A DNA stretch of 64,000 nucleotides. Source: Armatimonadota bacterium. GTDB taxonomy: Bacteria; Sysuimicrobiota; Sysuimicrobiia; Sysuimicrobiales; Kaftiobacteriaceae. The stretch spans positions 44,326 to 108,325 of the forward strand of contig JBBIUY010000006.1 in the NCBI GenBank assembly GCA_037440005.1, given 5' to 3'. Positions within the stretch are counted from its first letter, which is position 1, and each line of letters opens with the position of its first letter. Both the position numbers and the translations under genes were made by a program. The notes under the pieces are model-generated. The model was not told the DNA's origin. It saw nothing but the letters and a program-made list of their open reading frames with translations, and made no database searches. This document shows positions 1 to 64,000 of this stretch, one piece after another.

Positions 1-114
1 AGACGTCTTGCCCTGGGCGCTGCGGCCCACAAAAACGTTCATCCCGGGGGCCAGGGCCACGTCGGTCCGCCGGTGATTGCGAAAGTTAAGAAGGCGCAGC
101 CGCACCAGCGTCAT
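1..114 (-). CDS. recF: DNA replication and repair protein RecF, N-terminal fragment; the gene continues off the left edge
   Basis: Minus-strand translation from the ATG at 114 reads MTLVRLRLLNFRNHRRTDVALAPGMNVFVGRSAQGKTS, the RecF N-terminus with a Walker A GxxxxGKT/S motif. Synteny recF-yaaA-dnaN-dnaA supports it. Confidence 0.75.
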   Translation of the reverse strand, partial: MTLVRLRLLNFRNHRRTDVALAPGMNVFVGRSAQGKTS

Positions 115-349
115 CGGACGCCCGCCGGATCTCCAGCACCTGCCCTCCCACCTGCACCACGTCCCCGGGGCGGACCTGTCGTCCCCGCCGACGCTCGATC
201 TCCCCGTTCACCCTCACCAGACCCCGGCGGATCAGCTCTTTGGCCTGGCCGCCGGTGGCGGCCAGGCGGGCCCACTTCAGCAACGCCCCCAGGGCAATGG
301 TGTCGGTGCGGATGGCCACCACCCGCCGCCCGGCGCTTCCCGCCGCCAC
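86..349 (-). CDS. yaaA: S4-domain RNA-binding protein (YaaA-like), 87 aa
   Basis: S4-like sequence LVRVNGEIERRRGRQVRPGDVVQV. Its position between recF and dnaN matches the Firmicute origin arrangement. Confidence 0.7.
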   Translation of the reverse strand: MAAGSAGRRVVAIRTDTIALGALLKWARLAATGGQAKELIRRGLVRVNGEIERRRGRQVRPGDVVQVGGQVLEIRRASDDAGAAAPS

Positions 350-352
350 CGC

Positions 353-1468
353 CTACCCGTACACCCTCACCGGCGCCAGCACATAGACGTAGTCGCCGTG
401 GTGGACGGGACGGATCACCCCCGGGCTCAAAGGCCCCGTCAGCTCCAGGAAGACTTCGTCGGTCTCGATGGCGTTCAGGCAGTCCATCAGGTAGCGGGCG
501 TTGAACGCCGCCTCCACCGTTTCCCCCTCCACCGCCACCTCCACCTCCTCCCGGGCCCGCCCCACCTCGGGCGTGTTGGAGGTGATGGTTAGGGTGCCGC
601 CCCGGGCCGCCAGCCGCACCACGTTGGCCGAATCCCGCGCCGTGATCGCCGCCCGCCGAATCCCCCGCAACAGCCGTTCGGTCTGCGCCCGGATGCGCTG
701 CTTCACCGCCTGGGCGTCGGGAATCACCTTCTCGTAGTTGGGAAACTGCCCGCTGATGATGCGCGAAAACACGCGCAGCCCGGGAACCGAGAACACCACC
801 TGGGTGTCCGCCAGGCTTATCTGGACCTGGGCCTGAACGCCCGCCAGCGCCCTGGCCAGCTCCTGCAGCGCCTTGGCGGGAACGATCACGCCCAGCTTCT
901 GCCGAGCTTGCCGGCCCAGCGCGGCCTTCCGCAGCGCTAGGCGTCCCCCGTCGGTTGCCACGAACCGCCCTTCGTCACCCTCGAGAACCACATAGACGCC
1001 CGTCAAAAAGGGCCTGGTCTCGTCGGTAGACACCGCAAAAATCGTCTGGGCGATCATCGTGCGCAGGATATCCGCGTCCACCACCGCCACCGGGTCTCCT
1101 TCCACCCGCGGCAGCGCGGGAAAATCGGCGGGCGGCAGGCCGAGGATCTCAAACTCGCTGGTCTCGCAGGCAATCCGGCACTGCGGTGCTCCTTCTTCCA
1201 CCCGCAGCTCCACCGTGGCCGCGGGCAACTGCCCGATAATCTCCGCCAGTAGCCGCGCGGGCATCGTCGCCTGTCCGCCCCGTTTGACCTCCGCGTCGAC
1301 ATCCGCCTGCACGGCCAGCTCCAGATCCGTTGCCGTCAGTCGCAAACGGTCCCGACCGGTTTCCGCTAGTACATAACCCAAAATGGGCATCGTCGTTCGG
1401 GTGGATACAGCGCGACCGACCAGACCGACGGTTTTGGCCAGTGCCGGTTGTGCACACGTTACCCACAT
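353..1468 (-). CDS. dnaN: DNA polymerase III beta sliding clamp
   Basis: 371 aa with a typical three-domain beta-clamp sequence. It lies directly downstream of dnaA. Confidence 0.95.
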   Translation of the reverse strand: MWVTCAQPALAKTVGLVGRAVSTRTTMPILGYVLAETGRDRLRLTATDLELAVQADVDAEVKRGGQATMPARLLAEIIGQLPAATVELRVEEGAPQCRIACETSEFEILGLPPADFPALPRVEGDPVAVVDADILRTMIAQTIFAVSTDETRPFLTGVYVVLEGDEGRFVATDGGRLALRKAALGRQARQKLGVIVPAKALQELARALAGVQAQVQISLADTQVVFSVPGLRVFSRIISGQFPNYEKVIPDAQAVKQRIRAQTERLLRGIRRAAITARDSANVVRLAARGGTLTITSNTPEVGRAREEVEVAVEGETVEAAFNARYLMDCLNAIETDEVFLELTGPLSPGVIRPVHHGDYVYVLAPVRVYG

Positions 1469-1643
1469 GAAGTTTCCTCCGGTTAGTGATTATTAATATA
1501 CTTTCTCTACATACTAGTACACCTGTGGATACTGTGGACAAGATACCAATCAGGTTCACCATAACAAGCAAGACGTGTGCGCACAACCTGCGGGTATGTA
1601 CACCCGAGATATGCACAGCCTGCGTAGGGAACGCGGTCGAGTG
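1469..1643. promoter_or_regulatory. oriC segment in the dnaA-dnaN intergenic region: an AT-rich candidate DNA-unwinding element plus two tandem DnaA boxes
   Basis: Positions 1481..1520 (ggttagtgattattaatatactttctctacatactagtac) are sharply AT-rich in a >70% GC genome. tgtggatac at 1524..1532 and tgtggacaa at 1533..1541 are reverse-strand matches to TTATCCACA (8/9 each). Confidence 0.65.
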
Positions 1644-2984
1644 TCAATCGGCGTTGTGAATGGTGTCGATGAGTTTCTTTAAGGTGGCGGCGAGGTACGG
1701 GTCGCGGGCCAGGACGGCTTTGACGCGCTCGCAGGCGTGCATGACCGTGGTGTGGTCGCGGCCGCCGAACTCTTCCCCGATCCGCGGCAGCGACGCGTCG
1801 GTGAGCTCTCGCGCCAGGTACATGGCGATCTGGCGGGGGAAAGCGATTCCTTTGGTGCGCCGTTTGGCGCGCATCTCCTCGACGCGCAGACCGAAGTGGT
1901 CGGCCACCACCTTCTGAATGAGGGGAATCGTCACCACCCGGGGCGCGGTAGCGGGAAGCAGCTCTTTGAGGATTTCGGCGGCCAGCTCGACCGTCATGGG
2001 GGCGCGGGTCAGGGTGGCGTAGGCCACCACCCGGACCAGGGCGCCCTCCAGCTCCCGGATGTTGGACTGGATGCGCTGGGCGATGTACTCGGCCACATCG
2101 TCGGGTACGGTCATGCCGTCCAGCTCAGCTTTCTTACGCAGGATGGCGATGCGGGTCTCCAGGTCGGGTGGCTGGATGTCGGCGATCAGTCCCCACTCGA
2201 ACCGCGACCGCAGCCGATCCTCCAGGGTGGGGATCTCCTTGGGAGGGCGGTCGCTGGTGATGATAATCTGGCGGCTGGCCTCGTGGAGGGTGTTGAACGT
2301 GTGGAAGAACTCTTCCTGGGTGCGCTCCTTGCCCGCCAGGAACTGGATGTCGTCGATCAGAAGGACGTCCACGTTGCGGTACTTGGTGCGGAACTCCAGG
2401 GTCCGGTCGTCGCGGATGGCGTTGATGAGTTCGTTGGTGAACTTCTCGCTGCTGATGTACGCCACGCGGGTGAGCTGGTGCTTGTGGATCACGTGGTGGC
2501 CGATGGCCTGCAGCAGGTGCGTCTTGCCCAGCCCCACGCCGCCGTAGATGAACAGGGGGTTGTAGGCCCGGGCGGGAGCTTCGGCCACGGCCATGGCGGC
2601 GGCGTGGGCGAACCGGTTTCCCGATCCGATGACGAAGGTGTCGAAGGTGTACTTCGGCGACAGCGGGAGGCCTTCGGGCGGCCGGGGGAGGGGCGAGGAC
2701 GCGGCCGGAGGAGGGGTGGCAGGCCCCTCGGCCACGGTGATCTGGACGGACACGGGGCGGGCCAGCACCTCCTGCAGGGCGGTGTGGATGAGGCTGGAAA
2801 AGCGCGTCTCCACCCACTCCTTGGCCAGCCGGGTCGGAACGGAAAAGACGAAGGTGTTGTCGGTCAGCGCCACGGGGACCATGGCTTTGACGAAAGACTC
2901 GTAGCTGGGTTTGCTGAGGCGGCCTTCGATGCGCCGCAAAGCCGCCTGCCAGACGCCAGCTGCGGACGTGGTGTTGACGGCCAT
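1644..2984 (-). CDS. dnaA: Chromosomal replication initiator DnaA
   Basis: 446 aa with AAA+ motifs [10 protein letters not shown] and IDDIQF and a C-terminal DnaA-box-binding domain. Confidence 0.97.
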
Positions 2985-3020
2985 CGGTGCGCCCTCCTGG
3001 GTGTGGATGCCGCGGGCGGC

Positions 3021-3806
3021 CTACGGCGCGAAGACGTCGCCCAGGGCGGCGATGCCTTCCTCGGTCAGCGTTCGCCGGCCGGCGGCCTTGTTGTCCACCA
3101 GGCGCCGGCGTTCCAGCAGCCGGAGCTCGCGGTATGCGGTGCTCTGGCTGACGCCGAGTTCTTTGGCGATCGCCGACGGACCGGCGGAGCCCAGCTCGGC
3201 GATGAGCAGGAGGACCTTCTTCTGCCGGGAGGTCAGGTCCGGCGGCCGCCCGGGCGGGCTGTCCGGGCTTCCCTCGGGGACGCGCGCGCGTTCCGGATTC
3301 ACCGTGAGGGTCACCACAGTGCCCCCGCCCAGGTTGTCGTCGATGGTGAGGGTTCCCCCCAGCAGAGTCACCTGCTCCCGGGCCACCGGCAGGCCGGCGC
3401 CCACCCCGCGGATCAGGCGGCGCAGGTCGGCGGTGGCGCTGGTGAACCCGGGCTGCAGCGCCCGTGCTTTGTCGGCGATGCCGGGTCCCCGGTCCGAGAC
3501 CCGAATGGTGTTTCCCGAATCCAGGATGCTGATCACGGCGTCCTGGAACCGTGCGTGCACCAGGTTCTCCACGACCTCCCGGACGGCCGCGAACGGGATC
3601 CGTCCGCCCCGGTCGCGGGCCAGGGTGTAGGTCCGCGCCGCCAGGTCTTCGATCAACCCCTCCACATCGCGACCGCGCACCACCGTCACCACGGGAGCCG
3701 CCAGTGGGGAGTCGTACACGGCCACGCGGACCTCCGGCGGCCCGTCCTCGCCCGCGCGCGCGGCTGTACCCTCCGTCAGGCCGGGGGCTTCCGACATCAC
3801 CGTCAT
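3021..3806 (-). CDS. GHKL-type ATPase domain (anti-sigma regulatory Ser kinase-like) fused to a C-terminal MarR-like winged HTH. The start is taken as internal Met 202 of the 462-aa ORF.
   Basis: HATPase_c-like motifs REVVENLVHARF, IRVSDRGPGI and GGTVVTLTV. The C-terminus reads LTSRQKKVLLLIAELGSAGPSAIAKELGVSQSTAYRELRLLERRRLV. The upstream 200 codons are low-complexity PRG-rich read-through, not protein-like. Confidence 0.55.
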   Translation of the reverse strand: MTVMSEAPGLTEGTAARAGEDGPPEVRVAVYDSPLAAPVVTVVRGRDVEGLIEDLAARTYTLARDRGGRIPFAAVREVVENLVHARFQDAVISILDSGNTIRVSDRGPGIADKARALQPGFTSATADLRRLIRGVGAGLPVAREQVTLLGGTLTIDDNLGGGTVVTLTVNPERARVPEGSPDSPPGRPPDLTSRQKKVLLLIAELGSAGPSAIAKELGVSQSTAYRELRLLERRRLVDNKAAGRRTLTEEGIAALGDVFAP

Positions 3807-3959
3807 GGCGTCAGCCCGCCCGCCGGAGGTCCCGCGCCGCGGAAAGATCCCTGTGTCGGTGGAAACGCTTTCCGGTGTTTGGCCACCCACGGGACAACTC
3901 CTACCGCCGCGCCGGTCGGGCGGCAGATTTCGTGCAGGTCCGTGACCGTGCGCGCGATG

Positions 3960-4215
3960 ACCGCGGCTGTGGACACGACGTACTGGGAAGCACCCCGACT
4001 TTCTCGGTCCGGTCGGCGGTGTCCTGCCGAACATGGGTGTGGGGCGCGCCTCCGGAAGTGCGCCGGGCGCGCTCGGGCGCGGGTATCCACAGGAGACGCC
4101 GCGGTTGTGGACAAGACGCGGGAGAAGGGGCGCATGAGCCCCCGGGCCCAGGGGAAGGGGGCGGGTGCGGGGACCGGAGAGGGAGGGCGTCTGGGAAAAT
4201 TGTGGACAAGACCCC
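3960..4215. promoter_or_regulatory. DnaA-box cluster upstream of rpmH (second oriC segment)
   Basis: DnaA-box-like 9-mers at 3968..3976 (tgtggacac), 4083..4091 (gtatccaca), 4106..4114 (tgtggacaa) and 4201..4209 (tgtggacaa). Each is 7-8/9 to TTATCCACA on one strand. Confidence 0.65.
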
Positions 4216-4363
4216 CCGTTGTCCCCAGGTTGTGCACACCGCCGTCGCGAGATGGGGCGTCGTTGTGCCCGGGGAGGGGGCCGTGTTATAGTGGCCTCTG
4301 CCTGCGGGGGGCCGTCTCCGCGGAGGGGCCAGGCCCGCGGGCCGGGCGGCGGCGAGGTGCGGG

Positions 4364-4501
4364 GTGAAGCGGACCTACCAGCCCAGGGTGCGCAAAAGGA
4401 GGAGGACACACGGGTTTTTGGTCCGGATGCGGACGCCCGGCGGTCGGAACGTTCTGCGCCGGAGGCGGGCCAAGGGTCGGTGGCGGCTGACGCCCCGGTA
4501 G
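4364..4501 (+). CDS. rpmH: 50S ribosomal protein L34 (GTG start); too short for the supplied ORF track
   Basis: Translation [45 protein letters not shown] is near-identical to the L34 consensus. Confidence 0.9.
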
Positions 4502-4524
4502 GCCTGCGGCCGGGCGCTGTCCGG

Positions 4525-4884
4525 GTGGAGGCGCTGAGGGGCCGGGCGGCGTTCGACAGGGTCTACAGGGAGGGCCGCCGGGTCGGGGGGCCGGTGGCCG
4601 TCCTTGTCGTCCGGGCGGGAGGCGGGTCCGGAGTGCGCGCGGGCATCGCGGTCGGGCGGGCGGCGGGAAGGGCTGTCGCGCGCAACCGCCTGCGCCGGCG
4701 CCTGCGCGAGGCCTTCAGGAGCCTGGCCGGGAGGATGCGGCCCGGCTTTGACGTGGTCATCGTCGCGCGTCCCGAGGCGGCCCGCCGGCCCTTTGCCGCC
4801 CTGGTGGACGACCTGGAGACCCTGCTCAGGCGGGCGGAGGTGCTGGGTCCCGGAGGAGAGGCGGCGGCAGGTGAGGGGTCGTGA
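4525..4884 (+). CDS. rnpA: RNase P protein component; start codon uncertain (GTG 4525 or upstream CTG)
   Basis: Sequence [18 protein letters not shown]...[28 protein letters not shown] is the RnpA fold signature. The gene lies directly after rpmH. Confidence 0.8.
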
Positions 4885-5090
4885 CCCGGCTTGTGCTGTT
4901 TCTGATCGGCGCCTATCAGCGGTGGATCTCCCCCTACATTCCGCCCACGTGCCGGTTTTACCCCTCGTGTTCGTCGTACGCCGCCGCGGCCGTCGCGCGA
5001 TACGGGGTGTGGCGGGGTGGGATGCTGGCCGTGCGGCGGCTGTTGCGGTGCCACCCGTGGAACCCGGGCGGGTACGACCCGGTCCCCTGA
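4881..5090 (+). CDS. yidD: Membrane protein insertion efficiency factor YidD
   Basis: 69 aa containing [23 protein letters not shown]. It overlaps the rnpA stop as GTGA. Confidence 0.85.
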
Positions 5091-5127
5091 CCGCGCGGTC
5101 TTCGGTGGGCGGGGGAACAGACAGACC

Positions 5128-5823
5128 ATGATCACGGGGATCGCCGACGCCCTGGTCGCGCTGCTCAACGTGTTCCACCGCTGGACGGGCAGTTACGGGC
5201 TGTCCATCATTCTGCTCACCCTGGCCATCAAGGTCGTGCTGCACCCCCTGACCCGCCGGCAGCTGGGCTCCATGAAGGCCATGCAGGCGCTGGCGCCCCA
5301 GGTGCAGGTTCTGCGGGACAAATACCGGGACAACCCGCAGCAGATGAACATCGAGATCATGAACCTGTACCGGGCGCACCGGGTCAACCCGCTGTCCGGG
5401 TGCCTGCCGATGCTGGTGCAGCTCCCGGTCCTGTGGGCGCTGTTCGCCGCGCTGCGGCGGCAGGGGTTGTTTGGGGGGGAGACCTTTCTGGGCGCTGCGC
5501 TGGACCAGGTGCCCACGTTTGCGGCGATGCGGGACAACCCCCTTCTCGCGGTGTACCCCCTGCTGGTGGGCGCCACCACCTACCTGCAGCAGAGGCTGAC
5601 CATCGCCGACCCGCAGCAGGCGCGCATGTATGTGTTCATGCCCGTGCTGGTGGCCTGGTTCGCAACGCAGTTCCAGGTGGGGCTGTCGCTGTACTGGATC
5701 GTGTCCACCCTGGCCTACGCCGCCGAGTACCTGCTCGTGGTGGGCCGGTCCGGGCCGTCCCCCGCCCCCCGCCAGGCCCCCCAGATCCTCCCGCAGCGCC
5801 CGAAGGGGGCCAAGAAGAAGTGA
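5128..5823 (+). CDS. yidC: Membrane protein insertase YidC/SpoIIIJ (short Gram-positive form)
   Basis: Begins MITGIADALVALLNVFH with the YidC core LTLAIKVVLHPLTRRQLGSMKAMQALAPQVQVLRDKYRDNPQQMN. The supplied ORF has an implausible N-terminal extension. Confidence 0.9.
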   Translation: MITGIADALVALLNVFHRWTGSYGLSIILLTLAIKVVLHPLTRRQLGSMKAMQALAPQVQVLRDKYRDNPQQMNIEIMNLYRAHRVNPLSGCLPMLVQLPVLWALFAALRRQGLFGGETFLGAALDQVPTFAAMRDNPLLAVYPLLVGATTYLQQRLTIADPQQARMYVFMPVLVAWFATQFQVGLSLYWIVSTLAYAAEYLLVVGRSGPSPAPRQAPQILPQRPKGAKKK

Positions 5824-6467
5824 TGCAGGTGGAGGCCAGCGGGCGGACGGTGGAAGAGGCGGTCGCCCGGGCCCTGGAGGAGCTGGGAGTCGAGCGGGAA
5901 GACGTCGAGGTCGAGGTCCTGGACCCCGGCTCGCGGGGGATGCTGGGCTTTGGGGCGCGGGATGCGCGCGTCCGGGTGGCGGTCAAGCCTTCCCCCGCCG
6001 CCGTGGCCCACCAGCTGATGGCGCGCCTGATCGACCACCTGGGGATCCAGGGAACGGTGAGGGCCAGAGAGCAGGACGGCGGCGTGCTGGTCACCGTCTC
6101 GGGCGAGCACCTGGGGGCGTTGATCGGCCGCAGGGGCGCGACGCTGGAAGCCGTCCAGTTCCTGCTGGGGCTGATGGTGAGCCGGAAGGTGCGCTCTCTC
6201 GTGCGGGTGACTGTGGACGCCGGCGGGTACCGGGAGCGGCGGATCAAGTCCCTGCAGGAACAGGCCCGCCGCGCCGCCGAGAGGGCCGTCCGGGAGGGGC
6301 GGGAAGTCATGCTGGAACCCATGGCTGCCTCCGACCGGCGTGTGATCCACCTGACCCTGGCCGGGCATCCCGGGGTGGTCACCGAGAGCCGTGGGGAGGG
6401 GGAAGATCGCCGCGTGGTGGTCATCCCCCGGTTTTCCGAGGACGCCCCGTCCCCCTCTGGTCTCTGA
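5823..6467 (+). CDS. jag: Jag/KhpB RNA-binding protein (Jag_N + KH + R3H)
   Basis: Starts MQVEASGRTVEEAVARALEELGV (Jag_N) and carries a C-terminal R3H sequence RRVIHLTLAGHPGVVTESRGEG. The ATG overlaps the yidC stop as TGATG. Confidence 0.85.
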   Translation: MQVEASGRTVEEAVARALEELGVEREDVEVEVLDPGSRGMLGFGARDARVRVAVKPSPAAVAHQLMARLIDHLGIQGTVRAREQDGGVLVTVSGEHLGALIGRRGATLEAVQFLLGLMVSRKVRSLVRVTVDAGGYRERRIKSLQEQARRAAERAVREGREVMLEPMAASDRRVIHLTLAGHPGVVTESRGEGEDRRVVVIPRFSEDAPSPSGL

Positions 6468-6474
6468 GCGCTCC

Positions 6475-7179
6475 CTGGGAAACCTGGTCAGGGACCTGGC
6501 GTCTGCTGCCGGGGTCGTCCTGGACGACGCCCAGGTCCGCCAGATGGTGCGCTACCTGGACCTGGTGGCGTCCTGGAGCCGGAAGGCGCGGCTGACGGCG
6601 GTCGCCAACCCCCCGTCGGCCGCCCGGGTGCACGTGGCGGACTCGCTGCTCTGCCTGCGCGCCGGGATTCCTCATCTGGCGACCGTTGTGGACGTCGGCA
6701 GCGGCGCGGGCCTGCCGGGGATTCCCCTGAAGATCGCCAGGCCGGACCTGGCCGTCACCCTGGTGGAACCCTCCCAGAGGAGGGCGGCTTTTCTGGAGAT
6801 GGCGTGCGCGGATCTGGGCCTGGAAGTGGAAGTGGTCGCCCGGCCGGCCGAGGAGGTCGGGCGGGATCCCCGGTACAGGGAGGCGTTCCAGGTCGCTGTG
6901 GCCCGGGCGGTGGCGCCGATGAGGGCGCTTGCCGAGCTGGTCCTTCCCCTGATCCGGCCCGGCGGAAAGGCCGTCTTGCTGAAAGGACCGGCGGCGGGGG
7001 AGGAGGTGGAGCGGGCGCGGACTGCCCTCAGCGTGCTGGGGGGAGGGACGCCCGCGCTGGTGCCGGCGTCCATCCCCGGGAGCCCCGAGCGGGTGGTCGT
7101 GGTCGTCCCCAAGGTCGCACCCACCCCGTCGCGGTACCCCAGGCGCCCGGGTGTCCCGCGACGCCGCCCTCTGGGGTGA
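6475..7179 (+). CDS. rsmG: 16S rRNA m7G527 methyltransferase RsmG (GidB); true start ambiguous between 6391 and 6545
   Basis: SAM-methyltransferase motif VVDVGSGAGLPGIPL. The N-terminal region LDDAQVRQMVRYLDLVASWSRKARLTAV aligns to the RsmG N-terminus. No in-frame ATG or GTG lies between the jag stop and 6544. Confidence 0.8.
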   Translation: MGNLVRDLASAAGVVLDDAQVRQMVRYLDLVASWSRKARLTAVANPPSAARVHVADSLLCLRAGIPHLATVVDVGSGAGLPGIPLKIARPDLAVTLVEPSQRRAAFLEMACADLGLEVEVVARPAEEVGRDPRYREAFQVAVARAVAPMRALAELVLPLIRPGGKAVLLKGPAAGEEVERARTALSVLGGGTPALVPASIPGSPERVVVVVPKVAPTPSRYPRRPGVPRRRPLG

Positions 7180-7224
7180 GCAGCCGGAGGACCCCCACAG
7201 GTCGTACCGAATGTGGGTTTGCAG

Positions 7225-8007
7225 ATGGGGCGCGTCATCGCGGTGGCCAACCAGAAGGGTGGGGTGGGCAAGACCACCACGGCGGTGAACCTCTCGGCCG
7301 CTTTGGCGCTGCAGGGGCTGCACGTCCTGGTGGTGGACGCCGACCCCCAGGGCCACGCCACCGGAGGTTTGGGCATCCCCCGCCCCCCTCGGCACGCGTC
7401 CCTGTACGACGTCCTGACCAGCGGTGCGTCACTGGCGTCGGTGCTGGTGCCGAGCCCGCTGAAGGGGTTGGACATGGCCCCGTCCAGCCCGGACCTGGCT
7501 GGCGCCGAGGTGGAACTGGTGGGCCTGCCGTCCCGGGAATTCCGCCTGCGGGAGGCCCTGCGCCCCGTGCGGGAGTGGTACGAGTTCGTTTTTGTGGACT
7601 GCCCCCCCTCGCTGGGCCTGCTGACCCTCAACGCCCTGGTGGCCGCCGACGAAGTCTTGGTCCCCATCCAGTGCGAGTACTACGCCCTGGAGGGGCTGTC
7701 CCGGCTGGTGGACACGGTGGCGCTCGTCCGCCGGCGGCTGCATCCCCAGCTGCGGGTGGGCGGGGTGCTGCTCACCATGTTCGACCCCCGCACAAACCTC
7801 GCCGAGCAGGTCGCCGCCGAAGTCCGCCGGCACTTCCCCCGGGAGGTCTTTGACACCGTCATTCCCCGCAGCGTGCGGCTGGCGGAGGCGCCGTCGTTCG
7901 GGCAGCCCGCGGTGACCTACGACCCGACGTCCAGGGGGGCTCAGGCGTACGTGGCCCTGGCCAGGGAGGTGCGCGCCCGTGCCGGACAACCCGTTCCCGT
8001 CGGCTGA
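7225..8007 (+). CDS. soj: Chromosome partitioning ATPase ParA/Soj
   Basis: Starts MGRVIAVANQKGGVGKTTTAVNL, a deviant Walker A. Confidence 0.9.
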   Translation: MGRVIAVANQKGGVGKTTTAVNLSAALALQGLHVLVVDADPQGHATGGLGIPRPPRHASLYDVLTSGASLASVLVPSPLKGLDMAPSSPDLAGAEVELVGLPSREFRLREALRPVREWYEFVFVDCPPSLGLLTLNALVAADEVLVPIQCEYYALEGLSRLVDTVALVRRRLHPQLRVGGVLLTMFDPRTNLAEQVAAEVRRHFPREVFDTVIPRSVRLAEAPSFGQPAVTYDPTSRGAQAYVALAREVRARAGQPVPVG

Positions 8008-8845
8008 CCCCAGGCGGAGGGGGCTGGGACGGGGGCTGGCGGCCCTCATCCCGGGCGCCGACACCCCGGACAGACCGGCGGAGATCCCCCTGTCCAGGCT
8101 GAAGCCGGGCGCCTTCCAGCCCCGCCAGACCGTCGACCCCCGGGAACTTGAGGAACTGGCCGAGTCCGTGCGCCGCCACGGGGTGCTGCAGCCCATCGTG
8201 GTGCGGCCCGCCGGCGACGGGTTCGAGGTCGTGGCGGGAGAGCGCCGGTGGAGGGCGGCGGAAGCGGCGGGCCTGCAAACCGTCCCGGCCCTGGTGCGGG
8301 ACCTGGACGACAGGGAGGCTCTGGAGCTGGCGCTGGTCGAAAACCTCCAGCGCCAGGACCTGTCGCCCCTCCAGAGGGCCCGGGCGTACCGCCGGCTGGT
8401 GGAGGAGTTCGGGCTGACCCAGGAGCAGGTGGCCGAGCGGGTGGGCAAAAGCCAGCCGTCGGTGGCCAACACCCTGCGCCTGCTGCAGCTGCCCCCGCCC
8501 ATCCAGGCCAGCCTGGAGGCGGGCCGGATCAGCGAGGGGCACGCCCGCGCCATTCTGTCGGCGGGGACGGTGCAGAAGATGCTGGACGTCTGGGAGAAGG
8601 TGGAGCGCCGGGGCCTGTCGGTGCGCGAGACCGAAGCCCTGGTCCGGTCGGCTATTTCACGTGGAATGCCCTCGCGGCCGAGGGGGAGGTCAGACCCCCA
8701 CCTGCGGGCGGTGGAGCAGGAGCTGGCCCGCCGGTACGCCACCGACGTGCGCGTGGCGGGCAGCCCCCGCCGGGGGAGGCTGATGTTTGCCTACCGGTCC
8801 GAGGAGGACCTCCAGAGGCTGGTGGACCTCCTGCTGCGCCGCTGA
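7979..8845 (+). CDS. spo0J: Chromosome partitioning protein ParB/Spo0J (GTG start)
   Basis: ParB box GERRWRAA, an HTH, and a C-terminal dimerisation region. It overlaps the soj 3' end. Confidence 0.9.
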   Translation: MPDNPFPSADPRRRGLGRGLAALIPGADTPDRPAEIPLSRLKPGAFQPRQTVDPRELEELAESVRRHGVLQPIVVRPAGDGFEVVAGERRWRAAEAAGLQTVPALVRDLDDREALELALVENLQRQDLSPLQRARAYRRLVEEFGLTQEQVAERVGKSQPSVANTLRLLQLPPPIQASLEAGRISEGHARAILSAGTVQKMLDVWEKVERRGLSVRETEALVRSAISRGMPSRPRGRSDPHLRAVEQELARRYATDVRVAGSPRRGRLMFAYRSEEDLQRLVDLLLRR

Positions 8846-8956
8846 CCGCCCGGGCGGTCCTCCGCCCGTCAGAATGATGTCCATAATTGCTCATCTTATT
8901 CGCTCTACTCCGCTGCCACGGATCCGCGTCCGCGTCGGCGACAGGGAGGGGAGGCG

Positions 8957-9562
8957 GTGGAGAACCCGGGAGGACCGGTGACCGGACAGGACAGGCCGCA
9001 GGCGGGGCTGAGCCGGGACCAGGCGTGGGACCTGGTCTGCCGGTGGATCCACAACCCCAACCTGCGCAAGCACCTGCTGGCGGTGGAGGCGGCGATGCGG
9101 GAGTACGCGCGCCGGTTCGGGGAGGACGAAGACAGTTGGGGCGTGGTCGGGCTGCTGCACGACCTGGATTACGAGCGCTGTCCGTCCCGGGAGGCCGGAC
9201 ACCCGTTCGTGGGGGTGGAGGAGCTGCGCCGGCTGGGAGTGCCCGAGGAGTGGACCCGGGCGATCGCCGCTCACGCCGACTACTCCGGGATTCCGCGCCA
9301 GACGCCGATGGAGCGGGCGCTGTTCGCCGTGGACGAGCTGGTGGGGTTCATCATCGCCGTGGCCCTGGTGAAGCCGGGCCGGAGCCTGGCCGAGGTGGAC
9401 GTGGAGTCGGTCAAGAGGAAGATGAAGGACAAGGCGTTCGCCCGCGGCGTCAACCGGGACGACCTGGTCCGGGGGGCCGCGGAGCTGGGCCTGTCGCTGG
9501 ACGAGCACATCGCCACGGTCCTGCGGGCGCTGCAGAACGCGGCGGCGTCGCTGGGCCTGTAG
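8957..9562 (+). CDS. HD-domain metal-dependent phosphohydrolase
   Basis: HD-type metal ligands in HNPNLRKHLLAVE, GLLHDLDYERCP and AAHADYSGIP. Confidence 0.7.
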   Translation: MENPGGPVTGQDRPQAGLSRDQAWDLVCRWIHNPNLRKHLLAVEAAMREYARRFGEDEDSWGVVGLLHDLDYERCPSREAGHPFVGVEELRRLGVPEEWTRAIAAHADYSGIPRQTPMERALFAVDELVGFIIAVALVKPGRSLAEVDVESVKRKMKDKAFARGVNRDDLVRGAAELGLSLDEHIATVLRALQNAAASLGL

Positions 9563-9580
9563 CCCGGACGGGAGGACGCC

Positions 9581-11068
9581 ATGGATCCCCGGACAGCACC
9601 GCCTGTGGGCGACATGCCCGCCGAGGAGTTCCGGCGGGCCGGCCACCGGGTGGTGGACTGGATTGCCGACTACCTGGAGCGGGTGGGGGACTACCCGGTC
9701 CTGGCGCGGACCGCGCCGGGGGACATCGTCCGGAGGCTTCCGGCGGTGCCCCCGGCGCAGGGGGAGCCGGTGGAGGCGATCCTGCGGGACGTGGACGAGG
9801 TGATCCTGCCGGGCATCACCCACTGGAACCACCCCGCCTTCTTCGCCTACTTCGCCATCACCGGGTCCGGCCCGGGGATCCTGGGGGAGATGCTGGCGGC
9901 CGCCCTGAACGTCAACGGGATGCTGTGGAAGACGTCGCCGGCGGCCACCGAGCTGGAGGAAGTGGCGCTGGGCTGGCTGCGGCAGATGGTGGGGCTGCCG
10001 GAGGAGTTCGCCGGGATCATCATGGACACCGCGTCGGTGGCCAGCCTGTGCGCTGTGGCGGCCGCCCGGGAGGCGGTGGAGGAATACCCGGTGCGCCTGC
10101 GCGGGATGGCCGGCGGGCCGCGGCTGCGGCTGTACACCTCCGAGCAGGCTCACTCCTCCATCGAGAAGGCCGCCCTGGTTCTGGGGGTGGGCCAGGACGG
10201 CGTGCGCAAGATCCCCACCGACGACGCCTACCGGCTGGACCCTCAGGCGCTGGCGGAGGCGATCGCCGACGACCGCCGGCGGGGGTGGCGCCCGTTCTGC
10301 GTGGTGGCCACCGTCGGGACCACCTCCACCACCAGCATCGACCCGGTGCCCGCCATCGCCGACATCTGCGAGCGCGAGGGGCTGTGGCTGCACGTGGACG
10401 GCGCCTATGCCGGGATGGCGGCGGTGGCCCGCGAATTCCGGTGGGTCCTGGACGGCTGCCACCGCGCCGACTCGGTGGTGATCAACCCCCACAAGTGGCT
10501 GTTCGTGCCCATCGACTGCAGCACGTTTTACTGCCGCCGGCCGGAGGTCCTGCGCCGGGCCTTCAGCCTGGTGCCCGACTACCTGCACACGCCCGAGCGG
10601 GAGCGGGCGGGCGTGCGGGACCTGATGGACTACGGGATCCAGCTGGGCCGCCGCTTCCGGGCCCTGAAGCTGTGGATGGTGATCCGCTACTTCGGCGCCG
10701 AGGGCCTGGCCGCCCGCATCCGGGAGCACGTCGCCCTGGGGCAGCGCTTTGCGGCGTGGGTGGACGCCCACCCGGACTTCGAGCGGATGGCGCCGACGCC
10801 CCTGTCGGTGGTGTGCTTCCGCGCTCACCCGGCGTCGCTGCGCGGGCGGGCGGAGCCCGCGGCCCTGGACGAGCTCAACGCACAGATCCTGGAGGGCGTC
10901 AACGCCACCGGGCGCGCCTACCTGTCCCACACCCGGCTGCGAGGGCGGCTGGCGCTGCGCCTGGCCGTGGGCAACCTCCGCACCACCGAGGAGCACGTGC
11001 GCCGGGCCTGGGAACTGATCCAGGAGGCGGCCGCTGCGGCGGTCCGCCGGGCCGGCCTGCTTCCCTGA
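9581..11068 (+). CDS. PLP-dependent group II (aromatic-L-amino-acid/glutamate-type) decarboxylase
   Basis: 495 aa. HWNHPAFFAYF, the lysine region NPHKWLFVPIDCSTFYC and the overall architecture are typical of DDC/TyrDC-family decarboxylases. Confidence 0.85.
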   Translation: MDPRTAPPVGDMPAEEFRRAGHRVVDWIADYLERVGDYPVLARTAPGDIVRRLPAVPPAQGEPVEAILRDVDEVILPGITHWNHPAFFAYFAITGSGPGILGEMLAAALNVNGMLWKTSPAATELEEVALGWLRQMVGLPEEFAGIIMDTASVASLCAVAAAREAVEEYPVRLRGMAGGPRLRLYTSEQAHSSIEKAALVLGVGQDGVRKIPTDDAYRLDPQALAEAIADDRRRGWRPFCVVATVGTTSTTSIDPVPAIADICEREGLWLHVDGAYAGMAAVAREFRWVLDGCHRADSVVINPHKWLFVPIDCSTFYCRRPEVLRRAFSLVPDYLHTPERERAGVRDLMDYGIQLGRRFRALKLWMVIRYFGAEGLAARIREHVALGQRFAAWVDAHPDFERMAPTPLSVVCFRAHPASLRGRAEPAALDELNAQILEGVNATGRAYLSHTRLRGRLALRLAVGNLRTTEEHVRRAWELIQEAAAAAVRRAGLLP

Positions 11069-11174
11069 CCCGCCCGCACCCGGCGCGGCAGCCGCCCGCG
11101 CGGGCCGCGCCTGAGTCGGCGGCGGAGGATAACCGCGGCAGGTCGTGGAAGGAGGCCCCCGGGCGACTCCCCCC

Positions 11175-11873
11175 ATGATCTTCCGCGACCGCCGGGAAGC
11201 CGGAGCGCAGCTGGCGGCGGCCCTGCAGTCCTACCGGGATCGTCGCCCCTTCGTGCTGGCGGTGCCGCGGGGCGGCGTGGTGGTGGGCTACCAGGTGGCC
11301 GTCGCGCTGGACGCCCCTCTGGACGTGGTGGTGCCCCGCAAGCTGCGGGCCCCGTTCAATCCGGAGCTGGCCATCGGCGCCGTGGCCCACGACGGCTCGG
11401 TGTACCTGGACGAGGGGCTGGTGCGGACCCTGGGGGTGGGCGACGACTACCTCCGGGAGGAGATCGCCCATCAGACCGAGGAGATTCGCCGGCGCATGCA
11501 GGCCTACCGGGGCGAGCGGCCCATGCCCGACCTGTCGGGCGCCACGGCGATCGTCGCCGACGACGGCGTGGCCACCGGCGCCACCATGATCGCCGCCCTG
11601 CGGGCGGTGCGGGCCCTGGGGCCCCAGGCGGTGGTGGCGGCGGTTCCGGTGGCCCCTCCGGAGACGGTGGAGCGGCTGCGGGGCGAGGCCGACGACGTGG
11701 TGTGCCTGCACACCCCCGTCATGTTCTACGCCGTGGGCCAGTTCTACGAGGACTTCTCCCAGACCACCGACGAGGAAGTGGTCGCCCTCCTGCGCGCCCG
11801 CGCCGCCCCGGGCCCCGGCGACCTGGCCGCCCGTCCGGGCGGGCGGGACGCCGGGCCGGACCGGGGGTCCTGA
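11175..11873 (+). CDS. Phosphoribosyltransferase-fold protein (predicted PRTase)
   Basis: PRPP-binding loop AIVADDGVATGATMIAA. Likely start MIFRDRREAG. Confidence 0.7.
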   Translation: MIFRDRREAGAQLAAALQSYRDRRPFVLAVPRGGVVVGYQVAVALDAPLDVVVPRKLRAPFNPELAIGAVAHDGSVYLDEGLVRTLGVGDDYLREEIAHQTEEIRRRMQAYRGERPMPDLSGATAIVADDGVATGATMIAALRAVRALGPQAVVAAVPVAPPETVERLRGEADDVVCLHTPVMFYAVGQFYEDFSQTTDEEVVALLRARAAPGPGDLAARPGGRDAGPDRGS

Positions 11874-11901
11874 GGGTGCCGCTCCCGCGCGCCCTGCGGA
11901 T

Positions 11902-12999
11902 ATGGCCGTGGCCGGGTTGAAGAGGACCAGCCTGCACGCCGCCCACCTGGCCGCCGGGGCGCGCATGGTGGAGTTTGCCGGGTGGGAGATGCCGGTGCAG
12001 TACGCCGGCATCGTCCCCGAGCACCGGACGGTGCGGACCGCCGCCGGATTGTTCGACGTCTCCCACATGGGCGAGATCGAGATCGCCGGCCCAGGGGCTC
12101 TGGAGTCGGTGCAGCGGCTGATCACCAACGACGCCAGCCGTCTGGCGGTGGGCCAGGGGCTGTACACGCCCATGTGCGCGCCCACCGGAGGCATCCTGGA
12201 CGACCTGACGGTGTTCCGGCTGGGCGTGGACCGCTTCCTGCTGGTGGTGAATGCCAGCCGCACCGACGCCGACTTCGCCTGGGTCGCCGAGCACACGCAC
12301 CAGGCCACCGCCCGCAACCGGTCGGCGGACCTGGCGTTGCTGGCCCTGCAGGGCCCCCGGGCGGCGGCGGTGCTGCAGCGCCTGGTCCGGGCCGACCTGG
12401 CCGATCTGCGGTTCTTCCACCTGCTGGACGGGGTGGACGTGGCCGGGGTGACGTGCCTGGTCTCCCGCACGGGCTACACCGGCGAGGACGGGTTCGAGAT
12501 CGCCTGCGCCTGGGAGGAGGCCCCGCGCCTGTGGGGCGCCCTGCTGGACGCCGGGCGGTCCGAGGGCCTGGTGCCGGCCGGACTGGGAGCGCGGGACACC
12601 CTGCGGATGGAGGCCGGCTACATGCTGTACGGCCAGGACATCGACGAGACCACCACTCCCCTGGAGGCTCCTCTGGCCTGGACGGTTAAGTTTGACAAGG
12701 GAGAGTTCATCGGCCGGCAGGCTCTGTGGGCCCAGAAAGAGCAGGGGGTGCGGCGGCGGCTGGTGGGGTTTGAGGTGCGCGACCGGGTCATCACCCGCCC
12801 CGGCTGCCTTCTGTGGGCTGGCGGCCGGCCGGTGGGGCGCGTGACCAGCGGCACCTTCGGCCCGTGGGTGGGCAAGAGCATCGGCCTGGGGTACGTGGAG
12901 ACGGACTGGGCGTCGCCCGGCACGACCCTGGAGGTGGAGGTGCGGGGGCGGAGGGTGGATGCGGTGGTGACCAGGCTTCCGTTCTACCGGAGGAGGTGA
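11902..12999 (+). CDS. gcvT: Glycine cleavage system T protein (aminomethyltransferase)
   Basis: 365 aa with GWEMPVQY...GLFDVSHMGEIEIAG, the GcvT signature. Confidence 0.92.
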   Translation: MAVAGLKRTSLHAAHLAAGARMVEFAGWEMPVQYAGIVPEHRTVRTAAGLFDVSHMGEIEIAGPGALESVQRLITNDASRLAVGQGLYTPMCAPTGGILDDLTVFRLGVDRFLLVVNASRTDADFAWVAEHTHQATARNRSADLALLALQGPRAAAVLQRLVRADLADLRFFHLLDGVDVAGVTCLVSRTGYTGEDGFEIACAWEEAPRLWGALLDAGRSEGLVPAGLGARDTLRMEAGYMLYGQDIDETTTPLEAPLAWTVKFDKGEFIGRQALWAQKEQGVRRRLVGFEVRDRVITRPGCLLWAGGRPVGRVTSGTFGPWVGKSIGLGYVETDWASPGTTLEVEVRGRRVDAVVTRLPFYRRR

Positions 13000-13003
13000 C
13001 ACG

Positions 13004-13405
13004 CTGGACAGGGACGAGCGGTTCCCCCCGGATCTGCGGTATTCCACCGAGCACGAGTGGGCCCGGGTGGAGGACGGGCGGGTGCGGGTGGGCATCACCC
13101 GGCACGCCGCCGACCGGCTCACCGACATCGTCTACGTGGAGCTGCCGCCTCCCGGGACCCGGGTCTTTTTCATGCAGCCGTTTGGCGTCATCGAATCGGT
13201 CAAGGCGGCGTCGGACCTGTACGCCCCCGTCAGCGGCACCGTCGTGGAGGTCAACGGGGTCCTGCGGGAGCGGCCCGAGGTGGTCAACGCCGACCCGTAC
13301 GGCGAGGGGTGGATGATCGTGGTGGCCCCCGACGACCTGCGGGAGCTGGACCGGCTGCTCAGCGCCGACGACTACGCCCGGCTGGTGGGCGAGGAGGAGA
13401 GATGA
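13004..13405 (+). CDS. gcvH: Glycine cleavage system H protein; non-canonical or uncertain start
   Basis: [23 protein letters not shown] and the lipoyl-lysine region [16 protein letters not shown]. The frame is open back to the gcvT stop with no ATG, GTG or TTG; a CTG at 13004 is the only candidate. Confidence 0.8.
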
Positions 13406-14775
13406 CCGGACAGCGCGCCCCGCGCCGGCAGCACAAGTACATCCCGGCCACCGACGCCGAGCGGGAGGAGATGCTGCGGGCCGTCGGCGTGGCCTCGGTG
13501 GAGGACCTGTTCGCCGACGTCCCGCCCCCTGTGCGGCTGAGGCGGCCCCTGGACCTGCCGCCCCCCCTCAGCGACCCCGAGCTGGTGTCGGCGGTGCGGG
13601 CCCTGGCCGAGGACACCCTGCACGCCGACCGGGTGGCCTGCTTTCTGGGCGCCGGCGCCTACGACCACTACGTCCCCAGCGTGGTCTGGCACCTGGCCGG
13701 CCGGGCGGAGTTTCTCACCGCCTACACGCCCTACCAGGCGGAGATCATGCAGGGGGCGCTGCAGGCCGCCTACGAGTACCAGACCATGCTGTGCGAGCTC
13801 ACCGGGATGGACGTGGCCAACGCCTCCATGTACGACGGGGCGTCGGCCACCGCCGAGGCGGCCGTCATGGCCCGGGACCTGACCCGGCGGGACCGGGTCA
13901 TGGTGAGCCGGTCGGTGCATCCCGAGTACCGGCAGGTGCTGCGCACCTACACCGAGCCCCTGGGGGTGGAGGTGGTGGAGGTGCCCTGGCGGGACGGGGT
14001 CACCGACCTAGAGGCGGCCGACGCCCTCCTGGACGGCCGCACCGCCGCGGTGGTCGTCCAGCACCCCAACGTCTTCGGGTGCCTGGAGGACGGCCCCGCC
14101 CTGGCCGAGCTGGCCCACCGCAAGGGCGCGCTGCTGGTGTGCGCGGTGGCCGAGCCCGTCTCTTTGGGAGTGCTGCGGCCTCCGGGAGCCTGGGGCGCCG
14201 ACATCGTGGCCGGGGAGGGCCAGCCTCTGGGCAACCACCTGAACTTCGGAGGGCCCTTCTTGGGCATGCTGGCCACCCGGCAGGAGTTCGTGCGGCGGAT
14301 GCCCGGCCGGCTGGTGGGCGCCACGGTGGACGCCGATGGGCGGCGCGGGTTCGTGCTCACCCTGCAGACGCGGGAGCAGCACATCCGGCGGGAGAAGGCC
14401 ACCAGCAACATCTGCACCAACGAGGCGCTGCTGGCGCTGGCGGCCGCCGTGTACATGGCGGCGTTGGGGCCCCGGGGGCTGCGGGCGGTGGCGGAGCTCA
14501 ACCTCCAGAAGGCCGCCTACGCCCGGGAGGCGGTGGGACGGTTGCCCGGGTACCGCCTGGCGTTTGCGGCTCCGACGTTCAACGAGTTCGTGGTGCGCAC
14601 CCCGCTGCCGCCCGAGGAGGTCAACCGGCGGCTGCTGGCCCACCGCATCCTGGGGGGCGCGCCCCTGGGCCGGTGGTACCCGGAGCTCCCGAACGGGTGG
14701 CTGGTGTGCGTGACCGAGCAGCGCACCCGGTCGGAGATCGACGCCCTCGTGTCGGCGCTGGAGGCGATCCGATGA
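13402..14775 (+). CDS. gcvPA: Glycine dehydrogenase (decarboxylating) subunit 1
   Basis: Begins [30 protein letters not shown]. The ATG overlaps the gcvH stop as ATGA. Confidence 0.92.
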
Positions 14776-16253
14776 GCGGGCCGGATCCGCGGCGGGGGCG
14801 CGACGTCCCGCTGATCTTCGAGCTCAGCACCCCGGGGCGGGTGGGCTGCTCGGTCCCCGACCCCGACGTGCCGGTGCGGGCCCTGGAGGAGCTGGTGCCG
14901 CGGGATCTGCTGCGGGAGGACCCGCCGGCGCTGCCCGAGGTCAGCGAGCTGGACGTGGTGCGCCACTACACCCGGCTGTCCCACCGCACCTTCAGCATCG
15001 ACGAGGGCATGTACCCTCTGGGCTCGTGCACCATGAAGTACAACCCCAAGATCCACGAGGACCTGGCCCGGCTGCCGGGCTTTTCCCGGCTGCACCCCTA
15101 CACCCCCGCCGAGCACGCCCAGGGCGCGCTGCGCCTGATGTGGGAGCTGGAGCGGCTGCTGGCCGAGATCAGCGGGATGGACCGGGTGACCTTTCAGCCG
15201 GCGGCCGGCGCCCACGGGGAGCTGGTGGGCCTGCTGATGATCCGCGCCTACTTCCGCGCCCGGGGGGAGGTCCGCACCCGGGTGATCGTCCCCGACTCAG
15301 CCCACGGCACCAACCCGGCCACCGCCGCCATGTGCGGGTACCAGGTGGTCACCGTGCGCAGCGACAGCCGGGGCAACCTGGACGTGGGGGCCCTGCGGGA
15401 CGCCATGGACGAGTCGGTGGCCGCCCTGATGCTTACCAACCCCAACACCCTGGGCCTGTTCGAGGAACGCATCCTGGAGATCGCCGAGGTGGTGCACGGC
15501 CGGGGAGGCCAGATGTACCTGGACGGGGCCAACTTCAACGCCATGCTGGGCGTCACCCGCCCGGGGGACCAGGGGTTTGACGTGATGCACATCAACCTGC
15601 ACAAGACCTTCTCCACCCCCCACGGCGGCGGCGGCCCCGGGGCCGGCGCCGTGGGGGTGAAGGCCCACCTGGTCCCCTTCCTGCCGGTGCCCACGGTGGA
15701 GCGCCGCGGTGACGGGTTCGTGCTGGACTACGACCGCCCGCAGTCCATCGGCAAGGTGCGGGCGTTTTACGGCAACTTCGCCAACCTGGTGCGGGCGTAC
15801 GCCTACATCCGGTCCCTGGGCGCCGAGGGCCTCAGGCAGGTGGCCGAGACCGCCGTCCTCAACGCCAACTACCTGCTGGCCCGGCTGCGGGAGCACTTCG
15901 ACGTGCCCTACCCCCGCCTGTGCAAGCACGAGTTCGTCCTGTCGGGGGCGCGGCAGAGGAAGCTGTACGGTGTGACCACCAGGGACATGGCCAAGCGCAT
16001 CCTGGACTACGGCTTCCACGCACCCACCGTGTACTTCCCCCTGATCGTGGACGAGGCCATCATGATCGAGCCCACCGAGACCGAGAGCAAACGGACCCTG
16101 GACGAGTTCACCGACGCCCTGGCGGCCGTCGCCCGGGAAGCCCGGGACGCCCCCGACGTGGTCCGCACCGCCCCCCACACCACCCCCGTCCGGCGGCTGG
16201 ACGAGGTGCGGGCGGCGCGACAGCCGGACCTGCGCTGGAGGCCCCGGCGCTAG
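14772..16253 (+). CDS. gcvPB: Glycine dehydrogenase (decarboxylating) subunit 2
   Basis: PLP region SAHGTNPA and lysine motif [16 protein letters not shown]. The start overlaps the gcvPA stop as ATGA. Confidence 0.92.
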
Positions 16254-16259
16254 AAGGCG

Positions 16260-17195
16260 ATGGCCGCGTCTTTGCCCGTCAGCCTGGCCGACGTTGAGGC
16301 CGCCAGGGAGCGCATCGTCCCCTTCGTGCGGCAGACCCCCCTGCACCCCCTGGGTGATGGCCTGCTGCTGAAGCTGGAGAACCTGCAGGTGACCGGGTCG
16401 TTTAAGGCCCGGGGGGCGTTCAACCACGTCCTGGCCCGGCGGGAGGAGTGCGCGGCGGGGGTGATCACCGCCTCCTCGGGCAACCACGGCACGGCGGTGG
16501 CCCACGTGGCCCGGGCGCTGGGCCTGCCGGCGGTGGTGGTGGTCCCCGAGGACGTGGCCGCGGTGAAGGCGCAGGCCATCCAGGCCGCGGGGGCGGAGCT
16601 GGTGCGGCGGGGCCGGTTTTCCCAGGAGCGGCTGGCGCTGGCCCGGGAACTGGCCGAACGCCGGGGCCTGCACTACGTTCCCCCGTTCGACGACCCGCTG
16701 GTCATCGCCGGCCAGGGCACGGCAGGGCTGGAGATCGTCCGGCAGCGCCCCGACGTGGAGGCGGTCTACGTGCCCTGTAGCGGCGGAGGCCTGCTGTCGG
16801 GGATCGCGGTGGCGGTAAAGGCGCTGCGCCCCCGGGCCCGGGTGGTCGGGGTGGAGCCCCAGGGGGCCGACAGGTTCCGGCGGTCCCGGCTGGCCGGCCG
16901 GCCGGTGGCCCTCGAGGCGGCGCAGACCATCGCCGACGGCCTGCGGGTGCTCTCTCCCGGAATCCTGACCTGGCAGATCGCCGAGCAGCTCGTGGACGAC
17001 TTCGTCACCGTCTCCGACGGGCAGATCGTGGCGGCGGCCCGCCGCCTGCTGGAGGAGGCGAAGGTGGTGGCCGAGCCGTCCGGGGCGGCCGCAGTGGCCG
17101 CAGCCCTGGCCGCGGCCCGCCAGGGGTCGGCGGTGGTGGCCGTGGTGAGCGGGGGGAACGCAGACCGGGAGTTTCTGAGGCTGCTGATCTCGTAG
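16260..17195 (+). CDS. PLP-dependent (fold-type II) serine/threonine dehydratase-like enzyme
   Basis: PLP-lysine motif TGSFKARGA and the glycine-rich loop SSGNHG. It lies immediately after the gcv operon. Confidence 0.75.
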   Translation: MAASLPVSLADVEAARERIVPFVRQTPLHPLGDGLLLKLENLQVTGSFKARGAFNHVLARREECAAGVITASSGNHGTAVAHVARALGLPAVVVVPEDVAAVKAQAIQAAGAELVRRGRFSQERLALARELAERRGLHYVPPFDDPLVIAGQGTAGLEIVRQRPDVEAVYVPCSGGGLLSGIAVAVKALRPRARVVGVEPQGADRFRRSRLAGRPVALEAAQTIADGLRVLSPGILTWQIAEQLVDDFVTVSDGQIVAAARRLLEEAKVVAEPSGAAAVAAALAAARQGSAVVAVVSGGNADREFLRLLIS

Positions 17196-17230
17196 CCGGG
17201 CCACCGGGAGTTCTTCAAGCCGCCCCCCTA

Positions 17231-17285
17231 CGTACCTGTGTTCGTCACTTTGGGTCTTGAAAGTCGTACATATGTTCGCTATAAT
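17231..17285 (+). promoter_or_regulatory. lexA promoter: two tandem Cheo-type SOS boxes and a sigma-A -35/-10 pair
   Basis: Boxes cgtacctgtgttcg (17231..17244) and cgtacatatgttcg (17265..17278). The -35 ttgaaa is at 17257..17262 and the -10 tataat at 17280..17285, spaced 17 bp. Each box is one mismatch from CGAACRNRYGTTCG. Confidence 0.7.
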
Positions 17286-17307
17286 CTCTGCCGGAGGTGA
17301 GACTGGC

Positions 17308-17937
17308 ATGGCCGCCCCTCTGACCGACCGGCAGCGGCAGGTTCTGGAGTACATCGCGTCCTCCATCCGCCAGACCGGCATCGTTCCCTCCGTGCGGGAG
17401 ATCGGCCAGGCCCTGGGTATGCGTTCGCCCTCCACGGTGCACCAGCACCTGACGGCCCTGGAGCGCAAAGGGTACATCCGGCGCCACGGCGACCGCATGC
17501 GGGTGCTGGAGGTGCTGGACAGGCGCCTGCTGCCGTCGGGGGAAGATGTCGCCCACCTGCCGCTGGTGGGCCGGGTGTCGGCCGGTCTGCCGGTGCTGGC
17601 CCAGGAGAACGTGGAGGAGATGATCCCCGTCCCCCGCCGGATGGTCGGCTGGCAGGACGACAACTGCTTTCTGCTGACGGTGCGGGGAGACAGCATGGCC
17701 GGCGCCGGGATCTTCGACGGGGACATGGTCATCGTCCGCTCGCAACCCACGGCGGCGGTGGGAGACGTGGTCGTCGCCCTGATCGGAGAGGAGGCCACCG
17801 TCAAGCGCCTGGCCGCCGAGGGCGGCCGGATGTACCTGAAGCCGGAGAACCCCGCCTACCCGCCGATCCGGGACGAGTTCGAGATCATCGGCAAGGTGGT
17901 CGGCCTGCTGCGCCGGTACGCCGGAGGCACCGGATGA
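17308..17937 (+). CDS. lexA: LexA repressor (SOS regulator, S24 peptidase)
   Basis: N-terminal wHTH QRQVLEYIASSIRQTGIVPSVREIGQALGMRS. Ser/Lys catalytic region VRGDSMAGAGIFDGDMV...ATVKRL. Confidence 0.92.
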   Translation: MAAPLTDRQRQVLEYIASSIRQTGIVPSVREIGQALGMRSPSTVHQHLTALERKGYIRRHGDRMRVLEVLDRRLLPSGEDVAHLPLVGRVSAGLPVLAQENVEEMIPVPRRMVGWQDDNCFLLTVRGDSMAGAGIFDGDMVIVRSQPTAAVGDVVVALIGEEATVKRLAAEGGRMYLKPENPAYPPIRDEFEIIGKVVGLLRRYAGGTG

Positions 17938-18137
17938 GCGTCTCCCTCCGCTGGCAGCCGCCCGCCCCTCCCGCAGCCGTCCGTCCTCCCGCCCGCGCGC
18001 TCCGGATGCGGGCCGCGGCGGCCGGGTGGTGGGCCAGGCTGGCCGATGACCGGGAGATGGTGGGGCTGAAACTGGTGCTGCTGGCGGTCGTGCTGGCCCT
18101 GGCGCTGACCTGGGAGGTGCCGGGGTGGGCCCCGTGA
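17934..18137 (+). CDS. Small single-pass membrane protein (67 aa) co-transcribed with lexA; hypothetical
   Basis: Start overlaps the lexA stop by 4 nt. It contains one hydrophobic helix, LKLVLLAVVLALALTW. Confidence 0.35.
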   Translation: MSVSLRWQPPAPPAAVRPPARALRMRAAAAGWWARLADDREMVGLKLVLLAVVLALALTWEVPGWAP

Positions 18138-18583
18138 TCATGACGGAGGTGGAGGTGGCGTCCGTCGCCGCCGGGGGCCGCGCGGCGGCGGGGGTGGTCA
18201 TCCGGGCTCCCGACGGGACTCCGCTGGCGGTCCTGGGACGGGTGGAGACGGCGGGATCCCGGCAGGGGGCGGTGTACCGGGGAGTGCTGGCGGGACTGCT
18301 GCGGGCGCGGCGGCTGGGCGCCCGGGCGGTGCGCGTGCTGCTGGACAGTCCGGAGGTGCACGCCCAGCTGTCCGGGGGCGCGGACATTCCTCCCGACCTG
18401 ATCGGCCCCTACCTCCAGGCCCGGGCCCTGTTCAACGCTTACCGGCGCCGCGAGGTGCGCTGCCTGGACGGCGGGTCCAGCGCCCTGGCCCTGGAGGCCG
18501 CCCGCCGGGCGCTGGCCTCCTGCGGGGAGGACACCGACGAAGACGACGAAGCCCTCCCCCTGTGGCGGGCCGCCTCCGGGTGA
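18125..18583 (+). CDS. RNase H-like (RVT_3-type) domain protein
   Basis: VVIRAPDGTPLAVLGRVETAGSRQGAVYRGVLAGLLRARRLGARAVRVLLDSPEVHAQLSG matches the RNase HI-like fold pattern. The start is uncertain. Confidence 0.5.
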   Translation: MGPVIMTEVEVASVAAGGRAAAGVVIRAPDGTPLAVLGRVETAGSRQGAVYRGVLAGLLRARRLGARAVRVLLDSPEVHAQLSGGADIPPDLIGPYLQARALFNAYRRREVRCLDGGSSALALEAARRALASCGEDTDEDDEALPLWRAASG

Positions 18584-18614
18584 AGGACAGGCCCCGCGCC
18601 GGTGGAACCCTGGG

Positions 18615-19148
18615 GTGAAGGTTTTCCCGCCCATGGAGGACACCGGCGTCGAGCAGCTGCTGGCGGAAGGCGACCGCCTGCTGCGGTCCGGCGACTTTGC
18701 CGCGGCCGAGGCGGCCTTCGCCCGCGCCCTCGCCCTGGCCCCCGACTCCGCGGTGACGTACAGCAAGCTGGGCGCGGCCCTGGCCCAGCAGGGGCGCCTG
18801 GACGAGGCCCTGGACGCGCTGTCCAGGGCCGTCGCGCTGCAGCCCACCTACGCGCCGGCCTACAACAACCTGGGCAACGTCTACCGCGAGAAAGGGATGG
18901 TCGAGCAGGCCCTGGCTGCGTACCGGCGCGCCGTGGAGCTGGACCCGGACTACTGGCTGGCCCACCAGAACCTGGGCGCCCTGTACCGGCGGATGGGGCG
19001 GTTCGACGACGCCGTCCGCCACTTCAAGATCGCCCACCGCCTGTCGCTGCGCCGCCCGCCCGGGCCGTCCGCCGGACCCGCCCGGCCGGGCTGCCTACCG
19101 GTGGTGGTGGCCGTCGTGGCGCTGGCGGCGGCCGTCGCGTTGAGATGA
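18615..19148 (+). CDS. TPR-repeat protein with C-terminal membrane anchor
   Basis: Three or four TPR units of the form AxYxNLGxxYxxxGxxxxAxxxYxxAxxLxP, then a hydrophobic tail LPVVVAVVALAAAVAL. Confidence 0.7.
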   Translation: MKVFPPMEDTGVEQLLAEGDRLLRSGDFAAAEAAFARALALAPDSAVTYSKLGAALAQQGRLDEALDALSRAVALQPTYAPAYNNLGNVYREKGMVEQALAAYRRAVELDPDYWLAHQNLGALYRRMGRFDDAVRHFKIAHRLSLRRPPGPSAGPARPGCLPVVVAVVALAAAVALR

Positions 19149-19209
19149 GCGCGCGCCCCGCCGGCACCCCGGTGCGTCCCGTCGCGGAGGGCGCCGGCCG
19201 CAGGAGGGC

Positions 19210-20331
19210 CTACGGAATCTCCCCCAGCTCCTCGCGCAGCCGCAGCAGGTGCAGCAGGTCGCTGCGGGTGAGGATCCCCACCAGGGTGCCGTCGTCGCCC
19301 ACCACCAGGACGCGGCCGATGCCGTCCTGGGTCATGCGCTCGAAGGCCTCGTAGGCGGACGCCGACGGGCGGACCGTCCGCAGGCGCTGCAGGGGCGTCA
19401 TCACCTCCCGCACGGTGGTGGCCGCCCGCCGCTCCCGGGGGACCTCCTTCACGTCGTGCAGGGTCACGATGCCCAGCAGCCGGTCCCCCCACACCACGGG
19501 AAATCCCCCGTGCTTGAGAGGGAGGAGGTAGTCGGCGATCAGCTGGTCGAGGGTCAGGGCGGGGTCCACGGTGTGCAGCGCGCGGCTCATCACGTCCGCC
19601 ACCCGCACGTCTTCCAGGGCCTGGCGCAGCAGGACCTGCTGGTAGCCGGCCTGCGCCCCGGCGTCCAGGAACCACCCCAGCAGCACAAGCCACAGCCCCC
19701 CGACCACGTTGCCGGTGAAGGCCAGCAGGATGCCGGCGGCGATGAACGCCACCGCCACGCCCTGCCCGGCGCGGGAGGCGATGCGGGTGGCCCGGGTCAG
19801 GTCGCCGGTCATCCCCCACACCAGGGCCCGCAGGACCCGGCCCCCGTCCAGGGGGAAGCCCGGGATCAGGTTGAAGACCGCCAGGGCGGTGTTGGCCCAC
19901 GCCACGTACCCCGCCAGGGCGCCCAGAGCCGTGCCGGAGGCCGCCCACCGACCGGCGGCGGCCAGGGCCGCGACCGCGAGGCTGGTGGCCGGTCCGGCCA
20001 GAGCCACGGCCAGTTCGGCCGGCGCCGTGGGCGGCTCCCGGCCGATCTGGGCCACTCCCCCGAACATGAACAGGACGATGCCGCGGGTGCGGATGCCGTA
20101 GCGGCGGGCAGCCAGGGCGTGCCCCACCTCGTGGGCGACCACCGAGCCGAACAGCAGCAGGGCCGCCGCCAGCCCCATGGTCCAGTAGGTCTCCGGCGGC
20201 AGCCCGGGCAGGCGGGCGGGGAAGTAGGTGCGGGCCAGCGACCACGACAGGACCCACAGGGCGACAAACCACGTATAGTGGACGCCCACAGGGATCCCGG
20301 CAACCCGGCCCAGCCGCAGGGCACCGCGCAT
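19210..20331 (-). CDS. Site-2 protease family (M50) zinc metalloprotease with tandem CBS domains
   Basis: HEVGH zinc motif within TM helices, an LDG motif (GFPLDGGRV), and a C-terminal CBS pair. Confidence 0.8.
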
Positions 20332-20454
20332 GGTCGGACGGAGGAGTCTTTCGCCCCCGGGCGGGGACTTCCCCGCCGCCCGGCGGGGTGCGGGGTGGGG
20401 AACCGGGCCGACGACGGCGAAGGTACACCACCCAGATCGTTGCGGGAGGGACCG

Positions 20455-21072
20455 ATGGTTCTGCGACTACTGCCCCGCGAGGAGACGTTCTTCGACCTGC
20501 TCAACCAGGCGGCCCAGGTGATCCTCCAGGCCGCCCGGGCGCTGCAGGAACTGCTGGAAGACTACCGGGACGTGGACCGGCGGGCCGAGGCCATCAAGGC
20601 GCTGGAGGACCAGGGGGATGCCATCGCCCACGCCATCATCGACCGCCTCAACCGCACCTTCGTGACCCCCCTGGACCGGGAGGACATCTTCGCGCTGATC
20701 AAACAGCTGGACAACGTCCTGGACTGGATTGAGGCCACCTCAGCCCGGCTGGCGGTGTACCGCATCCCCCACTCCACCCCGGAGGCCCGGGAGCTGGCCC
20801 ACATCATCGTCAGCCAGTGCGAGGCCATCGTGGAGGCGGTCAGGCACCTCCGGCGGCCCGACCGGGCCGCCGGCCCCGTGCAGGAGATCAACCGGCTGGA
20901 GAACCTGGCCGACCACGTGCAGCGGGACGCCATCGCCCGCCTGTTCGCCGACGCCGCCGACCCCATCACCGTCATCAAGTGGAAGGAGATCTACGAGACC
21001 CTGGAGCAGGCCACCGACCAGGCCGAAGACGTGGCCAACGTGATCGAGAGCATCCACACCAAGAACCTGTGA
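20455..21072 (+). CDS. DUF47/PhoU-like phosphate-transport accessory protein (PitR/YkaA family)
   Basis: Begins [23 protein letters not shown]. It is helical with no TM segment and lies immediately upstream of pit with a TGATG overlap. Confidence 0.8.
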
Positions 21073-22064
21073 TGCCCGCGCTGCCCGGCGGCCTGATCCC
21101 CGTCCTGCTGCTGGTCCTGGCGGCGGAGTTCGTCAACGGGTGGACCGACGCGCCCAACGCCATCGCCACCGTGGTCAGCACCCGGGTCCTGACCCCTGCC
21201 CAGGCGCTGCTGGTGGCCAGCGTCCTCAACGTGCTGGGAGTGCTCAGCGGACAGGCGGTGGCCGTCACCATCGGGCGGGGCATCGTGGACGCCGCCGCCA
21301 TCGACACGGTCACCATCGCCGCGGCCATGGTGGCCATCGTGGTCTGGAGTACCCTGGCCTGGACCCGGGGGTTGCCCACCAGCGAGAGCCACGCCCTGCT
21401 GGCGTCCCTGGCCGGCGCGGGGCTGGCCACCGCCGGTCCCCGGGTCCTGCTGTGGGAGGGGTGGCAGAAAGTCCTGCTGGGGCTGGCCTTCTCCACCTTC
21501 CTGGGCTTTGGCGGAGGATTTGTCCTCATGGTGGCCATCGCCTGGGCCTTCCGCCGGATGTCCCTGGGAGGGGTGCGGCGGCTGTTCGGCCGGTTGCAGG
21601 TGCTGTCGGCGGCGTTCATGGCCTTCAGCCACGGCAGCAACGACGGCCAGAAGTTCATGGGCGTCTTCACCCTGGCGCTGGTCCTGGGCGGCGTCCTGCC
21701 CGAGTTCCACATCCCCCTGTGGGTCATCCTGGTGTGCGCGCTCACCATGGGGGTGGGCACCGCCCTGGGCGGGTGGCGCATTGTCCACACCATGGGACTG
21801 CGCCTGACCAAGCTGGAGCCCTATCAGGGGTTTGCGGCGGAGACGGCCGCCGCCAGCGCCATCGAGCTGGCCAGCCGGCTGGGGGTTCCCCTCAGCACCA
21901 CCCACACCATCAACACCGCCATCATGGGCGTGGGGGCGACCCGGAGGCTGTCGGCCGTACGGTGGGGGGTGGGGGCGGAGATCGTCGCTGCGTGGGTGCT
22001 CACCTTCCCCGTGTGCGCCCTGATCGGGGCCGTGGTCACCTGGGTGCTGCGCGCGGTCCTGTAG
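21072..22064 (+). CDS. pit: Low-affinity inorganic phosphate transporter (PiT family)
   Basis: PiT signature GWTDAPNAIATVVSTR and the C-terminal repeat STTHTINTAIMGVGA. Confidence 0.85.
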   Translation: MPALPGGLIPVLLLVLAAEFVNGWTDAPNAIATVVSTRVLTPAQALLVASVLNVLGVLSGQAVAVTIGRGIVDAAAIDTVTIAAAMVAIVVWSTLAWTRGLPTSESHALLASLAGAGLATAGPRVLLWEGWQKVLLGLAFSTFLGFGGGFVLMVAIAWAFRRMSLGGVRRLFGRLQVLSAAFMAFSHGSNDGQKFMGVFTLALVLGGVLPEFHIPLWVILVCALTMGVGTALGGWRIVHTMGLRLTKLEPYQGFAAETAAASAIELASRLGVPLSTTHTINTAIMGVGATRRLSAVRWGVGAEIVAAWVLTFPVCALIGAVVTWVLRAVL

Positions 22065-22163
22065 CCCGCGGTGTGGTATGATCCCTGGAGGCCGTCGGGC
22101 GGGAATCCCCCGCCCGCGGGAGGCGTTATCCGCTGTGAACGCGACACAGACGGGAGGAGCGCC

Positions 22164-22502
22164 ATGGGCAAGGCCGTGCACGTGAGCGAGCACGACTTCG
22201 ACGCGCAGGTCCTGCAGTCGGACCTGCCGGTGGTGGTGGACTTCTGGGCCGAGTGGTGCGCCCCGTGCCGGATGATCGCCCCCATCATCGAGGAGCTGGC
22301 CGGCGAGTACGCCGGGCGGGTCAAGGTGGTCAAGGTGGACGTGGACAGCAACCCCCACGTCGCCCACCGCTACGGGATCATGAGCATCCCCACCCTGGGG
22401 GTGTTCAAGGGGGGCGAGATGGTGGACCGGGTGGTGGGCTACATGCCCAAACCCGAGCTGAAAAAGCGGCTGGAGAAGATCCTGGGGGCCGCCGTCGGCT
22501 GA
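22164..22502 (+). CDS. trxA: Thioredoxin
   Basis: WAEWCAPCRMIAP active site (WCGPC variant CAPC). Confidence 0.9.
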   Translation: MGKAVHVSEHDFDAQVLQSDLPVVVDFWAEWCAPCRMIAPIIEELAGEYAGRVKVVKVDVDSNPHVAHRYGIMSIPTLGVFKGGEMVDRVVGYMPKPELKKRLEKILGAAVG

Positions 22503-22559
22503 CGGGACCCGCCGACGGATCGCCCCGGCCCGTCGCGTTCGCGACATCCCGATCCGGCA

Positions 22560-23477
22560 TCAGCCCTGTTGGGCCAGCCACCGCTCGGCGTCGATGGCCG
22601 CCTCGCACCCGTAGCCGGCGGCGGTGACGGCCTGGCGGTAGGTGTGGTCGTGGGCGTCGCCGGCCACGAAGACCCCCTCCACGCTGGTCTGGGACCGCAC
22701 CGTGCGGATGATGTAGCCCTGCTCGTCCATGGCCACCTGGCCCCGGAACAGGTCGGTGTTGGGGCGGTGGCCGATGGCCACAAAGACGCCGTCGGTGGGG
22801 CGTTCGGCGATCTGGCCGGTGGTCACGTCCTGCAGGCGCACCCCGGTGACCTTGCCGTCGCCCAGGATGTCCACCACCACCGTGTTCCACAGGAAGCGGA
22901 TCTTCTCGTTGGCCGTGGCCCGCTGCTGCAGGATCTTGCTGGCCCGCAGGCGGTCCCGCCGGTGCACCACCGTCACCGAGCGGGCCAGCTTGGCCAGGTA
23001 CAGGGCTTCCTCCATGGCGGTGTCGCCGCCGCCCACCACCATCACGTCCCGGTCCCGGAAGAAGAACCCGTCGCAGGTGGCGCACGTGCTCACCCCGCGG
23101 CCCATCAGCCGCTGCTCTCCGGGCACGCCCAGCTGCTTGGGCTTGGCGCCGGTGGCGATGATGAGGGCGCGGGTCTCGTAGGTCTCCCCCGACTGGGCGG
23201 TCACCCGGAACGGTCGGACGGACAGGTCCACGGCCACCGCGTCCTCGGCGAGGAACTCGGCGCCCACCCGCTCCGCCTGCCGGCGCATGTCGGCCATCAG
23301 GTCGGGGCCCAGGATGGGCTCGGCGAACCCGGGGTAGTTTTCCACCTCGGTGGTGAGCATCAGCTGGCCGCCCGCCTCGGCCCCCTCGAACACCAGGGGC
23401 TGCAGGCCCGCCCGGGTGGTGTAGATGGCGGCCGTCAGCCCGGCCGGGCCCGATCCCAGGATGATCACGTTGCGCAT
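22560..23477 (-). CDS. trxB: Thioredoxin-disulfide reductase
   Basis: Begins [19 protein letters not shown] (FAD site). Redox-active CATCDG and NADPH site [12 protein letters not shown]. Confidence 0.9.
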
Positions 23478-23586
23478 AGGGTCCTCACCACTGCACACTA
23501 ACGCCGGGGCCGGCGCCGCCATTCCGCGGGCCGCCGCCCCGTCTTCTTTCACCGGCGGCCCGCCCGCTCCCTGGCGGACACTCCCC

Positions 23587-23603
23587 TGACAATATCATTG
23601 TCA
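23587..23603. promoter_or_regulatory. Perfect 7-3-7 palindrome TGACAAT-ATC-ATTGTCA upstream of hspR, plus a third TTGACAA half-site; candidate operator
   Basis: Read directly from the sequence: tgacaatatcattgtca, followed by acaatcttgacaaaag. It lies about 50 bp upstream of the hspR start. Confidence 0.5.
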
Positions 23604-23650
23604 ACAATCTTGACAAAAGCGATTGCCGGGGGTACCGTAGGGGCCTGGAG

Positions 23651-23977
23651 ATGGCCCGGGTGCGGGGACGGCGAGACGACCTTCCAGTGTACGTGATCAG
23701 CGTGGCGGCCGACCTGACGGGTCTGCACCCGCGGACGCTGCGCATCTACGAGGAGAAAGGCCTCCTGCAGCCGGCGCGGCGCAACCACCAGCGTCTGTAC
23801 TCGGAACGGGACCTGGAGCGGGTGCGCATGATCCGCTACCTGACCCGGGAGGTGGGGCTGAACCTGGCCGGGGTGCGCCTGCTGCTGGAGATGTCCGAGC
23901 GGATGGACTACCGGCGGACCCGGGACGCCATCTCCTGGGTGGTGGAACGCGCGTGGAGGAGGAGGCGAGTGCCATGA
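23651..23977 (+). CDS. hspR: MerR-family heat-shock repressor HspR-like
   Basis: MerR HTH YVISVAADLTGLHPRTLRIYEEKGLLQPARR. It is the first gene of the hsp20-dnaK operon. Confidence 0.75.
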   Translation: MARVRGRRDDLPVYVISVAADLTGLHPRTLRIYEEKGLLQPARRNHQRLYSERDLERVRMIRYLTREVGLNLAGVRLLLEMSERMDYRRTRDAISWVVERAWRRRRVP

Positions 23978-24417
23978 GCCTGATCCGGTGGGACCCCTTC
24001 GACGACCTGGCGTCGCTGCGGGAGTCCATGGACAAGCTGTTCGAGGAGTTCTTCAGCCGCCGGCCCCGGGGGACGGCGGTGACGGCGTGGCAGCCGGCGG
24101 TGGAGGTCTACGAGACCGACACCGAGGTGGTGGTGCGGGCCGAGCTGCCCGGGGTGGACCCCAAGAACGTGGACATCACCGTCACCGAGGACACCCTGAC
24201 CATCAAGGGCGAAGCGCGGGCCGAGCAGGAGGAGAAGGGGCGCAACTACTACCGGCGGGAGCTGCGCTACGGCGCCTTCCTGCGGACCCTGGCCCTGCCC
24301 GAGGAGGTGCAGGGGGACAAGGCCCGGGCTTCGTACCGGAACGGCATCCTGGAGGTCCGGGTCCCCAAGAGCGAGCGGTCGCGGCCCCGCACCGTGAAGG
24401 TGGAAGTGGCCGACTAG
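23974..24417 (+). CDS. Hsp20/alpha-crystallin small heat-shock protein
   Basis: Begins [12 protein letters not shown], with an alpha-crystallin core and the GILEVRVPK motif. The ATG overlaps the hspR stop. Confidence 0.9.
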
Positions 24418-24451
24418 CCGGGGGCGGCGCGGACAGGGAGGATCGGCAGCC

Positions 24452-26359
24452 ATGGGCAAGGTGGTGGGCATTGACCTGGGCACGACCAACTCGGTGATCG
24501 CCTGCGTGGTGGGAGGCGAGCCGCAGGTGATCCCCAACGCCGAGGGCAGCCGGCTGACCCCGTCGGTGGTGGCGTTCACCAAGACCGGCGAGCGCCTGGT
24601 GGGCCAGATGGCCAAGCGCCAGGCCATCCTCAACCCCGAGAACACCGTGTACTCCATCAAGCGCTTCATGGGCCGGCGCTACTCGGAGGTGGAGACCGAG
24701 CGCAAGATGGTCCCCTACAAGGTGGAGGAGGGGCCCAACGGCATGGCGGTGGTCCGGCTGCCGGCGGCCGGGCGGACCTTCACCCCCGAGGAGATCTCCG
24801 CCATGATCCTCCAGAAGCTCAAGGCGGACGCCGAGGCCTACCTGGGGGACACGATCACCGAAGCGGTCATCACGGTGCCGGCATACTTCAACGACGCCCA
24901 GCGTACCGCCACCAAGCATGCCGGCGAGATCGCGGGCCTGAAGGTTCTGCGCATCATCAACGAGCCCACCGCCTCCTGCCTGGCCTACGGCCTGGACAAG
25001 AAGGGCGCCGAGACGGTGCTGGTCTTCGACCTGGGCGGGGGGACCTTCGACGTCTCCATCCTGGAGATCGGGGAGGGCGTCTTTGAGGTCAAGGCCACCT
25101 CGGGAGACACCCACCTGGGCGGCGACGACTGGGACGAGCGCATCGTCCACTGGCTGGCCGACCAGTTCAAGCGCGAGCACGGCATCGACCTGCGGCAGGA
25201 TCGCCAGGCGCTGCAGCGGCTGCGGGAGGCCGCCGAGCGGGCCAAGATCGAGCTGTCCACGGTGACCCAGACCACCATCAACCTGCCCTTCATCACCGCC
25301 GACGCCACCGGGCCCAAGCACCTGGACTACGTGCTGACCCGGGCCAAGTTCGAGGAGCTGACCGCCGACCTGGTGGAGCGGTGCATCGGCCCGTTCAAGC
25401 AGGCCCTGGCCGACGCCAAGATGACCGAGAAGGACCTGGACGAGGTCATCCTGGTGGGCGGGTCCACCCGCATGCCCATGATCCAGGAGCTGGTGCGCCG
25501 CCTGACGGGCAAGGAGCCCAACAAGGAGGTGCACCCCGACGAGGTGGTGGCCGTGGGCGCGGCCATCCAGGCCGGCGTGCTGGCGGGCACGGTGCGGGAG
25601 GTGGTGCTGCTGGACGTCACGCCCCTGTCCCTGGGCGTGGAGACCCTGGGCGGCGTGATGACGGTCCTGATCCCCCGCAACACCACCATCCCCACCCGCA
25701 AGAGCGAGATCTTCACCACCGCCGCCGACGACCAGACCCAGGTGGAGATCCACGTGCTGCAGGGCGAGCGGCCCATGGCCCGGGACAACCGCACCCTGGG
25801 CCGCTTCATCCTGGACGGGATCCCGCCGGCGCGCCGGGGCGTGCCCAAGATCGAGGTGACCTTCGACATCGACGCCAACGGCATCCTCAGCGTCACCGCC
25901 AAGGACACCGCCACCGGGCGGGAGCAGTCCATCAAGATCACCGGCACCTCCACCCTCTCCAAGGAGGAAGTGGAGCGGATGGTCAAGGAGGCGGAGCGGT
26001 ACGCCGAGGAGGACCGCCGCAAGCGCGAGGTGGCCGAGACCCGCAACCGGGGCGACTCGCTGGTGTACCAGACCGAGCGCATGCTCCGGGAGGTGGGCGA
26101 CAAGATCTCCGCCGCCGAGCGCCAGCAGGTGGAGGCCAAACTGCGCGACCTCAAGGACGCCCTGGCCACCGACGACGTGGCCCGCATCCGCCGCGCCATC
26201 GACGACCTGCAGCAGGCCAGCTTCAAGCTCACCGAGGCCATGTACGCCCGGGCGGCGGCCTCGGGCGGGTCGGCGCGGCCGGGGCCCGACGGGCCCGCCG
26301 GCGGGACGGGCGGCGAGGACGTGATCGACGCCGACTACAAGAAGGCCGACGACCGCTAG
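24452..26359 (+). CDS. dnaK: Chaperone DnaK (Hsp70)
   Basis: 635 aa starting GIDLGTTNS, with DLGGGTFD and the other Hsp70 signatures. Confidence 0.97.
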
Positions 26360-26374
26360 GAGCGCCTGCGGGGG

Positions 26375-26953
26375 ATGCCCATGGAGGAACGGCTGGATCA
26401 GGTCCCGCCCCCCGCCGGGAGCGGGGCGGAGGCGGAGACGGCGCCCGCCCCGCCCGCCTCCGCAGAGACCCCGACGCCCGAGGAGGTCATCGCCGAGCTT
26501 CGGGCGGAGGTCGAGCGCCTGCGGGCGGAGGCGGAGAGGAACTGGCAGCAGTTCCTGCACGCCGCCGCCGACCTGGAAAACTACAAGAGGCAGGCCGCCC
26601 GCCAGCGGGAAGACGCCGTCCAGCGGGCCCGCCACTCGCTGCTGGCGGTGATCCTGGCCGTGGTGGACACCCTGGAGCGGGCGCTGGAGCACGCCGGCGG
26701 CGACGGCGCGGCGATCCTGGAGGGGATCCGGATGACCCACCGGCAGGTCCTGGACCTGCTGGCGAACATGGGGGTCCGGCCGATGGAGGCCCGGGGGCAG
26801 CCCTTTGACCCCCGCTACCACGAGGCGGTGGACGTGGTCTCCCCCGACGAGCACGGCGTCGCTCCCGGGACGGTGGTGGAGGAAGTGCAGCGGGGCTACC
26901 TGCTGAACGGAGAGGTGCTGCGGCCGGCGCGGGTGCGGGTGGCGAAGGTCTAG
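26375..26953 (+). CDS. grpE: Nucleotide exchange factor GrpE
   Basis: Coiled-coil followed by a GrpE beta domain (LRPARVRVAK). Confidence 0.9.
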   Translation: MPMEERLDQVPPPAGSGAEAETAPAPPASAETPTPEEVIAELRAEVERLRAEAERNWQQFLHAAADLENYKRQAARQREDAVQRARHSLLAVILAVVDTLERALEHAGGDGAAILEGIRMTHRQVLDLLANMGVRPMEARGQPFDPRYHEAVDVVSPDEHGVAPGTVVEEVQRGYLLNGEVLRPARVRVAKV

Positions 26954-26975
26954 CGGGCCGGGGCGGAGGGGCGGG

Positions 26976-27932
26976 ATGGAGTTCAAGGACTACTATCGGA
27001 TCCTGGGCGTGGACCGGGACGCCGACCAGAAGGCCATCGCGGCCGCCTTCCGCCGCCTGGCCCGCCAGTACCATCCCGACGTCAACAGGACCCGGGAGGC
27101 CGAGGAGAAGTTCAAGGAGATCAACGAGGCCTACCAGGTGCTGGGCGATCCCCAGCGCCGCGCCCGGTACGACCAGATGTACGACGCCTACCGCCGCGGA
27201 GGGGTGGACTGGCAGCAGGTCTTCGGCGCGCCCGGCGCGCCGGGCGGGTGGACGGTGACCGTCGGAGGCGACGTCGACCTGGAGGACCTGCTGGCGGGGA
27301 TGGGCTTTTCGGACTTCTTCAGGCGCTTTTTTGGCGCCGACTTTGCGGAGGCCCGGCGTGCGGGCCGGGCCGGCCGCAGGCGGGTAGGCGTGGAGGAGGC
27401 CGCCGGCGCGCCGCCGGCGCCCGCCGCCACGGTCACGGTCACCCTGGAGGAGGCGTTTACCGGCACCCGCAAGTCCGTGGTGGTGCCCCTCAACGGCGCC
27501 TCCCGGCGGTTTGACGTCTCCATCCCTCCGGGAGTGCGGGACGGCCAGCGGATCCGGCTGCCGGGGGCGCTGGAGGGGCAGGACGTCTACCTGGTGGTGC
27601 AGGTGCAGCCCCACCCGGTGTTCGCCCGTCAGGAGGACCACGTGGTGGTGGAAGTCCCGGTGACGCCGTCGGAGGCGGTCCTGGGCGCCCGGATCGAGGT
27701 CCCGACCCTGGAGGGCAAGGTGGAGATGGTCCTGCCCCCCGGCACCCAGAACGGGCAGACGTTCCGCCTGCGCGGGCTGGGCATGCCCCGGCGCGAGGGC
27801 GGGCGCGGCGACCAGCTGGTGCGGGTGAAGGTGGTCGTCCCCACGGACCCCACGCCCCGAGAAAGGCAGCTGTACGAGGAACTGGCCCGGCTGCGCCGGG
27901 ACAACCCGCGGGCGTCGTGGGGATGCCGCTGA
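26976..27932 (+). CDS. dnaJ: DnaJ-family co-chaperone of CbpA/Thermus type: J domain plus C-terminal domains, no Cys-rich zinc finger
   Basis: J domain YYRILGVDRDADQKAIAAAFRRLARQYHPDVN with HPD. No CxxCxGxG repeats are present anywhere. C-terminal beta domains are present. Confidence 0.8.
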   Translation: MEFKDYYRILGVDRDADQKAIAAAFRRLARQYHPDVNRTREAEEKFKEINEAYQVLGDPQRRARYDQMYDAYRRGGVDWQQVFGAPGAPGGWTVTVGGDVDLEDLLAGMGFSDFFRRFFGADFAEARRAGRAGRRRVGVEEAAGAPPAPAATVTVTLEEAFTGTRKSVVVPLNGASRRFDVSIPPGVRDGQRIRLPGALEGQDVYLVVQVQPHPVFARQEDHVVVEVPVTPSEAVLGARIEVPTLEGKVEMVLPPGTQNGQTFRLRGLGMPRREGGRGDQLVRVKVVVPTDPTPRERQLYEELARLRRDNPRASWGCR

Positions 27933-27941
27933 CGGCGAGGT

Positions 27942-30575
<2,634 letters not shown>

Positions 30576-30627
30576 CCGGTCCCCCGGAGCCCCGGGGAGC
30601 GGGGAGGCGCGTATCCTCTACCTGAGC

Positions 30628-32109
30628 GTGGTGACTAGCGGCGCGGTCCTTCTGGCGCTGGAGATCCTGGCCAGCCGGATCGTGGCCCCCACCTTCGGGA
30701 ACTCCGTCTACGTCTGGGGCAGCCTGATCGGCACCTTCCTGGCCGCCCTGGCCGGCGGCTACGCCCTGGGAGGGCGGGTGGCGGACCGCTGGCCCACCTC
30801 CGGCGGCTTCGCCGCGGTGGTCTTTGCCGCAGGCGCCCTGGTGTTCCCCATTCCCCTGGTGGCGCCCCGGGTCCTGGAGGCGGTGGAGGCGGCATCGGCG
30901 GGACCGCGCGCGGGGCCTCTGCTGGCCTGCCTGGTCCTGTTCCTGCCGCCGGGGGTCGTGATGGGGATGGTGTCGCCGTACGCCGTCCGCTTGCGGGCGC
31001 GGGCCGTGACCGCACTGGGAGGCGTGGCCGGCACCCTGTACGCCCTGTCCACCGCCGGCAGCCTCGCGGGCACCCTGCTGGCCTCCTTCGTGGTGCTGAA
31101 CCACTGGACCGTCCCCGCCATCGTCCACGGCCTGGGCGCCCTCCTGCTCGCCCTGGGGGTGGCCACCTGGCTGGCCGCCCGGCGGGTGGTGGCGGCCGGA
31201 TCGGCCGCCCTGGCGGCGGCGGTGCTGCTGGGCCTGCCGGCCGTTCGCGGTCCCGCCGCCGCGCCGGTGGGGCTGCGGCACCTGCAGGACACGGTATACC
31301 ACCGCATCACCGTCACCGACGAAGGGGGCATCCGCTACCTGAAGCTGGACAACTACTGGCAGAGCGGGCTGGACCTGGCCAGCCCGCGGCGGACGGTGTT
31401 CCCTTACGCCGACTACATGCACCTGCCGGTGCTGCTGGCGCCCGACGCCCGACGGGTCCTGATGGTCGGCCTGGGCGGGGGCACGGTGCCCGTCCGCTAC
31501 CACCAGGACTACCCGGCGATGACCATCGACGTGGTGGAACTCGACCCCGCCGTCATCCAGGTGGCCCGCCGGTACTTCGCCGTGCCCGCCGACCGGCGGC
31601 TGCGCCTGGTGGCGCAGGACGGCCGGCTGTTCATCGCGCGCTCTCCCGAGCGCTACGACATCATCCTCCTGGACGCGTACCTGATCGACACCATCCCGTT
31701 CCACCTGGCCACCCGGGAGTTCTTCGCCTCCGCCCGCGCGCGCCTGGCGCCGGGCGGCGTCCTGGCCAGCAACGTCATCGGCGCCCTGGACGGACCCCGC
31801 AGCGGTCTGTTCCGGGCGGTCTACCGGACCCTCCGGGCGGTCTTTCCCACCGTGTACGTCTTCCCGGTGGAGTGGGGCCGGTTCGACGTCCCGGAAGCCC
31901 TGCGGAACATCATCCTGGTGGCCACCGACCGGCCCCGCCTGGCCCCGGAGCAGCTGCGGGTCCTGGCGGCGCGGGCGCGCCGGCACCCCGGGGTGACCGT
32001 GGACGGGTGGGAGGAGGCGGTGGGCGACCTGTACGAGGAGTCCATCCGGGTGGACGACGTCCCCCTCCTGACCGACGACTACGCCCCGGTGGAGACGCTG
32101 ATCCGGTAG
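30628..32109 (+). CDS. Membrane-embedded polyamine aminopropyltransferase (spermidine synthase-like) with an N-terminal multi-TM domain
   Basis: About 210 aa with 6-7 TM helices, then a PABS fold (VLMVGLGGGTVPV, IDVVELDP, DIIILDAY). Confidence 0.75.
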   Translation: MVTSGAVLLALEILASRIVAPTFGNSVYVWGSLIGTFLAALAGGYALGGRVADRWPTSGGFAAVVFAAGALVFPIPLVAPRVLEAVEAASAGPRAGPLLACLVLFLPPGVVMGMVSPYAVRLRARAVTALGGVAGTLYALSTAGSLAGTLLASFVVLNHWTVPAIVHGLGALLLALGVATWLAARRVVAAGSAALAAAVLLGLPAVRGPAAAPVGLRHLQDTVYHRITVTDEGGIRYLKLDNYWQSGLDLASPRRTVFPYADYMHLPVLLAPDARRVLMVGLGGGTVPVRYHQDYPAMTIDVVELDPAVIQVARRYFAVPADRRLRLVAQDGRLFIARSPERYDIILLDAYLIDTIPFHLATREFFASARARLAPGGVLASNVIGALDGPRSGLFRAVYRTLRAVFPTVYVFPVEWGRFDVPEALRNIILVATDRPRLAPEQLRVLAARARRHPGVTVDGWEEAVGDLYEESIRVDDVPLLTDDYAPVETLIR

Positions 32110-32153
32110 CCGGGACCTATAATGGTGTCGATTCCCGTGCCGGCGGAGCAGGT

Positions 32154-32363
32154 ATGCCCGTTCTCAAACTCTACATCGGCGACATAATCCAGACCCGCAA
32201 GACCCATCCCTGCGGCAGCGACCGCTGGGTCATCGAGCGGCTGGGCGCCGATGTGGGCATCCGCTGCCAAGGGTGCGGTCGCTACGTGCTGATGGAGCGC
32301 GCCCGGCTGGAGCGGCGCATCCGCAAGTTCATCAGCCGCCCCCAGGCGGAGCCCGAGCCGTGA
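32154..32363 (+). CDS. Small DUF951-like protein with a CxxC...CxxC pattern (69 aa)
   Basis: MPVLKLYIGDIIQTRKTHPCGSDRWVIERLGADVGIRCQGCGRYVLMERARL. Found by the internal Met of the 31872..32363 ORF. Confidence 0.55.
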   Translation: MPVLKLYIGDIIQTRKTHPCGSDRWVIERLGADVGIRCQGCGRYVLMERARLERRIRKFISRPQAEPEP

Positions 32364-32425
32364 CGGCGCCTGCGGCTCGTCGGAGCGAGTAAGCCCGCAG
32401 CGGGCGGGGCACAGGGTCGGATGGT

Positions 32426-35400
32426 ATGAACCTCTACGCCTGGGCCGTCGGGCTGGCCGGGTGGGCCGTGCTCCTGCCCCTGCTCCGGCTCACTCCTCTG
32501 CCGCCTCCCGAGCTGCTGGCGGCGTTCGCGCTGCTGGCCGTGGCCACCGAGTGGCTGCTGGTCCCCCTGCCCCGGGGCGGGTACCAGTCGGCCGGGCTGG
32601 CGGTGTCGGCGGCCGCCCTGCTCGTCCTGGGCCCGGCGCCTGCGGCCCTGGCGATGGCGGCGGGGGTGATGGTGGGCCACGGGCTGCTGCACCGCCGCTC
32701 GCTGTCCACCGTCGCCTTCAACGGGGGTCAGTACATCCTGGCCGTCTTAGCCGCCGGAGCCGCCTTCACCGCCGTCGACCCGCGGGTGGGGTGGCCTCCT
32801 GGGCCCCTCTACCAGGGCCGGGCCGACCTGGTCTTCTTCGCCGCCTTCTTTGCGGCCGTGGCCGCCCACGTCCTCACCGGCAGCCTGTGCGTCAGCGGGA
32901 TGGTCAGCCGCCTGCGCCGCGCCCCCTTCCTGGCGGTGTTCGGGGTCAACGTGGCGTGGGAGGCGGTCAACAATCTGGCCTTCGCCACCCTGGGATTGGT
33001 CCTGGCCCTCATCTACGTCCACGCCCTGCCGGTGAGCGCCGTGGTCCTGACGGCGCCCCTGCTGCTGATGGGGTACATCCTGATGCTGCACACCGCCCGG
33101 GAGCAGGCCCGCCGGGAACTGGAGGTGGTCGAGCGCATCGGCCGGGCGTCGGCCACATTGGACCTGGAGCAGCTGTACCGCGCCATCTACGAGTCGGTGG
33201 CCGCCGTGATGCCCGCCGACGCCTTCTGCGTGGCCCTGTGCGACTACGAGAGGGCGGTCCTCAGGTACGACTTCGTGGTGGACCGCGGCCGGCGGGTGCC
33301 GCCCCAGGACGCGGTCCTCACCCCGCCGGTGCGGGACCTGCTGGCCGCCGGCATCCCGCGGCTGCTGACGGCGTCGGCCGGGGCGGCTGACGTCCCCGAC
33401 CTGCTGCCCGGGGACCGCCGGGGCGGCCGGCCGGCCTCCACCCTGGCGGTGCCGATCCTGCGGGGAGCCCAGGCGGTAGGCCTGCTGGCGGTGTGCAGCG
33501 ACACCGCGGGGGCTTACACCGGGCGGGACGCGCGATTGCTGGAAACCATCGCGACGCAGATCACCACCGCCATCGACAACGCCCGCCTGTTCGACGCCAC
33601 CCGCCGCAGCCTGGACCGCCTGACCACCCTCCAGCGGGTCGCCAACGCGGTGGCGGCCAGCCGGACGTTCGGCGACGTGGTGGAGGCCATCATGGACGGC
33701 GCGCGCCAGGTCCTGGACGCCGACCGGTGCGCCATCTACCTGGGGACCGAACAGACGGGACTGACAGACGTCCACGCCCACGGTCTGCCCGCGGAGTACC
33801 TGGAGGCTCTGCGCCAGGCGGTGCGCGGCCCGGTGGGCGGCCTGCCCATCAGCGTCCGGGAGCCCACGGTCATCGCCGACGCCGGCGCCGACCCCCGGAC
33901 TCAGGCGTTTCGGGAGCAGCTGGGGGGCGACCGCCTGCCGGTTCTGGAGGAGGTGTGGCAGGCCATCAAGACCGTGGCCGTCCTGCCGTTGCTGCACCGG
34001 GGAGAGCTGCTCGGGGTGCTGGCCCTGTACCACAACCGCATCCGCCCCTACGACGCCGAGGACCTGCGCCTGGCCCAGGCCCTGGCCGACCAGACGGCCG
34101 TGGCCGTCACGAACATCACCCTGCTGCAGCAGGCCGAGCGGCGGGCCGCCGAGGTGGACGTCACCAACCGCATCCTGTCCACCGTCACCGGCACTCTGGA
34201 CCCGCAGGACATGTTCCGCCGGATCGTGGAGGAAGTGGCCCGGGCCTTCGGCTACTCCCGCGTCAGCATCCACCGGCTGGAGGGGGACTACCTGATCCTG
34301 CAGGCCCAGGTGGGCTATCCCGAGGTGCAGGAGAAGATCCACGTGACCAAGGGGATCGTGGGGCGCGCGGCCCGCACCGGCAGGCCGGTCCTGGTGCCCG
34401 ACGTGACCCGGGACCGGGACTACATCATGGCCGACCCGGCCGTCCGCAGCGAGGTGGCGGTGCCCATCGAGGCGGAGGGGCGGGTGCTGGGCGTGCTCAA
34501 CGTCGAGGCCGACGCCTCCCGGACCCTCACCGAGGCCGACGTGGGCCTGCTGCAGCCCCTGGCCGGCCAGCTGGGGGTGCTGCTGCGCAACGCCACCCTC
34601 TTCGACGAGGCCCGGCGGGCCCGGGACGAGATCACGGTGCTGTACGAGGCCGCCAAGGCCACCAGCGCCAGCCTGGAGCTGGAGACGGTCCTCAACAACC
34701 TGGTGCAGGTGACCTGCCAGGCGTTCGGCTACGAGCAGGGCGCCCTGCTGCTGCTGGACGAGCGCAGCGGCGACCTGGTGGTGGAGGCCATCTACGGCTA
34801 CGCCCCCGGCACCCGCGGCTACCGCATCCCCGCCGGCAAGGGGGTCACGGGCTGGGTGGCCCGGACCGGCAAGCCGGAGATCGTGGCCGACGTGCGCAAG
34901 GACCCGCGCTACATCGGGGTCAACGACCAGGTGCGCAGCGAGATCGCCGTGCCGCTGATCAGCGAGGGGCGGGTCATCGGCGTGTTCAACGTGGAAAGCC
35001 CCCGCCGGGGCGCGTTCGGCGACCGGGACCTGCGGGTGCTCACGGCCCTGGCGGGCTACGCCGCCATCGCCATCGAGAACGCCCGGCTGTTCGAGCGCAC
35101 CAAGCGCCTGGCCATCACCGACGGGCTGACCGAGCTGTACAACCACCGCTACCTGCACGAGACCCTGGAGCGCACCCTCGAGCGCTGCCGCCGGGACGGG
35201 CAGCCCCTGGCGGTCGTCATGCTGGAGATCGACAGCTTCAAGCGGTACAACGACACCTACGGCCACCAGCGCGGCGACGAGGTGCTGCGGGTGGTGGCGG
35301 ACCTGCTGCGCCGGGGCAGCCGGGCCGGAGACATCGTGGCCCGGTACGGCGGCGACGAGTTCATGATCGTCCTGCCCAACACCACCAAGGAGGCCGCCGC

Positions 35401-35629
35401 CGAGATCGCCGAGCGCCTGAGGCGGGCCGTGGAGGCCTATCCGTTCCTGCTGGGCGGCGCGACTCCGGCCCCGGTGACCCTCAGCGTGGGCGTGGCGGCC
35501 AGCCCGGAAGATGGCGCCACCGTGGACGCCCTGGTGGACGCCGTGGACCGCGCCCAGTACAGCGCCAAGCGGTCGGGAGGCAACAGGGTGCACGTCGCCC
35601 GCCCGGCCGCCGGACAGGTCCGCGGCTGA
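32426..35629 (+). CDS. Integral-membrane sensor diguanylate cyclase: N-terminal domain of roughly 8 TM helices, four GAF domains, and a C-terminal GGDEF domain
   Basis: GGDEF active site RYGGDEF and an I-site-like RxxD. Four GAF repeats carry a conserved GxVGxxARTGxP motif. The first ~290 aa are hydrophobic. Confidence 0.85.
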   Translation: MNLYAWAVGLAGWAVLLPLLRLTPLPPPELLAAFALLAVATEWLLVPLPRGGYQSAGLAVSAAALLVLGPAPAALAMAAGVMVGHGLLHRRSLSTVAFNGGQYILAVLAAGAAFTAVDPRVGWPPGPLYQGRADLVFFAAFFAAVAAHVLTGSLCVSGMVSRLRRAPFLAVFGVNVAWEAVNNLAFATLGLVLALIYVHALPVSAVVLTAPLLLMGYILMLHTAREQARRELEVVERIGRASATLDLEQLYRAIYESVAAVMPADAFCVALCDYERAVLRYDFVVDRGRRVPPQDAVLTPPVRDLLAAGIPRLLTASAGAADVPDLLPGDRRGGRPASTLAVPILRGAQAVGLLAVCSDTAGAYTGRDARLLETIATQITTAIDNARLFDATRRSLDRLTTLQRVANAVAASRTFGDVVEAIMDGARQVLDADRCAIYLGTEQTGLTDVHAHGLPAEYLEALRQAVRGPVGGLPISVREPTVIADAGADPRTQAFREQLGGDRLPVLEEVWQAIKTVAVLPLLHRGELLGVLALYHNRIRPYDAEDLRLAQALADQTAVAVTNITLLQQAERRAAEVDVTNRILSTVTGTLDPQDMFRRIVEEVARAFGYSRVSIHRLEGDYLILQAQVGYPEVQEKIHVTKGIVGRAARTGRPVLVPDVTRDRDYIMADPAVRSEVAVPIEAEGRVLGVLNVEADASRTLTEADVGLLQPLAGQLGVLLRNATLFDEARRARDEITVLYEAAKATSASLELETVLNNLVQVTCQAFGYEQGALLLLDERSGDLVVEAIYGYAPGTRGYRIPAGKGVTGWVARTGKPEIVADVRKDPRYIGVNDQVRSEIAVPLISEGRVIGVFNVESPRRGAFGDRDLRVLTALAGYAAIAIENARLFERTKRLAITDGLTELYNHRYLHETLERTLERCRRDGQPLAVVMLEIDSFKRYNDTYGHQRGDEVLRVVADLLRRGSRAGDIVARYGGDEFMIVLPNTTKEAAAEIAERLRRAVEAYPFLLGGATPAPVTLSVGVAASPEDGATVDALVDAVDRAQYSAKRSGGNRVHVARPAAGQVRG

Positions 35630-35692
35630 CGGCCGGCGAACCCGGCCCCCGGGGGCGGAACGGCGTCGGCCGGTGACCGTCTCGCCCCGACC

Positions 35693-36784
35693 ATGGCCCT
35701 CTCGGTCGGCATCGTCGGCCTGCCCAACGCCGGCAAGTCCAGCCTCTTTGTCGCCCTCACCAGGGCGGCGGCGGCGGTGGCCCCGTATCCCTTCACGACC
35801 GTCGAGCCGCACCGGGGCGTGGTGCCGGTGCCCGACCCGCGCCTGGCGGCCATCGCCGCGGTCACCCGCCCCGTCCGCGTGGTGCCGGCCACCCTGGAGG
35901 TGGTGGACATCGCGGGGCTGGTGCGGGGCGCCCACCGGGGCGAGGGGTTGGGCAACCAGTTCCTGGCCCACATCCGCGACGTGGACGCCCTGGCCCACGT
36001 GGTGCGCTGCTTTGCGTCCCCCGACATCCCCCACGTGGAAGGCACTCCCGATCCCTGGCGGGACCTGGAGATCGTGGACCTCGAGCTGGCCCTGGCCGAC
36101 CTGGCCGCCGTGGAGCGGGAACGGGAGCGGGCCCGCGGGCGCGCGCGGTTGCGGGATCCGGAGGCGGCCGCGGCGGCGGACGCGCTGGAGGAGGTCCGGC
36201 AGGCCCTGCAGCGAGGCATTCCGGTCCGGCTCCTGCCGGCCGACCCCCGCCGGGAGGAGGTCGTGCGGCCTCTGCGCCTGCTCACCGCCAAGCCGGTGGT
36301 GTACGTGGCCAACGTGGCCGACGCCGACCTGCCCGACGCCCCCTCCGCCGAGCCCGTCCGCCGGTACGCCCGGGAGCGGGAGGCGCCGGTGGTGGTCCTG
36401 TCGGCCAAGCTGGAGATGGAGGCGGCGGATCTGTCCCCTGTCGAAGGCGCCCAGGTCCTGCGGGCCTACGGGGTTGGCGAGCCCGGTCTGGCGCAGCTGG
36501 TGCGGGCGGCCTACCGGCTGCTGGGGCTGGTGACGTTTTTCACCACCGCCTCCCGGGAGGTGCGGGCGTGGCTGGTGCCCGAGGGGACCACCGCCCCGCA
36601 GGCCGCCGGGCGCATCCACTCGGACATGGAGCGGGGATTTATCCGCGCCGAGGTGATCGGGTGGGAGGCGCTGGTGGCGGCGGGGTCCCTGCAGGCGGCG
36701 CGGGAGAGGGGCCTGGTGCGCCTGGAAGGCCGGTCCTACGTGGTAAGGGACGGCGACGTGGTCCTGTTCCGGTTTGCCGTCTGA
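35693..36784 (+). CDS. ychF: Ribosome-binding ATPase YchF (Obg family)
   Basis: VGIVGLPNAGKSSLF G1 motif and a C-terminal TGS domain. Confidence 0.92.
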   Translation: MALSVGIVGLPNAGKSSLFVALTRAAAAVAPYPFTTVEPHRGVVPVPDPRLAAIAAVTRPVRVVPATLEVVDIAGLVRGAHRGEGLGNQFLAHIRDVDALAHVVRCFASPDIPHVEGTPDPWRDLEIVDLELALADLAAVERERERARGRARLRDPEAAAAADALEEVRQALQRGIPVRLLPADPRREEVVRPLRLLTAKPVVYVANVADADLPDAPSAEPVRRYAREREAPVVVLSAKLEMEAADLSPVEGAQVLRAYGVGEPGLAQLVRAAYRLLGLVTFFTTASREVRAWLVPEGTTAPQAAGRIHSDMERGFIRAEVIGWEALVAAGSLQAARERGLVRLEGRSYVVRDGDVVLFRFAV

Positions 36785-36823
36785 GGCAAAGTACGCCGGC
36801 CCCTGTCAAGCCGTCCATAGCTG

Positions 36824-37808
36824 TTACCGAGATAGCCATCGTCGCGCCACCGAAGGTGTTACCGAGGGGTCTCGCGGCGTGAAGCGGGCGGGGCCGCCTC
36901 CCACGGCGAGGGGGCTTCCCCGGTGGCGGGAGATGTCCGGGTGGACTGTCCGTTCGGAGGCGGCGGAGGTGGGGGCAGAAGGCCGGCTGGCCAGGCGGAA
37001 GATGCGGGCGAGTTTGCGCTGGATGGCCTCCGCCAGGGCAAAGGGGTCCAGGTGCTGGCGCAGGTTCTGGAGAGCCTGGAGCCTGGCTGGGTCGCCGTGG
37101 CCGGAGGCGAGGAAGCGGTCCAGCGGGGTCTGGGGGTGGTCGTAGAGGCGCTGCAGCCGGGAGCCGACGCGGACTGTCCGGAGCAGTTTCACCGAGGGCT
37201 GGGAGAGGTTCATCATGAGGCGCCACTCATGGCGGTAGAGGTCGTTGATGGCCGCGCAGGCTTCCGGGGTGGCGTAGCGGACCCAGCCCAGGAGCTTGCG
37301 GACGTGGGTCCAGTTTTTCTGCTCGACGTGGGCGTGGTGGTGTCCCAGCGGTCGGCCTGAATGGGGATGTGGTGCTTGAGCAGCGTCCCGGGCTTGGTGC
37401 GGCTGTACGGGCGCCGGCGGAGCTGCTGTTTGTAGGGCTGCAGCCGGCGGTCGATGGTGCGGGGGCTGATGGTCAGGAGCTGGTGCGCCACCTCTGGGGG
37501 GATGGTCCAGCGGCGCGCGGCCCAGGGCAGCCACAGCGGCAGGAGGGCTGTGAGGCGAACCGACCAGGGGAAGCCCGCCTCCCAGACGGCCTTGAGCACG
37601 CGCAGGGTCTGGTCCCCATAGGTCCGGGGGGAGCGGCGGCGGCGCGGGGGCCGGGGGGCGGTCCGGTCAGGACCCGGATGGCCGCCTTGCGGTGGTAGCC
37701 CAGGGTGGCACAGAATTCGTCCAGGATCTGGCTTTTGGCCGCTTTGGAGGCCTGGGCATAGCGCCGGCGGACGGTCTGGATGTACTCCCGCTTGGACGTG
37801 GGGCTCAT
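36824..37808 (-). pseudogene. DDE-type (rve/integrase-core) transposase disrupted by at least two frameshifts
   Basis: Three overlapping minus-strand frames carry successive parts. The N-terminal HTH reads MSPTSKREYIQTVRRRYAQASKAAKSQILDEFCATLGYHRKAAIRVL. The middle reads TLRVLKAVWEAGFPW...HHIPIQADRWD. The C-terminus reads HVEQKNWTHVRKLLGWVRY. The exact family is not determined. Confidence 0.7.
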
Positions 37809-37881
37809 AGGCGCGCTCCGGGGAAAAGGGCACTTTTCGGTAACAGTTTCCGTGGCGAGACGACAGCCCCTTCGGTAACAG
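36831..37881. mobile_element. Insertion-sequence remnant with about 50-bp imperfect terminal inverted repeats, inserted in the ychF-rpsF intergenic region
   Basis: The left end (ctgttaccgagatagccatcgtcgcgccaccgaaggtgttaccga) pairs with the reverse complement of the right end (tcggtaacagtttccgtggcgagacgacagccccttcggtaacag). Each end carries a duplicated ctgttaccga subrepeat. The interior encodes a DDE transposase. Confidence 0.7.
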
Positions 37882-37990
37882 TTTAGATGGCGCGATTCGG
37901 CGGCTTCCCCCGCCCGGCGGCCGGGTGCTATAATTGGTTGGCTCAGATAGACCCCGTCCCTGCAGGGGGTTGCCTTCCGGAGGCGCAGGT

Positions 37991-38332
37991 GTGAAGAGTT
38001 ACGACCTGGTGTACATCGTCCGGCCCGACCTGGAACCGGATGCGCTGCGGGCCGTGGTGGATCGCATCGCCCAGCGGATCCAGGAGCACGGCGGGCAGGT
38101 GGAGGTCACCGACGTCTGGGGGAAGCGCAAGATGGCGTACCCCATCCGCCGGTACCGGGAGGGCGTCTACGTGCATACCCGCTTCACCCTGGATCCGCAC
38201 AAGGTGGCCGAGGTCAAGCGGGCGGCCGCCCTGACCGAGGACGTGCTGCGGGCCGTGGTCACGGCGGCCGTGGGTAAGGTGCCCGAGGGGGCGGCGGCCG
38301 GGGCACAGGCCGCCCGGCCCGCGGAGGCGTGA
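37991..38332 (+). CDS. rpsF: 30S ribosomal protein S6 (GTG start)
   Basis: Begins VKSYDLVYIVRPDLEP. An RBS ggagg lies 9 nt upstream. Confidence 0.92.
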   Translation: MKSYDLVYIVRPDLEPDALRAVVDRIAQRIQEHGGQVEVTDVWGKRKMAYPIRRYREGVYVHTRFTLDPHKVAEVKRAAALTEDVLRAVVTAAVGKVPEGAAAGAQAARPAEA

Positions 38333-38733
38333 GGGGAGTGTACAACCGCATCATCCTGATCGGTCGGCTGACCCGGGACCCCGAACTGCGCTACGTCCCC
38401 AGCGGGCAGCCGGTGGCCAGCTTCACCCTGGCGGTGGACCGGCCGTTTGTCAACCAGCAGGGCGAGCGCGGCACCGACTTCATCGACGTGGTGGCCTGGC
38501 GCCGGCTGGCCGAGCAGGTGAGCCAGCACCTGAGCAAGGGGCGCCTGGTGGCGGTGGAAGGTCGGTTGCAGATCCGGTCCTACGAGACCCAGGACGGGCA
38601 GAAGCGCAAGGTGGCCGAGGTTGTGGCCGACGCCGTGCGCTTCCTGGACCGCAAGGCGGCCGGGCCGGAGGCGGCGGTCCCGGAGGTGGAACCGCCTGCC
38701 GCCGAGGCTGCCGACGACGACGTCCCGTTCTAG
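38329..38733 (+). CDS. ssb: Single-stranded DNA-binding protein
   Basis: OB-fold [32 protein letters not shown] and an acidic tail DDDVPF. Confidence 0.92.
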
Positions 38734-38764
38734 CGGGCGGTCCGGAGGCGGGCGCGGAGGAGTC

Positions 38765-39022
38765 ATGGCTGACGGGAAGAGCAAGTCGGGTAAGAAGGAG
38801 TGGCGGGGCCGCCGGCCCAAGCGCAAGAACTGCACGTTCTGCGCCGAGAAGGCCGAGGTCATCGACTACAAGGACGTCACGCGCCTGCGCCGGTTCGTCA
38901 CCGAGCGGGGGAAGATCCTGCCCCGGCGCGTCTCCGGCAACTGCGCGCGCCACCAGCGGGCCCTGGCGGTGGCCATCAAGCGCGCCCGGGAACTGGCGCT
39001 GCTGCCCTACACGTCTGAGTGA
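38765..39022 (+). CDS. rpsR: 30S ribosomal protein S18
   Basis: [43 protein letters not shown]. Confidence 0.92.
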
Positions 39023-39119
39023 GACGGAGGGGGTCGGGGGCCCGCTCCGGCGGGTCCTCCCCGAATCCCGGGGATCGTCCGCCGGCACCGGGTGAGGGGC
39101 CTGGGGACGCCGGACCCCG

Positions 39120-40217
39120 TTGGTGAGCCCTATGGCGCGCGCCCTTCCCGTCCGCGGACTGACCGAGGGAGCCATCCTGGCCGCCGTGGCGGCGGTGCTG
39201 GCCCTGGCCGCCCACTACCTGCCGGTGGCCGGGGCGGCGGCGTTCTTCCTGTGCCCGCTCCCGCTGGTCGTCCTGGTGGTCCGCCACGGCCTCCGGGTGG
39301 CCGTGCTGGCCGCGGCGGTGGCCGCCGCCATCGGGACCCTGGTGGGAGGGCTGCTCATCGGCCTCAGCATTCTGGTGGCGTTCGCCCCCCTGGGCCTGGC
39401 CATGGGCTGGGCCGTGCGGCGGGGGTGGGCGGGCGGGGCGGTGTGGCTGCTGACCTGGGGCGTCGCCGTGGCCTCGGCGGTGGCCAGCGTCGGCATCGCC
39501 ATGGTGGGGGTGGGCGTGGACCCCCGCCAGGTGCTGCTGGAGACGATCCAGCAGACCCGCAGCAGCCAGGAAGCGGCGATGGGCCTGTACGCCCGGCTGG
39601 GGCTGGATACCCCGCAGGTGCGCCAGGCGGCGGAGCAGATGCAGCGGATGATGGACCTGCTGCCCCGGCTGCTGCCGCTGCTGTTCGTGCTGTCGGGCGC
39701 CCTGAGCGCCTACCTGAACCTGGTGGTCGGCCGGGCGGTGCTGCGGCGGATCCGGATCGACGTCCCGGCGCTGCCGCCGGCGTCGGCCTGGAGGCTGCCC
39801 TCCTGGTTCCTGTGGACGCTGCCGGCGGGGCTGGGCCTGCAGCTGGGAGCCTGGGCGGCGACGGTGCCGGTGCAGGTCCCCGGAGCGGTCCTGCGGCGGC
39901 TGCCCCCCGACGACGTGCGGGCGGTGCTGGCCCAGCCGGTGACCCGCTACCCCCTGCTGGAGACGCTGGGGTTGAACGTGATCATCCTCGCCCAGCTGGT
40001 GTTCTCGGCGCTGGGGCTGATCACGGCGTGGGTGCTGATGGACCGGTACCGGCTGCCGCGCTGGTACCGGGTGGTGCTGCTGGTCCTGGCCGCCGCCACG
40101 CCGGTGCTGAGCCTGGCGGTCTTAGTCCTGGGGCTGGCCGATGTGGCCTTCGACCTGCGGCGCCGATGGCGGTCGGAGACGCCAGCCTCGGGGGCGGAGG
40201 TGCGGGGAGCGCGATGA
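39120..40217 (+). CDS. yybS: DUF2232 (YybS-like) polytopic membrane protein
   Basis: About 10 TM helices. Its position between rpsR and rplI matches B. subtilis yybS. Confidence 0.7.
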   Translation: MVSPMARALPVRGLTEGAILAAVAAVLALAAHYLPVAGAAAFFLCPLPLVVLVVRHGLRVAVLAAAVAAAIGTLVGGLLIGLSILVAFAPLGLAMGWAVRRGWAGGAVWLLTWGVAVASAVASVGIAMVGVGVDPRQVLLETIQQTRSSQEAAMGLYARLGLDTPQVRQAAEQMQRMMDLLPRLLPLLFVLSGALSAYLNLVVGRAVLRRIRIDVPALPPASAWRLPSWFLWTLPAGLGLQLGAWAATVPVQVPGAVLRRLPPDDVRAVLAQPVTRYPLLETLGLNVIILAQLVFSALGLITAWVLMDRYRLPRWYRVVLLVLAAATPVLSLAVLVLGLADVAFDLRRRWRSETPASGAEVRGAR

Positions 40218-40660
40218 AGGTGGTCCTGCTGGCCGACGTGCGGGGGCTGGGTCGCGCGGGAGAGGTGGTCGAGGTCAAAGACGGGTACGCCCGCAACTAC
40301 CTGCTGCCCCGGGGCCTGGCCGCCGAGGCGACCGCGGGCCGGGTGCGGGAGATGCAGGACCACCAGCAGGCCCGCGCCCGGCGTCAGGAGCGGGAGCGGG
40401 AGGAGGCCGCGCGCCTGGCGGCGGCCCTGGAGGGGGTGGCGGTGGACCTGCGCGCCCGGGCCGGCGAGGGAGGCCGCCTGTTCGGGTCCGTCACCGCGGC
40501 CGATGTCGCCGAGGCGCTGGCCGCCCGGGGGTTTGCGGTGTCCAAGCGGCAGGTGGAGCTGGACGAGCCCATCAAGGCCGTCGGCACCTACACGGTGCCG
40601 GTGCGGATCGCCCCGGGCGTGGTGGCCCGGGTGCAGGTGAACGTGGTGGCCGCCCGCTGA
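40214..40660 (+). CDS. rplI: 50S ribosomal protein L9
   Basis: Begins MKVVLLADVRGLGRAGEVVEVKDGYARNYLLPRGLA. Confidence 0.92.
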   Translation: MKVVLLADVRGLGRAGEVVEVKDGYARNYLLPRGLAAEATAGRVREMQDHQQARARRQEREREEAARLAAALEGVAVDLRARAGEGGRLFGSVTAADVAEALAARGFAVSKRQVELDEPIKAVGTYTVPVRIAPGVVARVQVNVVAAR

Positions 40661-40698
40661 TCCGCCCCGGCGGTCGCCGCGGCGGGAGACGTGTCGCC

Positions 40699-42651
40699 AT
40701 GGGACAGCAACGGCGCATCCTGCGTCCGGTCAACCCCGTCGGCACCCTGGACAGTCGCGAGTCGCTCAAGCGCAAGGCGGCGGCGCTGCTGGGGGTGCTG
40801 GGCAGCCTGCTGGGCGCCGAGCTGGCCCGGCGCGCCGACAGGGTGGGCGCGCGGTCGCTGATGCGCAGCCGCCACCTGGGCCGGCAGGTCCTGGCCCTGC
40901 AGCGGCTCGTCTACGAGGACCCGACGCTGGCGGCGGTCCCCTCCGACGCCGAGATCCCCGCCATCCTGGAAGACCTGCAGGAGCGCATCGCGGACCTGAT
41001 GGCCCGCAAGGCCGTGGAGGACGAGCTGGAGCGGCGCGTGGCCGACCGGATGCGGGAGCGCCAGGAGGAGTACCTGCGGGAGCTGAAGATGCAGCTGCTC
41101 CGGGAGACCGGGGGAGGCGAGACCGAGGCCACCCGCCGCCGCCTGGAGGAGCTGGAGAGGTTGGAGCAGGTGCGCCTCGCCCGCACGGCCCTGGAGGCCC
41201 TGCGGCCCCGCCGGCTGTCCCAGGTGGTGGGCCAGGACCGGGCGGTGCGGTCGCTGCTGGCCAAGTTGGCCGTGCCGGTGCCCCAGCACGTGATCCTGTA
41301 CGGGCCGCCCGGCGTAGGCAAGACCACCGTCGCCCGCCTGGTCCTGGAGGAGGCCAAGAAGCTGCCGGGCAGCCCGTTCCGCAGGGACGCCCCCTTCATC
41401 GAGGTGGACGGCTCCACCCTGCGGTGGGACGCTCGGGAGGCCACCAACCCCCTGCTGGGGTCGGTGCACGACCCCATCTACCAGGGCAGCCGGAGGGAGT
41501 TCGCCGACCTGGGCATCCCCGAGCCCAAGCTGGGCCTGGTCACCCGCGCCCACGGCGGGGTGCTGTTCGTGGACGAGATCGGCGAGATGGACCCGGTCCT
41601 CCAGGCCAAGCTGCTGAAGGTCCTGGAAGACCGCCGGGTGTACTTCGAGTCGTCCTACTACGACCCCAGCAACCCGCACACCCCTGCGTACATCCGCAAG
41701 CTGTTCGAGGAGGGGGCGCCGGCCGACTTCATCCTGATCGGGGCCACCACCAAAGAGCCGGAGGAGATCAGCCCGACGCTGCGGTCGCGGTGCGCCGAGG
41801 TGTTCTTCGACCCCCTGTCCCAGGAGGACATCCAGAAGATCGTGCGGCAGGCGGCCCGGCGGCTGGGCGTGGAGATCAGCGCCGACGTCCCGCGCATCAT
41901 CAGCGAGTACACGGTGGAAGGGCGGCGCGCCGTGAACATCCTGGCCGACGCCTACGGGGTGGCTCTGTACCGCCGGCGGGGCCGGCTGGGCAACGGGGCG
42001 CGGAGGCCGCGGGTGCGGATCACCGTGCGGGACCTGCAGGAGGTCATCCGCGCCGGCCGGCTGGCCGCCAGCACCCTGGTGAAGGCGTCGGACACCCCCG
42101 AGGTGGGGCGGGTGTTCGCCCTGGGCGTGTCCCAGTACGTGGGGTCGGTGATCGAGATCGAGGCCACGGTGTTTCCGGTGGCCAGGCGCCAGAGGGGCAC
42201 CATCCGCTTCAACGAGACCGCCGGCTCCATGGCCAAGGACTCGGTGTTCAACGCCGTGTCGGTGATCCGGAGGCTCACCGGGATCGACGTGAGCGGCTAC
42301 GACATCCACGTCAACGTCATCGGCGGGGGACTCATCGACGGGCCCAGCGCCGGGCTGGCCGTGGCCCTGGCCATGCTGTCGGCCCTGCAGAAAAAGCCCC
42401 TGCGCCAGGACGTGGCCGTCACCGGGGAGATCTCCATCCAGGGCAAGATCCGGCAGGTGGGCGGGATTCCCGAGAAGATCTACGGGGCGCGCCAGGCGGG
42501 GATGCGCAAGGTCATCATCCCCGCCGAAAACCGGGCCGACGTGCCCGCAGACGTCAAGGGCCTGGAGGTGGTGTGCGTGTTCACCATCGACGAGGTGCTG
42601 CCCCACGTGTGGGCCCGGCCCTCCCGCCGGAAGGCGGGGCGGCACCCGTAG
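40699..42651 (+). CDS. Lon-like ATP-dependent protease (AAA+ module plus S16 Ser-Lys protease domain; LonB/LonC-like, no Lon N-terminal domain)
   Basis: Walker A GPPGVGKTT, Walker B LFVDEIGEMD, and the Lon protease motif DGPSAGLAVALAM. Confidence 0.85.
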   Translation: MGQQRRILRPVNPVGTLDSRESLKRKAAALLGVLGSLLGAELARRADRVGARSLMRSRHLGRQVLALQRLVYEDPTLAAVPSDAEIPAILEDLQERIADLMARKAVEDELERRVADRMRERQEEYLRELKMQLLRETGGGETEATRRRLEELERLEQVRLARTALEALRPRRLSQVVGQDRAVRSLLAKLAVPVPQHVILYGPPGVGKTTVARLVLEEAKKLPGSPFRRDAPFIEVDGSTLRWDAREATNPLLGSVHDPIYQGSRREFADLGIPEPKLGLVTRAHGGVLFVDEIGEMDPVLQAKLLKVLEDRRVYFESSYYDPSNPHTPAYIRKLFEEGAPADFILIGATTKEPEEISPTLRSRCAEVFFDPLSQEDIQKIVRQAARRLGVEISADVPRIISEYTVEGRRAVNILADAYGVALYRRRGRLGNGARRPRVRITVRDLQEVIRAGRLAASTLVKASDTPEVGRVFALGVSQYVGSVIEIEATVFPVARRQRGTIRFNETAGSMAKDSVFNAVSVIRRLTGIDVSGYDIHVNVIGGGLIDGPSAGLAVALAMLSALQKKPLRQDVAVTGEISIQGKIRQVGGIPEKIYGARQAGMRKVIIPAENRADVPADVKGLEVVCVFTIDEVLPHVWARPSRRKAGRHP

Positions 42652-42722
42652 GCGCCGCGCCCGGCGGCCCCCTCCGGGAGGGTGTCCGCGGAGACCCCCG
42701 GGTTTCACCCCGTTTCTACAGG

Positions 42723-42731
42723 TTATCCACA
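42723..42731 (+). promoter_or_regulatory. Perfect DnaA box TTATCCACA upstream of dnaB
   Basis: An exact match to the consensus 9-mer, about 165 bp upstream of the dnaB ATG. Confidence 0.55.
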
Positions 42732-42835
42732 GGTAAATTGCCCCTCTCCCACCTCAGGACGGCTGATGCCCACAAGGAAACCCACAGCCTCCGGCCCTAA
42801 TCTGGTAGGCCGTACCGGTCCCCCGATCGGGGGAC

Positions 42836-42866
42836 TTGACGTGTTCGAACGTACGTTCGCTATAAT
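42836..42866 (+). promoter_or_regulatory. dnaB promoter with an embedded perfect Cheo-type LexA (SOS) box
   Basis: The -35-like ttgacg is at 42836..42841, the palindrome cgaacgtacgttcg at 42846..42859, and the -10 tataat at 42861..42866. The box ends 1 nt before the -10, as in the lexA promoter. Confidence 0.65.
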
Positions 42867-42895
42867 GGGCGCGCACGCCTGCCAGGAGGAGGAGC

Positions 42896-45235
42896 ATGTC
42901 GATACCGGCCGTCGCCATTGAGCGGGTGCCTCCCCAGAACCTGGAGGCCGAGCAGGGTGTGCTCGGGTCGATGCTGCTGGACCGGGACGCCATCGCCCGG
43001 GTGGTGGAGCTGATCCGGCCGGAAGACTTCTACCGGGACGCCCACCGCCGCATCTACGAAACCATCGTGGACCTGTTCGAGCGCGGCGAGCCGGTGGACC
43101 TCATCACCGTCACCGACCGTCTGCGAGACCGGGGGCAGCTGGACGACGTGGGGGGAGCCAGCTACGTCACGTCCCTGCTGCACGCCATCCCCACGGCGGC
43201 CAACGTGGAGTACTACGCCCGCATCGTGCTGCAGAAGTCCATGCTCCGCCAGCTGATCGCCGCCGGCACCCAGATCGCCCAGATGGGCTACGAGGGCGAC
43301 ACCGACGTGGAGATGCTGGTGGACCGGGCCGAGAAGCTGGTGTTCTCCATCGCCAACCGGCGGCTGGCCCAGGAGTTCGTGCCCATCCGGGAGATCCTCA
43401 AGGAGAGCTTCGAGCGCATCGACCGCCGCTACCAGGACAAGGGGACCGTCACCGGGGTGCCCACGGGGTTCGCGGACCTGGACATGCTCACCAGCGGCCT
43501 GCAGCCGGCGGACCTGGTCATCGTGGCCGCCCGCCCGGCCATGGGCAAGTGCCTGAAGTACGACAGCGAGGTGGTGGACCCGCGCACCGGCGAGGTCCGG
43601 ACCATCCAGGAGGTGGTCGGCCGGGGCGAGGCGGTCCTGTGGACCCTGGACGAGGGCGGCCGCCTGCGGACGGGGTCCCCCAGCCACTTCGTCAACGACG
43701 GCATCCGCCCCGTCTACCGGGTGCGGACCGCCTCGGGGCGGGAGGTGGAGACCACCGCCTCCCACCCGTTCCTCACGCCCGGGGGGTGGCGGCCGCTGGT
43801 GGACCTGCAGGTGGGGGAGCCCATCGCCGTGCCCGCCCGGCTGCCCGCCTTCGGCGCGCTGGACCTGCCGGCCTACGAGGTCAAGCTCCTGGCGTACCTG
43901 TGCGCCCGGGCCATGGCGACGTCCCCGGTCCTGGCCGCCGACTACGCCGACGCGGTGGCGGTCGGCGAGGCGATCCGGGCGGCCACCCGCCCCCAGCCCG
44001 CGCCCCCGGCCCGGGACCCCGTGGAACCCTTCCCGGTGCAGGGGGCGGCGGTGCCGGAGGTGGTGGGGGCGCTGCTGGCGCGGCACCCGGTGCTGGCAGA
44101 GCCGGCGGAGTCCGCCGCCCTGCCGGGCGTGGTGTTTACCCTGACCCGTCCCAAGCTGGCCCTGTTCCTGTCCCGGCTGCTGGCGTGCACCGCCGCGGCC
44201 GAGGGCGAGCCGGAGGCGCCGGTGGTGCGCTGCCGCCTGCCCAGCGCCCGCATGGCGCGCCAGTGCCAGCACCTGCTGCTGCGGTTCGGGGTGGCGGCGT
44301 CGGTGGACGGCCCGCACCTGCAGGTCCGGGGAGACCATGCCTGGAGGCTGTTCGCCCGGGTGGGCCTGCTGGGGTGGGAGCGGTGGCGGCAGCGGGCGCG
44401 GCACGAGGTCGAGAGCCTGCTGCCGGAGTCCGACGTGCTGTGGGATGTGGTGGTGGCCATCGAAGACAGCGGCGAGGCCCAGGTCTACGACCTGACGGTC
44501 CCTCCCACCCACAACTTCGTGGCCAACGACATCTGCGTGCACAACACCACCTTCAGCCTCAACATCGCCCAGCACGCGGCCATCCACCACCACATTCCCG
44601 TGGCCATCTTCAGTCTGGAGACCAGCAAGGAGCAGCTAGTGCAACGCTTTCTGTGCGCCGAAGCGGAGGTGGACGGCAGCAAGCTGCGCACGGGCTTTCT
44701 GGCCGACAGCGACTGGCCCAAGCTGGCCCGGGCCATGGGCCGGCTGTCGGAGGCGCCCATCTTCATCGACGACTCGGCCACCATCTCCGTCATCGAGATG
44801 CGGGCCAAGGCCCGCAAGATGAAGGCCGAGCACGGGCTGGGCCTGATGGTGGTGGACTACCTGCAGATGATCCAGTCCTACAAGCGCACCGAGAACCGCA
44901 CCCAGGAGATCAGCGAGATCGCCCGGTCCCTGAAGTCGCTGGCGAAAGAGCTGAACATTCCCCTCATCGCCATCTCCCAGCTGTCCCGGGCGGTGGAGGT
45001 CACCGGCACCCGGCGGCCGATGCTGTCCCACCTGCGGGAGAGCGGCGAGCTGGAGCAGGTGGCGGACCTGGTACTCTTCATCTACCGGGAGGATTACTAC
45101 AATCCGGATACGGACAAGAAAAACATCGCCGAGATCATCATCGCCAAGCACCGCAACGGACCCATCGGCACCGTGGAACTGTACTTCCACAAGGAGTTCA
45201 GCCGGTTTGCCAACCTGGACCGCCGCCGCGTCTGA
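42896..45235 (+). CDS. dnaB: Replicative DNA helicase DnaB interrupted by an in-frame intein
   Basis: The DnaB N-domain is followed by AARPAMGK (Walker A), which is interrupted; extein sequence resumes TTFSLNIAQH and continues to LRESGELEQVADLV and beyond. The total of 779 aa compares with about 445 aa expected. Confidence 0.93.
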   Translation: MSIPAVAIERVPPQNLEAEQGVLGSMLLDRDAIARVVELIRPEDFYRDAHRRIYETIVDLFERGEPVDLITVTDRLRDRGQLDDVGGASYVTSLLHAIPTAANVEYYARIVLQKSMLRQLIAAGTQIAQMGYEGDTDVEMLVDRAEKLVFSIANRRLAQEFVPIREILKESFERIDRRYQDKGTVTGVPTGFADLDMLTSGLQPADLVIVAARPAMGKCLKYDSEVVDPRTGEVRTIQEVVGRGEAVLWTLDEGGRLRTGSPSHFVNDGIRPVYRVRTASGREVETTASHPFLTPGGWRPLVDLQVGEPIAVPARLPAFGALDLPAYEVKLLAYLCARAMATSPVLAADYADAVAVGEAIRAATRPQPAPPARDPVEPFPVQGAAVPEVVGALLARHPVLAEPAESAALPGVVFTLTRPKLALFLSRLLACTAAAEGEPEAPVVRCRLPSARMARQCQHLLLRFGVAASVDGPHLQVRGDHAWRLFARVGLLGWERWRQRARHEVESLLPESDVLWDVVVAIEDSGEAQVYDLTVPPTHNFVANDICVHNTTFSLNIAQHAAIHHHIPVAIFSLETSKEQLVQRFLCAEAEVDGSKLRTGFLADSDWPKLARAMGRLSEAPIFIDDSATISVIEMRAKARKMKAEHGLGLMVVDYLQMIQSYKRTENRTQEISEIARSLKSLAKELNIPLIAISQLSRAVEVTGTRRPMLSHLRESGELEQVADLVLFIYREDYYNPDTDKKNIAEIIIAKHRNGPIGTVELYFHKEFSRFANLDRRRV
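43550..44545 (+). mobile_element. DnaB intein (332 aa) inserted in the P-loop, with Hint domains and a central, apparently degenerate endonuclease-like region
   Basis: Starts with Cys (CLKYDSEVVDPRTGEVRTI, block A), has block B TTASHPFLT, and ends VYDLTVPPTHNFVANDICVHN followed by Thr at +1. Central LAGLIDADG-like motifs lack the acidic residues (LLAYLCARA, LALFLSRLLA). Confidence 0.85.
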
Positions 45236-45237
45236 CC

Positions 45238-46110
45238 GTGGACGCCGCCTTCGCCCTGCTGTCGGCCGCCCTGTTCGCCGGCAACGCCCTGTGCGTACGG
45301 CTGGGCCTGCGGGGGTCCACCGCCACCACCGCCACCCTGCTGTCGGTGGCGACCAACCTCACCGCCCTGTGGGCGCTGGCGGCGGCGCGGGGGTCTCTGG
45401 CGCGGATCGCCCACCCGGCGGCGGGGGTGTTCCTGCTGGCGGGCATGTTCGCGCCCGCGCTGGCGCGGCTCACCTACTATGAGAGCCTCACCCTGATCGG
45501 GGTCGCCCGGGCGGCCACCATCAGCAACACCACGCCGCTGTTCTCGGCCCTGCTGGCGGTCCCCGTCCTGGGAGAGCGCCTGAACTGGCGGATTGCCGCC
45601 GGCACCGTCCTGGTGGTGGCCGGGGTGGTGCTGGCGGTGCGCCAGGCGAGCGAGCCGGGCGCGGGGCGGGCAGCGGGCTCCTCGGGGGTGTCGGGGGCGC
45701 TGCTGGCCCTCAACACCGCCGTGATGGCCAGCATCTCGTTCATGCTGCGCAAGATCGGGCTGCGGATGCTGCCGGACCCCGTGCTGGGAGCGGCCCTGAC
45801 GGTCACCGGCTCGCTGCTGGTGCTGCTGCCCTATGCCGCCTCCCGCTGGAGGCGGGAGCCCCTGCGGGCGGACCGGCCCAGCCTGGGGTGGCTGGTGGCG
45901 GGCGGGCTGCTGACCACCGGGGGGTTTTTGGCCTACTACCTGGCCCTCCACCTGGGGGACGTGGTGCGGATCACCCCTCTGTCCAACACCACGCCCCTGT
46001 TCGCCGTGGCCCTGCTGTACGCGTTCCGGCAGGTGGAGACGGTGGCGCCCGCCACTGCCCTGGGGGCGGTGCTGGCCGTGGCGGGGGTGCTGCTGGTGGC
46101 GACCGGCTGA
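45238..46110 (+). CDS. EamA/DMT-family transporter
   Basis: Ten TM helices in two EamA repeats. The GTG start lies just after the dnaB stop. Confidence 0.75.
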   Translation: MDAAFALLSAALFAGNALCVRLGLRGSTATTATLLSVATNLTALWALAAARGSLARIAHPAAGVFLLAGMFAPALARLTYYESLTLIGVARAATISNTTPLFSALLAVPVLGERLNWRIAAGTVLVVAGVVLAVRQASEPGAGRAAGSSGVSGALLALNTAVMASISFMLRKIGLRMLPDPVLGAALTVTGSLLVLLPYAASRWRREPLRADRPSLGWLVAGGLLTTGGFLAYYLALHLGDVVRITPLSNTTPLFAVALLYAFRQVETVAPATALGAVLAVAGVLLVATG

Positions 46111-46111
46111 G

Positions 46112-47842
46112 TCAGTCTCCCACCCTCTCCAGCTCCTCGGCCACCGCCTCCACCAGCGGGGCCAGGGTGGCCTCGTCGAACCGGAAGGCCGCCCCGGCCT
46201 CCTCAAACAGCTGCGGCAGCGGCCGGGACCCGCCCAGGGTCAGCGCCCGCCAGTACCGCTCCACCGCCTCCCGGTGGTCGGCCCGGCTGCGCATCCAGAT
46301 CTGCAGCGCTCCGGTCATGGCGATGCCGTACTCGACGTAGTAGAAGGGGGCCACGTACAGGTGCAGCTGCCGTTGCCAGGTCCACGCCAGCGCCTCCTCG
46401 TAGCCCGACCAGTCCACCACCGGGTTGAACCGTCGGTAGATCTGCACCCAGGCCGCCCGCCGTTCCTGTGAGGAGTGCTCGGGGTACGTGTACACCCAGT
46501 GCTGGAAGGCGTCGATGGTGGCCACCCAGGGCAGGGTGGTGACGGCGTCTTCCAGGGCGTTGCGGTAGGAGCGCCGGTAGTCCTCGGGGTCGGTGTAGAA
46601 CACGTCCACGTGCCGGGCGGCCAGCAGCTCCATGCCGAAGGACGCCACCTCGGCGAACTCGACGGGGCAGGTGCGGTAGTGGAGCAGAGGCTGCTCCCGG
46701 GACGCCAGGGTGTGGAACGCGTGGCCGCCTTCGTGGAGCAGCAGGCGGATGTCGTCATCCCGCCCCGCCGCGTTGCCGAAGATGAACGGCCAGCGCCTCT
46801 CGTGCAGGGTGCTCTGGTAGCCGCCCGGGGCTTTGCCCCTGCGGCTGTCCAGATCCAGCAGCCCCTGCTCCCGCAGGAACCGGAACTGGTCGGCCAGGCC
46901 CGGATCCACCCGGCGGAAGATCTCCTCGATGCCCTCCAGCAGGCGGTCGGTGGTCTGGAAGGGCCGCAGGGGCGGGCGGCCCCGCGGGTCCACCAGGAGG
47001 TCCCACGGGCGCAGGCGGTCCACGCCCAGATGGCGGCGGCGGCGCTCCAGGATCCGCTGGGCCACGGGCACGGCGGTGCGCGCGATGCTGTCGTGGAACC
47101 GGAGGCAGTCCTCCGGCGTGTAGTCGAACCGACGCCGGCGGCGGAAGGCGTAGTCGCGGTAGGTGGAAAAGCCCGCCTGGCGCGCCATCTGGGTGCGCAG
47201 GGCCACCATCCGGTCGTACAGGGCGTCCAGGGCGGCCGCGTCCTGCAGCCGGCGGGCGGTGATCAGGTCCCACACCTCCTGGCGGACGGCGCGGTCCGGC
47301 TCTTCCAGAAAGCGCAGGGCCTGCGGCAGGGTGAACTCCTCTCCCCGGTAGGTGATGGTCATGGCCCCGGTGATCTTCTGGTAGTCCTTCCTCAGCAGCG
47401 CGTCCTCGGTTTCCAGGGGGATGTTCTCCTCCCTGAACAGGGCCACGTCGTTGCGGACGATCCGGTCCAGGACCTCGTAGCGGTCCGGCTGGAGCAGCTG
47501 CCGGCAGGGGTGTTCCAGGTACCGCACCTCCAGCCGGTGCCAGAGGGGTTTGGCCCGGGGCTCGATCTGCTCCACGAACTCCCGGTAGGCGGCCTCCCGG
47601 GCGGGGTCGTCGGTGCGGGTGGTCATGGCGATGTAGCGGCGGGTGCGTTCCTCGTCCAGGGCCGCCCTCAGCTCCGAGCAGTCCTGCAGCCACCGCTCCA
47701 TCTCCTCGACCGTCTCGATGGGCCGGTCCAGCAGCTGCTGGAACAGCGGCTCCACCTGGGCCCAGTCGCCCATCTGTGCCTCCGCCGGCACGAACCTCCG
47801 GGGGAAGGTCCGGCGCAGGTCCACCTGGAGCGTGTTTGGCAC
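46112..47842 (-). CDS. pepF: M3B oligoendopeptidase F-like metallopeptidase
   Basis: HEGGHAFH zinc motif with a downstream E; 576 aa. Confidence 0.85.
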   Translation of the reverse strand: MPNTLQVDLRRTFPRRFVPAEAQMGDWAQVEPLFQQLLDRPIETVEEMERWLQDCSELRAALDEERTRRYIAMTTRTDDPAREAAYREFVEQIEPRAKPLWHRLEVRYLEHPCRQLLQPDRYEVLDRIVRNDVALFREENIPLETEDALLRKDYQKITGAMTITYRGEEFTLPQALRFLEEPDRAVRQEVWDLITARRLQDAAALDALYDRMVALRTQMARQAGFSTYRDYAFRRRRRFDYTPEDCLRFHDSIARTAVPVAQRILERRRRHLGVDRLRPWDLLVDPRGRPPLRPFQTTDRLLEGIEEIFRRVDPGLADQFRFLREQGLLDLDSRRGKAPGGYQSTLHERRWPFIFGNAAGRDDDIRLLLHEGGHAFHTLASREQPLLHYRTCPVEFAEVASFGMELLAARHVDVFYTDPEDYRRSYRNALEDAVTTLPWVATIDAFQHWVYTYPEHSSQERRAAWVQIYRRFNPVVDWSGYEEALAWTWQRQLHLYVAPFYYVEYGIAMTGALQIWMRSRADHREAVERYWRALTLGGSRPLPQLFEEAGAAFRFDEATLAPLVEAVAEELERVGD

Positions 47843-47979
47843 GGCTGATCCCTCCGATCTCCGACGGCGGGCAAACCTTGGCTATTTTGGGGAGGCCGGG
47901 GGGGATTTCCTGCCGCCCGGGCCGAACTGCAGGCCGTGTGGGCGGTCGACATGCAGCGGCCCCCGCCGGGGTGCAGGCG

Positions 47980-49047
47980 TCAGCCCTCCAGGATCAGGGC
48001 GGCCGCCCGGTCCGCCGCGGCCTCCGCCGTCCCCGTGGCCCGCAGCCCCGGCCGCGCCGCCGCGCGGGCCGTGTCCGTCGCCAGGTCCAGGGTATGCTGG
48101 CAGGCGGCCAGGACAGTCCCGCGGCGGTCGTGGTAGCGGGCCAGGTAGACCTGCTCGGTCTGGCCGGGCGTGGGCACCAGCACCGCGCGCTTTCCCAGCG
48201 TGGCCAGTTCGCACAGGGTGGTGTAGCCGCTGCGGGAGACTACCACCCGCGCGCGGGCCAGCATCTCCTGCTGGCGCCGGCGGTCCAGGTAGGGGTACAC
48301 TTCCGCCCCGCCGGCCGCCGGTCCGGAAGAGCCGGGGCGGCCCAGGGCGACCACCACCCGGCCCGGCAGGCCCGGCAGCTGGCGCAGGACCTGCCGCTCC
48401 AGCAGCGTGCGCTGCGGCTCGGGACCCGAGATGGTCACGAACACGTCCACGTCCTGGGGCGCCGGCAGCGGCCGGACGCTGCACAGGGGGCCCACGTAGG
48501 CCAGCAGGGAGGCCGGGAACACCCGCAGGCCGTGGGCCAGGTCTCCCGCCAGGCGGTCCTGGGGGTCGTCGGGCACGATGACCTTCCGCAGGCGGGCGAA
48601 CCAGCGGTAGTTGAACGCTTCCAGGACCAGTTCGATCGGCCGCACGCGGCCGGGCGCGATGAAGCGCAGGCTGTGGGCGATGTGGAAGGAGGGCACCGCG
48701 GGGTGCTGGATGCCGTAGCGGTTGTCGCTGACGATGCGGTCAAACCGGGACCGGCGGTGCAGCGCCGCGGTGGCTGCCCGCTCGGCCGCCATCACCCGGA
48801 GCATGGCGGGCACCGCCAGCGCGCTGCGCAGGTAGAACCCCCAGGCGGTCCGGCTGATGGTCTGGGGGACGTCGGGCCAGGCCAGCAGCGCGCAGCGGCC
48901 GTCCAGCTCCTCCCGCAGCAGGGCCAGGGCCCGTCCGGCGCTGACGACGGTGATGTGGGCCCCGGCCGCCAGCAGCCGCTCCAGGACCGCCAGGCTGCGG
49001 GTGGCGTGGCCCAGGCCCCATGATCCGACACCATAGAGGATGCGCAT
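47980..49047 (-). CDS. GT-B glycosyltransferase (family 28 / MGT-like, MurG-fold)
   Basis: N-terminal ILYGVGSWGLGHATRSLAVLERL and a C-terminal GT-B nucleotide-sugar domain. Confidence 0.7.
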   Translation of the reverse strand: MRILYGVGSWGLGHATRSLAVLERLLAAGAHITVVSAGRALALLREELDGRCALLAWPDVPQTISRTAWGFYLRSALAVPAMLRVMAAERAATAALHRRSRFDRIVSDNRYGIQHPAVPSFHIAHSLRFIAPGRVRPIELVLEAFNYRWFARLRKVIVPDDPQDRLAGDLAHGLRVFPASLLAYVGPLCSVRPLPAPQDVDVFVTISGPEPQRTLLERQVLRQLPGLPGRVVVALGRPGSSGPAAGGAEVYPYLDRRRQQEMLARARVVVSRSGYTTLCELATLGKRAVLVPTPGQTEQVYLARYHDRRGTVLAACQHTLDLATDTARAAARPGLRATGTAEAAADRAAALILEG

Positions 49048-50380
49048 CAGACCGGGCGGCCCCGGTGCCGGCCGCCGCCTCCGCCCGAGAAGCCCCGACG
49101 GCGCCGTGATCCGCCCCGGGGATGTTCTCTACTACGGCCTGGGCGGCCTGTTTTACCTGGTTCCCCGGCTCCTGTACGAGGTCCGCGCGTCCGACGCGCG
49201 CCGCTACGACCACCGGCCGGCCACCCTCATCGTCACCAACCACAAGCGGGACCTGGACAGCGTGATCCTGCCCCCCACCCTGTTCTTCAACGGGGTGCGT
49301 CCCAAGCGGCCCATCTGGTTCGCGGGGCGGGAGGACATGTTCTGGCGCGGCTTTCTCGCCACCTACCAGGTGGTCCCGCGCCCGCTGCGGAGGCTGCTCT
49401 ACGAGATCGACCTGCGGCCGGTGCTGGCGGCCCTGCGGGTCCTGCCGGTGCGCCGATTCCCCGAGCGGACCCTGGAGGAGGCGCTGCGGGAGGTGCGGGC
49501 GGTCTGGGGGGACCTGCCGGCCGCCCGGGTGCTGGCAGAGCAGGAGGCCCGCCTGTGGACGCAGCGCTACGGGCCCGATGTGCGGCTGTCGCGGCTGCTG
49601 GCCTGGTCCCACCGGGACGCCTGGAGGCGTCCGACGACCCTGGCGGCGTTCCATCCCCTGTGGCGTCCGCCTCTAGCCGCCCTGTGGCGGCGGGTGGTGG
49701 ACGACCAGATCCGGACCCTGGCGGCCGTCCTGGACCAGGGGGGCGTACTGTACCTGGCCCCCGAAGGGGTGATCTCCCCCGACGGGAGGTTGCAGGCCTT
49801 CCGGTCGGGCTTCCGCCGGATCCTCGAGACGGTGCGCCGTCCGGTCCGCATCGTTCCCGTGGGCATCGTCTACGACTTCATGCGCCCGGGCCGGCTGCGG
49901 GTCCTCATCGGCGTGGGCCAGGTCCTGCCCGCTGACGGCGATCCCGGGGAGGTGGTGGCCCGCACGCGGCGGGAGGTGGCCGCCCTGCACACGCTGACGT
50001 GCACCCAGGTGGCCGGCCACGTGCTGTGGCAGCGGCTGCAGGCCGGAGAGGACGCGGTGGCGCTGGACGCCTTTGCCGACGCGGTGGCCTCCGCCGCCAG
50101 ATCCCTGGCCGCTGCCGGCTTGCCGGTGGACCCCGCCCTGCTGGCCCGCCCCCGGGACAGGGTGCGGGCGTGGGTGGCCTCCCTGCGGCGCGCCCCCTAC
50201 GCGGCGGTGGAGGGAGAGACGCTGCGGGTCGACTCCGCCTGGGTGACCGGTCTGCCGCCGACCCACTGGCAGAACCCGATCCGGTATGCGGCCACCGAGC
50301 TGGCGTCGGTCCGGGAGATCCTGGCTTCCGACGGGGCGGACCGCCGGAGTCCGGTCAGACCTCCTGGGCGATGCCCATGA
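49040..50380 (+). CDS. PlsC-family lysophospholipid acyltransferase-like protein
   Basis: HX4D motif NHKRDLD and a downstream VPVGIVY block. Start uncertain. Confidence 0.65.
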   Translation: MRIRPGGPGAGRRLRPRSPDGAVIRPGDVLYYGLGGLFYLVPRLLYEVRASDARRYDHRPATLIVTNHKRDLDSVILPPTLFFNGVRPKRPIWFAGREDMFWRGFLATYQVVPRPLRRLLYEIDLRPVLAALRVLPVRRFPERTLEEALREVRAVWGDLPAARVLAEQEARLWTQRYGPDVRLSRLLAWSHRDAWRRPTTLAAFHPLWRPPLAALWRRVVDDQIRTLAAVLDQGGVLYLAPEGVISPDGRLQAFRSGFRRILETVRRPVRIVPVGIVYDFMRPGRLRVLIGVGQVLPADGDPGEVVARTRREVAALHTLTCTQVAGHVLWQRLQAGEDAVALDAFADAVASAARSLAAAGLPVDPALLARPRDRVRAWVASLRRAPYAAVEGETLRVDSAWVTGLPPTHWQNPIRYAATELASVREILASDGADRRSPVRPPGRCP

Positions 50381-51146
50381 TGTGGAAGCCGCTGTCCACG
50401 AAGATGATGTTCCCGGTCACAGCCCGGGAGAGGTCGCTGGCCAGGAACACCGCCACGTCGCCCACGTCCTCCTGAGTGATGTTGCGGCGCAGGGGGGCGA
50501 TCTGCTCGGTCAGGTCCCGCAGCCGCGACAGTCCGCGCACGGCGCTGCTGGCCAGGGTCCGCAGGGGACCGGCGGAGATGGCGTTGACCCGGATCTGGCT
50601 GGGGCCGAGCTCGCTGGCCAGGTAGCGGACTTCGGTCTCCAGGGCGGCCTTGGCCACCGCCATGACGTTGTAGCCCGGGACCACCCGCTCCACGGCGTTG
50701 TAGGTGAGGGTGAAGATGGCGCCGCCTCCGCTGCTGGCCATCAGGGGGGCGGCGTACCGGGCGACGGCGATCAGCGAGTAGGCGCTGATGTCCAGGGCCT
50801 GGGCGTATCCCGACCGGGAGATCTCGTGGAACGGACGGGTCAGGTCCTCCCGGTTCGCGTAGGCGATGCAGTGGGCCACCGCGTGCAGCCGACCCCACCT
50901 CTCCCGCAGCCCCTCGAACACCGCCCGCACCTGGTCGTCGTCCTGGACGTCGCAGGGGAACGTGGGGAAGGCGTCCCGGCCGCCGATGGTGTCCAGCAGC
51001 TCGTCCAGGTTCTCCTTCAGGCGCTCGTTCTGGTAGGTGAACGCCAGCCGGGCCCCTTCCCGGTGAAAGGCGGTGGCGATTCCCCAGGCGATACTGCGCT
51101 GGTTGGCCACCCCCATGATGAGGGCGTGCTTGCCGGCCAGCAGCAT
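50355..51146 (-). CDS. fabI: Enoyl-ACP reductase FabI (NADH)
   Basis: GVANQRSIAWGIA nucleotide loop and Y-x6-K catalytic residues in YNVMAVAKAALE. Confidence 0.9.
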   Translation of the reverse strand: MLLAGKHALIMGVANQRSIAWGIATAFHREGARLAFTYQNERLKENLDELLDTIGGRDAFPTFPCDVQDDDQVRAVFEGLRERWGRLHAVAHCIAYANREDLTRPFHEISRSGYAQALDISAYSLIAVARYAAPLMASSGGGAIFTLTYNAVERVVPGYNVMAVAKAALETEVRYLASELGPSQIRVNAISAGPLRTLASSAVRGLSRLRDLTEQIAPLRRNITQEDVGDVAVFLASDLSRAVTGNIIFVDSGFHIMGIAQEV

Positions 51147-51174
51147 CCTCGTCCTCCCCCCGGGCGTAAAGCGA

Positions 51175-52116
51175 TCACCCCGCGGCGCCGCGGGCCCGGG
51201 GTCCGCCGGTGCGGACGTACCGGATCAGCCCCAGCACGCTTTGGCGCACCGGCATGACGACCTCGTACCGGGCCACGGCGTCGGGTCCGTCCCGCCGGGC
51301 GATCTCCTCCCGGGCGGCGGCGCGGACCTGCGCGACGATGGCGTCCTCGTCGGCGCCCGCCTCCAGCAGCCGCCGCACCAGGTCCACGTGGCGGTGGAGG
51401 CTTTCGTCGAGCCGGTCCAGCAGCTCCTCCGCGCCGGCGTGGGGGCCGAAGTGGGTCAGCAGCAGGCGGCGCGGCCGCAGGGAGCGCATCAGAGCCAGGG
51501 AGCGTTCCCAGGCGGGGACGTCCAGTTCCGGGGGAGGCGTGGGAGCCCGCACGTACCGCGATCCCGGCAGCACCACTCCCGCCACGTCCCCGGTGAACAG
51601 GTCCCCGGAGGCCGGGTCCCAGTAGACGTGGTGGTGGCGGGCGTGGCCGGGGGTGTCCCGCGCCACCAGGGTGCGGGACCCCAGGAGGACAGGGGCGCCG
51701 TCGGCCAGGGCGTGGACCCGGTCGGCGGGAACGGGGACGACCTCGCCGAACAGGTCGGCCAGCGCGTCGCCGTACAGCCGCCCCGCGCTGGCCACCAGCC
51801 GCGTCGGGTCCGCCAGGTGGGGCGCGCCCACGGGGTGGACGTACACCTCCAGATGGGGCAGCAGCCGCGCCAGGGCTCCCGCGGCGCCGGCGTGGTCCAG
51901 GTGGATGTGGGTCACCGCCGCCGCCCGCAGGTGCGAGGGGTCCACGCCGGCCTCCCGCAGGCCCTCCAGCAGGTGCGGCAGGGTGGAGGTCGGGCCGGTC
52001 TCGATCAAAGCCGGTCGGTCCCCCAGCAGCAGGTAGGCGCCCACCGCCTGCGGGGTGTTCTGGAAGTGCAGGTCGAGCAGGATCAGGTCGTCAGCCACCC
52101 GCTGGATGCGCGCCAT
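51175..52116 (-). CDS. MBL-fold metallo-hydrolase
   Basis: THIHLDHAG zinc-binding motif. Confidence 0.75.
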   Translation of the reverse strand: MARIQRVADDLILLDLHFQNTPQAVGAYLLLGDRPALIETGPTSTLPHLLEGLREAGVDPSHLRAAAVTHIHLDHAGAAGALARLLPHLEVYVHPVGAPHLADPTRLVASAGRLYGDALADLFGEVVPVPADRVHALADGAPVLLGSRTLVARDTPGHARHHHVYWDPASGDLFTGDVAGVVLPGSRYVRAPTPPPELDVPAWERSLALMRSLRPRRLLLTHFGPHAGAEELLDRLDESLHRHVDLVRRLLEAGADEDAIVAQVRAAAREEIARRDGPDAVARYEVVMPVRQSVLGLIRYVRTGGPRARGAAG

Positions 52117-52281
52117 GACGCCACCACCATACTACAGCCGGCCGACGCCCGCCAGGGCGCGGCCGGCGGCGCCGCGGGGGAGGGGGATCCTGCGACCGCC
52201 CCTTCCCCGTGGGGGAGGGCTTTGGCCGGCCTCCGTGAAATCTGTTGGGGTGACCCTGAAGACGTACGGGAGGCGGAGACG

Positions 52282-53847
52282 ATGACGGCCGGACGCAGAG
52301 GACTGCTGTGGGTCGGTCTGCTGGCCCTGGTCCTGGGGGCGGCGGCCGGCGTGGCCGGCGCCCCGCGGGTGCCCAACACGGTGCTGGTGATGGGCGGGGT
52401 GATCTCGGACGCGGTCAGCCTGGACCCCGCTCAGGCGTTCGAGTTCACGTCGGTGTGGGCGGCGGCGCAGATCTACGACACCCTGGTGGACTTCAACCGC
52501 GAGTTCAACCGGGTGGTCCCGGAGCTGGCGGAGTCGTGGACCGTGTCGCCCGACGGCCGCACCTACACCTTCCGCCTCCGGCGGGGGGTGCGGTTCCACA
52601 GCGGCAACCCGGTGGACGCCAGGGCGGTGGAGTTCTCCCTCCAGCGGGCCATGAAGCTGAACCTCACTCCGGCGTTCATCCTCACCAGCTTCATCGCCCG
52701 CCCCGAGGACGTGGCGGCGGTGGGAGCCGACACGGTGCGGGTGACCTTCAAGCAGACCATGCCCGAGATCCTGATGGGCTCGGTGCTGGCCAACCCGGTG
52801 TCGTCGGTGGTGGACCCGGCGCTGGTGCAGCGCAACGCCACGCCCACCGACCCCTGGGCGAACCAGTGGCTGAGCTTCAACGACGCCGGCTCGGGCCCCT
52901 ACAAGCTCCGGGCGTGGAGCAAGAACGTCAAGATCGAGTTTGAGGCCTTCGACGGCTACTGGCGGGGCGCGCCGCGGCTGCGGCGGGTGTTCTACCAGGA
53001 GATGCCCGAGCCGGCGGCGGCCATGCTGGCCCTGCAGCGGGGGGACATCGACGTGGCCACCGACCTGCTGCCGGCCCAGTACAAGCAGCTGCAGGGTCAG
53101 CCGGGGATCGAGGTGAAGACCAGCCCGCAGTTCACGGTCAACTACCTGGCCATGAACGTGGGCTACGAGCCCTTCGGTAAGAAAGAGGTGCGCAACGCCA
53201 TCAAGTGGGCCCTGGACTACGACGCCCTGCGGCGCATCTTCGAGGACGCCCTGGACCCCTCCCAGACCATCGTGCCGCCGGGCATGTTCGCCCACCTGGC
53301 CGAGCGTCCGTACCGCCGGGACGTGGCCCGGGCGCGGGCCCTGCTGCGGGAGGCCGGCTACGAACGCGGCTTCCGGGCCGAGCTGATCGTCCCCGTGGGG
53401 CCGCCGCTGCCGGACGTGGCGGCCAAGATCAAGGAAGACCTGGCCGCGGTGGGGATCGAGGTGGAGGTCCGCCAGCTGCGCAGCGCCGACCTGCTGGGCA
53501 TCTACCGCGCCCAGCGCCACCAGCTGGTCATCCAGCGGTGGGGGGCGGACTACCCCGACCCCGACAACCTGGCGCGGGCGTTCGCCAGCTTCGACGCCCG
53601 CCAGCTGGCCTGGCGCAACCAGTGGGACCACCCGGTCAAGCGGACCGTGGAGCAGGCGGTGGCCGAGCTGAACCGCTCCCGCCGGGAGGCCCTGTACCAC
53701 GAGATCCAGAGGGTCGTCCTCGAGGAAGGGCCCTACGCCATCTACGGGTCGCCCCTGGAGCAAAATGCGATGCGCAGCAACGTCAAGGGCCTGGCGGCGT
53801 CGCCGCTGTTCGCCCTGACCGACCTGATCGACGCCTGGAAGGAGTAG
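52282..53847 (+). CDS. ABC transporter substrate-binding protein, family 5 (peptide/nickel type), with signal peptide
   Basis: Begins MTAGRRGLLWVGLLALVLGAAAGVAGA and continues with an SBP_bac_5 fold. Confidence 0.85.
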   Translation: MTAGRRGLLWVGLLALVLGAAAGVAGAPRVPNTVLVMGGVISDAVSLDPAQAFEFTSVWAAAQIYDTLVDFNREFNRVVPELAESWTVSPDGRTYTFRLRRGVRFHSGNPVDARAVEFSLQRAMKLNLTPAFILTSFIARPEDVAAVGADTVRVTFKQTMPEILMGSVLANPVSSVVDPALVQRNATPTDPWANQWLSFNDAGSGPYKLRAWSKNVKIEFEAFDGYWRGAPRLRRVFYQEMPEPAAAMLALQRGDIDVATDLLPAQYKQLQGQPGIEVKTSPQFTVNYLAMNVGYEPFGKKEVRNAIKWALDYDALRRIFEDALDPSQTIVPPGMFAHLAERPYRRDVARARALLREAGYERGFRAELIVPVGPPLPDVAAKIKEDLAAVGIEVEVRQLRSADLLGIYRAQRHQLVIQRWGADYPDPDNLARAFASFDARQLAWRNQWDHPVKRTVEQAVAELNRSRREALYHEIQRVVLEEGPYAIYGSPLEQNAMRSNVKGLAASPLFALTDLIDAWKE

Positions 53848-53907
53848 GGCCCCGCAGCTTCCCCGCGAGGGGGCGGGACCGCGGATCCCGCCCCCTCCCC
53901 CTCTCCC

Positions 53908-54915
53908 ATGTGGGCCTACCTCACCCGCCGCCTCCTGCTGTCCTCCCTGGCCATCTTCGGCGTCCTGGTGATCACCTTCTTTCTCTCCCACGTGATCCCG
54001 GGCGATCCCATCGCGGCCATCCTGGGGCCCCAGGCCCCCGACCACGTCATCGAGGACCTGCGCCGGCGGTGGGGGCTGGACCGGCCGATCCCCGAGCAGT
54101 TCGTCCGCTATCTGGGCCTGCTGGCCCGGGGCGACCTGGGGCGGTCCATCGCCACCAACCGCCCCGTGCTGGACGACCTGCGGGAGTTCTTCCCGGCCAC
54201 GGTGGAGCTGGCCACGGCGGCGATCCTGGTGGGCGTCACCCTGGGCATGGCGGTGGGCATCGTCTCGGCGGTGGCCCGGGGGCGGTGGGTGGACCACCTG
54301 GTGCGCTTCGTGTCCCTGATCGGGCTGTCCATGCCGGTGTTCTGGCTGGGGCTGATCGCGCTGCTGGTGTTCTACTTCTGGGCCGGGCTGCTGCCGGGGC
54401 CGGGGCAGCTGGACATCCTGATCAGCCGCCCGCCGCGGGTGACGGGGCTCATCCTGGTGGACAGCCTGCTGGCCGGAGACGGCGCGGCTTTGCGCAACGC
54501 CCTGGCCCACATGGTCCTGCCGGCGCTGGTCCTGGGGTCCCACACCCTGGTGGGCATCGCCCGCATCACCCGGGCCAGCATGCTGGATGTCCTGGGCCAG
54601 GAGTACATCAAGGCGGCGCGGGCCAAGGGGCTGGCCGAGCGCACCGTCATCCTCCGCCACGCGCTCAAGAACGCTTTGCTGCCCATCGTCACCGTCATCG
54701 GGATCTACTACGGCAGCCTGCTGGAGGGGGCGGTCCTCACCGAGACGGTGTTCGCCTGGCCGGGGCTGGGCCGGTACGCCACCAGCGCCATCCTCTCCCA
54801 GGACTTCGCCGCGGTCATGGGCGTCACGCTGCTGATCGCCCTGATCTTCTCCCTGGCCAACCTGGTGGTGGACCTGCTGTACGCCGCCCTCAACCCCCGG
54901 ATTCGCTATGAGTAG
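53908..54915 (+). CDS. ABC transporter permease (DppB/OppB-like)
   Basis: Six TM helices with an EAA-like loop. Confidence 0.85.
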   Translation: MWAYLTRRLLLSSLAIFGVLVITFFLSHVIPGDPIAAILGPQAPDHVIEDLRRRWGLDRPIPEQFVRYLGLLARGDLGRSIATNRPVLDDLREFFPATVELATAAILVGVTLGMAVGIVSAVARGRWVDHLVRFVSLIGLSMPVFWLGLIALLVFYFWAGLLPGPGQLDILISRPPRVTGLILVDSLLAGDGAALRNALAHMVLPALVLGSHTLVGIARITRASMLDVLGQEYIKAARAKGLAERTVILRHALKNALLPIVTVIGIYYGSLLEGAVLTETVFAWPGLGRYATSAILSQDFAAVMGVTLLIALIFSLANLVVDLLYAALNPRIRYE

Positions 54916-55777
54916 CGTGGCGATCCCGGTCCGGCCCCGCCCGGCGGGCCTGACGGCCCGCGCGCTGCAGAACCCCCTCTCCCTGGCGGGGGTGATCCTG
55001 ATCGGGCTGCTGGTGGCCGCCGCGGCCCTGGCCCCGTATCTGGCGCCCGCCGACCCGTACCAGACCGACGTCGGCCGGCGCCTGCAGCCGCCCGGTCCGG
55101 GCCACCTGCTGGGCACCGACCAGCTGGGCCGCGACATCCTCACCCGCATCCTGTACGGCACGCGCATCTCCCTGCGCATCGCCGTGCTCACCGCGGTGAT
55201 CGCCACCGGCATCGGCGCCCCGCTGGGGATCGTCTCGGGGTACTTCCGCGGCCGCACCGACGATCTGCTGATGCGCCTGACCGACATGTTCATGGCGTTC
55301 CCCCGGCTGATCCTGGCCATGGCCATCGCCGCGGCGCTGAAGCCCACCCTGGAGAACGTGGTGATCGCCATCGCCCTGGCGTCCTGGCCGGCCTACGCGC
55401 GGCTGTCCCGCAGCGTGACCCTGGGCATCCGGGAGGAGGTGTACATCGAGGCCGCCCGGGCCGTCGGGGCCAGCTCCCTGCGCATCCTGGCGCGCCACGT
55501 CTTCCCGGGCGTGGTCGGCCCGCTGGTGATCCAGGTGAGCCTGGACATGGGCGGGATCATCCTGACGGCGGCGGGGCTGAGCTTCATCGGGTTCGGCGCC
55601 CAGCCGCCCTCCCCCGAGTGGGGCCTGATGATCGCCGAAGGCCGCAGCTACATCACCGACGCCTGGTGGCTGTCCACCTTCCCCGGACTGGCCATCTCCC
55701 TGGTGGTGCTGGGGTTCAACCTGCTGGGAGACGGCATCCGGGACGTCCTGGACCCGCGCCTGCGCCGCCCGCGGTAG
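54908..55777 (+). CDS. ABC transporter permease (DppC/OppC-like)
   Basis: BPD_transp_1 fold. It overlaps the upstream permease by 8 nt. Confidence 0.85.
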   Translation: MSSVAIPVRPRPAGLTARALQNPLSLAGVILIGLLVAAAALAPYLAPADPYQTDVGRRLQPPGPGHLLGTDQLGRDILTRILYGTRISLRIAVLTAVIATGIGAPLGIVSGYFRGRTDDLLMRLTDMFMAFPRLILAMAIAAALKPTLENVVIAIALASWPAYARLSRSVTLGIREEVYIEAARAVGASSLRILARHVFPGVVGPLVIQVSLDMGGIILTAAGLSFIGFGAQPPSPEWGLMIAEGRSYITDAWWLSTFPGLAISLVVLGFNLLGDGIRDVLDPRLRRPR

Positions 55778-55845
55778 GTTCCCGGTGTGGTCAGAGGCGT
55801 AGAGGGCGTGGCCGGTGCAGGACTGACGTCCGGCCGGCGGCGGGC

Positions 55846-56106
55846 ATGAAGAAGGTACAACCCCTCGGGGAGGCGACGGCCATGGTGGTGGCCCTGGTGG
55901 GTGTGATCCTGGTGGTGGGCGGCGTGTACGTGCTGACCCGGCACGCGGCGGCGTGGGCCCGGGCGCAGGACCTGCTGGCCTCCCTGGTCGCCGTCCTGCC
56001 GCCGGGAGCGTGGCAGCGGGTGGAATACGTGGCCGCGGTGGCGGCGCTGGTGGTGGGGGCGACCCTGGTCCTGCTGCGCCTGTTCGGCGGCCTCCGCCGT
56101 GTCTAG
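55846..56106 (+). CDS. Small hypothetical membrane protein (86 aa, two hydrophobic helices)
   Basis: Internal Met of the 55618..56106 ORF. VVALVGVILVVGGVYVL and AAVAALVVGATLVLL helices. Confidence 0.3.
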   Translation: MKKVQPLGEATAMVVALVGVILVVGGVYVLTRHAAAWARAQDLLASLVAVLPPGAWQRVEYVAAVAALVVGATLVLLRLFGGLRRV

Positions 56107-56113
56107 GGGCGTC

Positions 56114-57067
56114 CTACGCCCGCACCTCCTGCCGCTGGAACAGCACGTAGGTGCCCGCGAACAGCACCAGCAGGGCCGCCAGCATGCCGGTGAACTGCGG
56201 CCAGGCCAGCAGCAGGCTCTGCCCCACCGGCAGCGGGGTGCCCAGAACCGCGCCCTCCAGCTGGGTGATGAACACCGGCCCCAGGGCCCGCACCTCGGGG
56301 TTCAGCAGGGCCAGCACGATCTCGGCGAACAGGGTGTTGGGCGACAGCCGGGACAGGGACAGGCTCAGCCGGGCCTGGGCCAGCTGCTCCAGGGGATTGA
56401 AGCCGTACACCGGCCGCACCGCCTGGGCGATGACCTGCACCACGATGTCGTAGAACACCGCAAAGAACAGCCACACGGCCATCGCCGCCAGGGCAGAGGT
56501 GGCCGGCTGGCGGAACACCACCGAGAAGGCCATGGCCAGGGCCAGCCAGATGCCGGCGTAGGCCCAGGAGGTCAGCAGGAACAGCAGCCCCCGGCCCACC
56601 TCCTCCCCGCTGGGTACCACGCCCAGCACCAGCAGGCCCATGCCGGTGACCAGCAGCCACAGGGCCAGCAGGCTGATCCCCAGGGTGAACATGCCGGCCA
56701 GGAACTTGCCCACCAGCAGGGCGTCCCGGTAGATGGGCTGGGCCAGGACCCGGCTGAGGGTGCGCCGGTTGTGCTCGCCGTTGATGGAGTCAAACCCCAG
56801 GGCGATCGCCGCCAGGGGCAGGAAGAACCCCAAAAAGGCCACAAAGGACGGCAGCGGTTCCTGGGAGGTGGTGAACAGCTTCAGGTAGACGAACGGGTCC
56901 TCGGCCACGGTGGCCTTCAGCTGCCGCACGGCCGTGTAGGTGGCCCCGAAGGCCGTGAGGAAGATCAGGCCCTCCAGCAGCTGCATGCGCGCGCTGCTGA
57001 GGTGGTCGGCCAGCTCCTTGAGGACCACCGCCCACAGGCCGGTCCACGGGGAGCCCTCACGCTTCAC
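56114..57067 (-). CDS. ABC-2 family exporter permease
   Basis: Six TM helices. It is immediately downstream of an ABC ATPase with an 11-nt overlap. Confidence 0.7.
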
Positions 57068-57995
57068 GGGACGCCTCCTGGAAGTACCGCGTGTAGACCT
57101 CGTCCAGGGTGGGCCGCTCCAGCGTCAGCGAAAGCAGGTCCGCCCCTGTGGTGACGACCCGCCGGGCCACCTCCGCCCGGCAGTCCTGGTGCGCCTCCAG
57201 GCGGAACCGGCCGGGACGCTCCTGGACCACCCGGGTGACCCCGGGGATGGACCGCAGGGCCGGTTCCAGGCCGTCGGCCCGGGCGGTCTCCACGTGGATG
57301 CGGTAGGCCCCGCCCAGGATCCGGTCGGCCAGGGTCTCGAACGTTCCCTCCAGGACCATCCGGCCGCGGGAGAACAGCCCCACCCGGTCGCACACCGCCT
57401 GCACCTGGTGCAGCAGGTGGGACGCCAGCAGCACGGTGATCCCCTGGGCCTTCAGGCCCCGGATGAGGTCCAAGAACTCGTGGGCCGCTTCGGGGTCCAG
57501 CCCGGCGGTGGGCTCGTCCAGGATGGCGATCTCCGGCCGCTTGATGAGCACGTCGGCCAGCCCCAGCCGCTGGCGCATGCCGCGGGAGTAGGCCCCCACC
57601 CGCCGGTCGGCCACCTCGGCCAGGCCCACCCGGGCCAGCGCCTCGTCGATCCGGGCGTCCGCCTCGGACCGGCTCAGGCCATTTAGGCGCGCGGTGTAGC
57701 GCAGGTTCTCCCGGGCGGTCAGGTCGTCGTAGAACCCCACCGAGTCGGGCAGGTAGCCCACCCGTCGCTTGACCGCCAGGGGGTTGCGGGAGGGGTCGTG
57801 GCCCAGCACGCGCACCGTGCCCGCGGTGGGTTCGGTGAGCCCCAGCAGCATCAGGATGGTGGTGGTCTTGCCCGAGCCGTTGGGGCCCAGCATGCCGAAG
57901 ACCTCCCCCGCGGCGATGCGCAGGGTGAGGTCCTCCACGGCCACCACGGGGCCGTAGTGCTTGGTCAGCCCGTCGGTCTCGATGACCGCCGTCAT
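57057..57995 (-). CDS. ABC transporter ATP-binding protein
   Basis: Walker [10 protein letters not shown], the signature YSRGMRQRL and Walker [11 protein letters not shown]. It is the 312-aa C-terminal part of the supplied 720-aa ORF, whose N-terminus is non-protein-like. Confidence 0.9.
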
Positions 57996-59164
57996 CGCCG
58001 CCCGTACCGGTTCACCGCGAAGGTGACCACGCCCAGAGCCACCGCCACCAGGACCACGCCCACCGCGCCCCACAGGGTGGAGGTGGTCACGGTGATGCGG
58101 ATGTCCGCCGACCGGCTGACGTCCCCGGCGCTGGCGGTGATGGTCACCATGTAGTCCCCGGTGAGGGCCTTGGCCGACGGGGTGATCTCGGCGGTCACGT
58201 CCGCCTCGCCGTTGGCCGGGATCTCGTCCACCCGCTCGGGGACGAACTTCACCTGCCACCCCGAGGGCTCCGACGCCGAGAAGGTCACGTTGCGCGCCGG
58301 AGCGCTGCCGGTGTTCTTGATCTTGAGCTTCAGGGGCGTGGTGCGGCCGGCGGTGGCCCGGCCCGACAGGCGGTCGTCGGGGGTGGTGACGGTCAGGTCG
58401 GGCCGGCCGGTGACCTCCAGGCGCAGCTGCACAGAGGCGGTGGCCTCCCCGCTGACCGCCCGCACGGTGATGGGATAGGCGCCGGCCGACACCCGCGGGG
58501 GCAACGACACCTCGGCGTCGAAGTCCTTGGACTCCCCCGCCTTGATGGGCAGGCTGGCCACCTCCTGGCCGAAGGTGCTGAAGGTCACCCGGAAGCCCTG
58601 GGGAGCGTCGGCGTCCAGGTTCACCAGCACTTCCTGGTCGCTCTCGTTGCGCAGGGTGAGGCGGTAGCGAAAGCTGCTGGTGGGCGAGCCGCGCAGCACC
58701 GGCAGCTCCGCGCTCAAAGACAGACGGCGGGGCAGCACCGCGCCCAGGGTCAAGGTGATGGGCAGGGTGGCCGAGGCGTTCTGTCCGGTGGCCAGGATCT
58801 GGAACCGGTAGGTCCCCGGCCGCACCCCGCGGGGAGGTTCCAGGCGCAGGGAGATGGTGTTCTCCTGGTCGGGGTCCACGAAGACCGACTGGATCGGCCG
58901 ACCCCCACCCAGGAACGTGGCCTTCCAGCCCGGAGGGGCCGAGACCACCCGCAGGGCCACCGACTGGGGCGGCAGCCCGAAGTTCTTCACGGTCAGGGAC
59001 AGGGTCACCGCCTCTCCCACCTGGGCGGCCTGCGCGGGATAGGGCGTGGAGATGCGCAACCCCTGAAAGCCGGCGGCCGCAGGCCACGCCGCCGCACTCA
59101 CCACGAGGACGACCACCAGCCACGGTGCCAGCCCTGTGCGACCCATGCTCATCCTCCTGCACAT
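57992..59164 (-). CDS. Secreted NEW3-domain (COG1470-like) protein with C-terminal TM anchor
   Basis: Signal peptide, repeated beta-rich segments with an NxT/S pattern, and a C-terminal helix [18 protein letters not shown]. The stop overlaps the ABC ATPase start as ATGA. Confidence 0.6.
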
Positions 59165-59264
59165 GAGGACCCGCAGAGTGGTGTGGCGGGGGCGGGTCTC
59201 CGCAGGGAATTGTAATCACCCCGGCGCGGGTTGAAAAGCGCCCGCCCGGCCAGAGACGGCCCCG

Positions 59265-60527
59265 TCACCTCCCAGCGCCCGCCGCTCCCGGGAGGTTCCC
59301 GCCGCGGATGCCCAGCACGCAGGCCAGCGCCCCGCCCATGAACAGGATCCCCGGGAGGAAGAACGCCCCAAACCCCAGCGCGTCCACCGCTAGCCCGTAC
59401 AGGGGCGGCGACGCCAGCCCCGCGAACCCCAGCACGGCGTTCCACAGCCCCGTGTAGGTTCCGGTCTGGGACGGTGCGACCCGGTCGATCAGAAACGGAT
59501 AGGCGTTGACCACCCACAGGGCCCACGCCCCTCCGCCGACCACCAGGAGGGCGCGGTACAGCAGCGGGTCGCGGACGGCGGAGATGGCCACGAAGACCGC
59601 CAGGGTCCCCGCCACGCCCGCCCGGATGGCCCGCAGCCGGCCGATGCGGTCCCCCGCCGCGCCGGCGGGGATGGCGCCGAGCAGGAACGCCGCCGCAAAG
59701 AATCCCAGCAGCTGCGTCGCCCCCGACGGGTCCAGCCCCAGGTGGTGGACCCCGTAGCGGGTGAACATGTTCTGCACCCCGTTGACCGCCGCCACCGCCG
59801 CCCACGCTCCGGCCAGGAGCAGCAGCAGGCTGCGGTCCGGGCTGCGGACCACCGCCCGGGCCGCCTGGAGCAGCCGCCCGGCGCCCTCCGCCTCCGGCTC
59901 GCGGGAGGCCAGCCCGGACCGCAGCGTCAGGCCGCGCTCGGGGATGGCCAGCAGGATCACCGCCGCAGATCCCACCAGCAGGGCGGCGGCGACGTCGAAG
60001 GGGAGCGTGCGCGACCGCCGGTACAGCTCCGACAGGTAGAAAAACGCCACCAGGGCGCCCAGTCCCCCCATGAGGTTGATGACGCCGTTGGCCCGCCCCC
60101 GCAGGGGCGGCGGGGTGGTGTCCGGCATCAGGGCGTAGCTGGGGCTGGTGAAGACCGAAGCGGCCACGTTGAGCAGGACGGTGGCCGCCAGCAGCGGGAC
60201 GAACGCCTGCGCCCGCGGGATGAGGGCGAAGGCCAGCGCGGTCAGGGGCATGCCCGCCAGCACAAACGGGGTCCGGCGGCCCCACCGGGTGTCCACCCGG
60301 TCGCTGAGCCCTCCGAAGTAGGGCTGCAGGGTCATGGAGGCGACGTTGTCGATGACCATGATCAGGCCGATGAGTGTGTTGCTGGCCACGAACGCGCCGT
60401 AGAAGATCGGCAGGTAGGCGTTGTAGAGGGCCACCGCCATCTGGGAGCTGAAGTAGGCCAGCCCGATGGCGGCGGCGCGCAGCGTCCACAGGCGCGACGA
60501 CGGAGGTCCCACGGCGATCCTCCCCAC
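59265..60527 (-). CDS. MFS transporter
   Basis: Twelve TM helices and the MFS motif GGLSDRVDTRWGRR. Confidence 0.8.
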   Translation of the reverse strand: MGRIAVGPPSSRLWTLRAAAIGLAYFSSQMAVALYNAYLPIFYGAFVASNTLIGLIMVIDNVASMTLQPYFGGLSDRVDTRWGRRTPFVLAGMPLTALAFALIPRAQAFVPLLAATVLLNVAASVFTSPSYALMPDTTPPPLRGRANGVINLMGGLGALVAFFYLSELYRRSRTLPFDVAAALLVGSAAVILLAIPERGLTLRSGLASREPEAEGAGRLLQAARAVVRSPDRSLLLLLAGAWAAVAAVNGVQNMFTRYGVHHLGLDPSGATQLLGFFAAAFLLGAIPAGAAGDRIGRLRAIRAGVAGTLAVFVAISAVRDPLLYRALLVVGGGAWALWVVNAYPFLIDRVAPSQTGTYTGLWNAVLGFAGLASPPLYGLAVDALGFGAFFLPGILFMGGALACVLGIRGGNLPGAAGAGR

Positions 60528-60533
60528 CGGTCC

Positions 60534-61727
60534 TCAGCGCGCCAGGCTCCGGATCACCCACCCCGCCAGGCCGCCTCCGGCGACCAGCCAGGCGGAGTTC
60601 ACCCGGGCACAGAGCAGCAGGGCCGCCGCCGCCAGCAGGGCGGTCGGCAGGTCCACCACCGCCGCCCGGGCCAGCTGCCAGGACACGCCCGCCATCAGGG
60701 CCAGGGACACGGCGTTGACCCCGTCCAGGACCGCGCCCGCCGTCTCCGACCCCCGCAGCCGGGGGATCAGCGGGTGGCTGAGGGCCACGAAGACGAAGGC
60801 CGGCAGGAAGATGGCCCCGGTGGCCACCAGGGCGCCGGGCAGTCCGCCCAGCAGGTAGCCCACGAAGGTGGCCGTGGTGAACACCGGGCCGGGAGTCACC
60901 TGTCCCGCCGCCACCGCGTCCAGCAGCTGCCGGTCGGTCAGCCACCCCAGCCGGACGACCAGGTCCGCCCGCAGAAACGCCAGCAGCACGTAGCCGCTGC
61001 CGTAGAGGACCGAGCCGACCTTGAAAAAGACCAAGGCCAGCCGGTCCAGGCTGAACGCCGTGGCGGCCGCGCCGGCGGCGGGCCACGCGACCGGGACGCC
61101 GGCGGCCAGGGGAAGACCCCGCCACGCCTTCCGCGCCGCGGCCACCGTCAGCCCGCCCAGGGCGAGCAGCGCGAGTTCGTGGGTCCCGCGCAGGTACAGG
61201 ACCAGCGCGGCCGCGCCCACGGCGGCCGTCAGGGGGCCGCGGACCGCCGTCCGTCCCAGCCCCCACAGGGCCTGGGCCACCACCGCCAGGATCACCGGCT
61301 TCACCCCGTACAGGACAGCGGCCGCGTCGGGCAGCGATCTGAACCGGACGTAGGACCAGGCGAGGGCCAGGACGACGATCACCGCGGGGACGATGAAGCA
61401 CGCGCCGGCCACCACCAGCCCCGGCCAGCCGGCCCGCCGGTAGCCGATGTGGATCGCCATCTCGGTGGAGTTGGGGCCCGGGATCAGGTTGGTGGCGCCC
61501 ACCAGGTCCAGGAACTCCTGCTCGCCCATCCACCGCCGGCGGACCACGACCTCCTGGTGCATCAGGGCGATGTGGGCCGCGGGCCCGCCGAAAGACGTCG
61601 CTCCCAGCCGGGCGAACAGGGTGGCGACTTCACCGAGGGCGGGGCGGGATGCGAGGACGCCCGCCCCCGCAGGTGCCGCGCCGCTGTCGGGAGCCGCGAA
61701 CTCCTTCGAGTCGGATGGCCCGGACAT
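60534..61727 (-). CDS. chrA: Chromate transporter ChrA (long, duplicated form)
   Basis: Two CHR repeats with FGGPAAHIA and TPGPVFTTATFVGY motifs. The start is taken at the internal Met of the 600-aa ORF. Confidence 0.8.
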   Translation of the reverse strand: MSGPSDSKEFAAPDSGAAPAGAGVLASRPALGEVATLFARLGATSFGGPAAHIALMHQEVVVRRRWMGEQEFLDLVGATNLIPGPNSTEMAIHIGYRRAGWPGLVVAGACFIVPAVIVVLALAWSYVRFRSLPDAAAVLYGVKPVILAVVAQALWGLGRTAVRGPLTAAVGAAALVLYLRGTHELALLALGGLTVAAARKAWRGLPLAAGVPVAWPAAGAAATAFSLDRLALVFFKVGSVLYGSGYVLLAFLRADLVVRLGWLTDRQLLDAVAAGQVTPGPVFTTATFVGYLLGGLPGALVATGAIFLPAFVFVALSHPLIPRLRGSETAGAVLDGVNAVSLALMAGVSWQLARAAVVDLPTALLAAAALLLCARVNSAWLVAGGGLAGWVIRSLAR

Positions 61728-61781
61728 GCCCCTAGCGAGGTTCCTCCTCCGCGGGTGCCAGTCCTGGCAAAAGCGTCTGGT

Positions 61782-62426
61782 ATGCTGGAGGCTGTGGACG
61801 TGACGTTCGGTCTGTCGGCTCTGGCCACGCTGCTGGCCATGGTGGACCCGGTGGGCACCGTGCCCATCTTCTTGAGCCTGACCCCCGCCGAGCCGCCCCA
61901 CCAGCGGCGCCGCATCGCCCGACGCGCCGTCACCGTGGCCCTGGGCGTGATGGCCCTCTTCGCGGTGGCGGGCCAGCCGTTGCTGCGCGTGCTGCGGGTC
62001 TCCATCCCCGCGTTCCAGATCGCCGGCGGAGTGCTGCTGTTCCTGATCGCGGTGGACATGCTGTTCGCCCGCCGGTCGGGCGCCCGGGAGACCCCCGAGG
62101 AGGAAGCCGACGCTCTCGCGCGCCACCACGACGTCAGCGTCTTCCCCCTGGCGATCCCCACCCTCAGCGGCCCCGGCACCATCGCGGCCACCGTCCTGCT
62201 CATGGGCCAGGCCTCGGGCGACCCCGTCCGGGTGACCATGGTGGTCGCGGCCATGGTCGTCACCATGGCGGTCACCTGGCTGGTGCTGCAGGGAGCGGAG
62301 GCGATCCGCCGGGTCCTGGGAGTGACCGGCATCCACGTGCTCACGCGGCTGATGGGCATCGTCTTGTCGGCCCTGGCCGTGCAGATGATCCTGGACGGCA
62401 TCCGGGCGGCGTGGCTGCCCGGCTGA
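61782..62426 (+). CDS. MarC-family (UPF0056) membrane protein
   Basis: LLAMVDPVGTVPIFLSLT and AIPTLSGPGTIAATVLL motifs. Confidence 0.75.
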   Translation: MLEAVDVTFGLSALATLLAMVDPVGTVPIFLSLTPAEPPHQRRRIARRAVTVALGVMALFAVAGQPLLRVLRVSIPAFQIAGGVLLFLIAVDMLFARRSGARETPEEEADALARHHDVSVFPLAIPTLSGPGTIAATVLLMGQASGDPVRVTMVVAAMVVTMAVTWLVLQGAEAIRRVLGVTGIHVLTRLMGIVLSALAVQMILDGIRAAWLPG

Positions 62427-62477
62427 GTGCGGGGCGCCGTTGCCCGGGCCGGCCGCCCGTGGGATACTGAACCTGTC

Positions 62478-62993
62478 ATGGCCACCTGGGAGGTCGGGAC
62501 CCGGTCGCTGGCGCGGCCTCGTCCGCGGGGACCTGCGGTGGCAGCCGTCCAGGCCCTGCTGGCGGCGGGAGCCGTGGTCCTGGCCGGGGCGGGACCGTAC
62601 TGGGCCCTGCGGGCGTCGCTGGGGAACTCTCAGGTGCGGGCGGCGGCGCGGGTCCTGGAGGTGGCGCCCGCCCTGCGGCCCTCCCCCGCCGTCGCGCAGG
62701 CACCGGCGCCCGCCGGTCCGGCGGGCGGCCGCTCGGTGGGCTCCGCCGGCGCGCCCCGGGTGATCTTCGGCCGCTTCGCGTCCCCCCGGGAGGCGCAGGC
62801 GCGAGCGCGCCTGGTCCGTCGCAAGGGCTACATCGCGTCCGTGGTGCGGGTCGGCGGGGCGTACGCGGTGGTCAGCCGGCCGTACCCCTCCCTGGAGGCG
62901 GCGCGGTCGTGGGCGGAGATCTTCCGCGAGATCGGCCTGCGCTCCCAGGTCGTGCCGCGGTTGGAAGCGTTCCTGTCGGCGGACGGGTCCTGA
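62478..62993 (+). CDS. Membrane-anchored SPOR-domain-like protein (tentative)
   Basis: N-terminal hydrophobic helix and a Pro/Ala linker. The C-terminus (VIFGRFASPREAQARARLVRRKGYIASVVRVGGAYAVVSRPYPSLEAARSWAEIFREIG) resembles a SPOR repeat. Confidence 0.5.
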   Translation: MATWEVGTRSLARPRPRGPAVAAVQALLAAGAVVLAGAGPYWALRASLGNSQVRAAARVLEVAPALRPSPAVAQAPAPAGPAGGRSVGSAGAPRVIFGRFASPREAQARARLVRRKGYIASVVRVGGAYAVVSRPYPSLEAARSWAEIFREIGLRSQVVPRLEAFLSADGS

Positions 62994-63065
62994 CGGCTCC
63001 AGCGGTCCTGCCGGGCCCGTGCCCTGGACGGGGACCCAATCCTCCGGAGGCGGGGTGGCGCCTTC

Positions 63066-63575
63066 TCAGTCCTCGCCCCCTTCGTCCTCCTCCCGGGCGC
63101 GGGCCAGGTAGTCCTCCACCAGCAGCAGCCCTCCCTCGCCCGCCCGGCGCACGACGCTGAGGAGCTTGTCCATGCTGGAGACCTCCTCCAGCTGCTCTTC
63201 CACGAACCACTGCAGGAACTGCTGGGTGGTGTAGTCGTTCTCCCGCAGCGCCAGTTCCAGGATGCCGTGGATCTGCCGGGTGACCTCCTGCTCCCACCTC
63301 AGGGAGAGCGCCACGGCCTCTTCGGCGGTGGCGAACGCCGCCTGGGGCGCGGCCACCGGGGGGATGACCACCGGTGCGCCGGCGTCGATCAGGTAGCGGA
63401 TGAACCGCATGGCGTGCTGGCGCTCCTCGTCGGCCTGGCGGTAGAAGTGGGCGGCCAGCTGCGGCAGGCTCTGGCCGTCGAAGTGGGCCGCGATGGCGAC
63501 GTACTGGAGAAAAGCGCCGAACTCCCGGCCGATTTGGGCGTTGATGGCGTCGGCCATCTTCTGGCTGATCAGCAT
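63066..63575 (-). CDS. ftn: Non-heme ferritin
   Basis: Ferroxidase-centre residues in EFGAFLQYV...EERQHAMRF...QEVTRQ...EEQLEEV. Confidence 0.85.
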   Translation of the reverse strand: MLISQKMADAINAQIGREFGAFLQYVAIAAHFDGQSLPQLAAHFYRQADEERQHAMRFIRYLIDAGAPVVIPPVAAPQAAFATAEEAVALSLRWEQEVTRQIHGILELALRENDYTTQQFLQWFVEEQLEEVSSMDKLLSVVRRAGEGGLLLVEDYLARAREEDEGGED

Positions 63576-63731
63576 GGGGATCCCTCCGTCTCCCGGACGT
63601 GGAGGTCCGGATGTGCATCCAGCATACCGGCCGGCCTGTCGGGGTTCAAACCGGCTCTGGGGGCCCGGGCGCCGTTGACAGGGCGGAAGACGGCTGCTAT
63701 GAAAATTGCTACTTCGCGCGGCGGGGAGACC

Positions 63732-64000
63732 ATGCGGGCCGTCGGCGTCGGGCTGCTGGGTCTGGGCACGGTGGGGGCGGAGGTCTACCGGCTGCTGCAG
63801 GACCGGGAGGCCATCGCCGCCGCCGCCGGCTGTCCGGTGGAGGTGCGGCGGGTGGCCGTGGCGCGGCCCGACCGCCCCCGGGCGGTGTCCGTGCCCCCGG
63901 AGGTGCTGGCGCGGTCCGCCGACGAGGTGGTGCAGTCCCCCGACGTGGACGTGGTGGTGGAGCTGATCGGCGGCATCGAGCCCGCGCGGCGGTACCTGCT
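63732..64000 (+). CDS. hom: Homoserine dehydrogenase, N-terminal fragment (runs off the window, so absent from the ORF track)
   Basis: Own translation: MRAVGVGLLGLGTVGAEVYRLLQDREAIAAAAGCPVEVRRVAVARPDRPRAV...VDVVVELIGG, a Rossmann NAD(P) site typical of the Hom N-terminus. An alternative ATG lies at 63699. Confidence 0.8.
   Translation, partial: MRAVGVGLLGLGTVGAEVYRLLQDREAIAAAAGCPVEVRRVAVARPDRPRAVSVPPEVLARSADEVVQSPDVDVVVELIGGIEPARRYL

Follow-up and report, generated by a model that had tools for sequence, protein, structure and literature searches.

A predicted LexA operator in the dnaB (replicative helicase) promoter of an uncultured clade related to Sysuimicrobiota

SOS regulons usually consist of repair, mutagenesis, and cell-division genes, while the replicative helicase is treated as a constitutive housekeeping function. 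The question raised here is whether the supply of this helicase, DnaB, is tied to DNA damage in an uncultured bacterium in which a copy of the Cheo box CGAAC-N4-GTTCG, the established Gram-positive LexA consensus, lies inside the dnaB promoter. We analyzed the whole 64-kb stretch of DNA that carries this gene, referred to here as the window (GC content, 72.2%). A previous sequence-only reading of the same stretch had proposed that LexA represses helicase supply or, as a second option, that some other regulator recognizes the same motif.

Positions 42836 to 42866 of the window read TTGACG-tgtt-CGAACGTACGTTCG-c-TATAAT. The exact, fully palindromic match described in the sequence-only reading was confirmed: the 14 nt at 42846-42859 form a perfect palindrome, and this is the only exact occurrence of CGAAC-N4-GTTCG in the 64 kb, where 0.05 would be expected. 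With a relaxed threshold (up to 2 mismatches), the window contained 36 matches versus 26.8 expected, that is, no enrichment, indicating that it is not rich in the motif in general. The placement of the box between TTGACG and TATAAT, ending 1 nt before the -10 hexamer, was likewise found to be correct. The box, located 37 nt upstream of the dnaB start, fills most of the -35/-10 spacer and so overlaps or abuts the core promoter. A promoter scan of positions 42400 to 43000 using standard spacers of 16 to 18 nt did not call the dnaB promoter because its spacer measures 19 nt. The coordinates of all the features considered are collected in Table 1.

Table 1. Features of the window relevant to the predicted control of dnaB, in order of position
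Feature	Position	Strand	Basis
Distal lexA operator CGTACCTGTGTTCG, predicted	17231..17244	.	Matrix score 14.6
Proximal lexA operator CGTACATATGTTCG, predicted	17265..17278	.	Best matrix score in the window, 29.6
lexA, 209 aa, HTH and S24 autopeptidase domains, Ala-Gly cleavage site, Ser/Lys dyad	17308..17937	+	Pfam, TIGR00498, PDB alignment
lonC-type protease gene, upstream of dnaB	40141..42651	+	TIGR02903 at 927 bits
Perfect DnaA box TTATCCACA	42723..42731	+	No other perfect match in the 64 kb
Weak DnaA-box-like pair of CCCACA repeats in tandem (ATGCCCACA, AAACCCACA; distance, 12 nt)	42766..42786	+	From sequence; 3 mismatches each
-35-like hexamer TTGACG, dnaB promoter	42836..42841	+	From sequence; TTGAC also present in most relatives at the corresponding position
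LexA operator (Cheo/Gram-positive-type SOS box), predicted, CGAACGTACGTTCG	42846..42859	.	Unique exact match, matrix score 21.9, clade conservation
-10 hexamer TATAAT, dnaB promoter	42861..42866	+	Separated from the operator by 1 nt; in all relatives, a TATAAT-like hexamer adjoins or overlaps the box
Shine-Dalgarno region aggaggaggag, dnaB	42884..42894	+	Read from sequence
dnaB, replicative DNA helicase, 779 aa, class-1-like P-loop intein	42896..45235	+	Pfam DnaB, DnaB_C, Intein_splicing; TIGR00665
EamA/DMT-type permease gene, GTG start 3 nt past the dnaB stop	45238..46110	+	Translation, sequence; weak DMT-transporter matches

The window also encodes a LexA that is, by its sequence, canonical. 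The protein contains the Pfam domains LexA_DNA_bind and Peptidase_S24, scored 213.5 bits on TIGR00498 (cutoff, 110.95), and aligned over its full length with the solved LexA chains of the PDB, keeping the motifs VGRVSAG, GDSM (serine), and TVKRL (lysine). Its recognition-helix segment, STVHxHL, is presumably the same as that of Bacillus subtilis LexA. The sequence-only reading had located the lexA operator downstream of dnaB; in window coordinates, lexA actually lies 25.6 kb upstream of the dnaB box. In the lexA promoter, CGTACATATGTTCG is found between TTGAAA (17257-17262) and TATAAT (17280-17285). The idea that both promoters share the same geometry held for the downstream junction, where in each case a single c separates the box from TATAAT, but not for the upstream half, given that dnaB has a -35/-10 spacer of 19 nt and lexA one of 17 nt and that the -35 hexamer lies 4 nt from the box in the former and 2 nt in the latter. 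The 12-mer GTTCGCTATAAT, composed of the right arm, the c, and the -10 hexamer, has exactly two copies in the window, one in each of these promoters. Upstream of lexA, we also found the distal box CGTACCTGTGTTCG, which had gone unmentioned. Among the window sites with 1 mismatch and an A/T-rich center, the only good ones were CGTACCTGTGTTCG and CGTACATATGTTCG, both of them upstream of lexA.

A metagenome scan with the window LexA as the query returned 80 loci. In the more than 50 metagenomic relatives for which upstream sequence was available (58 to 84% LexA identity), two boxes preceded lexA in essentially all cases. The proximal one was typically arranged as TTGAT(a/g)-t(t)-CGTACATATGTTCG-c(c)-TATA, matching the arrangement in the window; CGTACATATGTTCG itself was identical in most relatives, and the distal box was present in nearly all of them. 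A motif that recurs in one register at the lexA promoters of the window and of over 50 relatives is a classical sign of LexA autoregulation, and our reading of the motif as belonging to LexA is based on this apparent autoregulation. Together with the identity between the motif and the Gram-positive consensus, this signature makes it quite improbable that another regulator of the same or an overlapping motif (a LexA paralogue, another HTH protein, or an ArsR-family member) occupies the palindrome, either in place of LexA or in addition to it. This was the second option of the sequence-only reading, and ArsR-type repressors have been speculated to occupy SOS-box-like motifs in mycobacteria (PMC8151990, Cells 2021). 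In the window, no second LexA-like gene appeared among the ca. 45 genes scanned, which also argues against a different regulator.

In order to score candidate operators, we used a weight matrix of 20 columns derived from 58 distinct lexA-upstream sites, with no dnaB site among them. This matrix, which is partly circular because the training sites had been preselected at no more than 1 mismatch to CGAAC-N4-GTTCG, gave only three matches above 12 in the window: the two lexA operators and the dnaB box (Table 1). The dnaB box fell within the range of the lexA operators (16.5 to 34), as did the dnaB boxes of the clade (19.4 to 32.7). In several relatives, the dnaB box was identical to the lexA operator, and the top scores reached 30.9 to 32.7. 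The score of the window box was the third lowest among the 11 dnaB boxes because its center, GTAC, departs from the ATAT or ATTT preferred by the clade. With no further match above 12 in the window, ssb, dnaA, and dnaN had no box, and Pfam detected no repair genes (including recA, uvr, ruv, and translesion polymerase) among the ca. 45 window genes. Leaving aside the lexA and dnaB promoters, ca. 400 kb of clade loci contained only one further site scoring at least 17, located in locus L005 right after rpsR and upstream of the DUF2232-lonC-dnaB cluster, while the 557 kb of outgroup loci contained four such sites, all of them away from dnaB promoters. We also considered a second exact CGAAC-N4-GTTCG that lies over the ribosome-binding site in loci L002-L004; it scored 7 to 12 and is probably not a LexA site, and the window does not carry it.

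Conservation was evaluated by scanning the GTDB collection (one genome per species) with the N-terminal extein of DnaB as the query, which returned 80 loci. The ten closest were all metagenome-assembled genomes (MAGs) with 70 to 87% DnaB identity, among them "Candidatus Fervidifonticultor secundus" and "Candidatus Geohabitans tengchongensis," assigned by the NCBI taxonomy to the family Humicultoraceae of "Candidatus Sysuimicrobiota," the phylum formerly known as CSP1-3 (PMC11604079). The sequence-only reading had advised comparing the dnaB upstream regions of related genomes, and none of these ten close relatives lacked the box: one of the same type was present 43 to 54 nt before the start codon in every dnaB promoter, with the sequences CGAACGTTTGTTCG, CGTACATTTGTTCG (three loci), CGAACATGTGTTCG, CGTACATATGTTCG (two loci), CAAACATTTGTTCG, and CGAACATATGTTCT (two loci). 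A TTGAC-like hexamer preceded the box in most of them, a TATAAT-like hexamer abutted or overlapped it in all, and the spacers were 16 to 18 nt long. In contrast, no promoter box (up to 1 mismatch) was found in any of the 68 other dnaB loci with usable upstream sequence (DnaB identity of 60% or less), the sole match being a poor one at position -185 in a Paenibacillus. When the promoters were anchored on the box, the information content was 1.67 bits per column within the box, 0.98 in the next 8 nt (the -10 region), and ca. 0.35 elsewhere. The predicted operator thus stands out as a clear phylogenetic footprint amid DNA that cannot otherwise be aligned, and the comparison points clearly to purifying selection on it.

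The variation within the box was also informative. The left arm was changed to CGTAC or CAAAC in six of the ten relatives, all of which kept GTTCG as the right arm, while two more relatives had GTTCT as the right arm and an intact CGAAC on the left; CGTAC was the form preferred by the clade in one arm. Each of these changes breaks a pair of the putative stem without any compensating change, a pattern that fits a protein-DNA site. A perfect 14-nt palindrome might otherwise have arisen by chance, at least one exact CGAAC-N4-GTTCG being found in 5 of 100 dinucleotide shuffles of the window, or might form an RNA or DNA hairpin that acts, for example, as a terminator or attenuator of read-through from lonC; it would be transcribed if such read-through occurs. 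We give hardly any credence to either possibility. Chance is excluded by the presence of the box in 10 of 10 relatives versus 0 of 68 outgroups, and the hairpin is contradicted not only by the uncompensated arms but also by the lack of a T-run, of any terminator by scan, and of Rfam matches. Furthermore, being located 5' of the -10 hexamer, the site falls outside the dnaB transcript that starts from this promoter. The comparative data, therefore, effectively refute both chance and a hairpin, and the intrinsic terminator or RNA hairpin was rejected for want of a compensatory stem and a T-run.

The helicase gene belongs to the local order rpsF, ssb, rpsR, a DUF2232 gene, lonC, dnaB, and an EamA/DMT-type permease gene. 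Its product scored 580 bits on the TIGR00665 equivalog (cutoff, 385) and also matched the N- and C-terminal intein models; the intein, of ca. 330 aa, is inserted in the P-loop (GK/CLKYD...VHN/TTF). The permease gene, which is also found 3' of dnaB in clade locus L001, is probably cotranscribed with it. On the other side, lonC and dnaB are separated by 244 nt. A terminator scan of positions 42400 to 43000 found no intrinsic terminator after lonC, the fold of the lonC 3' region had a z value of -0.35, and no Rfam family matched anywhere in the window. Since there is no convincing terminator after lonC, read-through from lonC into dnaB is possible.

Neither of these neighboring features accounts for the box. 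We rejected a link to lonC, which is found upstream of dnaB only in the window and in loci L001, L002, L005, and L008, so that 6 of the 10 relatives have the box without lonC there. The intein, which the sequence-only reading had hinted might be connected with the box, fared no better: locus L009 encodes an intein-free DnaB of 450 aa with an uninterrupted GKT and yet retains the box, and the intein configuration is different again in loci L010, L002, L006, and L007. The DnaB proteins at the other clade loci range from 777 to 1220 aa.

The case for LexA control of dnaB is built on a canonical LexA, the same motif in the same register at lexA, the matrix score, and the contrast between close relatives and outgroups. 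The comparative part of this evidence (all ten clade promoters and a matrix derived from lexA) supports what the sequence-only reading had proposed. In our judgment, CGAACGTACGTTCG is likely a functional operator of the CGAAC-N4-GTTCG type for the organism's own LexA. From these sequence data we infer both LexA binding and damage induction, which would make dnaB an SOS gene in this clade, and the SOS response very probably raises the supply of helicase in this uncultured group.

The geometry suggests how this control could operate. A LexA dimer on the dnaB operator would keep RNA polymerase off by occluding the promoter, just as at the lexA promoter, because the operator takes up most of the space between the -35 and -10 hexamers and stops 1 nt short of TATAAT. 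Upon DNA damage, filaments of RecA on single-stranded DNA would promote self-cleavage of LexA at its Ala-Gly bond. This would free the operator and increase the transcription of dnaB, probably together with that of the downstream permease gene. The additional DnaB would presumably serve for reloading at repaired forks and for fork restart. Given that dnaB is essential, a basal level of expression has to remain. Leaky repression is one possible source, considering the less favored GTAC center and the 19-nt spacer, and lonC read-through is another, in view of the lack of an evident terminator. The quantitative effect of LexA at dnaB may be small, because shutting down an essential gene tightly would be detrimental.

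Along similar lines, LexA might bind the box with a different outcome, either fine-tuning or capping dnaB expression in nongrowing cells or acting in a setting in which excess helicase brakes initiation and reloading through an imbalance with the helicase loader. Full repression of an essential gene is implausible, the window box is below consensus at its center, and read-through from lonC may supply transcripts, all of which would suit such an outcome. Overexpressed DnaB is reported to inhibit initiation and fork reloading in Escherichia coli (PMC4828956). However, the relatives whose dnaB boxes equal the lexA operator, with the top matrix scores, argue for real repression, and we regard these other outcomes as unlikely. 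The preferred reading remains that LexA represses dnaB and releases it upon damage.

As an element, the box is a standard Gram-positive or Cheo-type SOS box, and what is unusual is the target gene. The operators of the B. subtilis-type LexA (DinR) at recA, lexA, uvrBA, and dinB/dinC consist of the same palindrome placed over core promoter elements, lexA is also autoregulated there via the same motif (here through two boxes), and LexA likewise combines HTH and S24 domains. The differences lie in the target, here the replicative helicase, in the preference for a CGTAC arm, and in the host, which is uncultured, has 72% GC, and is related to Sysuimicrobiota (CSP1-3). The sequence-only reading had stated that replicative helicase genes are not standard SOS members; to our knowledge, this is true of B. 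subtilis and E. coli, where the replicative helicase lies outside the SOS regulon. In E. coli, the operator is CTGT-N8-ACAG and, although the replicative helicase is not a target, LexA does couple DNA-processing motors and replication accessory proteins to damage (ssb, uvrD, dinG, and polB; in part, PMC4080785). That statement nevertheless overlooked a precedent in Mycobacterium tuberculosis (PMC3381160), which makes the choice of target partly precedented.

The dnaB promoter of M. tuberculosis contains a LexA motif detected by FIMO and a height-based ChIP-seq peak that was not confirmed by BayesPeak, and the damage induction of the gene is partly RecA dependent (PMC3381160). RNA sequencing again tied this induction to a putative SOS box, with a contribution from PafBC (PMC8151990). 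The two cases share the target gene (Rv0058 in M. tuberculosis), a related motif (TCGAAC-N4-GTTCGA), and an intein-bearing DnaB (PMC3381160, PMC8151990, and PMC11377839), although here the intein is inserted in the P-loop and the association with the box does not require it, as locus L009 indicates. While the mycobacterial site has a subthreshold ChIP-seq peak, is possibly weak, and coexists with PafBC-dependent induction, the site described here, known from its sequence, is at consensus level, lies inside the core promoter, and is conserved throughout a clade of a different phylum. The M. tuberculosis reports were the only literature that we found on LexA control of dnaB, and the description of Sysuimicrobiota makes no mention of SOS or LexA (PMC11604079). 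The clade would strengthen the so far ambiguous case of M. tuberculosis: it appears that in some bacteria the supply of helicase is coupled directly to DNA damage. The predicted operators would also offer a first point from which to define the LexA regulon of CSP1-3/Sysuimicrobiota, an uncultured phylum.

Upstream of the dnaB promoter there is, in addition, a group of DnaA-box-like sequences, including a perfect DnaA box and a weaker tandem pair (Table 1), the latter with an equivalent xCCACA(A)GG pair in the relatives. Across the 11 clade dnaB promoters, we counted 29 DnaA-box-like 9-mers (up to 2 mismatches) on the plus strand and none on the minus strand, compared with 2.0 +/- 1.5 (maximum, 7) in shuffles; the outgroup dnaB promoters had no such array. 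Clusters of DnaA boxes outside oriC, and DnaA acting as a transcription factor of replication-stress genes, are known in B. subtilis and E. coli, and the array resembles them in having 9-mers upstream of the promoter of a replication gene. Unlike those clusters, it is strictly one-directional, clade specific, and paired with a LexA operator, and most of its boxes have 1 to 3 mismatches.

The arrangement suggests a combined input of DnaA and LexA at dnaB. With the LexA box, the DnaA-box repeats, and the P-loop intein, the locus is a candidate for multilayer control of replication restart. A broader reading is that dnaB is a core SOS gene across the lineage (Humicultoraceae and neighbors within Sysuimicrobiota/CSP1-3), wired to both a one-directional DnaA array, for input from the initiator, and a LexA operator in the core promoter, for input from damage, with posttranslational gating by the P-loop intein added in most members. 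We put this forward tentatively and with more doubt than belief; if such dual wiring were real, helicase dosage, beyond repair enzymes alone, would be a primary control point of the damage and restart response in the phylum.

The array, ca. 38.5 kb from oriC, was also considered as a second origin, which we rejected because no regular DnaA-trio pattern was visible by eye. The window itself begins at the replication origin, with dnaN (353-1489) and dnaA (1644-3020), both on the minus strand, and flanking DnaA boxes, followed by yidC, gidB, parA, and parB. The real origin region adjoins dnaA and dnaN, and its box clusters lie at ca. 1.5 kb and ca. 4.1 to 4.2 kb.

Upstream of the dnaB promoter, 9-mers resembling the DnaA box form a one-directional array, both in the window and at its ten closest dnaB loci (L001 to L010). 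At each relative's locus, the region considered comprised ca. 230 nt lying 5' of the dnaB LexA box, the predicted LexA operator in the core promoter. Across the 11 clade promoters, the plus strand carried 29 sites with two mismatches or fewer versus none on the minus strand, while shuffled sequences gave 2.0 ± 1.5. No such array was found at any of the 68 outgroup dnaB promoters (0/68), which belong to more distant loci. The array suggests a DnaA input acting on the same promoter as LexA.

Features of the origin region and of the dnaB neighborhood (window positions)
Feature	Position	Strand	Remark
dnaN	353-1489	-	
dnaA	1644-3020	-	
Near-consensus DnaA boxes	1459-1541 and 4083-4209		
yidC, gidB, parA, parB		+	After the origin-region DnaA boxes
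LonC-type protease gene	40141-42651		5' of dnaB; TIGR02903 "spore_lon_C," 927 bits
Perfect DnaA-box-like 9-mer TTATCCACA	42723-42731		5' of dnaB promoter
Tandem pair of CCCACA repeats, 12 nt apart	42766-42786		5' of dnaB promoter
EamA/DMT-type permease gene	45238-46110		GTG start 3 nt after dnaB stop codon

Three relatives have a further exact CGAAC-N4-GTTCG located 14 to 18 nt 5' of the dnaB start (L002, ca. 3983; L003 and L004, ca. 3966), with the Shine-Dalgarno sequence (GGAG, AGGA, or GGGA) as its center. Scores of this second motif against the LexA matrix, built from the lexA-promoter sites of relatives, were only 7 to 12; it could form a hairpin that sequesters the ribosome-binding site, or it could serve as a second, weak operator. 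The window has no second copy over the dnaB ribosome-binding site. A strong additional LexA-type box, ATTCGAACAAAAGTTCGTAT (matrix score, 30.4), was located in L005 (“Ca. Geohabitans tengchongensis”) at 184 to 203, directly 3' of rpsR and 5' of a cluster comprising DUF2232, a small ORF, lonC, and dnaB. With two putative operators, this entire cluster may be LexA controlled.

The EamA/DMT-type permease gene, also found 3' of dnaB in L001, is probably cotranscribed with dnaB, and both would therefore be coregulated, making the permease an odd companion for a helicase gene. On the other side, the LonC-type protease gene occupies the place that rplI has before the helicase gene in Bacillus, and among the 11 clade genomes, just 5 have it directly 5' of dnaB. 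The “spore_lon_C” family takes its name from endospore formers; here, the host is a Sysuimicrobiota-like genome.

The intein content of DnaB (encoded at 42896 to 45235 in the window) differs widely across the clade, with the P-loop site being constant. L009 has no intein (450 amino acids [aa]), while the window, L001, L003, and L004 have one of ca. 330 aa; no homing-endonuclease domain was found by Pfam in that of the window. The product is 948 aa long in L010 and 1,213 to 1,220 aa long in L002, L006, and L007, the latter three therefore having a larger intein or two inteins. The L005 protein (410 aa) is apparently truncated or split.

The start of the window (1 to 4900) is the chromosomal origin region, from which dnaB, co-oriented with it, is separated by about 38.5 kb. 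GC skew is positive across most of the window. Between lexA and dnaB, there is a dnaK-grpE-dnaJ-clpB heat shock cluster on the plus strand (24398 to 30575).

Follow-up and report, generated by a model that had tools for sequence, protein, structure and literature searches.

The dnaB Locus and Its Insertion

The window, that is, the whole 64-kb stretch of DNA analyzed here, carries a dnaB gene encoding the replicative helicase and interrupted in frame by an intein (Table 1). The DnaB domains are readily recognized in profile searches (Pfam DnaB N-terminal domain, 130 bits; DnaB_C, 338 bits; TIGR00665, 580 bits). The insert comprises exactly 332 aa (precursor aa 219-550), begins with TGC (Cys), ends with CAC AAC (His-Asn) and is followed by ACC (Thr). 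It lies between the Lys and the Thr of the Walker A motif, AARPAMGK/C...VHN/TTFSLNIAQ, where slashes mark the junctions. Joining the exteins without the insert gives a 447-aa DnaB with the Walker A sequence AARPAMGKTTFSLNIAQ, which aligns without gaps to the intein-free DnaB of related MAGs (L002, AARPSVGKTTFCVNIAQ; L003, AARPAVGKTTLSLNIAQ); in both of these, GKT is intact. The original prediction had placed a 332-aa insert across the DnaB Walker A at 43550-44545, and the ORF, the junction codons and the extein alignment show this to be exact to the base.

The gene occupies the canonical rplI-dnaB locus, and the order DUF2232, rplI, Lon-like gene, dnaB is kept in relatives, as judged by tblastx synteny. 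Site b is the published name for the P-loop position in DnaB, and site a that for the position in the H4 motif (PMC4760082, PMC6195587). The insertion studied here separates the Lys from the Ser/Thr of GK(S/T) in the DnaB ATPase domain and is therefore at site b; the H4 motif of the same gene is uninterrupted (RESGELEQ). HMMs of both Hint lobes, run against all six-frame ORFs of the window, matched dnaB only, and no further inteins were found there.

TABLE 1. Features of the intein-containing dnaB gene, in window coordinates.
Feature	Position	Strand	Remarks
dnaB precursor ORF	42896..45235	+	779 aa plus stop; replicative helicase, in-frame intein
N-extein, aa 1-218	42896..43549	+	Walker A end ...AARPAMGK
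Intein, 332 aa, class 1, DnaB site b (P-loop)	43550..44545	+	PF14890, TIGR01445, TIGR01443, AF2, Foldseek
Hint N-lobe, intein aa 1-101	43550..43852	+	Aligns with Ssp/Npu DnaB mini-inteins over aa 6-101; predicted beta strands
Block A Cys1	43550-43552	+	Codon TGC
Block B T69ASH72	43754-43765	+	Aligned with block B of Ssp and Npu DnaB inteins
Central degenerate LAGLIDADG endonuclease domain, intein aa 102-285	43853..44404	+	Homology to same-site relatives; Foldseek; dN/dS 0.32
First LAGLIDADG helix, block C, aa 108-120 (...LLAYLCAR)	43871..43909	+	Alignment A1; model helix 108-119
Pro/Ala-rich low-confidence segment, aa 147-169	43988..44056	+	Sits where first-half beta strands belong; pLDDT 55-63; dN/dS 0.52
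Second LAGLIDADG helix, block E, aa 200-214 (KLALFLSRLLACT)	44147..44191	+	Alignment A1; model helix 200-214
Hint C-lobe, aa 286-332	44405..44545	+	Aligns with Ssp/Npu DnaB mini-inteins over aa 286-332; TIGR01443 match
Block F (VYDLTVPPTHNF)	44483-44518	+	V312YDLTVPPTHNF
Block G NDICVHN	44525-44545	+	Ends His331-Asn332
C-extein, aa 551-779	44546..45235	+	First residue Thr+1 (44546-44548)

The Splicing Domain

Three intein profiles match the insert above their curated cut-offs: Pfam Intein_splicing PF14890 (82 bits against 35.8, E 5e-23), TIGR01445 intein_Nterm (38.2 bits against 24.5) and TIGR01443 intein_Cterm (30.1 bits against 15.6). The set of class 1 splicing residues is complete, with Cys1, T69xxH72, the block F Asp and His, the terminal His-Asn and Thr+1. 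The original prediction had recognized intein blocks A, B, F and G in the letters and had proposed a comparison with intein profiles; Cys1, T69ASH72, V312YDLTVPPTHNF, NDICVHN332 and Thr+1 are all where it saw them, and the profiles agree.

By sequence, the nearest solved structures are those of the Ssp and Npu DnaB mini-inteins (E 1e-21 to 3e-22); these align with both Hint lobes, between which the central 184 aa form an insertion. The AF2 model of the intein (pLDDT 93.2, pTM 0.90) predicts a Hint fold around a LAGLIDADG-type domain. Foldseek returned the endonuclease-associated TliVMA and PhoVMA inteins as best full-length matches (E 1.7e-14 to 2e-11, TMq 0.62-0.68), followed by PI-PfuI, PI-TkoII and PI-SceI, with matches to mini-inteins restricted to the Hint part (TMt 0.8-0.9). 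Mini-inteins have no endonuclease domain and total about 130-200 aa; here a folded 184-aa domain separates the Hint lobes.

The Central Endonuclease Remnant

Both LAGLIDADG-like helices are found in the central domain (LLAYLCARA and LFLSRLLACTAAA). At the catalytic columns of alignment A1 the intein has Arg120 where active homologues carry Asp or Glu, and Thr214 where they carry Asp, in agreement with the original description of a LAGLIDADG-like center devoid of acidic catalytic residues. Pfam LAGLIDADG_3 (PF14528) scores 14.8 bits, under its cut-off of 22.5, compared with 50-88 bits in same-site relatives that have LAYLIGDG and LFATDGW motifs. The homology is nevertheless evident: the domain matches the intact one of the same-site relative P0011 (BLASTP E 5e-12), and its structural matches in Foldseek are the TliVMA and PhoVMA inteins, PI-PfuI and PI-SceI. 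About half of the aligned relatives retain both LAGLIDADG aspartates: of the 30 relatives with a residue in the first column, 15 have Asp or Glu, and 20 of 42 have Asp in the second. These motif states were counted from alignment A1; a regular expression run over the 120 listed matches gave false positives in the exteins.

In the AF2 model, the stretch from one LAGLIDADG helix to the other (aa 120 to 214) contains no beta strands. The second half-domain (aa 200-271) is predicted to have the alpha-beta-beta-alpha-beta-beta-alpha topology. With a strandless first half, the predicted structure lacks the DNA-binding saddle made by two half-domains. A large deletion of the first endonuclease half was considered and rejected, as the helices are 94 aa apart compared with 99-104 aa in intact relatives lacking an extra HTH insert; the first half was lost through sequence degeneration and small deletions. 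Because Arg120 and Thr214 stand at the catalytic columns, the first-half sheet has degenerated and LAGLIDADG_3 remains sub-threshold, the homing endonuclease appears, on sequence and model, to be dead, and neither DNA cutting nor homing would be expected of it.

Distribution Among Relatives

All four close relatives (L082, L083, L085, and L086) carry the intein, whereas the genomes next in proximity, L002 and L003, lack it and have an uninterrupted P-loop; an empty allele in related strains, which the original prediction had suggested looking for, therefore exists. N-extein identity is 95% to L082 and 72-75% to the intein-free L002 and L003. MAGs labeled Bacillota supply the nearest intein-free DnaBs, and a near relative is labeled an Armatimonadota MAG. 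Among the matches listed, at least 101 of 120 relatives are inserted at the same P-loop site, as judged by a C-junction of the form xVHN/T or xVHN/S followed by Walker A-downstream sequence, and the +1 residue is Thr in 98 of these 101 listed same-site relatives. Outside the immediate clade, same-site relatives share 30-65% identity. The family includes sister sequences from which a large part of the central domain has been deleted (P0008/P0009), as well as a sister lineage that retains Glu at the first catalytic column (P0001, P0003). HLLLR is the sole nearly invariant stretch of the family alignment, members with a dead active site included.

In L085 and L086, dnaB is called as two genes. 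A natural split intein or a pseudogene was considered and rejected for these genomes, since the breaks are scaffold gaps inside the intein: translation shows a run of N in L085, and N plus a frame change in L086. A phage source of the intein is likewise unsupported, as viral contigs gave only distant inteins (~27% identity) in other host proteins.

Selection and Composition

Between the window and L082, dS is 0.34 for the exteins, 0.35 for the Hint domain and 0.35 for the central domain. The intein has therefore diverged together with its host gene, which argues against recent transfer. The corresponding dN/dS values are 0.10, 0.18, and 0.32; that of the central domain is significantly lower than 1 (Fisher p 1e-6) and higher than that of the exteins (p 3e-7). 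Within the central domain, dN/dS is 0.18 for helices, 0.44 for loops and 0.77 for strands; all of the dN/dS estimates are mainly pairwise Nei-Gojobori counts at a GC3 of ~0.95, and the sub-regions consist of few codons (17 for the strands). Not one nonsynonymous change occurs, at dS ~0.35, in the 39 codons of the three core helices (the LAGLIDADG pair plus QHLLLRFG). The central domain is thus under purifying selection rather than drifting freely, and its helical core is frozen. The decayed homing endonuclease of the original prediction stands as far as catalysis and the DNA-binding sheet are concerned and does not extend to this core.

The G+C content of the intein is 75.6%, compared with 63.5-68.8% in the exteins. 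Recent horizontal acquisition, which this difference might suggest, was rejected because GC3 is extreme throughout (0.92-0.97) and dS is equal in intein and exteins. The gap lies in GC1 and GC2 and reflects the Ala/Arg/Pro-rich composition of the central domain. The host belongs to an uncultured lineage of ~72% GC.

Proposed Splicing Route and Homing History

The reading that best accounts for these data as a whole, and in our judgment very probably the correct one, is a canonical class 1 intein at the known site b of chromosomal dnaB, with a dead endonuclease. By the standard class 1 pathway, dnaB would be translated as a 779-aa precursor in which Cys1 undergoes an N-S acyl shift. Thr+1 would then attack the thioester in a trans-esterification, Asn332 would cyclize with the aid of His331, and an O-N shift would restore the GKT peptide bond, yielding the 447-aa DnaB and a free 332-aa intein. 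Thr+1 is thus predicted to double as the Walker A Thr and the splice nucleophile. Of the three residues permitted as +1 nucleophile, Thr reacts least readily, and for that reason splicing of the dnaB precursor could be slow or conditional.

The unspliced precursor would presumably be an inactive ATPase and helicase because 332 residues split its ATP-binding loop. A P-loop intein is expected to keep its host protein from acting as an ATPase until splicing has taken place (PMC6195587), and helicase activity that depends on splicing is what the position of the insert and the analogy with other P-loop inteins suggest here. As for its history, on this reading the intein descends from a mobile P-loop intein family with a LAGLIDADG homing endonuclease and has reached, in the window lineage, the degeneration stage of the homing cycle, following fixation in the clade. 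The remnant is most probably kept as a folded scaffold, clean folding being needed for Hint splicing inside an essential protein.

Alternative Readings

Retention of the remnant for a function of its own, either as a splicing scaffold (mutualism) or as a module for DNA binding or sensing through which DnaB maturation becomes conditional, is possible, though we consider it doubtful. The central dN/dS significantly below 1, the unchanged LAGLIDADG and QHLLLRFG helices, the HLLLR stretch that persists family-wide even where the active site is dead, and the equal length of the intein in the window and L082 would all fit such a role. Selection against misfolding in an essential protein, however, predicts an identical dN/dS pattern. 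In active LAGLIDADG enzymes the strands are the DNA-contact surface; the near-neutral evolution of the predicted strands here, together with the loop value of 0.44 and the lost first-half sheet, is therefore evidence against retained DNA recognition. Moreover, the large deletion in P0008/P0009 means that at least one relative can do without the domain. Precedents do exist for both versions of this idea. Hint-endonuclease mutualism is an established concept documented in the TliVMA and MvuTFIIB inteins (PMC8966425), and conditional splicing has been documented in a mycobacterial P-loop DnaB intein (PMC6195587).

A more specific proposal is that the dead scaffold and C329 have been co-opted, making splicing, and with it DnaB activation and replication, dependent on redox state, metals or temperature. 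C329, the fourth residue from the end in block G (ICVHN), is found in 81 of the 101 same-site relatives among the matches listed. We regard this as improbable. If it were true, the remnant would be maintained for regulation and not just tolerated, and conditional splicing, so far shown for the class 3 mycobacterial P-loop intein, would extend to the larger class 1 P-loop family.

It is very unlikely that the endonuclease is still active through non-canonical catalytic residues and the intein still mobile. The LAGLIDADG-type fold, modeled with high confidence in the second half-domain, and the Glu at the first catalytic column of the sister lineage (P0001, P0003) are compatible with activity. 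However, both metal-binding positions are non-acidic, the first-half beta-sheet is absent, LAGLIDADG_3 falls far below its scores in intact relatives, and the equal dS of intein and exteins speaks against recent transfer. The PhoVMA intein, in which the same aspartates are missing, was inactive in experiment until they were regrafted (PMC8966425).

Even less credible is an insert that does not splice, whether as a lineage-specific DnaB domain, a retained Hint-like remnant, or part of a pseudogene with another helicase doing the work. A second dnaB may lie outside the visible 64 kb, but the splice-junction residues are all intact, purifying selection acts on the Hint lobes and strongly on the exteins, and the genomic position is the canonical one next to rplI. 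Moreover, 332 residues within GKT are incompatible with a working P-loop, as follows from what is known of Walker A motifs and from PMC6195587, and the site is uninterrupted in nearby lineages. The original prediction had set against itself an insert without a Hint fold and conserved in all relatives; profiles and model indicate a Hint fold, and L002 and L003 are insert-free. Finally, a class 3 intein that splices via a block F Cys, like mycobacterial DnaBi1, shares this insertion site (PMC6195587) and is nonetheless ruled out by the motif test, as the WCT triplet that defines the class (PMC6195587) is missing: position 1 is Cys and not Ala, block B TxxH is followed by P-F with Phe in place of the Trp two residues after the His, Asp314 occupies the position of the block F Cys, block G reads C-V-H-N and not T-H-N (Val330 at the Thr position), and the nearest PDB sequences are class 1 DnaB and RecA inteins.

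Comparison With Known Inteins

DnaB is the most frequent intein-bearing bacterial protein, with 317 inteins in a 2015 count (PMC4760082). The closest known systems are the site-b class 1 DnaB inteins with a LAGLIDADG endonuclease (Novikova et al., 2016; PMC4760082), which share with the window intein the host protein, the GK/T site, the Cys1...HN/Thr+1 junctions and homologous Hint and endonuclease domains. Those surveyed include inteins from Cyanobacteria and Actinobacteria, and Demetria terragena DnaB has Thr+1 (PMC4760082). The window intein differs from them in lacking both LAGLIDADG aspartates and in its degenerate first-half sheet. A similar state is seen in the Pyrococcus horikoshii VMA intein (PDB 7QST), which likewise consists of a Hint domain with a nested endonuclease, lacks the block C and block E Asp and has kept the architecture (PMC8966425). 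PhoVMA ranks in the top three of the Foldseek matches (E 2e-11, TMq 0.62). In PhoVMA, the endonuclease domain is dispensable for splicing. It differs from the window intein in its host protein, an archaeal V-ATPase, and in its insertion site, and has only ~16% identity to it.

The Synechocystis and Nostoc DnaB mini-inteins (PDB 1MI8, 4O1R, 6FRG) reside in the same host protein, and their blocks F and G (...VYDLTVP..HNFVANDI.VHN) are nearly identical to those of the window intein. In contrast, they occupy site a (RESG/S in H4) and have Ser and not Thr at +1; in the crystallized forms the endonuclease has been removed. Conversely, the Mycobacterium smegmatis and M. leprae DnaBi1 inteins share the P-loop site exactly, and the P-loop is likewise expected to be disrupted until splicing (PMC6195587). 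These are class 3 mini-inteins that have a WCT triplet, Ala1, a block F Cys nucleophile and +1 Ser, and have no endonuclease.

The intein described here is real but ordinary: a well-known type of element at a well-known site, and one more among hundreds of DnaB inteins. For annotation, its value is that the locus should be read as one intein-containing dnaB gene rather than as a helicase that is fused, split or aberrant. The frozen helical core and the near-neutral predicted strands fit retention of a scaffold after loss of DNA recognition. Together, the homologous DnaB P-loop inteins form a natural homing-cycle series at a single site, from intact, through dead but folded (the window), to partly deleted (P0008/P0009).

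Host Gene and Insertion Site

The translated dnaB ORF, taken from the ORF listing of the window, reads ...VIVAARPAMGK/CLKYDSEVVD... and ...FVANDICVHN/TTFSLNIAQH... across its two junctions (slashes mark splice points), and encloses an insert of exactly 332 aa whose boundaries in the DnaB Walker A motif are precisely those of the original prediction. Without the insert, the protein has 447 aa and a canonical Walker A motif (AARPAMGKTT), and the joined exteins align without gaps to the intein-free DnaB of L002 (AARPSVGKTTFCVNIAQ) and L003 (AARPAVGKTTLSLNIAQ), contigs from the nearest genomes within the species-representative collection. By its profile scores (Pfam DnaB N-terminal domain, 130 bits, and DnaB_C, 338 bits; TIGR00665, 580 bits), the host protein is clearly recognizable as a replicative helicase. 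The gene order DUF2232, rplI, Lon-like protease, dnaB, EamA, M3 peptidase is kept among relatives. Long Gly/Arg/Pro-rich ORFs also overlap dnaB and the intein in other frames, including the two listed in the table, and were rejected as genes, being typical stop-codon-poor artefacts at approximately 72% GC.

Features of the dnaB locus and its intein (window positions, unless marked as intein residues, aa, or prefixed by the contig of a relative)
Feature	Position	Strand	Remark
dnaB ORF	42896-45235	+	779 aa
Intein	43550-44545	+	ORF residues 219-550
Codon of Cys329	44534-44536		block G, ICVHN
Lon-like AAA+/S16 protease gene	40141-42651	+	between rplI and dnaB
Segment collinear with L002	38133-40610		upstream
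Alternative-frame ORF	43549-46110	+	853 aa
Alternative-frame ORF	42860-44593	-	577 aa
First LAGLIDADG helix	aa 108-119		model
Helix	aa 126-146		model
Low-confidence stretch	aa 147-169		model
Helices	aa 170-183		model
Second LAGLIDADG helix	aa 200-214		model
Beta-beta-alpha-beta-beta-alpha unit	aa 215-271		model
Orthologous dnaB called as two genes	L085:1657-4092
Orthologous dnaB called as two genes	L086:1802-4209
DnaB interrupted in motif H4	L003:1930-1962		DASUDA010000005.1, contig end

A Class 1 Intein With a Nested Domain

Searched alone, the insert exceeded the cut-offs of three intein profiles: Pfam Intein_splicing with 82 bits against 35.8 (E 5e-23), TIGR01445 with 38.2 bits against 24.5, and TIGR01443 with 30.1 bits against 15.6. 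Cys1 and T69-x-x-H72 (block B) form the N-terminal side of the class 1 splicing set, block F (VYDLTVPPTHNF) holds Asp314 and His321, and block G ends in His331-Asn332, followed by Thr at +1; all the predicted motifs (Cys1, TxxH, terminal HN, Thr+1) were therefore found, with profile scores above cut-off for the proposed Hint fold. The residue set is complete for a canonical class 1 mechanism. Class 3 inteins, which include a mycobacterial intein at the same site, are marked by the absence of a position-1 nucleophile and by a Trp/Cys/Thr triplet (PMC6195587); the signature positions here are Cys1, Phe, Asp, and Val, and this class was rejected.

Among sequences of solved structure, the top matches were the DnaB mini-inteins of Synechocystis and Nostoc (E 3e-22 to 1.7e-21); their alignment is split between intein aa 6-101 and aa 286-332, and the 184 residues in between are therefore additional to a minimal Hint domain. 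An AlphaFold2 model, built from A1, a 48-sequence alignment of same-family inteins, was very confident (mean pLDDT 93.2, pTM 0.90) and placed beta strands in residues 1-95 and 296-331, as in a Hint domain. In a Foldseek search of the PDB, the best full-length matches were the endonuclease-associated TliVMA and PhoVMA inteins (7qsu, 7qss, 7qst; E 1.7e-14 to 2.1e-11, query-normalised TM 0.62-0.68), followed by PI-TkoII (2cw7), PI-PfuI (1dq3), and PI-SceI (1dfa and others), while mini-inteins (1mi8, 4o1r, Mtu RecA) matched the Hint part only (target-normalised TM 0.8-0.9). From this topology and these matches, the modelled architecture is that of a LAGLIDADG-type domain nested in a Hint domain.

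DnaB is the commonest bacterial intein host, with 317 inteins counted in 2015, and three insertion sites have been named in it, the P-loop being site b (PMC4760082). Every sequence and fold feature that defines class 1 inteins at this site is present in the element, which does not qualify as an active LAGLIDADG endonuclease, a class 3 intein, or a mini-intein. The original interpretation as a DnaB intein stands, with two refinements: its insertion point is the published site b, and its dead endonuclease is a selectively maintained fold. A P-loop intein was shown to block ATPase activity until spliced in Pyrococcus horikoshii RadA, and the same is assumed for mycobacterial DnaBi1 (PMC6195587). 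By intein chemistry and the cited work, the P-loop could not form in the present precursor, where the Lys and Thr of GKT lie 332 residues apart; a four-step class 1 reaction by Cys1, Thr+1, and Asn332 would regenerate GKT, with Thr+1 becoming the Walker A threonine.

Probable Loss of Catalysis in the Central Domain

Under the homing-cycle model, intein endonucleases degenerate once fixed. The motifs LAYLIGDG and LFATDGW occur in database relatives such as P0011, P0013, and P0016, whose scores on the Pfam profile LAGLIDADG_3 are 67-88 bits. The central region aligned by BLASTP to P0011 in each of the two motif regions (E 5e-12 and 0.003), and on LAGLIDADG_3 it reached only 14.8 bits, under the cut-off of 22.5. 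At the first catalytic Asp column of A1, 15 of the 30 relatives with a residue there have Asp or Glu, and at the second 20 of 42 have Asp; the window intein has Arg120 and Thr214. The segment replacing the first-half strands of intact members is Pro/Ala-rich (RAATRPQPAPPARDPVEPFPVQ), with no predicted strands and low confidence. A large deletion was rejected, as the motifs lie 94 aa apart, near the 99-104 aa of intact members without an extra HTH insert. Sequence and model together indicate an endonuclease that is catalytically dead and partly degenerate, in agreement with the decay, and the missing acidic residues, originally proposed. The same kind of degeneration is found in the PhoVMA intein, which has lost both active-site aspartates but retained its architecture, as described and experimentally tested; retention of the scaffold through a Hint-endonuclease mutualism was proposed and tested in the same work (PMC8966425).

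Selection and Composition

Between the window and the related contig L082, dS was 0.34 in the exteins, 0.35 in the Hint lobes, and 0.35 in the central domain, indicating that intein and host gene diverged together. The corresponding dN/dS values, which describe a trend rather than precise quantities (pairwise Nei-Gojobori, GC3 ~0.95, small counts), were 0.10, 0.18, and 0.32; the central-domain value lay significantly under neutrality (Fisher p 1e-6), and constraint there was significantly weaker than on the exteins (p 3e-7). Within it, dN/dS was 0.18 in predicted helices, 0.44 in loops, and 0.77 in predicted strands (17 codons only), and across the 39 codons of the QHLLLRFG helix and both LAGLIDADG helices there were 10 synonymous changes and no nonsynonymous one. 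The trend is towards a conserved helical scaffold and a near-neutral former DNA-contact surface.

The intein has 75.6% G+C, versus 63.5-68.8% in the exteins; the excess lies in the first two codon positions, and Ala, Arg, and Pro make up 20%, 10%, and 10% of the central domain. Recent import is not indicated as its source because GC3 does not differ between intein and exteins, and such a composition is consistent with prolonged residence, under relaxed constraint, in a genome of high GC.

Relatives and the P-Loop Family

Four related metagenomic or MAG contigs share this intein, its insertion site, and its dead motifs. Identities to the window (N-extein/C-extein; intein) were 95%/94%; 85% for L082 and L083, 91%/93%; 84% for L085 (GCA_031459735.1, labelled Armatimonadota), and 85%/91%; 65-73% for L086; L084 gave 68% (C-extein only) and 53%. 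In L085 and L086 dnaB was called as two genes in the public assemblies. The breaks fall inside the intein, at a run of N in L085 and at N plus a frame change in L086, within its Pro/Ala-rich, very GC-rich centre; a split intein was rejected, these being scaffold gaps and an assembly/annotation artefact.

The empty allele sought in relatives exists: the next nearest DnaBs, from L002 (a Bacillota MAG) and L003, have an uninterrupted P-loop (extein identity 72-79%), and upstream collinearity identifies L002 as the orthologous rplI-dnaB locus. The Lon-like protease gene is also present in L082, L083, L085, and L086, and was not found at the collinear rplI-dnaB locus of L002. Its mechanical ORF exceeds the called gene (650 aa) by ~190 codons on the upstream side, across a Gly/Arg-rich stretch; this extension is probably a high-GC artefact. 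In L003, DnaB is interrupted in motif H4 (...MLSHLRE/CVTGDTLVLLS), two residues upstream of the classic RESG/S site a, probably at site "c" of PMC4760082; its P-loop being empty, the two sister lineages have inteins at different dnaB sites.

Against a collection of 5.8 billion proteins, the intein matched 136 at E <=0.001. At least 101 of the 120 matches listed share its C-terminal junction (xVHN followed by T or S and DnaB post-Walker A sequence), 98 of these 101 with Thr at +1, and the family sharing this site spans Cyanobacteria, Acidobacteria, Chloroflexota, Actinomycetota, Gemmatimonadota, and others. Cys occupies the fourth-from-last position (Cys329 here) in 81 of the 101 listed P-loop inteins; in DnaB inteins at site a, that position is mostly Val or Ile. 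We know of no role assigned to this block G cysteine, and it could be relevant to redox-sensitive splicing. That the endonuclease remnant or this cysteine has been co-opted for regulation, making DnaB maturation conditional, appears improbable.

Many cyanobacterial and other DnaBs have two inteins, at the P-loop (..VHN/T) and at H4 (..VHN/SIEQDAD), for example P0022, P0024, P0027, P0031, P0039, P0040, P0042, and P0044. Because their blocks F and G are highly alike (F[VI]ANDI.VHN) and the solved inteins closest to the window Hint lobes are site-a, the sequences suggest a common origin of the class 1 DnaB inteins at sites a and b. Distant relatives (~27% identity) on the viral IMG/VR contigs L089, L091, L095, L096, L098, L104, and L106 directly follow Walker A-like ...GK or ...AK (e.g., VKKGK/CVTGDTRVLL) in host proteins other than DnaB, which looks, from sequence, like a further case of related inteins targeting a P-loop, here in phage ATPases.
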